Numbered from the stretch's first letter, positions 1 through 64,000 are shown. The stretch is 64,000 nucleotides of DNA from Macrostomum lignano (GCA_002269645.1 NIVC01000455.1:186001-250000), one strand, 5' to 3'. Notes: generated from the sequence alone by a model not told the origin. A program made the numbers and translations.

Positions 1-204
1 AAGTCTGTGTGTTTAGACCATAGATCTTATATTCTCTAGATAGGCCACTTTGTAATACGGCAATAGTATATTACTAGCCTAATAGCCCCCCCCCCCCTCC
101 GAGTGGCATAAAAAAGGTTGCACAGAACTGAGGTTACAGCAAAAGCAAAGTTTAGAATTATTAATAGAACAGACTAAGATTAATAGAACCATAAACAAAC
201 AACT

Positions 205-439
205 AAAATTTGAGCTCTGACTGCCAGAAAAATACACTATTTAAAGAGGAAAAACACAGTTTTTCGACATTTTACTGTACTCAGAATTATCATAAACACA
301 CTAAAAACTAATGGTATCATCCTTGTTAAAAGAGAAATATTTATGTGAAAACGCGATCAAAATTGATCAAAGCTACCAATCTGTAGAGCGTTACAGACAG
401 ACAGACACACAAACAGACAAACAGAAATTAGAGAATTAA
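205..439 (-). mobile_element. Short non-autonomous Helitron-like element (copy 1)
   Basis: Shares the CTGC(C/G)AGAAAAATACACTA core with copies at 4152, 4686 and 10422, and has an internal (ACAG)n tract. Confidence 0.55.
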
Positions 440-1130
440 CTAGAGAATTTGCCCCTCCTTCGGGGGGAGACTGTACAGTTCTCTTTGGATTAGACGCAAT
501 CTTCCATTGGATTTTTAAGGCCTAAATTAACAATCAAATAAAACCGACGTCCATTTTGTACTCAAAAGTATGCTGATATACAGAACAAGTAAGAAAAGCA
601 TCCGACCATGGACATGTTGAAGTTATTGCGGGCAAACTTATCACTTTTTATTTCAGAGACTCGCTTTTAATTATTACTTTTAGCATGTGGCATAAGGTTA
701 CAATTGTATTTTTGCGGGTGAATTTAGTTAGTTAGTATAGTTTAGTTAGTTGGGTTAGTTTAGTTTTATTCGATTAAAAATTCTGGAACAAATTTAAGTA
801 GTAGTTAATTTGCTTGAAAGTTTGAGAACAAAAGTTTGATCTAGCAAATTGAAATTTTCAGCAGCATTGAATCTTAACGTAATCGACAACGATTAACTTA
901 AACAGCAACCTAAAATTACTTGCAGCATATCCTAAATAATTATTTAACCATAAAATATCCTCGGTTACTTGGGGTTGTAGCAGATTCCCGTATTTTTCAG
1001 GGATTTTACCGTAAGCTTTCCATCTTTCATAGGAATTCGTTACAAATGTTCAACAGGCCGACGTACTAAAATGGAAAGTGTATTAATGTGTTCTTCAAGT
1101 ACAAACTATTAAAAAGTCAAATCATACCCG

Positions 1131-2197
1131 TTAATATACATATGTATATATAAGTACCCGTTGCGCTCCACAGCGGATAACAACTCGACGCATCCGGTCG
1201 ATATGCGGCTGCATCGACGCTGGGAATTCAAATGCAAGCACGTCGTCAGCTGCGGTGTCAGTAATGTCCATAGTTGAGCTATTAGCTAGCGGTAGAAATT
1301 GGGTGCTGCTCTCGGACTCTTCGTACCAGGTTTTCAGATCTTGAGCAGTGTCGTGAACAGGCGAATACGAAATAGTTGATGATGAGCAACCAAGACAAAG
1401 CGAGCCGGCGTACTCTTGAATCTTGGCTTTTCTAATGGCGACTACGTCTCCTGGTCTCCACAAATGTACCTGGGTAGCAGAGGCGTCCCAGAAGTTGCAA
1501 AAAGTCTGAAAACCAGATTTGTCTACGATGCAGACTTTTGCGAGCTGCACCAACTTTCCGGAACGCGTGTTGACGTCAACGGGTTGTTCCACTTTGACAA
1601 TGACACCGAGAACATCAACAAAACTGAAAATATGAAGAATGAAAATGTGTGAAGTATATATATCTTCCTGTTTATTCTACATTTTGAGGATGGACTTACC
1701 CATTCACTCCAATTCTTGGTAGTTCGGAGAGCGCTTTGAACGGACCATTTATGGGAACTATCGCATCGCTACACTGGCGGAGAGAGTCCTTGTTATCCTC
1801 ATTGATTGACAGAGTAACTTCATGCATATTGCTTGTTCGGTTGAATTTTGGATTAGCACACTTTACCATTCCTTCACGGATGGAGATTGTTTGCCCGTTT
1901 TCGCAAATGCTCCAGTGTTCTTGCAACTCATCGCCAAAAACTGCCACTCTGATTTCACCTGACTCATCTGACATCAAAAACGAAAACCATTTGTTCTTCT
2001 TGCCATCCCTAATCTGGTTTAGTAACAAACGATGTTGTTTAAGTGGATTGATTTTATAAAAAAAGTATATATATGAAGCAAAATAGCAAATTATGGAAGC
2101 TTACCTCAGTTCTTAACGAAGTAATTCCGGAGACTACGCCGCGCATGGGACCGACAGAGAGAGAAGAAATCGTTAACTTGCTTAGCTTGCTTGCCAT
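1131..2197 (-). CDS. Helitron-borne RPA70-like ssDNA-binding protein, two OB folds (exons 2197-2105, 2013-1700, 1623-1131; about 299 aa)
   Basis: FSFLMSDESGEIRVAVF resembles RPA70 DBD-A. FVDVLGVIVKV...IVDKSG...CNFWD resembles DBD-B. GT-AG introns have compatible phases (0 and 2). The true C-terminus is less certain. Confidence 0.75.
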
Positions 2198-2450
2198 CTT
2201 TTAACATAACGATGAAGACAAATTTAATGGAATTTACTACTTGCAGCTAGAAATTCATCTTAAGCTAGAAATGCATCTCAAGCTTATGCATTCCGCGAAA
2301 AATACAGTTTCAGGACACACATTTTCTCATAGACGTTTTGCGTGACAGCATGCACTTTCAATATTTAATCGTGGCTCGTAGTAAAATAGCAACATATTTT
2401 TTTTAAATTGAATTGTAAAAAATTATTAATAGATAATAAAGACGTCCAAT

Positions 2451-3923
2451 TCAAAAAACTTCTGGGTAAACGATATTTTTGGTTCTTTCGCCGCACATTC
2501 GAACTCGAACATTACAAACATTTTTTGCTCTGGAAAGTGCAGTGTAGAGCTGTCCATGCGCAAAAAAGCTACCTGCAAGGTCAATTCCAACTACGTCAAG
2601 GGATTGGCCTTGTGCTTTATGAATAGTCATGCAGAAACAGGGTCGTAGAGGAAATTGTAGCCTTCTGAACTTAACAGGTAGATCCAAATTACTTGGTATC
2701 AATGGTACGCGCGGCAACAAAACTGTTTCGCCTTTGAATTGACCAGCAGCAATTTGACATTGTAAGATATTGTTTCGCAATTCCTTAATGATTAATCGTG
2801 TTCCGTTGCACAGTCGTGGTGGGTTTAAGTTTCGTAGTAGAACTACAGGCATCCCGCATTTGAGACGAAGCCGATGCTTTGGCAATCCAGGTGCGTCCAT
2901 ACTATTCAGCACTTCAGGTGGATAGTGCGTCAAGTCATCCTCATCCTCGACACTGTCAATTGATCTATATTCGCGATCAACGCCTGGAAATAAATCTAAA
3001 CATGCATCGTTAATTTTATCAACGGAGTCGTTTAGTGGAGCTAAAATGACGCGGCTCTCAAAAAACTTCTCCCTGTTTTCGATCCCAGCGAACGTTGGGT
3101 ATACAAGCCGGATCAAATCAACAACAGTAGCGTCACCAGGCAAAACGATTTCGGGTGGTAGCACGATATTGGCGTCTGAATCACTCGGTATCGAACCTTC
3201 GCCAACCTAAAATGGTTAGAAACAAAATAGAGTAAAGTATGAGACCCACTGTCACATCCTGCTTTCAATAATTCGAAAGTAACTTACCTGAAGTAGAAAC
3301 TCAGCATACCAGTTTGCCGATTGATCGACAGAGCCACTGTTAAAAAGTCGAATGTTTCGTGTCAAGTGATGTCTTTGAAACTTTAACCACAGAGCTGATC
3401 GACTTACACAGGCGATTACATTGTTTGCGCGTGTTCCATGTTTTACGACCGGCAGCAGCTGCCGAAAGTCGCCACAACATCCGCCACGGATATGCCGTAC
3501 AGCATCAGTCTCTGTAGCGCGTTTATTAGCGACATGAATACCAATTGCGTCCCGTCTGTCTGCGCGCACTGCGTCAGTCTCTGTGGCACGTTGTTTCGAA
3601 GCGCGAACACGCGCAGCATCCAATCTTGAGGCGCGTGCTGCGTCTGTCTCAGTAGCTCGCATATCGGCGTCGTGGGCACGTGCGGCGTTCAATCGAGAGA
3701 AACGCCCTGCGTCTGACTCATTAGCTCGCCTTTCAGCCGCGCGAACACGCGCGGCATCTAACCTGTCAGACCGTGCACTTATGGATTCGTTCTGTATACG
3801 CTTCCGACTATACTCTAGTTGTTTCTCAAGCCGCGAATTACGCTCCTCCGCTGTTTCCTGCCGACGACGCAATTTTGCTTCCCGACTCTTTACTAACTCA
3901 CTCTTTCGCTTCCTCTTCGGCAT
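2451..3923 (-). CDS. Helitron RepHel deletion derivative: STPR-like repeats fused to C-terminal half of PIF1 helicase (2 exons 3923-3288, 3206-2451; about 463 aa)
   Basis: PIF1/Helitron motifs GDFRQLLPV, ILAPLNDSVDKIN, LRNLNPPRLCNGTRL, QFPLRPCFCMTIHKAQGQSL, HGQLYTALSR. An 81-nt phase-0 GT-AG intron (3287-3207) joins FLLQ|VGEG. No HUH Rep domain or Walker A/B motifs visible. Confidence 0.85.
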
Positions 3924-6900
3924 GAGCGACAGCACACCCGCGCCCAGGTATCAAAAACTAAGAGACACATTCACATGAAATTTTTGAGACCGGTCAACCG
4001 GTTCAGGCCGACAAATAATCGAACAACAAACAGAAGATCAGACAAATCACTCCAATCCAGCACGAATACGAATGAATCGAAGTTGAACAGACTCACCGGT
4101 TGAACTCACCGGTTGAACTCACCTTAAAGAACTTCAAGGTTATAAAATCAATGCGAGAAAAATACACTATATAATTAGCTTTATATATTGAAAGACTTTA
4201 TTTAGACTCGAGCCGCCGCTGCTGCTTTCTTTCTTTCTTTTTCGGGTCACGGACATTGTAGCTAGACGTAGCTAATAGGACCGGGGGCGTAGCCCCATGC
4301 AGCCGGGGCGCTGACCCTGCGCGGGCGGGCAGTAGACGGCGGAATCCAATTTGCGGCCTGCGGCGGGTGGCCAGAGAGCGTGGGGACCCGAGTCCCGGTG
4401 CGCAGGGCTCCTCCGAAGACCGACTTACGCTGTAAAAACCGCCATCCACCGCCAACCCAACGTTGGGGGACAGCTCTCCCAGGCTGCATACCCGGAGGTG
4501 AGACCAATTCGTCACCCCGTCGATGGCAGGGACGCACGGAGCTCCTGCCACATTGGCGGGGTGTCCAGGGGCGCGACTTGGACGCTGGTCTCGTGCCACC
4601 CGCCGCTGCTGCTGCTGCTGATGCTGCGGCCGCGTAGTCAACTTCACGGACCACCATAGATATAAAATTGAAAATTTAACTCTGACTGCGAGAAAAATAC
4701 ACTAATTAGATAGGCGAAATACAGTATTTCTCCAATTTGAGAGGCTTCACACTACGACATCAAAATGAAAATTAGACCACATGGTCCCAGTAGAATTCCA
4801 CATCGAATGAAACAAATTTGACGAAAATCTACCAAGTGGTTCAAGAGGAGATGCGAAACTTATAAACAAAGTTACAAACATTTTCAGATTTAGTATATAA
4901 GATGGACGGATGGATGGATTACCCAGGCTTTAAGGGCCTTCGGCGCCCTCTGGCTTTCCCATTATCGCCCTTAAAACCTGGGATATATAATCTTTGGTTT
5001 AGACCATAAACATAAAAGTGCAGACATCACTTTCCTCCCTTTCCCGGAATGAAACGCATGGGAGGCTTTATCAAAGTCCTGTCTCTCAACCTGTATCCAA
5101 ACACAGGTTGTTCCTGTTGTGTTGTCTCCTAGCTAGTTTTCTTTTAACTATAGGAAAAACTTTTTAGTAATTTTAAGCCCCCAAAGGCTTCATTTCAAAG
5201 GTTAGAGTGTCACGTTATTGGCGTGGTGACTACAACCCTTAAAAGGGCCGTTTTGACGAGATTGTGAAGTCAATTCTTGCGAAGCGGATTGTGTAGCGGA
5301 GCACTTGGCGTATAAAGGCAGGGGACTGCCGTATGCTATTTATTATCGTTATTAATATGATGATTGATTAATGTCAATACAAAACTTATAGCGTTCTGGG
5401 GCACTGGCGGCTGCAACAATGGTTTTGAATGTAATTGGAGTTATGAAGTCAAGTAGTTGACGAAAGATGCAGTGGCGACGCAACGTGGTAAGTGATGGCG
5501 GTGAGCACAGTGATGGCAGTGAGTAGCAAGTAGACAGGCAGACTAGTAGTGGCGAGATTGGGCGTTAGCCCGTGGCAGTACACGGTGGAGTAAGAGTGCG
5601 TAAACAGGCTGGCCCAGACAGAGGGGGCCGTGGCGAGAGATAAGAAGAGAGAAGGAAAACAAGAGGCCACGAAGAAACGCCAAAAAGAAAGGAAGGAAAG
5701 GGAGGAACGGACAGGAAAGTGAAAAAACCCCCAGCCTGCCGCCAGGCGGGGTTAATAAAGGAGCGCAGGAGGGTTAGCATAATATATGCGTAGAGTTATC
5801 ATTGGCTGGCGAGGGAAAAACAAGAAACAGAAATTATCGATCGCGCGAGACCCTACAGCCGTACGCAACGCTTACAAAGTACGCAATGATTTAGCAATTG
5901 ATACAGATTAGTTGCGCGCTACTACAAGTAAACGTGAGAATACACAATTGGAAATTTTAAATGAGAAATTGTAAGGGAAAATTGTAGTCCAACGGCCCTT
6001 TTGCGGGACCACTTTAAACTAGCAACGTCACAAGAGGCATGCGTAAAAATTGTCACTACTGATATCAAGCACTCAGACAAAAGAGAGCAACACTGTGATG
6101 CGACAAAAATCTGATGTATTATCGAGGCCTTTCTAATTTCAGTGCAGAAACACTTCAAGCGCAATTTTTTCCGACTATAAACGTTGATTAGGAGCGCTCG
6201 CGATGTAAATTAAAAGCTGGGTGTGCTTTTACATTGAAATTTAACTGTCGACAGTTACACAGAGCGGGAGTGTCTTTGTCGACTTAGAGAGTTGAGTAGG
6301 AAACAAATGGAAATAAATGGTGTGAATGTGTATAAATTATTTTCTGTTCAAAAAGTTTGGGAAATTCTCTTACACACTGTAAAAACTTGCTGATAGTTTT
6401 GGTGTTGCTGGACCGTCTTTTTTATTTTTTCTTTAATTTTAGCATAAAAATAAAAACTTTTGCATCAAAAAAAGCTTACGTATGCAAAAAAGACGCTTAA
6501 ATGCAGTCTGCATTAAGCATATTTGTTAAAAAACACTCGTTTTTTGAATCGTCGACGGTCTGAATGTCGGTAAATTAATATCCAATCAATCAATCAGTTT
6601 GCATGACTAAAGAGTCTAGTGGAAGACATCTTTACTCCGATTGCTCTACTTGTTCACTTGTCTGTAAATATATTTGTTTCTGTTGTACAGCAGTCCCTCC
6701 AGTGTTGGTCTTTTTTAAAATTCTGTTTGGGTTCACTAGGCCTAACGGACGAGGCCCAAGGCCCAAGCCAAAGTTTTGATAAATAAAACCATTTTGACTG
6801 ATTTCTCGATTTTTTCGAGTTGTAAAAAGACAAATAAATTAATAATACCTGTTATTTTCTAGGGGCCTATGATATTGACTATTATTGAGAGCCACATACG

Positions 6901-7033
6901 TTAATTTTCATTTTTAGTAGGCCTAAGTCCTAGTTTTATTTACTGAATCAGATCATTACTGTAGACCTAAAACCTTGATTAAACCTTTATTTTTTACATA
7001 ATAAAGTTATTCTACATTTCAAACCATTTAACA

Positions 7034-7152
7034 ATGGAATATCATCAAGGAAACAGCCACCATGAGCCCAATTTAAATTCTGGTCCCAGTCCATCTGTTG
7101 ATCAAGAAGTATTGTTTGATGATGTATATCAAATGCTTGAAATTATTGGAAA
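7034..7152 (+). CDS. CASK: CASK exon 1
   Basis: MEYHQ...[15 protein letters not shown](K), GTAAGT donor, phase 2. Confidence 0.9.
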
Positions 7153-10100
7153 GTAAGTTTAATATTTTATTTTAATTTTCAATAAATAGGAGGCCTATTT
7201 AATAGCCATGGATATTAAATAGATCTAGCAATCATAAATATATTCTTATTCTTTGACTTTTTAGCTTTTATTTATTATAAATTATAATATAAATTTAATA
7301 TTCTAATAATAATATTTAGTATTTAGTAATAGTGCAAAAGGCAGGGGATAAGGGCTGCATTGCAGCTCTTAAATGACTACCCTCCTATCTTTTTAGCTAG
7401 GCCTATAGTGCAAAAAGATTTCCATGTAGGGGGGCCTAGGCCATAGTTCAGATTGTATATTAGTATACGCCAGGTTTAATGCTAGAAAAAATGACAAGAC
7501 CTCATTTGTATGCCAGGTTTGTGCACCAATACAAAAAATGTCATTTGACACAATGTATCTATTGTGTCATATATACTAGGATATATTTTGATGTATGCTA
7601 AAAAATGATAAGACCTTTGTTGTAAGCTAGGAAATCTGGTGTATATGTCACCTTTTAAACTATAGGGCCTACAATAGAGAAAGTAAATTTCAAATTTAGT
7701 CTCTTCTACAACTATATAATAATAATCAAGTTATTTATTTTACTTTGGATATATAATAATTTACAACATACAAAATTGTTTATAACACTCATTTTATTTT
7801 CATGGTTATTATTCCTAATGTTTCATTTTTAATTTTAGCTACAAATTTGAAGCATTGATTGAATTTAAAAAATCATTACATGAAATAAAGATTAAAACAA
7901 AAGGTGCACAAATACCATAATAGCAAAAGTAAATATAAGGATTGTGCTCTATCAAGCTACAATTGCATTTTTGCAATCATGCTAATGCTATGTCTATTTC
8001 AATTCTTACTATTTTCTATTGGGTATCATAAGACCAAAGAATGCCCAACCTATTTTTGATAGGATTTATTCCAATACACCGTGCAATTAATCTTTTTGAT
8101 AGAATTTATTCTGGCGCAGACATGCCATGATCCTGAGTATAGCACCAATGCATATTTGCTTGGCTTAAATTTTTTTTTCTGTAGCAAGGTTAAAAACTAT
8201 TGCATTGTGCAGTTTTTTTTACTTGAATTGTAGAAAAAAACATGATAGATATAATGTAAATGTTGTTTTTAATCAGCATTCTAACTTAATTAAATACTAT
8301 ATAGTATATCATGAAAAAATTTTACTATTACAAGTAATTCAAATAGTAGTAATATAACCACTCATAAATTCACAGTCTTTTGTAAACTTTTAAATGCATG
8401 TAATGTATAATAACATGACCAATATATACAATGGTACAACATGTACAACAAAGGGCCCTTGCAAAAATGAATGATCTTTAATGTGTACAATGGCTAGCCT
8501 TGGTGTATAATGAAAATTTCTATTATACACCCATCTTTTTGCACTATGGTTCTTTGGAGATGACCAAACCATAAGCACTTTAGTATATACACTAGCCATT
8601 TAGCCCCCCCCCGCTGGGAGGCCTTAAAAATGACACCAAATTGCCATGAATCAAAACTTTCATCAAGAAAGTTTCCTTCATCAACCCAAAACCCTTTCTC
8701 AATCAGCAAATAGTGCTTATCCTTTCAAGCACAAACTCTTAGTGCATATTATCACTGGCCGGAGCATATTCTGGTCTATAGCAGGAGCTCACAGCCTTAG
8801 ACCCCTCTTTATTAGCCTAACTCAAAGAATCCCCCAAAAGCAAGCAGCCCCCAGATAGCAAGTATTCCTCAGACAGCAAGCATCTGCAAGCATCTCCCAG
8901 ACAGCAAGTATTCCTCAGACAGCAAGCATCCCACAGACAGCAAGCATTCCTTAGACAGCAAGTATCCCCCAGACAGCAAGCATCAGCAAGCATTCCCCAG
9001 ACAGCAAGCATTAGCAAGCATTCCCCAGACAGCAAGCATTCCCCAGACAGCAAGCATCAGCAAACATTCCCCAAACAGCAACCCCCCCCCCAGACAGCAA
9101 GCATTCCTCAGACAGCAAGCATTCCCCAGACAGCAAGCATTCCTCAGATAGCAAGCATTCCCCAGACAGCAAGCATCCTTCAGACAGCAAGCATTCCTCA
9201 GATAGCAAGCATTCCCCAGACAGCAAGCATCAGCAAGCATTCCCCAGACAGCAAGCATTAGCAAGCATTCCCCAGACAGCAAGCATTAGCAAGCATTCCC
9301 CAGACAGCAAGCATCAGCAAGCATTCCCCAGACAGCAAGCATTAGCAAGCATTCCCCAGACAGCAAGTATTCCTCAGACAGCAAGCATCCCACAGACAGC
9401 AAGCATTCCTTAGATAGCAAGTATTCCCCAGACAGCAAGCATCTGCAAGCATCTCCCAGACAGCAAGTATTCCTCAGACAGCAAGCATCCCACAGACAGC
9501 AAGCATTCCCCAGACAGCAAGCATTAGCAAGCATTCCCCAGACAGCAAGCATCAGCAAGCATTCCCCAAACAGCAAAACCCCCCCCCAGACAGCAAGCAT
9601 TCCTCAGACAGCAAGCATTCCCCAGACAGCAAGCATTCCTCAGACAGCAAGCATTCCCCAGACAGCAAGCATCCTTCAGACAGCAAGCATTCCTCAGATA
9701 GCAAGCATCCCCCAGACAGCAAGCATTCCCCAGACAGCAAGCATTTCTCAGATAGCAAGCATCCTTCAGATAGCAAGCATTCCTCAGATAGCAAGCATCC
9801 CCCAGACAGCAAGCATCAGCAAACATCCCCCAGATAGCAAGTATCCCCCAGACAGCAAGCATCCTTCAGATAGCAAGCATCCCCTAAACAGCAAGCATTC
9901 CTCAGACAGCAAGCATCCCCTAAACAGCAAGCGTTACTCAGACAACAAGCATCAGCAAGCATCCCCAAGACAGCAAGCATCCCCCAGACAGCAAGCATTC
10001 TCTAAGACAGCAAGCATCCCCCAGACAGCAAGCATCCCCCAGATAGCAAGCATTCCCCAAAAAGCATGCAGCCACTGAGCATTTTTCTATCCCTTGCATA

Positions 10101-13100
10101 TACTATATAATGGCGCCAATTAGCAAGCATCCAACAGATGTAGTAAGCACCCGAGACCCAGGGCACACACAGACAGACCATTTTTAGCATCAGCCATATA
10201 TGCTTCAGCACTGCAGTCAAATACATAGCAGTGATATATAGCAGTGAGGCCTATACATAGTTGCGCAATACTTCAATACTTTTAAAGTGCACTGGCTGAT
10301 ATCTCTCCCTTATGCAAAAAAGCATGTTTTTGAATATGCATATTTAATTATTTATAGCTCATATAGCATTAGCTCAAGAAGTTGAAGTTTAGTCTATGGC
10401 CATAGACATATTGAGCCCTCACTGCGAGAAAAATACACTAATTAGATACGGAAAATACAGTTTTTTGAATATTTAACCATCTTCCCATTCGAATTTATCA
10501 ATGCAATTTACACCCACACAATCTCACAAGAATTTTCAAATGAATAAAGCAAGTTTGAAAAAAATCGGTTTAGGCATTCAGGCTGTAGACTGAAATACCG
10601 GTCAGGACAGACAGACAGACAGACGGATCTAAGAGATATAGTATATTGGTGATTTTAAGGTTGTAGTATAATGTGTTCTAATTCTAAAACTTAAAAAAAT
10701 ATTTGTCTAAACTTGATAGACAATTAAATTAGAATAGGATCATGTTATATATGCTAGTAATTTATGGTACCTATTTGTGATAGCTAGTGTATACTTAAAA
10801 TTGGTAGACAATTTTGAAAAGTCTTATTATAGAACTCCCTACTCCCAAATCTTTTATATATGTTGGAAAATTCTGGCATATAATAGACGTGAAAAATGGG
10901 CTGGCATAAAATATCTGGCATATGGAACAATCCACTGGAAAATTGCACTATAGAGCTAGCTTTGTTACTATAGACAAAGCTAAGGGCTATACATTCAAAG
11001 TATATTAATTACTACAGCTAGTTATTAAATTATTTTTAAACACAATGTCAACTGTATCCAAATAAATGTTCGAACTACTAATTTTAGGGGCCCATTCAGC
11101 ATTGTGCGCAAGTGCATTCACAAGCAGACACAAAAGCTGTATGCTGTTAAAACTGTGGATGTGACAAAGTTTGCTTCGAGTCCTGGGCTGTCAACTGCTG
11201 GTGAGTATTGAGATTCTGAAAGTATTGACTTTTAAAATTGTTCCTCGCCCCTCAATCCCCAAAAGAATCGCCCCTCAACCCCCATCAGAATCGCCCCTCA
11301 ATCCCATAAGAATCGCCCCTCAATTCCCAAAAGAATCGCCCCTCAACCCCCATTAGAATCGCCCCTCAATCCCCAAAAGAATCGCCCCTCAACCCCCATC
11401 AGAATCGCCCCTCAATCCCATAAGAATCGCCCCTCAATTCCCAAAAGAATCGCCCCTCAACCCCCATTAGAATCGCCCCTCAATCCCATAAGAATCGCCT
11501 AAATCCCCCAAAAAATCGTCGTTAAACCGCTTAGCCGCACAAGAATCAGCTTTATCAATACCCGACCCGAAATTCGCAGACCTGAAGCGGGAGGCCAGCA
11601 TCTGCCATCTGCTGAAGCACAATCACATTGTGGAGCTGCAGGAAACCTACAGCATGGAGGGCATGCTCTACATGGTGTTTGAATAGTGAGTTGCTTTCAG
11701 CGCTGTTTTACGCAGGATGCCCGTTCGGCGTTGAAGTTAATCAACACACTGCGGGGGAGCAGGGGGGGGCGGTAAAGAGCGAAGAGGCGGCTCCTCTCCG
11801 TGATTTATTGCACCAATTTTTCCCTTCCTGCGTCCCTGTCTCTCACTTCCTCCACCAACCCCATTTTCTGTTGCAAAACTGCAGTCCTTTTTTAGCATAC
11901 TGTGCAGTCAGCGCAGCGTGACCGGCTCTTGCTGAATTTCTGTGCGTCTTTCTGTCCCTGTCACCTCCATACCTGCGGTTTGCGGTTGCTGCTGCTGTGT
12001 ATTCGTATACACGTATATATCATGTCTCCATCAGCCAAGTTTAGTTCGCGCTGGATTCTGCTGTCGTACGAATCATTCTTTGTTGTTTCTTTCAGCGAAT
12101 CCACGGTGTTGCACGCCTATTCGCTGGAAAAGATTAACCTTGTTATTTTCTTTTGGGGTTAGAGGTTGGCTGCTTTTTCTTTAAAGCAATCCCTTTTGAT
12201 GACAGTGAAACATTACTCAAATGCTTTCAAATGAAAGCGAATTCACAAATACTCTCTGCTTCCTGTGTCTTGCAAAATACGAGTAATTGCGTACTTCTTA
12301 CCCTCCAGACCTCTTAAGGTTCTTCGATATTTTAGCTTGCCACACAGCGGGGCTTTAAAACTGGTACTGTCTCTTGGCTTCATGCGAGCCCATAGATAAA
12401 AACAACACGGTCCAAACTGACAACATAAATACAAGTACACAGTCAAGTCACATTAATAAGCTAAGCTGCAAAAGGATTGAGAATATATAGTTAGGCTATT
12501 ATTTAGACACTCAGTATTTCCGATTCCCTATCTGCTAGGTCTTATTTTAGGCAGCAGTGGGTATTGTAAAACTTCTTTCAAGTACCTAATCTCCAGTTCC
12601 AGCTGTTCCATAGTAATACATAGCTTAGTAAAAGTACAACTGCATTCTACAGTTAAGCAGAGTGGACATAGGCAGTCTGTGCGCAAATTCGGGTGCGGTA
12701 TAAGATCATAATCTGACGATTCTATTTTAACCTGTCTGTCTGTCAGTGTGTTCACACTATGCCAAGCTAGGAAAGAATTTGGTAGTGTAGATTTTTTGGC
12801 AGTGAATCTGTAGATTCTGCTAAATGCCTACAGGGTGGTACCAACACAGACTCAGATTCCTTTGAAGTTTTTGAAAGTTTTAGTTTGAAAAAAAATGAAT
12901 TGTCTGTCTGTCCTTCGCGGAATTCCAGCTGTGATTACTGCCTGTTAATCTGTTCCACACGGGCCCGTCTTCGCCTGATGACACCTCTGACGGACAGGGG
13001 TGAAATCCCAAGCAACTTCCTTTATTAGCGAGATTTTCCACCCTGTGCGGAACTTGGCCGCCTGCCGGGCTGACCATCAGAGAGTCTGTATTAGATAAGG

Positions 13101-14028
13101 GAGGGCAGCGATCAAAGCCTGAAAAGGAATTTGGCAACCCTTTTTCTCCTCGGGTATTATGTCCTTGCCCCCCTCTCTAACCTAAGGGAGGGGCAACTTG
13201 AGGTGAGTCATGGGCGCCTCAGGCTAGACATCTGGACTGGAACCTTAGATAGCCGAAATTAAACTGTCATATTGTTTTATAATTGAGCAGGTCTCAAAAC
13301 ACATTGAAATAACAGTATTTTATTTTTCGATAAATACTCATTTTAGTGTAGTGGACTAGCCATCTGCGCCCCCCCGTTGGGGGAGGCAACAAAGAGAAGC
13401 AGCTGCGCCTGATCCACTTCACTTGTCCTTGTATATCAGGCGCAGGGACAGACAGTACAGAGATGAGCTGGGTGGAAGAGACTGAGGCGGTAGGGCGTGA
13501 GCTTACGGAGCAGCAGTTTTTCCTAATTCTTCCCTCTGCTTTTAGTGTTTTTTCTCCGCACGGAGCTCAAAGTAGAGATAGACTGCACAAGAAAGCGGGC
13601 GAAGCGGGTCAGACAGGGGCGGGCGGTTCGCCTGGGATTTTCTCCGGCAACCGCGTCAGACCTAGCCGAGAGGCGGGGTGAGAGCGCCCACTGATCTCCT
13701 CAACTGCTGCCTGCCATCCCCTGCAGCTTGAGGCGGAGGCTGGACTGCACCGACCTCATCAAATTTATCCTTCTCAACCCGCGCAAGTCTGCCAGCCTAA
13801 TCCACCGTCTCGGTGTCTCTTTCTTTTATTCTGGCGAATTTCTCCGCGAAAAGCCGCAGCAGGCTCTCGTATTGGACTGGCTTTTATATTCGGTCTAATA
13901 TAATTATTGCTGTTATTGCATTATAGTCTGCATTGATGCTGCAGTGCAGGCGCTTCTGTCTGTCTTGTCACTGACCCTCTACCGTATCCTAGCTTGCTAC
14001 CCTCTCCTAACTCTACCTCCCCCCTCTA

Positions 14029-14093
<65 letters not shown>

Positions 14094-17000
14094 CTATCTA
14101 TCTCTCCCTATACCCTCTAGCTCTGAAACAGTCTGTATAATCTCTCTATTCCATCCCTCCAGTCAGTGACCTCCACTCTTAACCTCTTCTTTTTCTATTA
14201 ACTCTCAATAAACATAATTGCCACTACCTCTGTTCATTCTCACTCTTCTCACTCAAAATTCCCCATCTCACCCAGCCAGACAGTCAGACAGAACTCTCGC
14301 CCAGCTGTGATTCCAAATCGATGGCTCCCATCTCTCGCGAGACCTCCCCGCCCCCCATCCCTTGCAAACTGGTGGATTTGGCCGCGGCTTAATAGAACTG
14401 CTTTGCAGTCGGTTGGTTGCGGTAATCCGCCTTACGGATTCCCCTGTCTGGACATCCCGGCGAGGCTCCACGGCCTGCAAGCAATCAATAACCAGTGATG
14501 CTCTGCACTTGATTGATTATCGGAACTCGCTGGGGCTTGGGTTGGGTGTTACACTAATTGTGTTTTTGTGTATTTCTCTGCTTGCTAAACTCATTTTAGC
14601 CAAGTAAATTCAGATTGCAATTATTCAAGATTGGGTTTGAGTACAAGTTTGCTTCAAATGTGTGTCCGCAGTGCATTTCCAATGGTGTCTTTATTTGTGT
14701 CCTCAGTACAGTTCCAATGGGTGTTCTAAGGGGTGTCGGCAGTACAGTTCCAATGGGTGTTCTAAGGGGTGTCCGCAGTACAGTTCCAATGGGTGTTCTA
14801 AGGGGTGTCCGCAGTACAGTTCCAATAGGTGTTCCAAGGGGTGTCCTCAGTACAGTTCCAATAGGTGTTCCAAGGGGTGTCCGCAGTACAGTTCCAATAG
14901 GTGTTCCAAGGGGTGTCCTCAGTACAGTTTCAATAGGTGTTCCAAGGGGTGTCCTCAGTACAGTTCCAATAGGTGTTCCAAGGGGTGTCGGCAGTACAGT
15001 TCCAATGGGTGTTCTAGGGGTGTCCTCAGTACAGTTCCAATGGGTGTTCCAAGGGGTGTCCTCAGTACAGTTCCAATAGGTGTCTTAAAGGGTGTCCTCT
15101 GCTTTCTGCAATTACAATACATGTATTTCATGCGTCCACAAGCCCTTTGAGTTTTGTGTCCAAGGCAGTCCATAAGCTCCCCATTTAAATGTGCTTTTGT
15201 GATGCCGCAGTATTCACATGCCAAAATAATTGAATTTGGAACAAATTTTTAAAAAGGTGCAAATTATTTTCCGTCTCTCCGAGCCCACAATGCCAGCCGC
15301 TTGCTGAGCCCACCTATTTGCTTAGCAAGCAGTCAGTGCGCATTGTGATAGTTTTTGAGGCGCAGATTATTGGGAAAAGACTGCATTTTTTCAGTCTCCA
15401 GCGCCCTCCGGCTGTCAGTGGATCTTTCATCCAGTTCGGTTTGCTATGCTGAAAGCAAGATTTTGTCTTTGCTTTTCACACTTTAAGCTTCCAAACTGCT
15501 TCACTGGAGGCGGGACAAGTTGGAAAATTTTAAAGCAGACAATTTGTTCTGCTTAAAATATGAGTTATGCTACTTGTTAGTAGTTCAAACTATCTAAGGT
15601 CTTAAGCCGCACCGATCCCCGTCTGTTCACCGCAGCATGGACGGCGCCGATCTCTGCTTCGAGATTGTCAAGCGGGCCACTGCCGGTTTCGTGTTCAGCG
15701 AGAGTGTCGCCACGTAAGCCGCAGCGTTGCTTTTGTACTCTGCTTTCGGGCAGTGAATGCTAGCAGTGTGTGACAGTGAATGCCTAGCAGTGTGTGATAG
15801 GGAATGCCTAGCAGTGTGTGACAGTGAATGCCTAGCAGTGTGTGATAGTGAATGCCTAGCAGTGTGTGACAGTGAATGCCTAGCAGTGTGTGATAGTGAA
15901 TGCCTAGCAGTGTGACAGGGAATGCCTAGCAGTGTGTGACAGTGAATGCCTAGCAGTGTGTGATAGTGAATGCCTAGCAGTGTGTGACAGGGAATGCTAG
16001 CAGTGTGTGACAGTGAATGCCTAGCAGTGTGTGACAGGGAATGCCTAGCAGTGTGTGATAGTGAATGCCTAGCAGTGTGTGATAGTGAATGCCTAGCAGT
16101 GTGTGACAGGGAATGCCTAGCAGTGTGTGACAGTGAATGCCTAGCAGTGTGTGATAGGGACTGCCTAGCAGTGTGTGACAGTGAATGCCTAGCAGTGTGA
16201 CAGGGAATGCCTAGCAGTGTGTGACAGTGAATGCCTAGCAGTGTGTGATAGGGAATGCCTAGCAGTGTGTGACAGTGAATGCCTAGCAGTGTGTGACAGT
16301 GAATGCTAGCAGTGTGTGACAGTGAATGCTAGCAGTGTGTGATAGGGAATGCCTAGCAGTGTGTGACAGTGAATGCCTAGCAGTGTGTGACAGTGAATGC
16401 CTAGCAGTGTGTGATAGGGACTGCCTAGCAGTGTGTGACAGTGAATGCCTAGCAGTGTGTGATAGGGAATGCCTAGCAGTGTGTGACAGTGAATGCCTAG
16501 CAGTGTGTGATAGGGAATGCCTAGCAGTGTGTGACAGTGAATGCCTAGCAGTGTGTGACAGTGAATGCTAGCAGTGTGTGACAGTGAATGCTAGCAGTGT
16601 GTGATAGGGAATGCCTAGCAGTGTGTGACAGTGAATGCCTAGCAGTGTGTGACAGTGAATGCCTAGCAGTGTGTGACAGGGAATGCCTAGCAGTGTGTGA
16701 CAGGGAATGCTAGCAGTGTGTGATAGTGAATGCTAGCAGTGTGTGACAGTGAATGCCTAGCAGTGTGTGATAGGGAATGCCTAGCAGTGTGTGACAGTGA
16801 ATGCCTAGCAGTGTGTGACAGTGAATGCTAGCAGTGTGTGACAGTGAATGCTAGCAGTGTGTGACAGTGAATGCCTAGCAGTGTGTGATAGTGAATGCTA
16901 GCAGTGTGTGACAGTGAATGCCTAGCAGTGTGTGACAGTGAATGCCTAGCAGTGTGTGACAGTGAATGCCTAGCAGTGTGTGACAGTAAATGCCTAGCAG

Positions 17001-20000
17001 TGTGTGACAGTGAATGCCTAGCAGTGTGTGACAGTGAATGCCTAGCAGTGTGTGACAGTGAATGCCTAGCAGTGTGTGACAGTGAATGCCTAGCAGTGTG
17101 TGACAGTGAATGCCTAGCAGTGTGTGACAGTGAATGCCTAGCAGTGTGTGACAGTGAATGCCTAGCAGTGTGACAGGGAATACCTAGCAGTGTGACAGGG
17201 AATGCCTGGCAGTGTGACAGGGAATGCTAGCAGTGTGACAGGGAATGCCTAGCAGTGTGACAGGGAATGCCTGGCAGTGTGACAGGGAATGCCTGGCAGT
17301 GTGACAGGGAATGCCTGGCAGTGTGACAGGGAATGCTAGCAGTTTGTCACGGCAGCTCCCCCTGGGTATCTCAAGGGATCTCTAAGTTGCTGCTTCAGCT
17401 CACACGCCGTCACCTCTGCAGGCACTACATGCGGCAGATCCTGGAGGCGGTGCGCTACTGTCACGAGCACAACATCATCCACCGCGACCTGAAGCCGCAC
17501 TGCGTGCTGCTGCACTCCAAGGAGAACTCGGCGCCTGTGAAACTCGGCGGTTTTGGCATCGCCGTACAGCTCGACAGCAGCGGGCTCGTTCCTGGGGTGA
17601 GATCTCACCTGAGATTTTGTTTGCTTTTTCTTGCTGCTCTGTCTTATAGATGTGTCTTATAGTTCACCTGCCATCACGATCTTTGTCTCATTCAGCTGTG
17701 ATCCCTATCACATGATATGTGATCCCTATCTCATGATCTGTGATCCCTACCCCATGATTTGTTATCCCTATCCCATGATCTGTGACCCCTACCCCATGAT
17801 CTGTGATCCCTATTCCATGATCTTTGATCCCTATCCCATGATCTATGATCCCTACCCCATGAGCTGTGATCCCTATCCTATGATCTGTAATCCCTATCCC
17901 ATGAGCTGTAATCCCTATCCCATGAGCTGTGATCCCTATCCCATGATCTGTGATCTCTATCCCATGATCTGTGATCCCTATCCCATGATCTGTGATCCCT
18001 ATCCCATGATCTGTGATCCCTATCCCATGATCTGTGATCCCTATCCCATGATCTGTGATCCCTATCCCACTATCCCATGATCTGTGATCCCTATCCCATG
18101 ATCTGTGGTCCCTATCCCATGATCTGTGATCTCTATCCCATGATCTGTGATCCCTATCCCATGATCTGTGATCCCTATCCCATGATCTGTGATCCCTATC
18201 CCATGATCTGTGATCCGTATTCCATGATCTGTGATCCCTATCCCATGATCTGTGATCCGTATTCCATGATCTGTGATCCCTATCCCATGATCTGTGATCC
18301 CTATCCCACAATCCCATGATCTGTGATCCGTATTCCATGATCTGTGATCCCTATCCCATGATCTGTGATCCGTATTCCATGATCTGTGATCCCTATCCCA
18401 TGATCTGTGATCCCTATCCCACTATCCCATGATCTTTGACCCCTATCCCATGATCTGTGATCCCTATCCCATGATCTGTGATCTCTATCAAATGATCTGT
18501 GATCCCTATCCCATGATCTGTGATCCCTATCCCATGATCTGTGATCCCTATCCTATGATCTGTGATCCCTATCCCATGATCTGTGATCCCTATCCCATGA
18601 TCTGTGATCTCTATCCCATGATCTGTGATCCCTATCCCATGATCTGTGATCCCTATCCCATGATCTGTGATCCCTATCCCATGATCTGTGATCCCTATCC
18701 CATGATCTGTGATCCCTATCCCATGATCTGTGATCCCTATCCCATGATCTGTGATCCGTATTCCATGATCTGTGATCCGTATTCCATGATCTGTGATCCC
18801 TATCCCATGATCTGTGATCCCTATCCCATGATCTGTGATCCCTATCCCATGATCTTTGACCCCTATCCCATGATCTGTGATCCCTATCCCATGATCTGTG
18901 GTCCCTATTCAATGATCTGTGATCCGTATTCCATGATCTGTGATCCCTATCCCATGATCTGTGATCCCTATCCCATGATCTGTGATCCCTATCCCATGAT
19001 CTTTGACCCCTATCCCATGATCTGTGATCCCTATCCCATGATCTGTGGTCCCTATTCCATGATCTGTGAACCCTATCCCACTATCCCATGATCTGTGATC
19101 CCTATCCCATGATCTGTGGTCCCTATTCCATGATCTGTGAACCCTATCCCACTATCCCATGATCTGTGATCCCTATCCCATGAGCTGTAGTTTTGGTCCT
19201 AAGAGTTTCAAAAAACGTAAAATATTCGAAATGGTTGATAATTGTGAAGTCTGTCCGGATGAGGCCTCACACCGCCCAGTCATGCACTCGTAGATTCTAA
19301 GAAACTGCTTTAATTTGGCTTCAACTTAGTACTCTTGATGTTTGTTCTGCTTCTGTGTGAATCGAAATAGTTTTGTCAATTGTAGAAGTGAATTTTTTTT
19401 CATTTACTATGCAATATTTTTTCTGCAACACTTCCGCTATTTTATTGCTTTTGCTGCTTGTACTTTAAATTTTTACAGTATCTGGCTGGACTATCAGCAC
19501 TGGCAGAACTCTGAGTTATGCTGAGTTGTGTTACTGCCGCACATTCTGCACTCGGGTTTCGTTTCACCTGCCTCCCGATTCTCAGTGTCTCATCTCACCT
19601 ATCTCCCCTATTCTCAGTGTCTCATCTCACCTGTCTCCCCTATTCTCAGTGTCTCATCTCACCTGTCTCCCCTATTCTCAGTGTCTCATCTCACCTGTCT
19701 CCCCTATTCTCAGTGTCTCATCTCACCTGTCTCCCCTATTCTCAGTGTCTCATCTCACCTGTCTCCCCTATTCTCAGTGTCTCATCTCACCTGTCTCCCC
19801 TATTCTCAGTGTCTCATCTCACCTGTCTCCCCTATTCTCAGTGTCTCATCTTACTTGTCTCCCCTATTCTCAGTTTCTCATCTCACCTGTCTCTTCGATT
19901 GTCAGTCTCTCATCTCACCTGCCTCCCGATTCTCAGTCTCTCATCTCACCTATCTCCCCGATTCTCAGTCTCTAATCTTACCTGCCCCCCGGTTCTTAGT

Positions 20001-21330
20001 CTCTCATCTCACGTGTCTTCCCGATTCTCAATCTTTCATCTCATCTGTCTCCCAGATTCTTAATCTCTTATCTCACCTGCCTCCCAATTCTCCAACTCTT
20101 GTCTTTCCTTCACAGAATCTAGATGATAGAAGATACTTTGAAAATTTTGAAGGAGAATTCAATAAGACCTGATAAATCTGCTTGCCAACCTGCCTCTCCC
20201 CTCTGCCCGCAACCGCGCGCTTATTGCAGACACTCCAGTTAAAGTAGAGCAGGAAATCTTTGTGAGCCTGAGAGATGACCAGCTGGGTAAGAAGCTGCAC
20301 AACTGTTTAACTAAACAACACGGTGCTGTGTGTGTGTATGATAACTGATGTGGCCAAAGGGTTTGAGGACTTGAGCTTTGCCGTGTGCTGCTGCTATGCC
20401 TTACAGCTTTTGTTCTTCATTCTGATTTCTCATTTCATGTTTTCATAATTTTATTCTCGGTTAATTATTATAATTAGCCTAACAGCAATAACCGGCTGGC
20501 TATGGCGGATTATCTAATAAGCGCATTCAAAGAAAGCGTTGGCTTATAATCTTATTTGACCCCCCAATTTGTTCTTTGGTTGTTTAATCCGGTGTTAATC
20601 TTCAATTTCCTTTAAACGCTGCGTTGCCACACTACTGACTGCTTGTAGTAGTGAGTAGTGATACACAGAGATAATATTACAGTAGACCAGAATTTTAACT
20701 GCTTGTGTGAGCTTCAGTTTTTTGTTTTAAATTTATTTTGCATGGCTCAGTTTTGTTATAATTTAAAAGGCGCCGCTCGCTAGTCAAATTTAAAAAATCC
20801 TAAACTTGACCGATTTGAACTAGACTTGAGCTGGCTTATAGTGCCTGGATTCGCTTCAAAAGCAAAGCTCTCGTGTCTGTAGGATTTAACCGCATTAATA
20901 GTTTATAGATTACTATTTATATACAGTAGAATTTTATAATAAAAGCATTTCACCACACCGTGCCATCCGCATAGGCCGCATCGGCACGCCGCACTTCATG
21001 GCGCCCGAAGTCATTCGGCGGGAGCCCTACGGCAAGCCGGTGGACGCCTGGGGCTGCGGAGTCCTGCTGTACATCCTGTTGACCGGCTCGCTGCCCTTCT
21101 ACGGCACCAAGGATGTGCTGTTCAGGCAGATTCTCAGCGGCCGGTATCGGGTGAGTGGCTGTCCTCTACTTATAGTGGCTCGTGGTAGCAAGAATTTAAT
21201 TAGCCTTCATCCCCAAGCAGTAGTACTAGTAGTAGTAATAGTAGTAGTAGTAATAGTAGTACTAGTACTAGTGGTAGTAGTAGCAGTAGTAGTAGTAGCA
21301 GTAGTAGTAGTGTAGTAGTAGTTGTAGTGA

Positions 21331-21362
<32 letters not shown>

Positions 21363-24300
21363 TTAATCAGTAGTAGTAGCAGTAGTAATAGTAGTAGTAG
21401 TAGTGGTAGTAGTAGCAGCAGTAGTAGTAGTATTAATCAGTATTGGTAGCAGTAGTAGTGGTAGTAATAGTAGTAGTGATAGTAGTACTAGTGGTAGTAG
21501 TATAAGTAGTGACAGTATTAGTAGTAGTAGTAGTAGCACACTATCGGACAATTACCGTGAATTAGAAAAGGACTCACTGAATGACTGGGTGGAGCCCATT
21601 GTGAGCACAAAGGCAGCAGCGCCACCCCGCCAATCGAACTCTGGTAGAAGAAGCCTCGAGTCTGGGACCACATCTCGGCAGAGGCGAAGGACCTGGTGAG
21701 CCGGCTACTGGATGTTGATCCGCAGCGACGCTTGACGGTGGAGGAGGCGCTGCGGCACCCGTGGATCCACGAGCGCAGCCGGGTGCCGAAGCTGCACCTG
21801 AGCGAGACGGTGGAAGAGATGAAGAAGTTCAATTCGAGGCGGAAGCTGAAGGGCGCCGTCCTGGCAGCCGTGTCCAGCGCCAAGTGGTCCGCCAGCTACG
21901 CCGATGCGGACACATCGGCCTCGGCCGCCGATCCCGCTGAGGATGACGTCACCTCGGCAGGTTGGTACTGCTGTTATTAGTTTATCCCAAATCCACTAAT
22001 TGGATTTGGAGAATAGCCTCCAAATCCACTGAGAATCGCCCCTAAATCGACTGTGAGAATCGTCTCAAATCCACTGTGAGAATCGCCTGAAATCCACTGT
22101 GAGAATCGTCTCAAATCCACTGTGAGAATCGTCTCAAATCTACTGTGAGAATCGCTCCAAATCCACTGTGAGAATCGTCTCAAATCCACTGTGAGAATCG
22201 TCTCAAATCCACTGTGAGAATCGTCCCACATGGAGAATGTGTCTGACCTCTCCGTCTTCCTCCGCCTCTCCCCAGTAGTTCGTGTCCCTGTTACCTGTGT
22301 GACGGACTCATAGCGCCTTACACGCTGGCAGTCGCATGGCTCACACCAGTGATGCTAAAAGTCTTGATATCATCGACCAGGCTGCCTCTCCAGTCCGGTT
22401 CTTCCTGTTCCCCAGCCCTGTCTGAAGCTCCTGTTCTCCATCTGACTCGCCCTTCTCCCCTCCCATCTCGTTAATTTCCCCGCCGCAGCCGCCGAGATTT
22501 CCCAATCTCTGCCTGCCTCGGGGCGATCCCCCCTTCCGCTGTCCTATCGGCTTTCCAGCCTCCGCCAGCAACCCACTTGCCCGTCCCTCTAGAAGGCTTA
22601 CTACTGCATTTCCTGACGTTTCTCTGCTCTCCATCTGTTAGTCGATGCAGTCAGCATTTCTCTTCTTGCTGCTAAAAGCAATTTCTTTCTAGCAACTTTT
22701 CAATGCTAAAGAATCATGATATTGCGCGGCTCTTTGGCTTCGTCTGTGTCAGGTAGATATTTAACCTTTGTGTGTTCTTCTGCGTGCAGAAACTGATATA
22801 TTAAGAGTGAAGACAGATTCTCAAGGCCTGATGGAGCGGAGAGGCAGATTCTCAAGGCCTGATGGAGCGGAGAGGCAGATTCTCAAGGCCTGAAATAGCG
22901 GAGAGGCAGATTCTCAAGGCCTGAAAGAGCGGAGAGGCAGATTCTCAAGGCCTGAAGGAGCGGAGAGGCAGATTCTCAAGGCCTGAAATAGCGGAGAGGC
23001 AGATTCTCAAGGCCTGAAAGAGCGGAGAGGCAGATTCTCAAGGCCTGAAATAGCGGAGAGGCGGAGAGGCAGATTCTCAAGGCCTGAAATAGCGGAGAGG
23101 CAGATTCTCAAGGCCTGAAATAGCGGAGAGGCGGAGAGGCAGATTCTCAAGGCCTGAAATAGAGGAGAGGCAGATTCTCAAGGCCTGAAATAGCGGAGAG
23201 GCGGAGAGGCAGATTCTCAAGGCCTGAAATAGCGGAGAGGCAGATTCTCAAGGCCTGAAAGAGCGGAGAGGCAGATTCTCAAGGCCTGAAGGAGCGGAGA
23301 GGCAGATTCTCAAGGCCTGAAATAGCGGAGAGGCAGATTCTCAAGGCCTGAAAGAGCGGAGAGGCAGATTCTCAAGGCCTGAAATAGCGGAGAGGCGGAG
23401 AGGCAGATTCTCAAGGCCTGAAAGAGCGGAGAGGCAGATTCTCAAGGCCTGAAATAGCGGAGAGGCGGAGAGGCAGATTCTCAAGGCCTGAAATAGCGGA
23501 GAGGCAGATTCTCCGGGCCTGAAATAGCGGAGAGGCAGATTCTCAAGGCCTGAAGGAGCGGAGAGGAAGACTCTGTTAGCATCGTCAGCATGATTGGGAT
23601 AAACTGTGCCAGTTGAAACTTGTTAATTATTTACTGTTTTGATGGATTGCCTTGCCAATTCGGCTCAGTTTGCAGAATTCTCCCAGCTTCTGAGAAGCCG
23701 TTGCTGCATTGAAATTTGCACTGTCAGATTTTTCCTTTCCTCAGCTCAAAAAGTTAATTTTTCCAGGTGTTAAAATTGTTCTTAGGTCCACACTTTGAGA
23801 CCAGGCTTGAGGTTGGTTGGTTATTGAATTGTAGACTCGAAATCTTATGACAGCTTACAGATGCAGAAGCTTGGTTAAAGCAGAGTTCTCACAACTTCCG
23901 GCAGTCTTAGCACTGAAACTTTTCCAGCTACAGACTATGTTACACTTGTGAGAGATTGAACTCAGTTATGTGCAGCCGAGAGTTGGCCCTGCATCTGTCA
24001 GCACCTTTTGCTGATTGAAGATTTGTCTGGGCCATAGTGAGCGTTGCGTACAGACTTTCTTAGATCCCCCATGTTGGGAGAAAGACTTCCAGATCCCCAT
24101 GCTGGGACACAGACTCTCCCAGATCCTCATGCTGGGACACAGACTCTCCCAGATCCCCATGCTGGGACACAGACTCTCCCAGATCCTCATGCTGGGACAC
24201 AGACTCTCCCAGATCCCCATGCTGGGACACAGACTCTCCCAGATCCTCATGCTGGGACACAGACTCTCCCAGATCCTCATGCTGGAACACAGACTCTCCC

Positions 24301-27300
24301 AGATCCTCATGCTGGGACACAGACTCTCCCAGATCCTCATGCTGGGACACAGACTCTCCCAGATCCTCATGCTGGAACACAGACTCTCCCAGATCCTCAT
24401 GCTGGGACACAGACTTTCCCAGATCCTCATGCTGGGACACAGACTTTCCCAGATCCTCATGCTGGAACACAGACTCTCCCAGATCCCCATGCTGGAACAC
24501 AGACTCTCCCAGATCCCCATGCTGGAACACAGACTCTCCCAGATCCCCATGCTCGTAGACAGACTCTCAGATCCTTGGGTTGCTTAATATCAGTAATTTA
24601 AATTTAGTAAGTAGTAATATAGTAGAGTAATGAAAATATAATATATCAAGGGACTCACAATTTCCGGCAGTCGTAGCCCCCACCCGCAGCTACAGACTAT
24701 GTTACACTTGTGAGAGATTGAACTCAGTTATGTGCAGCCGAGAGTTGGCCCTGCATCTGTCAGCATCTTTTGCTGATTGCAGACTTGTCTGGGCCATAGT
24801 GAGCGCTGCGTACAGTCTTCGCTTGATCAGAGGCCTGCTGTACTAGTACTGTATATATCATTTGCGCACAAACCTTTTTAGTTCCTCATGTTGGGACTCT
24901 CCAAGATCCCATGCTGGAACACGAACTCTCCCAGATCTCATGCTAGGACACAGACTCTCCCAGATCCTCAGTTTCTGGGCCAGCCTCCCAGATCCTCAGT
25001 TGCTGGGCTGCCAGCCTCCCGATCCTCAGTTGCTGGGCTACCACCCTCCCAGATCCTCAGTTGCTGGGCCAGCCTCCCAGATCCTCAGTTGCTGGGCTAC
25101 CACCCTCCCAGATCCTCAGTTGCTGGGCCAGCCTCCCAGAGTGTCAGTTTCTGGGCCAGCCTCCCCGATCCTCAGTTGCTGGGCCAGCCTCCCAGATCCT
25201 CAGTTGCTGGGCTACCACCCTCCCAGATCCTCAGTTGCTGGGCCAGCTTCCCAGATCCTCAGTTGGTGGGCCAGCCTCCCGGATCCTCAGTTGCTGGGCT
25301 GCCAGCCTCCCAGATCCTCAGTTGCTGGGCTACCACCCTCCCAGATCCTCAGTTGCTGGGCCAGCCTCCCAGATCCTCAGTTGCTGGGCCAGCCTCCCAG
25401 ATAGGCAGTTTTATATTGCTCCTATCGTCTCCATAGCCTTCGAAAATGCCACCCATGCAAACTCTGCAGCCGTGTCAGCAGTGCTGGACAGCCTGGAGGA
25501 TATGCAGTGCCTCACCGAGTGCAACGAAGGCGATCGAGACCTGCTGCAGTCGGTGTTCGAAAATGACACCCTGCATTCGCTGCTCGAGGTGAGTCTGAAG
25601 TCCGAGTTTAGCAGCATTCATTTTCATTTTTTATTCTTTTTAATAACTTTTTCCATAAATGTTTCAACACCTCTACTCTTTTTCAGTTATAAGTAGTAAT
25701 ATTTATACAGATCTATCTGATATGATAAATACAGTAAATAAACAGCTAAATTTGAATTTTCCGCCTGCCTTCCGGCCCTGGGCTGGCCTCTCTCTCTGGG
25801 TGCAGAATTTGAATTTGGGGATATCCCGATTTTCCCCGAATCCCCGGGGGGTTTGGCGGCTGATCTGCGAGTGTGCAGAATACTCATGCTAGTATTGTTT
25901 TGTAGTGGACTGGCGCCTGCTAACTTTGTTATCGTCTGTCCCATCTTCGAGTCCGAGTGACTCCTTCTGCTGCTTTGCATCTCGTGCAGATAGGGGAATG
26001 AGATCTGTTGCACTGTAGGAGGCTGCTGGCTACTGTAGGTAATCTATTGAATACTTTAGTGCCACACTCTGAATTCTCCCCGTGCCGCACTCTGAATTCC
26101 CCCAGTGCCACACACTGAATTCTCCCCGTGCCGCACTCTGAATTCTCCCCGTGCCGCACTCTGAATTCCCCCAGTGCCACACACTGAATTCTCCCCGTGC
26201 CGCACTCTGAATTCTCTCCGTGCCGCACTCTGAATTCCCCCAGTGCCACACTCTGAATTCTCCCCGTGCCGCACTCTGAATTCCCCCAGTGCCACACTCT
26301 GAATTCCCCCAGTGCCACACTGAATCCCCCCAATGCCACATTCTGAATCCCCCCAGTGCTACACTCTGAATTCCCCCAGTGCCACACTGAATCCCCCCAA
26401 TGCCACATTCTGAATCCCCCCAGTGCTACACTCTGAATTCCCCCAGTGCCACACTGAATCCCCCCAATGCCACATTCTGAATCCCCCCAGTGCTACACTG
26501 AATCCCCCCAATGCCACATTCTGAATCCCCCCAGTGCTACACTCTGAATTCCCCCACACTGAATTCCCCCAATGCCACATTCTGAATCCCCCCAGTGCTA
26601 CACTGAATTCCCCAATGCCACATTCTGAATCCCCCCAGTGCCACACTGAATTCCCCCAATGCCACATTCTGAATCCCCCCAGTGCTACACTCTGAATCCC
26701 CCCAGTGCTGCACTCTGAATTCCCTCCGTGCCACACTCTGAATTCCCTTAGTGTCACACTCTGAATTCCCCCCAGTGCCACACTCTGAACTCTCCCAGTG
26801 CCACTCTGAATTTCCCCAGTGCTGCACTCTGAACTCCCTCAGTGCCACACTCTGAATTTCCTCAGGGCCACACTCTGAATTCTCCCAGTGCCACACTCTG
26901 AATTCTCTCAGGGCCACACTGAATTCTCCCAGTGCCACACTCTGAATTCCCCCCAGTGTCACACTCTGAATTTCCCCAGTGCTGCACTCTGAACTCCCTC
27001 AGTGCCACACTCTGAATTTCCTCAGGGCCACACTCTGAATTCTCCCAGTGCCACACTCTGAATTCTCTCAGGGCCACACTCTGAATTCTCCCAGTGCCAC
27101 ACTCTGAATTCCCCCAGTGCCACACTCTGAATTCTCCCAGTGCCACACTCTGAATTCTCTCAGGGCCACACTCTGAATTCTCCCAGTGCCACACTCTGAA
27201 TTCCCCCAGTGCCACACTCTGAATTCCCCCCAGTGTCACACTCTGAATTTCCCCAGTGCTGCACTCTGAACTCCCTCAGTGCCACACTCTGAATTTCCTC

Positions 27301-29105
27301 AGGGCCACACTCTGAATTCTCCCAGTGCCACACTCTGAATTCTCCCAGTGCCACACTCTGAATTCCCCCAGTGCCACACTCTGAATTCCCCCCAGTGTCA
27401 CACTCTGAATTTCCCCAGTGCTGCACTCTGAACTCCCTCAGTGCCACACTCTGAATTTCCTCAGGGCCACACTCTGAATTCTCCCAGTGCCACACTCTGA
27501 ATTCTCCCAGTGCCACACTCTGAATTCTCTCAGGGCCACACTCTGAATTCCCTCAGTGCCACATTCTCAATTCCCTCAGTGCCACATTCTCAATTCCCTT
27601 ATTGAACTGTAGTATTAAATTGTTTTTTTAATCTAATTGACTAACTGTTTTAATGTAAATACAAAGTGCATCGTGTACTACGAAAGCTGATCCTCAACCC
27701 GTCCCGGCCACTTCCCCAGCTGTACGATCACATCAACAGTCGCAATCTGAGCGGCTCGGCCATTCGCGGACAGATCCCGGACAAAGCGGTCAGCCTCGGC
27801 CGGGACGTTCTCGACAGCATCGGCCAGTGCCGCTCCAGGGAGTTCTACAGCGACTGCATGGAGCTGCGGGAGCTGCTGCTGCAGCCGCACTTCAGGGTGA
27901 GCAGCTGCCGGGGTGCGGGCGATGAGGGAGAATTGAGGCCGCACTGAATCGAATTGTCAGTTATCAGTGTCGCGCTGTCTGCGTGGCGCCAAAATAGCCT
28001 TTCTTAGCGCCAAAATATCCCTTTCTTGGCGCCAAAATATCCCTTCTTTCTTGGCGCCAAAATATCCCTTCTTTCTTGGCGCCAAAATACCCCTTCTTTC
28101 TTGGCGCCAAAATAGCCCTTCTTTCTTGGCGCCAAAATACCCCTTCTTGGCGCTAGACAGCCTCTTAGCGCCAAAATACCCCTTCTTGGCATAAAAATAC
28201 CCCTTCTTGCTTGGCGCCAAAATACCCCTTCTTTCTTGGCGCCAAAATAGCCCTTCTTTCTTGGCGCCAAAATACCCCTTCTTGGCGCTAGACAGCCTCT
28301 TAGCGCCAAAATACCCCTTCTTGGCATAAAAATACCCCTTCTTGCTTGGCGCCAAAATACCCCTTCTTTCTTGGCGCCAAAAATACCCCTTCTTTCTTGG
28401 CGCCAAAATACCCCTTCTTGGCGCTAGACAGCCTCTTAGCGCCAAAATACCTCTTCTTGGCATAAAAATACCCCTTCTTGCTTGGCGCCAAAATACCCCT
28501 TCTAGGCGCCAAAATACTCGTTCTTGGTACTAAAATACCCCTTCTAGGCGTTACACAGCCTCCTTTGCGCCAAAATATATCTCTTCTTGGCGCCATGCAG
28601 CTTCCGTGGCCCTAAAATACCCCTCCTTCCAGCATGCCCAGGCACCCATTCTTTCACACTGGTGCGCCTTCATCAGCCAAAATGGCTCCAGGCCGCAGAA
28701 AGGCAGTTTGAATCCGCGAATTGCAAAAACATTTTAGCGTTTTTCCACCAGCCACTTCTGTGCCTGGGAACTTTTATTGTCACTTTTTTATGCAGAATTT
28801 ACAACTGCAAGAGTGTGCAGCCCGCATGAAGTGGCTGGTCCGGCACGGCGCCTGCAGACTGACAATTTCATGTCTCTCCCCCTGTGGGCATTAATCTTCT
28901 GACTGCGGGAGTCTCTCCGTGCCAGCATGCAGACAGACTGTGCTGTGTCCGGCTTTTCCCAACACCGCCTCTGCCAAATGGATGCCCTGCAGAGTCTGGG
29001 CTGCTCGATCGATTGGGAGAGTAGAATTTGACTGACTGACTGACTGACTGACTGACTGACTGACTGACTGACTGACTGACTGACTGACTGACTGACGGAC
29101 TGACT

Positions 29106-29137
<32 letters not shown>

Positions 29138-30231
29138 GACTGACTGACTGACTGACTGACTGACTGACTGACTGACTGACTGACTGACTGACTGACTGAC
29201 TGACTGACTGACTGACTGACTGACTTGAGTGAGTGGGTGACTGACTGACTGACTGACTGACTGACTGACTGACTTGAGTGAGTGGGTGACTGACTGACTG
29301 ACTGACTGACTGACTGACTGACTGACTGACTGACTGACTGACTGACTGACTGACTGACTGACTGACTGACTGACTGACTGACTGACTGACTGACTGACTG
29401 ACTGACTTGAGTGAGTGGGTGACTGACTGACTGACTGACTGACTGACTGACTGACTGACTGCCTGCCTGACTGACTGACTGGCTGACTGACTGACTGCCT
29501 GCCTGACTGACTGACTTGAGTGAGTGGGTGACTGACTGACTGACTGACTGACTGACAGGCAGGCAGAGAGGAAAATTCCGATGGAACGGGGAGAGCCGCA
29601 GCTGCCTGTCAGCAGTTGTGTGCTGTTGCTAATCCAGCAGAGATTGGATTAATAAAAGTATGCTTCGCGTGGGATTTTTCGCTTCGACCCACCGGCCACC
29701 CCAGCCGTGCGCTGCGCTTGTTCGGCGCGATTCGCTTCTGCTGCGAATCGGGGGTCCCGGCCCGCCCCCTCCCTTCCTGGTCGCCTCCTCGCGCATAAAT
29801 TCCGAGCTGCCCAGCGCCAGGTCCTGAGGTAGGAAAAACCCGAAAGCTCAGTTGTTGGCTGTCAGAAGAGGCCTTGCTTAGCAGCGATCGATCAATCGGA
29901 ATTCGGAGCTGCTCCTGAGTAGCGGCCAGGGGATTTTGATGCAGCCCGCGGCAGCTGGCCAGCTGCTCTGCCAGTGCGAGCGGTGCCGCCCCCGCTGCCG
30001 GCAGCTGCTCGCCCCGCAGTGCGGGCTGAGTAAGGATGACCTCGTCATCTGGGTGAGCGCCTGCCTGTGTCTGTCTGTCTGCCTGTCTGCCTGCCTGTCT
30101 GTCCGTCTGTCTGCCTGTCTGTCTGTCTGCCTGTCTGCCTGTCTGCCTGCCTGCCTGCCTGCCTGCCTGTCTGTCTGTCTTAGTGTCTGTCTGTCTGTGT
30201 GTCTGTTCTAGTGTCTGTCCGTCTGTCTTAG

Positions 30232-30264
<33 letters not shown>

Positions 30265-33200
30265 TTCTGACTGTCTTAGCGTCTGTCAGTCCATCATTAT
30301 TTGTTTATTTTCCCACCATATATTCCCAGCCATTAACACCAGCCCAGAAGGCTTCCACAAGTTCTCCAATGCAAGTAGTGCAGAATTATTGAGAGCTAAC
30401 AGTGAATAAAATTATTTTTTTAACAATAGTGCAGTGCCTTGAGGTCAGTTAACTAGCATTTTGACCGAACATTTTTGCCTGACTGACTTTGAGAATTTGT
30501 GGCTTTGGCAAGCCTTGCTCTGCAGCAGTGCCCGATCGTTATCAGCGGGTGCAGCCGTATGCAATGGTGATGCACTGGAGAGCCGGCCTCGTATCGGCCA
30601 GTGATTGCTTTTTCACATTAGTATTGATCTGGCTTTCACACTGGCTTCCTTATTGGCGCCACACTGACTTCCCTGTTGGCGCCACACTGGCTTCCTTATT
30701 ACCAGACTGCATAGGTTCCTTTTGGCGCCACACTGGTTTCTTCATGGGCGCCACACTGGCTTCCCTATCGGCGCCACACTGGCTGCATTTTTGGCGCCAC
30801 ACTGGCTGTCTTTTTGGCGCCAAACTGGCTGTCTTTTTGGCGCCAAACTGGCTGTCTTTTTGGCGCCACACTGGCTGTCTTTTTGGCGCCACACTAGCTG
30901 TCTTTTTGGTGCCACACTGGCTTCCTTATGGGTGCCACACTGACTTCCTTATTGGCGCCACACTGTTTTACTTTTGGGCGCCACACTGGTTTACTTATGG
31001 GCGCCACACTGGTTTACTTATGGGCGCCACACTGGTTTCTTGATGGACGCCACACTGGTTTCCTTATGGGCGCCACACTGGTTTCTTTATGGGCGCCACA
31101 CTGGTTTCTTTATGGGCGCCACACTGGTTTACTTATGGGCGCCACACTGGTTTCCTTATGGGCGCCACACTAGTTTCTTGATGGGCGCCACACTGGTTTC
31201 TTTATGGGCGCCACACTGGCTTCCCCATCGGCGCCACACTGGCTTCCCTATCGGCGCCACACTGGTTTCCTTATGGGCGCCACACTGGTTTCCTTATTGG
31301 CGCCACACTGGTTTACTTATGGGCGCCACACTGGTTTCCTTATGGGCGCCACACTAGTTTCTTGATGGGCGCCACACTGGTTTCTTTATGGGCGCCACAC
31401 TGGCTTCCCCATCGGCGCCACACTGGCTTCCTTATCGGCGCCACACTGGTTTCCTTATTGGCGCCACACTGGTTTAATTATGGGCGCCACACTGGTTTCC
31501 TTATGGGCGCCACACTAGTTTCTTTTTGGGCGCCACACTGGTTTCTTTATGGGCGCCACACTGGTTTCTTTATGGGCGCCACACTGGCTTCCCCATCGGC
31601 GCCACACTGGCTTCCCCATCGGCGCCACACTGGCTTCCCCATCGGCGCCACACTGGCTTCCCCATCGGCGCCACATACTGACTGCTTAATAAATGATATT
31701 CAAACAAAACTCTAGAGCCAATCCTATATTTCCCACTAAATCCTACCCTTAACTCTGCAGGCGCTCCTTCAAGCCCACGACGTGCTCGCCCACGACGTGT
31801 ACAGCGACCAGGCCATCCGGGTGACCCCGCCGCCGCTGTCCTCCTACCTGAACGGCGACATTGCCGACGAAGGTGGCCTGGACGCCGAACCCGACAATGT
31901 CACCCGAGTCAGGCTGGTGCAGTTTCAGAAGAACACCAATGAGCCAATGGTGGGTTTTCAATTACACTTTTATGGCTGTGCAGAGGGACAATTAAGCTAG
32001 TGGGGATTGTGTGAGTGAGCGAGAGACTGAGTGAGTGACTGAGTGAGTGAGTGACTGAGTGAATGAGTGAGTGACTCAGTGAATGAGTATACCTGTGCAA
32101 CTCCCGCTCAGCAAGTTGTCAAACTTTGATAAGAAAATTCTGAGTTTACTAACCGCTGTCAGCTCTGCTTAACTTTCAACGGTTCTGATCATTCTTAGTG
32201 TATTGATAATCACAAATCCCAACATGCTAAATAGCTCTTGTACTGACACACCTCTTTACCTGTGGGCATACTGTAACTTAAGCCATCACTCCTTCGCTTT
32301 ACTTTGCGTTTCTTTTTGCGTTTTCTACAAGCAAAGCGCATTAGCCATGATTGCTGCACCGCATTTACCAGCTCACCCCTCTCCACTGCGCAGGGCATCA
32401 CGCTGAAAATGTCCGAGGAGAACAAGATTATCGTGGCCAGGATTATGCACGGCGGCATGATTCACAGGCAGGGTAAGACTGCCGTTCACAGGTTTAGATT
32501 GTGCAGTGCAGGGGGTTCAAATCCTGCAAATTGACGTTTGATTTTGGAATCCGAATTTACGGGTCCCCATCTTCATGGATCCCCAACTTCACGTATCCCC
32601 ATCTTCACGGATCCCCATCTTCATGGATCCCCAACTTCACGGATCCTCAATCTTCTCGGATCCCCAACTCCACGGATCCTCAATCTTCTCGGATCCCCAT
32701 CTTCACGGATCCTTAATCTTCACGGATCCTTAATCTTCACGGATCCTCTATCTTTAGAGATCCTTAATCTTCGCGGATCCCCATCTTCACGGATCCTTAA
32801 TCTTCACGGATCCCCATCTTCATGGATCCCCAACTTCACGGATCCTCAATCTTCTCGGATCCCCATCTTCACGGATCCCCATCTTCACGGATCCCCAACT
32901 TCACGGATCCCCATCTTCATGGATCCCCATCTTCACGGATCCCCATCTTCACGGATCCCCATCTTCACGGATCCCCATCTTCATGGATCCCCATCTTCAC
33001 GGATCCCCATCTTCACGGATCCCCATCTTCATGGATCCCCATCTTCACGGATCCCCAACTTCACGGATCCCCATCTTCATGGATCCCCATCTTCACGGAT
33101 CCCCAACTTCACGGATCCCCATCTTCACGGATCCTCAATCTTCATGGATCCTTAATCTTCACGGATCCTCAATCTTCACGGATCCTCAATCTTCACGGAT

Positions 33201-36200
33201 CCCCATCTTCACGGATCCCCAACTTCACGGATCCCCATCTTCATGGATCCCCAACTTCACGGATCCCCATCTTCATGGATCCCCATCTTCACGGATCCCC
33301 ATCTTCACGGATCCCCATCTTCACGGATCCTTAATCTTCATGGATCCCCATCTTCATGGATCCCCATCTTCACGGATCCCCAACTTCACGGATCCCCATC
33401 TTCACGGATCCTCAATCTTCATGGATCCTTTATCTTCACGGATCCTCAATCTTCACGGATCCTCAATCTTCACGGATCCCCATCTTCATGGATCCCCAAC
33501 TTCACGGATCCCCATCTTCATGGATCCCCATCTTCACGGATCCCCATCTTCACGGATCCTCAATCTTCATGGATCCCCATCTTCACGGATCCCCATCTTC
33601 ACGGATCCCCAACTTCACGGATCCTTAATCTTCATGGATCCCCATCTTCACGGATCCCCAACTTCACGGATCCCCATCTTCATGGATCCCCATCTTCACG
33701 GATCCCCAACTTCACGGATCCCCATCTTCACGGATCCTCAATCTTCATGGATCCTTAATCTTCACGGATCCTCAATCTTTATGGATCCTTAATCTTCACG
33801 GATCCTCAATCTTCATGGATCCTTAATCTTCACGGATCCTCAATCTTCACGGATCCTCAATCTTCATGGATCCTTAATCTTCATGGATCCTTAATCTTCA
33901 CAAATCCTTAATCTTCACGGATCCTCAATCTTCGTGGATCCTCAATCTTCACGGATCCTCAATCTTCATGGATCCTTAATCTTCACGGATCCTCAATCTT
34001 CGCGGATCTTTAATCTTCATGGATTCCTCCATATCTTCAGGGATCCCTGATTCGCTATCTTCACGGACTCCCATATTCACGAATCCCTCATCTCCACTGA
34101 CTCCCATATTCACCGATTCCTGATTTTCGTAATTCCAATCTTAATTAGTCACTATCCAGGCAACAGCATAAAGGCAATAAACTTTTAGGTTTTTTATATC
34201 TTATAACATTTAAAGAAACGTGCATTTCTACTTTTAAGTAGCGTAACTAAGATGTCTGCGAATTCTATGATGTTTTTATTATAAAATATTTTCAAGGCAC
34301 GCTTCATGTTGGCGACGAGATTCGAGAAATCAATGGCGAGCCGGTGCTTGGCCAGTCCGTTGAGGCTCTGCAGCGACTGCTGGTGAGTTTTGGCCCCTAA
34401 ATGCTTGTGTTATTTTGCTTTACATGTGGTTGTGTCAGATTAGCTTTATTAGAGCACTCCGATTCAGTCATTCACCTCAGTTTCATTTATAATAATGAAA
34501 ATATTAATTTTCTGCAGTATGTCTCTGACATATGCTGTTTTGTCTACTGTCAGTAGCGTGTCCGGAGCATTGACCTACAGGCTATTATCTATCGTGTTTA
34601 TTAAATTCGCAGAAATCTCTACGCGGCATGGTGACAATAAAAATTGTGCCAAGCCTTTGCGCGCCTAAGACAGTGTGCCAATCGTTCAAGGAGGTAAACT
34701 TGGTGATTTCTTTGTGCGGGTTGGTGTGCTACTGTGTATGAGAGGTCTGTGTGGGGGGGGAGTAGACAGGTCAGATTAGAGTAGATAAGTGCGAGGAGAG
34801 TAGACAGGTGAGATGAGCGTAGACAGGTGTGTTAGAAGTAGACAGGTGAGGTAGAGAGGTAGCCAGGTGAGGTAGAGAGGTGGACAGGTGAGGTAGAGAA
34901 GTAGACAGGTGAGGTAGAGAAGTAGACAGGTGAGGTAGAGAAGTAGACAGGTGAGGTAGAGAGGTAGCCAGGTGAGGTAGAGAGGTGGACAGGTGAGGTA
35001 GAGAGGTGGACAGGTGAGGTAGAGAAGTAGACAGGTGAGGTAGAGAGGTGGACAGGTGAGGTAGAGAGGTAGCCAGGTGAGGTAGAGAGGTGGACAGGTG
35101 AGGTAGAGAGGTGGACAGGTGAGGTAGAGAAGTAGACAGGTGAGGTAGAGAAGTAGACAGGTGAGGTAGAGAAGTAGACAGGTGAGGTAGAGAGGTAGCC
35201 AGGTGAGGTAGAGAGGTGGACAGGTGAGGTAGAGAGGTGGACAGGTGAGGTAGAGAAGTAGACAGGTGAGGTAGAGAAGTAGACAGGTGAGGTAGAGAGG
35301 TAGCCAGGTGAGGTAGAGAGGTGGACAGGTGAGGTAGAGAGGTAGACAGGTGAGGTAGAGAAGTAGACAGGTGAGGTAGAGAGGTAGCCAGGTGAGGTAG
35401 AGAGGTGGACAGGTGAGGTAGAGAAGTAGACAGGTGAGGTAGAGAAGTAGACAGGTGAGGTAGAGAGGTAGCCAGGTGAGGTAGAGAGGTGGACAGGTGA
35501 GGTAGAGAAGTAGACAGGTGAGGTAGAGAAGTAGACAGGTGAGGTAGAGAGGTAGCCAGGTGAGGTAGAGAGGTGGACAGGTGAGGTAGAGAGGTAGACA
35601 GGTGGTATGAGAGTAGACTGGAGGGATGAGGTAGACAGGGTAGGGAGACAGTAGACAGAGAGGGGAAATCAGAGCAGGTGGACAGCACAAGGTGAGTAAC
35701 CAATGGATGATGCAGCTGTGAGTGCAATCAGCATCTTTGTCCAGCTGCTGGTGATGTAGTTGGCTTACAATTGCTACGGCAGATGCTGAAGCTGTGCAAT
35801 GGGACTCCGCAGTCTCCGATGGAATGGCTTTTGCATTCAGCACTGCAGCAATGAAAATGTATTGTATAGCTGCTTCAATAAATTTCTACTTTTTATTCAC
35901 TTTAATAACCAGTGACTCCTGATATGATTTTGGTTATTAAAGTCTCACAGAATGTTTATGTCACTCACTAATATAAAATCATTATCTTATTTATCCTAGT
36001 CACGGTTCTGAGTGCACTCTATCCCCACTGCTCTTAACATTGAGCTATGGTTAGAGTTTATCATTTAGTTAATTTATATCTCACCTTATTGATAATAATT
36101 ATAAGTGTGCTTGGCTTTTGGTGCATTGTTCCATTTTGTAAAGCATTTTCAACTCACTTGCTCTGATTATGGTTTGTTTATGATCGACTGCTGACATGCA

Positions 36201-39200
36201 TTTTATACATATTATCATGAGCGATTTGTATGTACTGTACACTATCATGAGCAATGTACATGTCCTGTACACATAACCATGAGCAATGTACACGCATTGT
36301 ACACACTATCATGAGCAATGTACATGCACTGTACACATAATCATGAGCAATGTACATGCACTGTACACAATATCATGAGCAATTTACATGCACTGTACAC
36401 ATTATCATGAGCAATGTACATGCATTGTACACAATATCATGAGCAATGTACATGCACTGTACACATTATCATGAGCAATGTACATGCACTGTACACATTA
36501 TCATGAGCAATGTACATGCATTGTACACAATATCATGAGCAATGTACATGCACTGTACACATTATCATGAGCAATGTACATGCACTGTACACATTATCAT
36601 GAGCAATGTACATGCACTGTACACATTATCATGAGCAATGTACATGTCCTGTACACACTGTCATGAGCAATGTACATGCACTGTACACACTATCATGAGC
36701 AATGTACATATAAGTATGCATTATTATAGACAGTATACAAGTTATTTTCATTGTACAAATATAGCATGCGCATTGTCGTGTGGAATGTGCATAAATTATG
36801 TACATGCGATCAAGCTCAGTCAAATCGGTGGGAAGGCAGTGCTGTTTTAATAATTTACAAGTATTGCCTATATTTTCTAGTTTATTCTCCCACACTGCGC
36901 TTTTTCTAAGAAATCAATTTTCCTATTGGCTAATCGGAGTGCTCCCGCAACAGCAGGCGACCCTGCTCAGTTCTTAGATGCAATCGAGTCGTGAATCGCA
37001 GGCTTATTACTTTAATTTTCTAAACACATTTCAGAAAGAGGCTCGGGGCAGCGTCACTTTGAAAATTGTACCCAGCTACCGAAATCACCCAATGCAGTGC
37101 GAGGTATACCAGCAATCATGGATTCCATCACATTCACGGGTGCATTCACTCACGAATTCACTCATTATGGATTCACTCATTCACCTCATTCACTGATTCA
37201 CTCATTCACGGATGCATTCATTCACGAATTCACTCATTACGGATGCATTCATTCATGGGTTCACTCATTCACGGATGCATTCATTCACTAATACATTCAT
37301 TCACGGATGCATTCATTCACGGGTTCACTCATTCACGGATGCATTCATTCACGATTTCACTCATTCACGGATGCATTCATTCACTAATACATTCATTCAC
37401 GGGTTCACTCATTCACGGATGCATTCATTCACGATTTCACTCATTCACGGATGCATTCATTCACTAATACATTCATTCACGGATGCATTCATTCACGGGT
37501 TCACTCATTCACGGATGCATTCATTCACGATTTCACTCATTCACGGATGCATTCATTCACTAATACATTCATTCACGGATGCATTCATTCACGGGTTCAC
37601 TCATTCACGGATGCATTCATTCACGATTTCACTCATTCACGGATGCATTCATTCACTAATACATTCATTCACGGATGCATTCATTCACGGGTTCACTCAT
37701 TCACGGATGCATTCATTCACGAATTCACTCATTCACGGATGCATTCATTCACTAATACATTCATTCACGGATGCATTCATTCACGGGTTCACTCATTCAC
37801 GGATGCATTCATTCACGAATTCACTCATTCACGGATGCATTCATTCACTAATACATTCATTCACGGATGCATTCATTCACGGGTTCACTCATTCACGGAT
37901 GCATTCATTCACGATTTCACTGATTTATTCACGGATGCATTCATTCACGAGTTCATTCATTTATGGGTTCACTCATTCACTAATACATTCATTCACGGCT
38001 TCACTCATTCATGTGTTCAGTCATTCATGGATACATTAATTCACGGCTTCACTCATTCATGGGTTCAGTCATTCATGGATACATTAATTCACGGGTTCAC
38101 TCATTTGCCTAATCACCGACTCGTTCATAGATCCACAAAATTCAGTCTTTCATTTATCAACTCCTTCAATCGCGTGTTGAAATTTATGATTATGAAAAAC
38201 TTGCTCGCTTATTGGCTTCTGTTGTGCGACCTCTGATTGACCATTCCAATTTTTAAGTTGATTTGGATATTTCTATTTTTTAATTGCTAAATCTTACAGC
38301 CCTGCACTAAGTTCGATTTTCTTTTATACTAAACAGCATTAAATCACGTGAATTGATCTAGTTTTCCCATCAAAATTCCCGATCGTATAATTCACGAAGA
38401 CTGTATATTCTGTAATTTTTCTGTCCCGGAATCTGTAAGAATCAGGGTTCGAGATCAGGCTCGCCCATCTGTGCATGAATACACAGTCCTGTGTTTACCG
38501 ACTGGGCACTCTCCCAGATCCTTAGTTGCTGGGCCAGCCTCCCAGATCCTCAGTTGCTGGGCCAGCCTCCCAGATCCTCAGTTGGTGGGCCAGCTTCCCA
38601 GATCCTCAGTTGCTGGGCCAGCCTCGCAGATCCTCAGTTGGTGGGCCAGCCTCCCAGATCCTCAGTTGCTGGGCCAGCCTCCCAGATCCTCAGTTGGTGG
38701 GCCAGCTTCCCAGATCCTCAGTTGCTGGGCCAGCCTCGCAGATCCTCAGTTGGTGGGCCAGCCTCCCAGATCCTCAGTTGCTGGGCCAGCCTCCCAGATC
38801 CTCAGTTGGTGGGCCAGCCTCCCAGATCCTCAGTTGCTGGGCCAGCCTCCCAGATCCTCAGTTGGTGGGCCAGCCTCCCAGATCCTCAGGTGCTGGGCCA
38901 GCTTCCCATATCACTTCATGATTGTAGTGCTACTAAATTCATGCATTATAAATGTCGCCCATCTGCGCATAAACATGAAATTCTGCTGTTCATTTCCAAT
39001 ATGTTAGTTTTTTAAACCTTTTTTAATGTCATAGACTTAAGTTGACTAATTAGTAGCAACATTAATGTTACTTTAATAGTGCTAGTTAGCTTGCAAATGT
39101 GATCAGTGCTCCTTTCTGGTTTGAATAATATGTGAACTGAATGATTTTTAATAAATTTTTAACCACCGTTTTGTCTACTTACAGTCTAAGTGTCAGTAGC

Positions 39201-41622
39201 AATGTTAGCGTGCATCCGTTCATATTAGCCAAGCCCACACCTACCGCCCACCAGATCTACGTGAAGGCCATGTTCAACTACAATCCCGACGAGGACGAGC
39301 TGCACCCGTGTCCTCAGGCCGGCATCCGCTTCCGGGTTGGCGACATCCTGCAAGTCATCAGCAAAGACGACCATCATTGGTGGCAGGTAAGATTGACCTT
39401 CTGGAAGCCCTTGACCGGCCTTGCCCTTGAGTTATGCCCTTCATCCTGGTTTGCGCATTTTTTTAATTTAATCTTGACTTATTACACTCACTTGACCCAT
39501 GTGTGACCTTTGACCCACTTGACCCATGTGACCTTTGACACACTTGACCCATGTGACCTTTACACACTTGACCCATGTGATCTTTGACACACTTGACCCA
39601 TGTGACCTTTACACACTTAACCAATGTGACCTTTGACTCACTTGACCCATGTGACCTTTGACCCACTTGACCCATGTGACCTTGACCCACTTGACCCATG
39701 TGACCTTTGACACACTTGACCCATGTGACTTTTGACTCACTTGACCCAGATGACTTTTGACACACCTGACCCACGTGACCTTTGACCCACTTGACCCATG
39801 TGATCTTTGACACACTTGACTCATGTGACCTTTGACTCACTTGACCCATGTGACCTTTGACCTACTTGACCCATGTGACCTTGACCCACTTGACCCATGT
39901 GATCTTTGACACACTTGACCCATGTGACCTTTGACTCACTTGACCCAGATGACTTTTGACACACCTGACCCACGTGACCTTTGACACACTTGACCCATGT
40001 GACCTTTGACACACTTGACCAACGTCACCTTTGACACACTTAACCCATGTGACCTTTGACACAATTGATACACTTGGCCCACGTAACCCACCGCCCCCAG
40101 GCCCGGGCCTGGAACGCCCCCAGCAACACGCCGGCCAGCATGATTCCGTCGCCCGAGCTGCAGGAATGGCGCGCCGCCTGCACCGCGATCGAACGATCAA
40201 AGAAGGACCCCGTGAACTGCGGCGCCGGCCTCTTCTCGTTTGGTCGGCGCCAGGGCGCCAAATCTGGCACTAAACAGCGCGGCGGCGCCGGCATGGCCGG
40301 CAAGCAGCAGCAGTTCGCGGCCGCGGCCTACGACCAGCTGGAGATGGTCACGTACGAGGAGGTGGTGCAGCTCACCAACTTCCGCAGGAAGACGCTGGTG
40401 CTGCTTGGCGCCCACGGCGTTGGCAGGCGACACATCAAGAACACGCTGATCCAGTCCGCGCCCGACCGCTTCGCCTACCCGATTCCGCGTGAGTCCGGCT
40501 GACCTGGCTGCCTGCTCTGGGGGCCTTTGATGTCACCGCTGAATTCGCGTCCAAGCAACCACTGGAACCCTTCCTGAGTGACCATTGGAACCCTTCCTGA
40601 GTGACCATTGGAACCCTTCCTGAGTGACCATTGGAACCCGTCCTGAGTGACCATTGGAACCCGTCCTGAGAAACCATTGGAACCCTTCCTGAGCCACCAT
40701 TGGAACCCGCCTTGAGCAACCATTGGAACCCTTCCTGAGTGACCATCGGAACCCTTCCTGAGCCACCATTGGAACCCGTCCTGAGCAACCAAAGGGGTCA
40801 CTCAGATCAGAACCTCTCTCTGACCTTTTTTAAGTGTCAGCCGTAGCTCATTGATACATATTTTACATACTACTAGTAATCAACCCGGATCAGTAGTAGA
40901 TCTCTGACACCCCACCGCAGACACGACCCGGCCTCCCGGCAAGAACGAGGTGAACGGGCGCAGTTATTATTTCGTGGGCCGCGAGGAGATGATGCGGGAC
41001 ATCACCAACAACGAGTACCTAGAGTACGGCACCCACGAGGACGCCATGTACGGCACCAAGCTGGACACCATTCGGGAGATTCATCGGCACGGCAAAGTCG
41101 CCATCCTCGACGTTGAGCCGCAGGCGTTGCGCGTCCTGCGCACCGCCGAGTTCGCGCCCTACGTGGTCTTCATCGCTGCGCCCGAGCTCAGCACCATGAG
41201 TGACGTGCACGGACTCAATGTGAGCTGCCTCTGCGTTTCTCATGTCCATATTGCCTACTTCTGCGTTTCTCATGTCCATATTGCCTACTTCTGCTGTCTA
41301 CCTCTCCCTTTGTCTGCTTCTGCTTTCTTCCTCTCCCTTTGTCTGCTTCTGCTGTCTACCTCTCACTCTGTCAACTTCCACCTGTCTACTTCTCACGGTT
41401 GCTTAGCGCTCCCCCTTTTCTATCTCCCCCCTCGAACTGCCGCAGGACGGCAGCCTGGAGCGGCTGGCCAAGGAGAGCGAGCTGCTGGAGCGGCACTACG
41501 GGCACTACTTTGACCTGAAGATCATCAATAACGACATCGAGGACACCATCGCCCAGCTGAAGCAGTGCGTGGATCTGGTGCACACCAAGCACCAGTGGGT
41601 GCCGGTTAACTGGGTTTATTGA
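7034..41622 (+). CDS. CASK: CASK / LIN-2 MAGUK (CaMK-like, 2x L27, PDZ, SH3, GUK); 17 exons, about 931 aa if one missing base is restored
   Basis: Exons translate to [55 protein letters not shown]...[38 protein letters not shown] and the terminal WVPVNWVY*. All introns are GT-AG. The summed CDS is 2795 nt, one short of a multiple of 3. Confidence 0.97.
8850..10055. repeat. Minisatellite, about 18-bp unit CAGACAGCAAGCATTCCC
   Basis: Tandem array in CASK intron 1. Confidence 0.95.
10410..10650 (-). mobile_element. Short non-autonomous Helitron-like element in CASK intron 1
   Basis: CTGCGAGAAAAATACACTAATTAGATA core is nearly identical to 4686-4712, followed by an (ACAG)n tract and a TAGTATA end. 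Confidence 0.55.
11088..11200 (+). CDS. CASK: CASK exon 2
   Basis: [37 protein letters not shown]; TTTTAG acceptor, GTGAGT donor. Confidence 0.95.
11240..11515. repeat. Minisatellite, 21-bp unit AGAATCGCCCCTCAATCCCCA
   Basis: Fills most of intron 2. Confidence 0.95.
11580..11685 (+). CDS. CASK: CASK exon 3
   Basis: [35 protein letters not shown]. Confidence 0.95.
14034..14090. repeat. (CT)n microsatellite
   Basis: Direct observation. Confidence 0.95.
14703..15075. repeat. Minisatellite, 33-bp unit CAGTACAGTTCCAATAGGTGTTCCAAGGGGTGT-like
   Basis: Tandem array in intron 3. Confidence 0.9.
15636..15713 (+). CDS. CASK: CASK exon 4
   Basis: [25 protein letters not shown]; GTAAGC donor. Confidence 0.95.
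15754..17343. repeat. Minisatellite, 24-bp unit GAATGCCTAGCAGTGTGTGACAGT
   Basis: Fills nearly all of intron 4. Confidence 0.97.
17422..17596 (+). CDS. CASK: CASK exon 5 (catalytic loop; donor phase mismatch)
   Basis: [30 protein letters not shown]...[19 protein letters not shown]; 175 nt, ends in phase 0. Confidence 0.9.
17697..19185. repeat. Minisatellite, 21-bp unit CCCATGATCTGTGATCCCTAT
   Basis: Intron 5. Confidence 0.97.
19562..20070. repeat. Minisatellite, 32-bp unit TCAGTGTCTCATCTCACCTGTCTCCCCTATTC
   Basis: Intron 5, degenerate 3' end. Confidence 0.95.
20975..21150 (+). CDS. CASK: CASK exon 6
   Basis: [43 protein letters not shown]...GRYR; needs a phase-1 intron upstream. Confidence 0.95.
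21220..21535. repeat. (AGT)n microsatellite
   Basis: Intron 6. Confidence 0.95.
21648..21960 (+). CDS. CASK: CASK exon 7
   Basis: [17 protein letters not shown]...HPW...[19 protein letters not shown]...EDDVTSA. Confidence 0.93.
22020..22226. repeat. Minisatellite, 23-bp unit GAGAATCGTCTCAAATCCACTGT
   Basis: Intron 7; resembles the 11240 unit. Confidence 0.9.
22812..23568. repeat. Minisatellite, 31-bp unit GCAGATTCTCAAGGCCTGAAATAGCGGAGAG
   Basis: Same family as 54540-55155. Confidence 0.95.
24060..25400. repeat. Paired minisatellites: 30-bp CAGATCCTCATGCTGGGACACAGACTCTCC (24060-24575) and 28-bp CCCAGATCCTCAGTTGCTGGGCCAGCCT (24880-25400)
   Basis: Each array is preceded by a copy of a 129-bp duplicated segment. 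Confidence 0.93.
25470..25588 (+). CDS. CASK: CASK exon 8 (L27-N)
   Basis: [40 protein letters not shown]. Confidence 0.93.
26058..27590. repeat. Minisatellite, about 22-24-bp unit GTGCCACACTCTGAATTCCCCCA, with sub-domains
   Basis: Intron 8. Confidence 0.95.
27720..27896 (+). CDS. CASK: CASK exon 9 (L27)
   Basis: LYDHINSR...[15 protein letters not shown]; phase 0 at both ends. Confidence 0.9.
27985..28595. repeat. Minisatellite with TTGGCGCCAAAATACCCCTTC core and higher-order blocks
   Basis: Intron 9. Confidence 0.93.
29031..29555. repeat. (CTGA)n microsatellite
   Basis: Intron 9. Confidence 0.97.
29939..30052 (+). CDS. CASK: Candidate alternative first coding exon of a short (kinase-less) CASK isoform
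   Basis: ATG...[38 protein letters not shown] followed by a phase-0 GTGAGC donor, in frame with exon 10. High GC3 like the neighbouring exons, and a GC-rich island upstream. Confidence 0.65.
30058..30270. repeat. (CTGT)n microsatellite
   Basis: Starts immediately after the candidate alternative exon donor. Confidence 0.95.
30653..31675. repeat. Minisatellite, 23-bp unit TTATGGGCGCCACACTGGTTTCC
   Basis: Intron 9. Confidence 0.95.
31761..31949 (+). CDS. CASK: CASK exon 10
   Basis: [25 protein letters not shown]...[17 protein letters not shown]. Confidence 0.95.
32394..32472 (+). CDS. CASK: CASK exon 11 (PDZ)
   Basis: [26 protein letters not shown]. Confidence 0.95.
32560..34025. repeat. Minisatellite, 16-bp unit CACGGATCCCCATCTT
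   Basis: Intron 11. Confidence 0.97.
34297..34382 (+). CDS. CASK: CASK exon 12 (PDZ)
   Basis: [29 protein letters not shown]. Confidence 0.95.
34790..35625. repeat. Minisatellite, 21-bp unit GACAGGTGAGGTAGAGAAGTA
   Basis: Intron 12. Confidence 0.97.
36225..36710. repeat. Minisatellite, 32-bp unit CATGAGCAATGTACATGCACTGTACACATTAT
   Basis: Intron 12. Confidence 0.95.
37035..37103 (+). CDS. CASK: CASK exon 13
   Basis: [23 protein letters not shown]. Confidence 0.93.
37130..38100. repeat. ATTC-based compound minisatellite (TTCACGGATGCATTCATTCAC...)
   Basis: Intron 13, higher-order structure. Confidence 0.93.
38508..38905. repeat. Minisatellite, 28-bp unit, same family as 24880-25400
   Basis: CCCAGATCCTCAGTTG(C/G)TGGGCCAGCCT. 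Confidence 0.95.
39255..39386 (+). CDS. CASK: CASK exon 14 (SH3)
   Basis: [44 protein letters not shown]. Confidence 0.95.
39487..40060. repeat. Minisatellite, 25-bp unit GACCCATGTGACCTTTGACACACTT
   Basis: Intron 14; ends about 40 nt before the acceptor. Confidence 0.95.
40101..40488 (+). CDS. CASK: CASK exon 15 (SH3 end, HOOK, GUK start)
   Basis: [10 protein letters not shown]...VTYEEVV...[21 protein letters not shown]...FAYPIP. Confidence 0.95.
40555..40790. repeat. Minisatellite, 23-bp unit CCATTGGAACCCTTCCTGAGTGA
   Basis: Intron 15. Confidence 0.93.
40921..41219 (+). CDS. CASK: CASK exon 16 (GUK)
   Basis: HTTRPP...[20 protein letters not shown]...[28 protein letters not shown]. Confidence 0.95.
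41446..41622 (+). CDS. CASK: CASK exon 17 (last)
   Basis: [35 protein letters not shown]...[11 protein letters not shown]. Confidence 0.95.
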
Positions 41623-41959
41623 TCACTTTCTAGTTTGACTTGTTGGGAGAGCTCAAGCGGCATCAGCAGCTACAGAGTATTGTGTTCGAGTTGCCTTATC
41701 ATTGACAGTTACATTGTTTATTGCTGTCAAGCTTTTCTTGCTGGTTTCATATTTTTGGTCAACTTGTTCATTTTTTCTCAAGATTTCCCCATTTTTGCGG
41801 CCATTTATTCGAACACTTATCGGAGTGCCTGTCCGCCTGCGCTACTTGGAAGTATTCTGATACTGTAGCAGTTTTAATTGGGGTCATGTGACCCTTGCAC
41901 TCACTAATTGGGGTTGTCTTGACCCCTCATAAAGATGTACTTTGTTTGATCAGCCGTCA

Positions 41960-42250
41960 ACTATTTCGGTCACGTGATTCACCGCAAAATTTCCGGATTT
42001 TTGGGTCACGTGACCCCCTTGTTAAAATCTTTGAGGGTCACGTGACCCCCATGTTAAAATCTTTGAGGGTCACGTGACCCCTCTTGATCAAATCTTAGGC
42101 CAATGTGACCCCCTATAAAACTTTTGAGGGTCACGTGACCCCTCTTGATCAAATCTGAGGCCAATGTAAAAAGATCTGAGGGTCAAGTGACCCCTTTAGG
42201 TGATTGGGTCGCGTAGCCCCCAAGCTGTACATGTACAGGGGTCACGTGAC
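41960..42250. repeat. Cluster of palindromic GGGTCACGTGACCC repeats about 30-33 bp apart
   Basis: Perfect 14-bp palindromes, e.g. 42003-42016 and 42067-42080, plus variants. Confidence 0.85.
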
Positions 42251-42804
42251 GGTCTTGAAGAATTCCTATTTACTACACCGTTAAGCATAAACCTTTTACG
42301 CTCGTGTTTAAACTTTTATATTTCTACATAGTTATTAATATGCTATTGTGTACAATGAACAAACAAATCAATTTTAGTTGTCAATATTTGCTTATAATTG
42401 GTTTTTGTCATGTTTTCAATTATAAATTATCAGCCTGATTGATTGGCATTGTGCTCTATTAATTCTGTGTACATAGCTAGGCCTTGAGCCACTGGCTCTG
42501 CCGCTTCAAATTCTTTGTTTGGTAATTTCTTTTGTTTTTGTCTGTGTCATGTACGGCGCCTCTTATTTCATTATTAATCAGTTATATCGCTATATTGTCA
42601 TGCTGATTGATTTCGGCGCATGTTGTTAGTTATTATGAGCCTTATTTTTTATCCATGCAAATAATGCAACATTTCTGTTTGATACCTGTGTGACATTATG
42701 ATCATTGGGTAAAGAGACTTAACTTTGTCTTTGTTAGATGTGCATGCTTGCGAAGTATTTCTCGATTCAAATATTTTGTGCTCATACTCGTAGAATTTCA
42801 ATAG

Positions 42805-44172
42805 AGTGCTCATAGACTATTGGTCATAGAGTGCTAATAGACTATTGGTCGTAGAGTGCTCATAGACTATTGGTCGTAGAGTGCTCATAGACTATTGGTC
42901 GTAGAGTGCTCATATACTATTGGTCATTGAGTGCTAATAGACTATTGGTCGTAGAGTGCTAATAGACTATTGGTCGTAGAGTGCTCATAGACTATTGGTC
43001 ATAAAGTGCTCATATACTATTGGTCATAGAGTGCTAATAGACTATTGGTCGTAGAGTGCTCATAGACTATTGGTCGTAGAGTGCTCATAGACTATTCGTC
43101 ATAGAGTGCTCATAGACTATTGGTCATAGAGTGCTCATAGACTATTGGTCATAGAGTGATAATAGACTATTGTTCATAGAGTGCTAATAGACTATTGGTC
43201 GTAGAGTGCTCATAGACTATTGGTCATAGAGTGCTCATATACTATTGGTCATAGAGTGCTAATAGACTATTGGTCGTAGAGTGCTCATGGAGTATTGGTC
43301 ATAGAGTGCTCATAGACTATTCGTCATAGAGTGCTCATAGACTATTGGTCATAGAGTGCTCATAGACTATTGGTCGTAGAGTGCTCATAGACTATTCGTC
43401 ATAGAGTGCTCATAGACTATTGGTCATAGAGTGCTCATAGACTATTGGTCATAGAGTGATAATAGACTATTGTTTAGAGTGCTCATACGAAATAGACTAT
43501 TGGTCAGAGTGCTCATAGACTATTGGTCAGAGTGCTCATAGACTATTGGTCAGAGTGCTCATAGACTATTGGTCAGAGTGCTCATAGACTATTGGTCATA
43601 GTGCTCATAGACTATTGGTCAGAGTGCTCATAGACTATTGGTCATAGAGTGCTCATAGACTATTGGTCATAGAGTGATAATAGACTATTGTTCATAGAGT
43701 GCTAATAGACTATTGGTCGTAGAGTGCTCATAGACTATTGGTCATAGAGTGCTCATATACTATTGGTCATAGAGTGCTAATAGACTATTGGTCGTAGAGT
43801 GCTCATGGACTATTGGTCATAGAGTGCTCATAGACTATTCGTCATAGAGTGCTCATAGACTATTGGTCATAGAGTGCTCATAGACTATTGGTCGTAGAGT
43901 GCTCATAGACTATTCGTCATAGAGTGCTCATAGACTATTGGTCATAGAGTGCTCATAGACTATTGGTCATAGAGTGATAATAGACTATTGTTTAGAGTGC
44001 TCATACGAAATAGACTATTGGTCAGAGTGCTCATAGACTATTGGTCATAGAATGATAATAGACTATTGTTTAGAGTGCTCATACGAAATAGACTATTGGT
44101 CAGAGTGCTCATAGACTATTGGTCAGAGTGCTCATAGACTATTGGTCAGAGTGCTCATAGACTATTGGTCAT
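42805..44172 (+). repeat. Minisatellite, 25-bp unit ATAGACTATTGGTCATAGAGTGCTC (23-bp variants)
   Basis: Intergenic; inverted relative of 47158-48140. Confidence 0.97.
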
Positions 44173-44924
44173 ATAGTTTGCCAGTTATAGAGCATGAATA
44201 ACTTATATTTCAAATCAATAAAATTCTGTCTAATGAATTGCAGAAGGCAGGCCAATTTTCACTTATCGAGCTTCAGCACTATGCAATGCGGCAGTCGCTA
44301 CTGTTAGTAATATCTGCTCGCTGATGGCTCCCTTCCATTTCTGTCGATATTTCGTCTATTAACTTATTGTTTACGCGTAGCTATAAGCATTAATTTTTGG
44401 CAGAAATATTTAAATACATATTTATAACTGCGCAACCATCCTGCGATTGCAAATGGCTGATTTTAAACTATTTAGCTTTATGTGACTCGCCTCTGCTTAT
44501 TTGGGCTGTCAGTGCTGCCCCAAACCACAGGCCTTGAAAGCCTTTCAATGCCTCTCAATATGTGCATAATTGCCGTCTCAGGAAGTTCATTTTCCTATTC
44601 AACATAAATCGGGTGACCGACCCTCTAAGCTGCTGTCTCGCTGACGAAACGAGCCTTTAAAGGGTTTCCGAGAAACAATTGACAAAGAAGAGAAATGCTG
44701 AATACTGTATTATTTTCATACTGAACTTTTCTGTTTATTTAATCCTCAGCAGATTATCGATAATAATGTAGTGGATGTTTAAAGCATTAATAATAATTAA
44801 TTATCAAGTAATTTGACGCTTGAACCGCAGTTTGTGGGAATTTTACACGCGCAGATTGGGTTGAGGTGCTTTGTGGAATTTCAGGAAGGACTTTTGGCTG
44901 CTGCTAGATCAGTTATAGAGCCCT

Positions 44925-45295
44925 AATTAAGTTAGTTATAGTGCCTTAGGTCAATTAAGGTGCCCTAATTAGGTCAGTTATATTGGCCTAATTAGGTCAG
45001 TTACAGTGCCCTAATTAGGTCAGTTATATTGGCCTAATTAGGTCAGTTATAGTGCCCTAATTAGGTCAGTTTTATTGCCCTAATTAGGTCAGTTACAGTG
45101 CCCTAATTAGGTCAGTTTTATTGCCCTAATTAGGTCAGTTATAGTGCCCTAATTAGGTCAGTTTTATTGCCCTAATTAGGTCAGTATATATTGGCCTAAT
45201 TAGGTCAGTTATAGTGCCCTACTTAGGTCAGTTTTATTGCCCTAATTAGGTCAGTTATATTTCCCTAATTAGGTAAGTTACAGTGCCCTAATTAG
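44925..45295. repeat. Minisatellite, 23-bp unit CCCTAATTAGGTCAGTTATAGTG
   Basis: About 13 perfect CCTAATTAGG palindromes. Confidence 0.95.
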
Positions 45296-45960
45296 ATATG
45301 GAGCCCCTATAGAAGCATGTATGTAAGGAACAAGATCCAGCAGACAGAAGGTACTGTAAGTGAGGCAGTTGAAGCGCAGCTGATATAATATTATTAAAAG
45401 TACAGACTGACAAGAAAACGCGTGGGTTGATCAGCTGGAATAGCGGAACATTTTCAAGCATTTCTGCTTTTTATGAATTCGTGCGGCAAAGTAAAAATTG
45501 CAATTTAATAAACTATTCACACCCACTGGCGTTCACATTGCTGAGATTTTCTACTAAAAGTAGTACGGTTAAGAAAAGGCATTGCAACAATGCTATTACA
45601 TGACCAACAGGGCGGGGCTACCAAACAAACATTTCAATGGCAATTTTTTGTTTAAGTAAACTGTTTCTAACAAAATAAGCATAAAATGAAAAAGCATTCA
45701 CAACCGAACACGGAAAGGTTTTTATCGAACATTCAACTCGGACTTTGATTGGGTGCTTTTCCAGGATTTGCACCTGAAAACACATTATAATCTCAAATAC
45801 TTTTAATCTACCATCAAGGAGTTTAATCAGCTGAATTTCAAATATGGTTTGCCTTGGATATTTTGTGTTGCACAAGCAGTTGAAGATACTTTTTGCGGTG
45901 AGTTGCAATGGATAAAAAATTTTCAGAGTCTGCGTGACGTGCAGGGTTCGATTCTGCGGC

Positions 45961-46043
45961 TCAGCAGAAGGCAGCAGCAGTCAGCAGAGACAGCGTCGTC
46001 AGAGACAGCAGGACTGCCGAGACTCCGGTGGTGCCGGCGGAAT
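45961..46043 (-). CDS. IgSF last exon, GPI-signal-like
   Basis: DSAGTTGVSAVLLSLTTLSLLTAAAFC-TGA: small residues then a hydrophobic tail, with no cytoplasmic domain. Confidence 0.8.
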
Positions 46044-49000
46044 CTGCAGCGGCAAGTCGAGGTGATGAAGCAAATACCATTGATTGGTGGGACGAGATCC
46101 CTTGGCTGGCTTTCGCACGATTTCAAAAGAATGTTTTCCAGGAAACAACTTAACCGTCCTTGAATGAGCGCTAGCATTCTCATTCAACAGCTGACCCACA
46201 TCCCCACGCTCACACAGTGTACAGTGCAATTTTTGTTGCATGAAGGAAACACTCAAAGAGCGAGCCTAGGGCTGCTTACGCGGCCGTTGGTGCCAGACGT
46301 GCACTGAAGGAACAAAGAGAAACCCTACTCCGGAGGGGTATTATTTTTAGCATTAAAAAAACTGAACCGCATCATCGATCCATATTTCGCATATTTTGAG
46401 CCCCCAGTCATTTTTAACCTCGACCGCTAAGTTAGTTTGGGTGGCCCTGAAAGGGCCGTTTTACTTTCCAGTCAGTTCTTCATGCACAACAGCCAGCATC
46501 CCCAAAGCTTATGACGTCATCGCCGCTGATTCAGACAAGCTCCAAAAACCTGTGAAAACTCACTTCCAGGATCTACGAAGGCCTTCACCGGATTCGCCGG
46601 GTCATTGTAGGTCTGGTCTGAAAACAAGACGGAGTTCAACTTAACTTATAAGGCGCACTGAGATCTGAACATGCCATGCCATGACGTCACAGATTACGCG
46701 CGCGACAACTCACCGCTCTTCTTCGGGGTTCGAACCCGGACCGGCTCGGAGAACTCGCTGCAGCCGTGCCGGTTGCAGGAGCTCAGCCGGATTTCGTGCT
46801 CGGTGTCCGGGCGCAGGCTGTAGAGTGTCCGGCTGCTCTGCCGCTTCTCGGAGCTGTCGGCGCTGCCGCGGCCGCCGCTGACGATCCCGCCGCCGCCGCC
46901 GCCGCCTCTATCGGTCAGCCGAGCGCCGACGAGCGCCGCCGTGGCGCCATTTGGGGGCTGCGCCGCTGAAGCTGAAGCGGCAAATTCCTCGTGCGTGGTT
47001 GTAAAATTCTGCGGATTGGTGGGAGAAATTCTCTAATTTAGGATTAATTGGCTAACTGAACTACTGACAGTAAAACGTACCAAAATATCTTACTGATTTC
47101 TTGTATCTTACTTTCAATGAACTTCAGTACAATTTTAAGGACTCTTAGGGGACTGGGCACTGCATGACCAATAGTCTATGGACACTGCATGATCAATAGT
47201 CTATGGACACTGCATGACCAATAGTCTATGGACACTGCATGATCAATAGTCTATGGACACTGCATGATCAATAGTCTATGGACACTGCATGATCAATAGT
47301 CTATGGACACTGCATGACCAATAGTCTATGGACACTGCATGATCAATAGTCTATGGACACTGCATGATCAATAGTCTATGGACACTGCATGATCAATAGT
47401 CTATGGACACTGCATGATCAATAGTCTATGGTCACTGCATGACCAATAGTCTATGGACACTGCATGACCAATAGTCTATGGACACTGCATGACCAATAGT
47501 CTATGGACACTGCATGATCAATAGTCTATGGACACTGCATGACCAATAGTCTATGGTCACTGCATGACCAATAGTCTATGGACACTGCATGACCAATAGT
47601 CTATGGACACTGCATGATCAATAGTCTATTGTCACTGCATTACGAATAGTCTATGGACACTGCATGATCAATAGTCTATGGTCACTGCATGACCAATAGT
47701 CTATGGTCACTGCATGACCAATAGTCTATGGACACTGCATGACCAATAGTCTATGGACACTGCATGATCAATAGTCTATGGTCACTGCATGACCAATAGT
47801 CTATGGACACTGCATGACCAATAGTCTATGGACACTGCATGACCAATAGTCTATGGACACTGCATGATCAATAGTCTATGGACACTGCATGACCAATAGT
47901 CTATGGTCACTGCATGACCAATAGTCTATGGACACTGCATGACCAATAGTCTATGGACACTGCATGACCAATAGTCTATGGACACTGCATGACCAATAGT
48001 CTATGGACACTGCATGACCAATAGTCTATGGACACTGCATGACCAATAGTCTATGGTCACTGCATGACCAATAGTCTATGGACACTGCATGACTAATAGT
48101 CTATGGACACTGCATGACCAATAGTCTATGTCACTGCATGACTAATGATTCCAGTGACGTCATCGTAAAAAATGGCGTCACTAGCCCGGCGCAAGCGAGC
48201 TCGAACTCACGCTGTCGTCGCCCGTCCTGAAAACGATCTGCACCCTGTAGAAGTCCACGTAGGCCTTGGCGTCGTGTTGCCAGCGCAGCTGGTAGCTGTT
48301 GTAGAACCTGGTGTCACCATCGCTCACAATCTCCGGCTGGGGCGCCAGGGCGGTCAGCAAAATTCGGAGCTCCGCCCGGCCGAGCTCGTTTTCCGAGTGG
48401 CAGGTCAGCCGAGTCTGGTTGCCGGGCAGGCTGTTGGAGAGCCTGGGTTTCGGGTTGGAATGTGTTGGGATCCTGAATGACAGTGACTCCCCACTCCTGA
48501 AGGACAGTGACTCCCCATCCTAAAGGACAGTGACGCCCCCTGAAGGAAAGCGACGCCCCCTGAAAGATAGCGACGCCCCCTGAAGGATAGCGACGCCCCC
48601 CTGAAGGATAGCGACGCCCCCTAAAGGATAAAGGATAGCGACGCCCCCTGAAGGATAGCGACGCCCCCTGAAGGATAGCGACGCCCCCCTGAAGGATAGC
48701 GACGCCCCCTAAAGGATAGCGACGCCCCCTGAAGGATAGCGACGCCCCCTGAAGGATAGCGACGCCCCCTGAAGGATAGCGACGCCCCCTGAAGGATAGC
48801 GACGCCCCCTGAGGGATAGCGACGCCCCCTGAAGTATAGTGATTGCCCCCTGAAGGATAGCGATTGCCCCCTGAAGGATAGCGACGCCCCCTGAAGGATA
48901 GCGACGCCCCTTGAAGTATAGCGACGCCCCTTGAAGTATAGTGATTGCCCCCTGAAGGATAGCGACGCCCCCTGAAGGATAGCGACGCCCCTTGAAGTAT

Positions 49001-50859
49001 AGCGACGCCCCTTGAAGTATAGTGATTGCCCCTAGAAAACAGCGGTGCCCCCTGAAGGACGGCGGCGGCGCCAACCTGATCAGGTAGGTGGCACTGAAAT
49101 CGCCCTGGCTGTAGGCTTGGCGCAGCTCAGGCTCCGGCGGCGCCGGGTAGCCGTCAGAGTCGAACGAGCAGCTGACGGGGCTGGGCTGCGGGTAGCCGAA
49201 CACCTTCACCTGCGGGCGGGTGCGTGCGATCACCCGTGAGGGAGAAATTGGGAAGACAAGGAGATGAGAGGTAAGAGAATAAAACTGAGGTGGAGAGGGA
49301 AGAGGGTGTTTCTCAGTGATTCTCGTAGGGATTATAGTGATTCCAATCGGGAGGGATTCTCACGGGAAGCGATTCTCACGGGGAGTGATTCTCACGGGGA
49401 GTGATTCTCACGGGGAGCGATTCTCACGGGGAGTGATTCTCACGGGGAGCGATTCTCACGGGGAGTGATTCTCACGGGGAGTGACCATTATTCTCATGCT
49501 GATTCTCATGGGTAGTAACCATTATTCTCATGGGTAGTGACCATTATTCTCATGGGTAGTGACCATTATTCTCATGGGTAGTGACCATATTCTCATGGGT
49601 AGTGACCATTATTCTCATGGGTAGTGACCATTATTCTCATGGGTAGTGACCATTATTCTCATGGGTAGTGACCATTATTCTCATGGGTAGTGACCATTAT
49701 TCTCATGGGTAGTGACCATTATTCTCATGATGATTCTCATGGGTAGTGAGAGCTATTCTCTAGCGAAGCGTCTGCCCAGCTGATGCGGTAACCGTTCGCA
49801 GACCTGCAACTGCCTTATGCTCTGAGTCAACTCTCCCCAAGCTTCAATGGGATTTCTCAAGCACCGGAGCAGAACGCGCGCGGTTTTTCTGGGTCGAAGA
49901 ATGAAGCTTCAACCAGCCATCAAACGGGTTCGGGATTGAGTTGTTGTTGATCAACTCAATTCCCCGATTGCCCCACCGAGTTGGCTGCCGATTCCGGGGG
50001 TTCTGGGGATCAGCCAGAGGATCAGGGCAGCAGCAGATTAGCCTTCTGCAGAGAAGAAAGCAGTTACGTCATCATTTGGGATTATCAGTTTGAGAGGAGA
50101 AAGAGGGGGGGGCAAGAACCTGACTCGAGAGCCCAGCCTCCGGCTGCATCCGCTGCTGCCTTCTGCCTCATCCCCGGCCTTCTTGGCAGCGAAGCGAGAA
50201 ACTGGAGAGGCGGAGGCGCCCAGGAGCTCAGGGGTGAGCAGTAGCTGGGTGCGCTCTGACTGGATTTGAAACAAAGAAATTCGCATATAAAAAGTTCATG
50301 AATACTGCATGAACGACCACCTCTTGCAGTCCAGATCTCTCCATCCAGCACTCCATGGTCAGGGGGTTACACAGATAAGGAATCAAAACAATTCGTGGCC
50401 TTGCCTACAGAATATTCCCAATTCCCCTCTTTGCTTTTCCCTCTCCCATTAGCGATTCCCCATGGCTGGATGACTTTCGGCCCTCCGGCTGTTGGTCACC
50501 TTTCCTGCCCCTCTCGGTTCGGCGCCTCTGACTCGGCCGCTTCCTGCTGCAGCACCTCTGCTGCCGGGGTCAGCGACTCACGATGGGCAGCCCATAGACT
50601 CACTGGGATCAAATTCGTGCAGGGGGGAATAATGCAAAGTTGTGCAAAACAATGGGGTGTCTCGTCTGAGAGGAGTTCTGTCCCTCTTGCTCGCGGCTGA
50701 CTCACCTTGCACTGCCTCATCTGCCTCCTCTCCTCTCTTCTCCTCTCCTCTCCTCTCCTCTCCTCTCCTCTCCTCTCCTCTCCTCTCCTCCCTCTCCTCT
50801 CTCCCTCTCTCCTCTCCTCTCCTCTCCTCTCCTCTCTCTCCTCCCCTCTCCTCTCTCTC

Positions 50860-50891
<32 letters not shown>

Positions 50892-53800
50892 CTCCTCTCT
50901 CTCTCTCCTCTCCTCCTCTCCTCTCCTCTCTCTTCTCTTCTCTTCTCTCCTCTCCTCTCCTCTCCTCTCCTCTCCTCTCCTCTCCTCTCCTCTCCTCTCC
51001 TCTCCTCTCTTCTCCTCTCCTCTTCTCTCCTCTCATCTTCTCTCTTTTCTTCTCTCAAGCTCTACCCTCAGTTCTGTTAAATTTCGATTTTAAGCCAGAA
51101 TTTCTCGATAAAAAGTTTGCCATTTATTTTTCCCGAAACAATCGCCCTGTTCCCCCCTCACTCAAATCCCCTTAGGCGCTCGCTAATTTTCCCAGAAACC
51201 AAGCCAATCCTGGGATTCCACAATTATTCAATTTTCCACTTTCAAGCACTCAGTTTTGAACCCAAACAGGGGGTGACCACTGCAGTCGGACTTGTCTGTA
51301 ACGGGCAGCGGTCAGGAGCTAAGAGTAGCAAAACGCGGCCACGGTCCGCTTGAGTGGTCCGCTGATTACGTCATCAAGTTTTTATTGCGAGTTCAAACAC
51401 GCGACAGTAGGGGGGGGGCAGGCGGACTCAAAAGCAGACTGACTGACAGGCCCAGAGTGGCCCTCGGAGATTCAGAGACTTTCTGTCTCAAGTGGAATAC
51501 TCAGGCCTGAGCTGCGGGCTGCTCAATGGTAGCCTGATTGTTATTGATTGGCTGGGAAATAGTCATAATAATGCTGTCAATTAGGGAGATAATTAATGAT
51601 TGAATAATGCTGAGCTGGGCTGAGCTGGGCTGAGTTAGCCTCCGTCTTCTGGTTGCCAGGCTGGGTATCAGGTTTCTTTGAGCGACTGTCGGTTTGAAAT
51701 TTCTTTCAAGTCCATTCATTTATGTTGGCCTGTTGCTCACTGTGTTTCGCCTCTCTCCGCCCGCTCTCTCCCTCCCGCTCTCTCGCTCCCGCTCTCTCCC
51801 TCCTGCTCTCTCCCTCCTGCTTTCTCCCTCCCGCTCTGTCCCTCCCGCTCTCTCCCTCCCGCTCTCTCCCTCCCGCTCTCTCCCTCCCGCTCTGTCCCTC
51901 CCGCTCTCTCCCTCCCGCTCTCTCCCTCCCGCTCTCTCCCTCCCGCTCTCTCCCTCCCGCTCTCTCCCTCCCGCTCTCTCCCTCCCGCTCTCTCCCTCCC
52001 GCTCTCTCCCTCCCGCTCTCTCCCTCCCGCTCTCTCCCTCCCGCTCTCTCCCTCCCGCTCTCTCCCTCCCGCTCTCTCCCTCCCGCTCTCTCCCTCCCGC
52101 TCTCTCCCTCCCGCTCTCTCCCTCCCGCTCTCTCCCTCCCGCTCTCTCCCTCCCGCTCTCTCCCTCCTGCTCTGTCCCTCCCGCTTTCTCCCTCCCGCTC
52201 TCTCCCTCCTGCTCTGTCCCTCCCGCTTTCTCCCTCCCGCTTTCTCCCTCCCGCTTTCTCCCTCCCGCTCTCTCCCTCCCGCTCTCAGCATGAGAATCAG
52301 CATGAGAATCAGCATGAGAATTAGCATGAGAATCAGCATGAGAATCAGCATGAGAATCAGCATGAGAATCAGCATGAGAATCAGCATGAGAATCAGCATG
52401 AGAATCAGCATGAGAATCAGCATGAGAATCAGCATGAGAATCAGCATGAGAATCAGCATGAGAATTAGCATGAGAATCAGCATGAGAATCAGCATGAGAA
52501 TCAGCATGAGAATCAGCATGAGAATTAGCATATTTCCCCCATCAAAACTCGCTCATATCGCGAACCCGCAGCTGTAACTCGGGACCCCCCAACCGGAACC
52601 CCTTAATTAATCGGCCTACCCGCAGCTCCCAGACGGGGATAATTTTCCCTTCCACAGATTTGCGCCCCCGTTCCCGTCTCAGTCAGGAAATTTGAGCTCA
52701 TTATTTAAGCTGCTCCCCGGTGATCCTCATCCCGACTAGCAAGGTGCGCTTGGCGCCACCCTCACGCAGGCTTGACGGCAAAACAGCCGATTGCCGCTCA
52801 GGTGCCTCATGCTGCGGGGACTTATGCCCTCCCTAACACCGTGACTCCCCCCGAGCAGGTCTCAAATTTACGATATAATTAGTCTGGATCGGCACGCAGA
52901 TGCAGTTTTAGCGGCTAATTCTAGGGAATTAACCAACTGCATCCTGCATTGTGTTGAGCAGCTGGCTCCTAGGAAATCCGATATCGCAGTTTCTGGCAGT
53001 CTCAAAATGATAGTTCTGGACTGGTGCAAGGACCTCTGGACACTTGGAATGGAGCGTCTCATTTTTATGTCGAGTCTCATTTTCGAGTCAAGCCGCGAGA
53101 GTCAGGCGCTGAGTTGCTAAGCTGGGTCCCCAGTCCGCTCAACCTCCCAATACAAACGATACAAGCGGATGTCCATCTCGCCCAATGCATTTTGTAGCCT
53201 AAAACCGCATTGGAAGGTGCTGGCGTCCATCTGCTTTTCCATGAGTGCTTTTTTCGACGGAAGTTGACAAAATTGAAACATTCGAGATTGCAACTGACAA
53301 GCTCTGCACTTCGGCCAAAGGAGGCCTCATGATGCTTCGTTGAGTGGTTTCTGAGTTAAATGGGGGAATTTCTCCCAACATTGCGTTGGGCACTCGAATC
53401 CCAGTGCAGCCAACCTGCGACCCATAGGCGGAGAGGCAGTCATAAAAAACCAAACGTCCGTTTTTCCGGAATTTGCAAATAATAAAAAAAACTGACGACA
53501 AAAAATGACAGCAGCGAATTAAAACAAAATGTATGCAAATTTAAAACAGATGCAAATTTGACAGAATTTTTTTGACGCACACGGACTGGGTCATAAATTA
53601 TGGACTCGAGCTCGAATCCCAACACGCGGATTCTGTTCTTTAATTTGCATTTTTGTTAGCTGGAGTATTTTTAATATAGACTGGAAATTCAGGGACAGTG
53701 AGATGGCTTGTCCACTCATGGAGCTCTGGAAATCATACTTGGACTGGAAGTCAAGGGTCCTGGCATTCTAACCATCATGCATGTACGCTCTGCGCTGTGA

Positions 53801-56800
53801 AATAGAAATGACAGTTTCCAATCCAGAATTCTTTACTTAGGAGTCCATGTTCCAACTATCCTAAAGGAACTGAAGCGAACCGAGTTTAGTTAGTTAGCCG
53901 CCCATTATGCTCACCGCACCGCCAAGCTTTGAAAAGCAAAATCGGGCAGATTAAAGATGAAGGGCGGCCCTTCTATAAGAATGACGTCATTCACTCGAGG
54001 ATGATCAGACTGCCTCAGCAGCACAAGAAATAAAGCTGAGATCTGGCACGCATCATACAGACTGATGGACAGTGGGAACTGAGCGCTAACCAAATTATCC
54101 CACTGTCGGGGCCCACTGCCTCTGGCTCTCTGCCTCCCCCATCAGCCAAAGCACAATTAATGTGATTGCAGACCCCAGTAGTCCCCGGGGCTGTGCAGGG
54201 GGGGGGGCAATTATCCTCTCCGGAGCTGCTGCTGGCGCACAAATTCCCAGGAACTTTGCAGCTGCCCTCCAACCCCAATGCCAGTCTCTGCCGGTTTTGA
54301 CAATCTGTCAGTCTAATTTCAGTTGCTACTCAGTCGCCCGTGAGATCTGCCCAGCAGCTCTGAGCTGTGCCGCCCCTGCGTAACCTCCCGCCCCTTCTGG
54401 CTGTGGAGCCGCGACTTGTTGCACAACAGCAGAGAGTCAAGCAGCAGAGGCCTACGAATGAAGTTTTAATTTCAAAAATCTGTCCAAACATTTTTATGTT
54501 GGTTTGATGTCGGCGTGGGACCAAGAGGAAACGTAGAAAGGCAGATTCTCAAGGACTGGGGCAGCGGAGAGGCAGATTCTCAAGGACTGAGGCAGCGGAG
54601 AGGCAGATTCTCAAGGACTGAGTCAGCGGAGAGGCAGATTCTCAAGGACTGAGGCAGCGGAGAGGCAGGTTCTCAAGGACTGAGGCAGCGGAGAGGCAGA
54701 TTCTCAAGGCCTGAGGCAGCGGAGAGGCAGATTCTCAAGGACTGAGGCAGCGGAGAGGCAGATTCTCAGGGACTGAGGCAGCGGAGAGGCAGATTCTCAA
54801 GGACTGAGGCAGCGGAGAGGCAGATTCTCAGGGACTGAGGCAGCGGAGAGGCAGGTTCTCAAGGACTGAGGCAGCGGAGAGGCAGATTCTCAAGGCCTGA
54901 GGCAGCGGAGAGGCAGATTCTCAAGGACTGAGGCAGCGGAGAGGCAGATTCTCAGGGACTGAGGCAGCGGAGAGGCAGATTCTCAAGGACTGAGGCAGCG
55001 GAGAGGCAGATTCTCAGGGACTGAGGCAGCGGAGAGGCAGATTCTCAAGGACTGAGGCAGCGGAGAGGCAGATTCTCAAGGACTGAGGCAGCGGAGAGGC
55101 AGATTCTCAAGGACTGAGGCAGCGGAGAGGCAGATTCTCAAGGACTGAGGCACCAGAGATGCAGATTGAGTGCTCGCATAAAACATTTATTCAGGCAAAA
55201 AACAGAAATTAAAAGAAAAGTTAATTCTGCCCTCTCGCCAAGAAATTGCAAATTAGCATCAGAGCAGACTGTTTGAGTCGCTGAGCATCCTCAGTCTGAG
55301 CAATCGCCATGTCCAGTGATCATTTGCAGAATTTCCCTTCACTGAGCGGATGCTCGGGAATACCCGGTCCTGCAGCTCGGCAGGATATCTCAACTGGCTT
55401 TGCTCCCCATCTCTCCCTCTCGCCCGTGGCCATTTTACGCACGAGACAGTAGGGGAGACTCAAATTCTCAGGAGGTTAAAACTCAGAGATGAGAATGGGA
55501 GATGCTGAGCGTAATCAGCAGAGGAGACAGGGAGCTCATCTGGAGTGCCGCTCTCTGCAGGCTGTCTGCCCGGTTCCCTAGAGACAGTTTCCTGCAAAAT
55601 TCGCTTTATCGATTCGAATTTCGGCCACCCCGCGGCAGCGCGGCCGGGAGAATTTCTTCTTTTTTGAAAAAGAACCGCTTGCTTCTGAAAGTGAACCATT
55701 AATGGAAACTCTGATGCACATCACAGCGCTGCTTACCTGGACGTCCTCCTGCTGTCCCACCGGGGTGTACCGCACCAGCTCGCTCAGCTCGAATCGGGGC
55801 TTGACTGCAACAGTTGGGGTGGGGAATGGAGCTGAGATCAGAGTGTTGAAATATTAAACTGCGAGTGAAAGTTGATTTGCTGCTTTAAATAGACTGTACA
55901 AAGACTGACAGACTGACAGGGGAGGAACAGGGGAGAGACAGGGGAGAGACAGGGGAGAGACAGGGGAGAGGCAAGGAGAGACAGTGGAGAGACAGGGAGA
56001 GACAGGGGAGAGACAGGAGAGAGACAGGGGAGAGACAGGGGAGAGACAGGGGAGAGACAGGAGAGAGACAGGGAGGGACAGGGGAGAGACAGGGAGAGAC
56101 AGGGGAGAGACAGGGGAGAGACAGGGAGAGACAGGGGAGAGACAGGGGAGAGACAGGGGAGAGACAGTGGAGAGACAGGGGAGAGACAGGGGAGAGACAG
56201 GGGAGAGGCAAGGAGAGACAGTGGAGAGACAGTGGAGAGACAGGGAGAGACAGGGAGGAGACAAAGGACAGACAAGGAGAGACAGGGAAGAGATAGGGTT
56301 GGCAGTTCATAATCAGTACAATTCCAATTCAGGAGTAATTGTATTATCTGTCAATATTATTTTTTCTATAACGCAACCAACTAGCCAGTTGAATAATTTT
56401 TACTTGCTGTGGAAGAAGACTGAAAGCTAAAACAATTTCTGCGACATCTGCTTGCATGCCGGCGTGTCTGTCGTGTCGTGTCGTGACCTGCTCGATTCGA
56501 GCTCGCCCACCCCACACTCGTCATCCCCCCGTCAGCATGATTAATCACCAGCGCTGCCTCTGTGAGATGAAGTTAGATTAAGAGGAGTAGAGAATTGAAA
56601 AATTCGAAAGCGGACGGGAAACGCCAGTGCAAGAGGGGGAAATTCAGAATAAATTAAATGCGATTCACTCTCCCGAAGACGAAAGAGCGAGTCAGAGTCA
56701 GTTCCCGCGGTGCGGCAGAGCTGAAGTTGCGCCGAAAATACGCTCCTATGCTATGGAATTTGGAGGCGTGGTTTTTAGCTCTTATTTTTAGAGCCCAGGT

Positions 56801-58560
56801 TTGCCTATTTAAAATGTACATTCCTGGATGACCAACCCCCTCCCCCTCAGGGCAGAGACACTGTACATTCCTGGATGGCCAACCCCTCTCCCTCGGGGCA
56901 GAGACACTGTACATTCCTGGATGGCGAACCCCTCTCCCCCGGGGCAGAGACACTCTACATTCCTGGATGGCCAACCCTCTCCCTCGGGGCAGAGACACTG
57001 TACATTCCTAGATGGCCATCCCCGCTACCTCTCCCTGTACATGCCTGGATAGCCGACCCCCTTCTCTCACGGCAGACATTGCACACTGTACTCTTCATAC
57101 ACTGGGTCAGCTGTATATTTTCTTAGGAAAGGAATTAACTAACGACAGATTAAACTAGCGTTGACTTTCTACAGTTCCCCGGGAGGAGAAGTGGATCAGT
57201 TTGACTGCCCTAGCAACACAAAAAATTCACGTCGATCTTAAAAAACACCCTTTGAAAGCACGAGACGGCAATCGAGCGATTTTAAAGTGGATTCCCGTGC
57301 CGCGAAGACCAGCTATTGGACAAGAAGACAATGCAGGCCCCAGTGGGACCACACGAACGCCAATTTCCAGCTAAGTGTCTGCTTTTCTTTCCCTAAAATC
57401 GCAACAGGCAGCAAAGACAAAGAGCACGTTTTGAAGTTTCGTTTCGACTGCTTTTTAAGCTTTACGATTGAAAACTGCCGCCCGAGGCGTTGAGGTCTCA
57501 TAAAATGGTCGCTACGCTCCTAGCCAAGGACTGTCTGCTAACGATGTCAAAAGGGCCTCCGAGGGAGTGTTGGAAATTCCAATAGGGTAAAAAATCTGTG
57601 GCATGTAAATTGGGTCATTTATCAACTCTGAATTCGACTGCTTTCAAAAGTACGAGCAGATCTCGTCGGCAACTTGTAGTCACAGAGCTATTTTTATATG
57701 ATAAAAAATTGGTCATAAAAAATCTATTGCTCATGTACATTATGGGTCATGGAACCATTGCTCATATAAATAATTGGTCATAGAAGATCATTGCTCACAT
57801 GAAGAAACAGTCATAGAAGATCATTTCTCATATGAAGAATCGGTCAAAGAAGATCATTGCTCACATGAAGAAACAGTCATAGAAGATCATTGTTCATATG
57901 AAGAATCGGTCAAAGAAGATCATTGTTCATATGAAGAATCGGTCAAAGAAGATCATTGTTCATATGAAGAATCGGTCATAGAAGATCATTTCTCATATGA
58001 AGAATCGGTCAAAGAAGATCATTGTTCATATGAAGAATCGGTCATAGAAGATCATTTCTTATATGAAGAATCGGTCAAAGAAGATCATTGTTCATATGAA
58101 GAACGGTCATAGAAGATCATTTCTCATATGAAGAATCGGTCATAGAAGATCGTTGCTCATATGAAGAATCGGTCATAAAAGATCATTGGTCATATGAAGA
58201 ATCGGTCATAGAAGATCATTGCTCACATGAAGAATCAGTCATAGAAGATCATTTCTCATATGAAGAATAGATCATAGAAGATCATTGCTCATACAAATAA
58301 TTGGTCATATTAGTATTGCTCATATGAAGAATCCACCATGGAAGCATTGCTCATACACATATAGATGATGGTAGCGCAGCTCAGCAAAAGCACTCACACG
58401 GGCCCAGCAGGTAGAGTGAATCAAAGCCGATGTTTTTTCCCTTCTCCATCAGGAACGGCTGGCTGCTCACAGCCTCGCAACGGTAACTGCCGATCAGCTG
58501 CTCGCTGAAGTCGGGGCCCAGGCTCTGCTGCAGGCGGCTGTCGGGTGTCTCATTCAGCAG
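45961..58560 (-). CDS. Ig-superfamily cell-surface protein (Ig-Ig-FN3, putative GPI anchor; Klingon/Wrapper-like architecture), 5' end not found
   Basis: Six phase-compatible GT-AG exons (58560-58398, 55804-55737, 49209-49076, 48442-48211, 46957-46714, 46043-45961). Motifs: GSYRCEA, GQQEDVQVKVFGYPQP, LTCHSENELG, YNSYQLRW, LYSLRPDTEHEIRLSSCNRHGCSEFS, and a hydrophobic C-terminus. Confidence 0.85.
46714..46957 (-). CDS. IgSF exon (FN3 end); acceptor position uncertain
   Basis: Gly-rich linker, then TLYSLRPDTEHEIRLSSCNRHGCSEFSEPVRVRTPKKS; GTGAGT donor. Confidence 0.75.
47158..48140 (-). repeat. Minisatellite, 25-bp unit GGACACTGCATGACCAATAGTCTAT
   Basis: IgSF intron; reverse complement shares ATAGACTATTGGTCAT with the 42805 array. 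Confidence 0.97.
48211..48442 (-). CDS. IgSF exon (Ig end, FN3 start)
   Basis: LSNSLPGNQTRLTCHSENELGRAELRILLTALAPQPEIVSD...YNSYQLRWQHDAKAYVDFYRVQ. Confidence 0.85.
48480..49030. repeat. Minisatellite, 20-bp unit GAAGGATAGCGACGCCCCCT
   Basis: IgSF intron. Confidence 0.95.
49076..49209 (-). CDS. IgSF exon
   Basis: VKVFGYPQPSPVSCSFDSDG...DFSATYLI(R). Confidence 0.8.
49365..49745. repeat. Compound minisatellite, 16-bp GATTCTCACGGGGAGT grading into 22-bp ATTCTCATGGGTAGTGACCATT
   Basis: Direct observation. Confidence 0.9.
50735..51050. repeat. (CTCCT)n polypyrimidine tract
   Basis: Direct observation. Confidence 0.95.
51755..52530. repeat. Abutting arrays: 14-bp CTCCCGCTCTCTCC (to about 52287) and 12-bp AGCATGAGAATC
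   Basis: Sharp junction near 52286. Confidence 0.95.
54540..55155. repeat. Minisatellite, 31-bp unit GCAGATTCTCAAGGACTGAGGCAGCGGAGAG
   Basis: Same family as 22812-23568. Confidence 0.95.
55737..55804 (-). CDS. IgSF exon
   Basis: (F)KPRFELSELVRYTPVGQQEDVQ; TTGCAG acceptor, GTAAGC donor. Confidence 0.8.
55918..56285. repeat. Purine-rich (GGAGAGACAGG)n
   Basis: Direct observation. Confidence 0.93.
56815..57045. repeat. Minisatellite, about 46-bp unit CATTCCTGGATGGCCAACCC...GGCAGAGACACTGTA
   Basis: About 5 copies. Confidence 0.9.
57775..58325. repeat. Minisatellite, 33-bp unit TCATAGAAGATCATTGCTCATATGAAGAATCGG
   Basis: IgSF intron. Confidence 0.93.
58398..58560 (-). CDS. IgSF exon (Ig F/G strands)
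   Basis: LLNETPD...QLIGSYRCEAVSSQPF...YLLGP; TCACTCCAG acceptor, GTGAGT donor. Confidence 0.75.
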
Positions 58561-58667
58561 CTGGAGTGACAGTTGAAGCAAATTTCATCGTTGGAAAACT
58601 TTCATGAATGAAACAATTTAAAACTATTAATGGTTGTAGTCCGTCCAGTCCCACTTGCTGTCTGTCA

Positions 58668-59790
<1,123 letters not shown>

Positions 59791-60589
59791 TCAGTGTTTG
59801 CACACTTGCATGCGATAAGGCCCAGTCAGAATCAGTAAGAACTGCCACAGCTACCAAAAGCCTCACAGCGGTGTTGCGCCTGTCATGGAGAAAACACCCC
59901 CCCCCCAATTTGCCTGTCCCAACAGGTCAACAGAGGTCAGCCTGAGGTGGAGGCGATGCACACCGTCGCAACTTCGATTCCACCGCTCGCCCCGCCCGCT
60001 CTCGCATCGCCGCCCCTCACGCTTGGCGGGCTGCAAAGCTGTGAAAATAAGCGCCGGAGTTGTCACTCAGCCCCCCTCCCTGCCGTGACCAGCCGAGACT
60101 GGGGGTCGCTGACCTCATTGTGATGACGCCCATGTCATTAGGGACGCCTCGCCCGGGAATTTCTGGCTGCCCCTCTGCTCTCTCACTTTTTCTGTCTGTA
60201 TTATTTAGCATCACAGAGCCTCAGTGTCCGGTGTCCTGGGGTCTCAAGGCTGGGTGCCTGTCAGCTTTCCCCGTCTTACTCTCTGTGCGAGAAATTACAC
60301 TTTCAACTGCAGACAGAGACGGCGCACTATTAAGCAATCTGTGGAGCCGCGTCAGCGAACACAGAGATGCAGATCGCGCTGCCCCGTTCCGTTCACAGCT
60401 GCTCTCAGCAGCAGCTTCAGAGTGAAAATGCTTGTTTAGCCACCCCCCGCTGGCTGGTAGAGGCTGCAGGCAGCTAAATAGACACACCAGCAGCAGGCCG
60501 TCAGTCAGCGGAGCCAACAGGCGAATTCCTCCGGATAATTTGCGGCGATTAGCGTTGCGGCAAAACAGCTATTAGTCTGGGGTGCGGAG

Positions 60590-61203
<614 letters not shown>

Positions 61204-62084
61204 AGTCGCAATTGAGAGCAGCTTGACTCACTGCAGTTCAATTTCGCTACAGAAGCGGCATTTGTTGCCGCATTGCTGAGCCCTCAAAAGAAGCCCCTGA
61301 AAAAAGCCGCCGCAGGCCTCGGCATTCCAGGCACGCGCCGCCGCCCCCCCCCGGCAGCGGGCAGGCAGGAGTCGAGCGCGCGTGACCCGACACTTCATTT
61401 TTGATCCCCGCGGCCCGGATTTGCGCACTAAGCCGCCTGTCTGATCCCTGGGCCCGCATTGTAAAACTTTGCCGTATAGTTTAGTAAAGATGAGATCAGT
61501 CCGGCTTTCACTGGCTCTGTCATGAAGCCGGTGCTCCGTGACCTCAGTTGACCTCTCCAATCCAATTCAACAGCAAAAATTTCTTCAACTGCCCTCGTCT
61601 CTCGCATTGAGAAATTCAATTTTACAATAAGAAATAATTTGTGCTTCAACTCTGCCGACGGACACGGACAGGCAGGCAGGGAGGCACGCGAAGAGGAGCT
61701 GGAGGATTTTCCAGGAAAGATGGCATTAGTCACTTCGGCAATCAGACCCGCTGCACGTGGGCCTGGACTGCAGAAGTTTTCCCATCTCCCCATCTCGCTT
61801 TCTCCCCGCGTGTCGGAAGTCGGCGCCGGGGCCCAGCTTCCTCAACAATAAATTGGTGAGGCTTCATCAATTGACCTCGTGATTAGTTTGATTTATGGCC
61901 AGTAGCCAGACCCCTGGCGTTGCTTGGATATTTGAGTTAATGCTGAGTTTTACGGTTGCCAAGCTTTGATTTGGGCCTGACTTATTGGCTTCATTTTTTC
62001 ATTTTTATTGTCACAGTTAATGAGTGCATTGCAAGCATCATTATCTAAAGCAGAGAAGCACCGGTCAACCCCACATAATAACAG

Positions 62085-63030
62085 GACAGAGAATCCAAAT
62101 TTACGCACCGTCCAACCCCACTCCACAAATAGGATATAAAATCCAGATGTACGCACCGGCCAACCCCACTCCACAAATAGGATATAAAATCCAGATGTAC
62201 GCACCGGCCAACCCCACTCCACAAATAGGATAGAGAATCCATATGTACGCACTGGCCAACCCTACTCCACAAATAGAATAGAGAATCCAAATTTACGCAC
62301 CGTCCAACCCCACTCCACAAATAGGATATAAAATCCAGATGTACGCACCGGCCAACCCCACTCCACAAATAGGATATAAAATCCAGATGTACGCACCGGC
62401 CAACCCCACTCCACAAATAGGATAGAGAATCCATATGTACGCACTGGCCAACCCTACTCCACAAATAGAATAGAGAATCCAAATTTACGCACCGTCCAAC
62501 CCCACTCCACAAATAGGATATAAAATCCAGATGTACGCACCGGCCAACCCCACTCCACAAATAGGATATAAAATCCAGATGTACGCACCGGCCAACCCCA
62601 CTCCACAAATAGGATAGAGAATCCATATGTACGCACCGGCCAACCCTACTCCACAAATAGGATAGAGAATCCAGATGTACGCACCGGCCAACCCCACTCT
62701 ACAAATAGGATATAAAATCCAGATGTACGCACCGGCCAACCCCATTCTCTAACAGGATAGAGAATCCAGATGTACGCACCGGCCAACCCCATTCTCTAAC
62801 AGGATAGAGAATCCAGATGTACGCACCGGCCAACCCCACTCTACAAATAGGATATAAAATCCAGATGTACGCACCGGCCAACCCCATTCTCTAACAGGAT
62901 AGAGAATCCAGATGTACGCACCGGCCAACCCCATTCTCTAACAGGATAGAGAATCCAGATGTACGCATTGGCCAACCCCACTCTCTAACAGGATAGAGAA
63001 TCCAGATGTACGCACCGGCCAACCCCACTC
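62085..63030. repeat. Minisatellite, 48-bp unit with 192-bp (4-mer) higher-order repeat
   Basis: Identical ORF-track segments at 62262 and 62454, offset 192. Confidence 0.95.
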
Positions 63031-63786
63031 CATATTTCTGGGAAATCTGAATGGGACACGTTGACCTCGAAAAACACACTGGTATAGGGGCCAGCTGCGG
63101 GGAGGGCAGCTGGGACAAGAGTTTATCACACACAAACACTGTCAGAGAGAGACACCGCGCCAGATTTGATTAACGATCTCTTAGCCAAGAAGAACCGATG
63201 CGGATGGAGAAATTCCTTATAGATATGAAAGCTCAGATACAGGCAGATGGGCTCTGTCAGCTCTGTCAGCGGGAGATGAAGGCTGGGGCGGCTGCAACTG
63301 GTATCACTGGGGACCGCCCGGCTGCCCACTGAGGTCGCATCATCATCTCTGCTCAGGCAGACAGGTTGGGGGGAGGCTGTTTGAGTCCAAATCCAGTCAG
63401 TATTAGCTGGCTGAGGGCCTTGTAAATAATGAATGCCCTGTGGAGCCCAGTGAGGATTCGGTCCCAGCCTGATGGGGAGCCGTGTGGGGAGCTGGTCTCT
63501 GTCATCCCACCGCAGCAGCTATATTTATCCACTGGGCTTTCATCCTGTCTGTCCCCCGACATCGAGGCTGTGAATAATTCTCTCAGCTCCATGTTAAAGA
63601 TAAAGATTAAACATAATTCAAGGATGTAAATGCCTGACTTGCGCTGATAACGGCTGCTGAAAACGAATGATGTGCATTTTCTAATGGATATTTTCTCGGT
63701 TACTGCTGACTATTTGTGTCCTGATATTGATAGCGCAGAATCCAGGTTTATCCTTCATCTTCATTCTATCTTACTTCATATTTATC

Positions 63787-64000
63787 TAATCATCTACTAG
63801 ATCTATCTAATCAGCTACTAGATATATCTAATCATCTACTAGATCTATCTAATCAGCTACTAGATATATCTAATCATCTACTAGATCTATCTAATCATCT
63901 ACGAAATAAAAAAATCTATATATTCATCTACTAGATCTAAATAATAATGTACTAGATCTATCTAATCATCTACTAGATATATCTAATCATCTACTAGATC
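63787..64000. repeat. Minisatellite, 21-bp unit ATCTACTAGATCTATCTAATC
   Basis: Runs off the end of the window. Confidence 0.9.

Follow-up and report, generated by a model that had tools for sequence, protein, structure and literature searches.

The window, which denotes the whole 64-kb stretch of Macrostomum lignano DNA analyzed here (GCA_002269645.1, NIVC01000455.1:186001-250000), contains a complete CASK gene on the + strand at 7034-41622, as delimited by tblastn probe mapping and splice-site refinement. This locus (L007) corresponds to gene Mlig001372.g1 on contig NIVC01000455.1, to which the island described below is 100% identical. CaMK, two L27, PDZ, SH3 and GUK domains were observed in this order, which identifies the gene as CASK, and Pkinase, L27, PDZ and Guanylate_kin were found on the annotated M. 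lignano CASK copies in precomputed Pfam results. The top protein match was M. lignano CASK with 97% identity (99.5% over aligned residues), followed by a paralogue at 80% and by the CASK proteins of Lineus, flukes and vertebrates at 63-67%. At least three CASK paralogue types, 87-90% identical in the GUK segment, were detected in the assembly (L001-L004 and L006-L008), each represented by two or three near-identical copies, in keeping with the hidden polyploidy reported for this species, and a fourth, more distant type (about 80%) was seen only as protein P0242.

Several other features of the locus were observed. The last PDZ strand is encoded in two exon versions, at 34613-34693 and 37035-37103, which may form an alternative or mutually exclusive pair; annotated window-type products use only the version at 37035-37103, and P0242 and P0243 from other paralogues hold both in tandem. 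Alternative donor/acceptor pairs at 37103/37139, 39234/39255 and 41204/41219 give +/-19 residues between PDZ and SH3, and the annotated CASK copies differ in splice form, with 931 aa in P0121 and P0455 versus 950 aa in P0454, the product of the window's gene. At 17594-17600 / 20973-20976, where the annotated protein reads ...LVPGGRIG..., no GT-AG pair preserves the frame; this reading needs an exon end after CCTGGGG (TG next) or an acceptor moved by one base, and thus either a non-canonical junction or a one-base assembly error common to L001 is indicated. Upstream of CASK, the minus strand at 1134-3950 contains long ORFs that by eye resemble Helitron-type proteins, with a putative PIF1-like helicase tail at 2454-3206 and RPA-like OB-fold segments at 1134-2100, in a region 98% identical in L001. 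In the CASK locus of Opisthorchis felineus (L005), a P-type cation ATPase gene is annotated at 42156-45167 on the minus strand, opposite to CASK, between the fluke L27-1 exon (38443-38568) and the ALLQAHD exon (49464-49655), and tblastn did not locate the L27-2 exon of the fluke.

The candidate element lies inside the 3.9-kb intron between the L27-2 exon and the exon beginning with ALLQAHD, both boundaries of which are phase 0, and the position of the intron before ALLQAHD is kept across animals. The features of this region are as follows:

27720-27896, + strand: constitutive L27-2 exon of full-length CASK, ending ...LLLQPHFR in phase 0 with the donor AGG/GTGAGC (tblastn mapping and splice-site refinement, in agreement with the annotated products P0121/P0454)
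29029-29556, no strand: (TGAC)n microsatellite (TRF), incidental, missing around the homologous exon in L003
29557-29938, + strand: unique GC- and CpG-rich island, putative promoter and 5' UTR of a short transcript (composition)
29939-30052, + strand: candidate alternative first coding exon of 38 codons (translation, comparison with copies and a paralogue)
30053-30058, + strand: phase-0 splice donor GTGAGC (PWM 7.0; GTAAGC in L003/L008)
30068-30276, no strand: (TGTC)n microsatellite (TRF), adjoining the donor, incidental, missing in L003
30328-30337, + strand: intronic 10-mer AGCCATTAAC (consensus AGCYATTAAC), one copy per locus in the window and L001-L004
31761-31949, + strand: ALLQAHD acceptor exon, ending NTNEPM in phase 0, used by the long isoform and by the proposed short one

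The two microsatellite arrays flank a unique stretch of 511 nt (29557-30067) with a GC content of 0.62 and a CpG o/e of 0.85 against a background of 0.58, and within it the segment 29660-29830 reaches 67% GC and a CpG o/e of 1.12 versus 0.58 for the whole window. The initial annotation, made from the sequence alone, had singled out this segment as a GC-rich unique island between two microsatellites, with a GC-box-like motif and CATAAAT inside it, and composition and TRF results agree with that description: the GC-box-like CCCGCCCCCTCCC is located at 29761-29773 and the TATA-like CATAAAT at 29794-29800. The island is conserved in L001, L006 and L007 (the window itself). A repeat or transposon origin was discarded, as a second copy is absent from the window, and a structured RNA or miRNA at 29925-30075 was likewise rejected, with an Rfam mir-598 match of 25.8 bits against a gathering score of 69 and a fold z-score of -0.83 against shuffled sequence.

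Further downstream in the same intron, AGCYATTAAC occurs as a single copy in each of five Macrostomum CASK loci, in each case on the + strand and within the intron that precedes ALLQAHD (window 30328-30337, L001 27737, L002 29320, L003 9335 and L004 10187), with no further copy on either strand in about 217 kb of the window and L001-L004. The 10-mer is followed by CAG within 5-13 nt in a branch-point/acceptor-like arrangement and is possibly a regulatory or splice-site element of the intron; it is present also in the L002/L004 type, which carries no mini-exon, and lies 93 nt upstream of the mini-exon in L003 and 276 nt downstream of it in the window.

The same annotation had placed after the island an ATG at 29939, a 38-codon ORF running to 30052 and a phase-0 GTGAGC donor, all of which are present on translation, and the in-frame splice to ALLQAHDV at 31761, predicted to yield a protein of about 510 aa with PDZ, SH3 and GUK, was reproduced in silico. 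The donor at 30053 scores 7.0 on a generic PWM, an average value within the range of -1.6 to 11.4 shown by the real donors of this gene, and fits the M. lignano cis-donor motif GT[GA]AG (PMC8629364), while the acceptor at 31761 reads ctgcag/GCGCTCCTT and opens the ALLQAHDV sequence. An in-frame TAG occurs at 29879, the frame is open from 29882 to 30052, and no ATG is found between CATAAAT and 29939. When spliced as in the annotated near-identical copy, the short product comprises 510 aa with intact PDZ (91-167), SH3 (181-225) and GuK (319-494) domains and neither L27 nor kinase; in silico, a unique N-terminal exon is thus joined in frame to the exon before PDZ, bypassing CaMK and L27, as expected of a CASK-alpha/MPP1-like short isoform.

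Taken by itself, the ORF at 29939-30052 is only weakly indicative of more than chance: none of the six frames is closed by a stop codon there, and an open minus frame spans the whole island. Combinations of an ATG-ORF with a phase-0 donor are infrequent without being rare, with 4 counted in 31.7 kb of CASK introns (about 0.13 per kb) at a donor score of at least 6 and a length of at least 5 codons, and the candidate is the sole such combination in its intron in the window, in L001 and in L003 alike.

The evidence that carries the interpretation comes from the diverged paralogue represented by L003 and L008, which is 90.5% identical to the window in the GUK segment and differs from it, over 68 conserved codons in L003, at 44% of third positions, 7% of first positions and 3% of second positions. 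The L003 intron before ALLQAHD is 5 kb long and cannot be aligned with that of the window except for one 28-nt match. In this homologous intron and on the same strand, L003 and L008 contain a homologous mini-exon of the form taa-ATG-MLCGHRDDIVLW-GTAAGC in phase 0, which in L003 reads taa/ATG CTG TGC GGC CAT CGA GAC GAT ATT GTC CTG TGG/GTAAGC and ends 272 nt before the ALLQAHD exon. The last six codons encode DDLVIW in the window and DDIVLW in L003, with 2, 0 and 4 differences at the first, second and third codon positions, respectively; within them, GAT/GAC and GAC/GAT are synonymous and the other changes are Leu/Ile swaps, and GGG/GGC outside them is synonymous as well. The 60-nt flanks of this core show random identity between the window and L003 (0.22 and 0.32). 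The ATG, the frame and the donor are kept in all five loci of the window and L003/L008 types, and since TAA directly abuts the ATG in L003/L008, the conserved frame can be read only from the ATG of the mini-exon, which points to a first coding exon and not to an in-frame cassette. These comparisons support the view that the ORF and its donor form a conserved coding element and not a chance ORF.

Conservation of the complete 38-aa peptide, which had been proposed as a test of the prediction, holds only in part. The conserved core covers 30020-30052 (11 residues) and is kept in L003/L008, whereas residues 1-27 are lineage-specific and occur only in window-type copies. No equivalent exon was found in the L002/L004 type, whose intron consists of 886 or 1115 nt of minisatellite, and none was recognizable in the CASK of Opisthorchis felineus. 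A tblastn match of the peptide to the antisense of kinase exon 3, obtained in all loci (42-56% over 16-26 aa), was judged a compositional coincidence.

Among the window-type copies, the 38-aa ORF is identical in L006 and L007, and L001 has a 33-aa in-frame variant that differs from the window by a complex indel with a net in-frame gap of 15 nt. Window and L001 differ per 100 nt at about 2 positions in the unique intron, 1.8 in exon tiles and 1.55 in the island; because intron, exons and island all differ at about 1.5-2 per 100 nt, the near-identical copies carry little information on selection. L006 shows 10 changes from the window in 29557-29793, 1 in 29794-30058 and 0 in the ORF (Fisher p=0.004, with boundaries chosen after the fact). 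A separate observation concerns 29997-30028, inside the candidate ORF, which is reverse-complementary to 27882-27911 (the final 15 nt of the L27-2 exon and the donor behind it) at 27/31 positions with one gap. No other place in the 64 kb matches the island as well, the score being 40 as against 29 for the runner-up and 29 for the highest-scoring of 300 shuffles. The complementary segment overlaps the 15 nt that L001 lacks, and it has the appearance of a templated (template-switch) insertion rather than of a pairing conserved in the pre-mRNA.

The five cysteines with basic neighbors, which the initial annotation had read as a palmitoylation or metal-binding membrane anchor, did not withstand the comparison, since the cluster is not conserved: five cysteines are present in the window, L006 and L007, four in L001, where the missing one was removed by the indel, and one in L003/L008. 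The paralogues share a single cysteine, the one in the C-G pair that precedes the DD[LI]V[LI]W block. Window-type copies alone have the Cys-rich 27 residues, which vary among them by the 15-nt in-frame complex indel, and comparison of the copies shows this part as a young, variable extension and not the conserved core. N-terminal palmitoylation motifs are known in PSD-95 (MDCLC) and GAP-43 (MLCC); the L003-type exon begins with MLCG, placing a cysteine at position 3 after Met-Leu on a MAGUK, whereas the conserved cysteine of the window type is at residue 28 and not near the N-terminus. It may be speculated that the conserved N-terminal cysteine is acylated.

The reading favored here, with a probability of roughly 0.6, is that an M. 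lignano CASK gene has at 29939-30052 a genuine alternative 5' coding exon, so far unannotated, for a CASK-alpha/MPP1-like short isoform, with a putative promoter in the island. A transcript would begin inside the intron between the L27-2 and ALLQAHD exons, translation would start at the ATG at 29939, and splicing would join the phase-0 donor at 30053 with the acceptor at 31761, skipping the L27-2 exon (27720-27896) together with everything upstream. The product, 510 aa long, would have PDZ, SH3 and GUK domains, would lack CaMK and L27, and would be a flatworm counterpart of Drosophila CASK-alpha and vertebrate MPP1/p55. From the sequence comparisons, we infer that both the transcript and the protein of this short isoform exist. 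The interpretation in the initial annotation is partly supported: the coding exon, which is conserved, and the in-frame 510-aa product are retained, the promoter and the expressed isoform stay putative, and the five-Cys anchor finds no support.

For the 5' end of this transcript, we infer a promoter in the GC-rich island (29557-29830). A TATA-like element is located about 145-150 nt before the ATG in both the window and L003, and a CpG-undepleted patch lies just upstream of the exon in both paralogues, with an o/e of 0.85-1.12 in the window and 0.93 in L003 as compared with 0.52-0.58 for the intron; the Drosophila precedent is likewise a downstream promoter (PMC3608901). An improbable but live alternative, slightly ahead of the other rivals, accepts the exon as real and coding and dispenses with the island promoter, the 5' end being supplied by spliced-leader (SL) trans-splicing, in which a long pre-mRNA begun at the main CASK promoter would receive the leader at an acceptor 5' of the ATG, or by a non-coding exon further upstream. 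About 30% of M. lignano genes undergo SL trans-splicing with an SL ending in ATG (PMC8629364), and in L003 a strong polypyrimidine-AG (ctgtctctctctctctccccgaaag) precedes the ATG by 24 nt and CTACAG, which fits the SL acceptor motif [TC]TNCAG, precedes it by 70 nt; the window, however, contains no [TC]TNCAG between the in-frame TAG at 29879 and the ATG. In favor of this alternative, conservation of a promoter element in register was not found between the window and L003, whose 11 shared 8-mers (null mean 3.4, maximum 14) are all out of register, and CpG-rich patches are common in the window, where 18 stretches satisfy a comparable island criterion, among them several ordinary CASK exons; the TATA-like element and the CpG-undepleted patch, each found in both paralogues, speak for the island promoter instead.

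Two further observations relate to this region. TAATCC and GGATTA, which are K50-homeodomain-type sites, occur as a pair 290-460 nt before the mini-exon ATG in both the window and L003 (8970-9044 in the latter); in the window they form an inverted repeat at 29630-29651 within the island, and the rarity of the 6-mers is the only statistic attached to the pair. The ALLQAHD acceptor itself (ctgcag/GCG, window 31755-31763) fits the SL acceptor motif [TC]TNCAG, and as the 35-nt SL ends in ATG, trans-splicing at 31761 would read ATG/GCG CTC..., i.e., MALLQAHDV in frame, so that a second route to a kinase-less product without any first exon is conceivable.

It is improbable, to a slightly greater degree, that the element is a non-functional chance ORF in a GC-rich intron and its likeness to L003 a coincidence or a decaying relic. 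Besides the six open frames and the closeness of the near-identical copies, which are too similar to reveal selection, such an origin would suit the short conserved block of only about 11 codons, the poor ATG context in the window and the L003-type paralogue (T at -3 and C at +4), the lack of the exon in L002/L004 and the absence of the peptide from every protein database searched. The peptide is absent from the predicted and annotated proteins covered, comprising 5.8 billion clustered proteins, 1.84 billion representatives and all annotated M. lignano CASK products, a negative that is weak because only the longest product per gene is on record. No match covering the peptide was returned by exhaustive HMMER with the 38 aa against the 1.84 billion representatives or by a word-indexed search with a 524-aa version of the short product, and a word-indexed protein search with a 101-aa chimera gave nothing over the peptide, weakly so, as it reached only proteins of at most 168 aa and missed the CASK of the species itself. 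Against chance, the L003 site scores 39 with the window peptide, 5.4 sd above the mean of peptides adjacent to 506 GTRAG sites on both strands of five loci (mean 10.5, sd 5.2, best unrelated 25), and it does so in the homologous intron and on the correct strand; the two paralogues agree in ATG, frame, phase and donor, identity in the flanks is at the random level whereas the core has changed only synonymously or conservatively, and the junction is the same as that of arthropod short isoforms.

Least probable is a role in the full-length pre-mRNA, as a cassette or poison exon in its interior or as a decoy 5' splice site. In the window type, a 168-nt in-frame cassette from the acceptor ttgcttagcag/CGATCG at 29885 would add 56 residues to the L27-2 domain; in the L003 type, inclusion would lead to a stop codon. 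Such a role would suit the phase 0 of both neighboring exons, the several AGs on codon boundaries in the frame open over 29882-30052 and the acceptor-like site upstream of the exon in L003. On the other side, the insert occurs in no annotated product, L003/L008 could not use an in-frame cassette, since TAA directly precedes the ATG and acceptor and donor would be 59 nt apart, and the substitutions follow the frame of the ATG, although neither a poison exon nor a decoy site requires an amino-acid frame to be conserved.

The preferred reading, an alternative first coding exon of a short CASK isoform, has a close parallel in Drosophila, where the Cask gene encodes full-length CASK-beta and, from a downstream promoter, CASK-alpha, which has a short unique N-terminus followed by PDZ-SH3-GUK and has been described as MPP1/p55-like (PMC4075472, PMC3608901). 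The short CASK-alpha without CaMK, named as precedent in the initial annotation, is thus borne out by these reports. In Cask/caki, as in the arrangement proposed here, a single gene has two start sites and two families of products, of which the short one lacks CaMK and L27; the CASK-alpha transcript and protein have been demonstrated experimentally, whereas the candidate M. lignano exon is supported by sequence conservation, and the lineages differ, Drosophila belonging to Ecdysozoa and M. lignano to Platyhelminthes.

If transcribed, the exon would mean that M. lignano, a transgenic regeneration model, has an MPP1/p55-like scaffold made from its CASK genes, and an unannotated coding exon would be added to at least five M. 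lignano loci. The two-start CASK-beta/CASK-alpha architecture, so far characterized in Drosophila, would be placed in a lophotrochozoan, the intron concerned being the one used in arthropods, and its occurrence there would bear on the relation between the CASK and MPP1 genes of vertebrates. Vertebrate MPP1/p55 resembles the predicted product in having an N-terminal stretch, PDZ, SH3, HOOK and GUK and no CaMK or L27, and it is reportedly palmitoylated, but it is a separate gene and not a CASK isoform. In C. elegans, the CASK orthologue lin-2 is also said to yield a short isoform, LIN-2B, whose product lacks most of the CaMK domain; LIN-2B keeps the L27 region, unlike the predicted flatworm short form.

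In a protein search, many predicted arthropod short CASK isoforms were found to have unique N-termini joined exactly at ALLQAHDV, such as MWQLYCSTSCNR/ALLQAHDV in Periplaneta (isoform X9); MDLTWKNW/ALLQAHDV in Schistocerca (X4); and ...MLCY/ALLQAHDV in six malacostracan species, with isoforms listed from Cherax (X2), Penaeus (X3), Scylla (X10), Macrobrachium and Oratosquilla. Like the flatworm candidate, these isoforms have a unique N-terminal exon at the same phase-0 intron and comprise PDZ-SH3-GUK in 478-661 aa, and several carry a cysteine near the junction or the start, the malacostracan ...MLCY resembling the L003-type MLCG; they are pipeline predictions, however, and their N-termini cannot be aligned with those of the flatworm beyond the tripeptide MLC, which could be chance. 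It is a distant prospect, offered as conjecture, that two-start CASK, with the first exon of an MPP1-like short form in the phase-0 intron before ALLQAHD, is ancestral to protostomes or bilaterians, that an N-terminal Met-Leu-Cys acylation leader common to the flatworm MLCG and malacostracan MLCY exons is ancient and that vertebrate MPP1/p55 represents such an isoform turned into a separate gene. As the junction is shared with the arthropod isoforms and the intron is conserved, the predicted M. lignano short isoform would represent a known architecture at a known junction in a new phylum.
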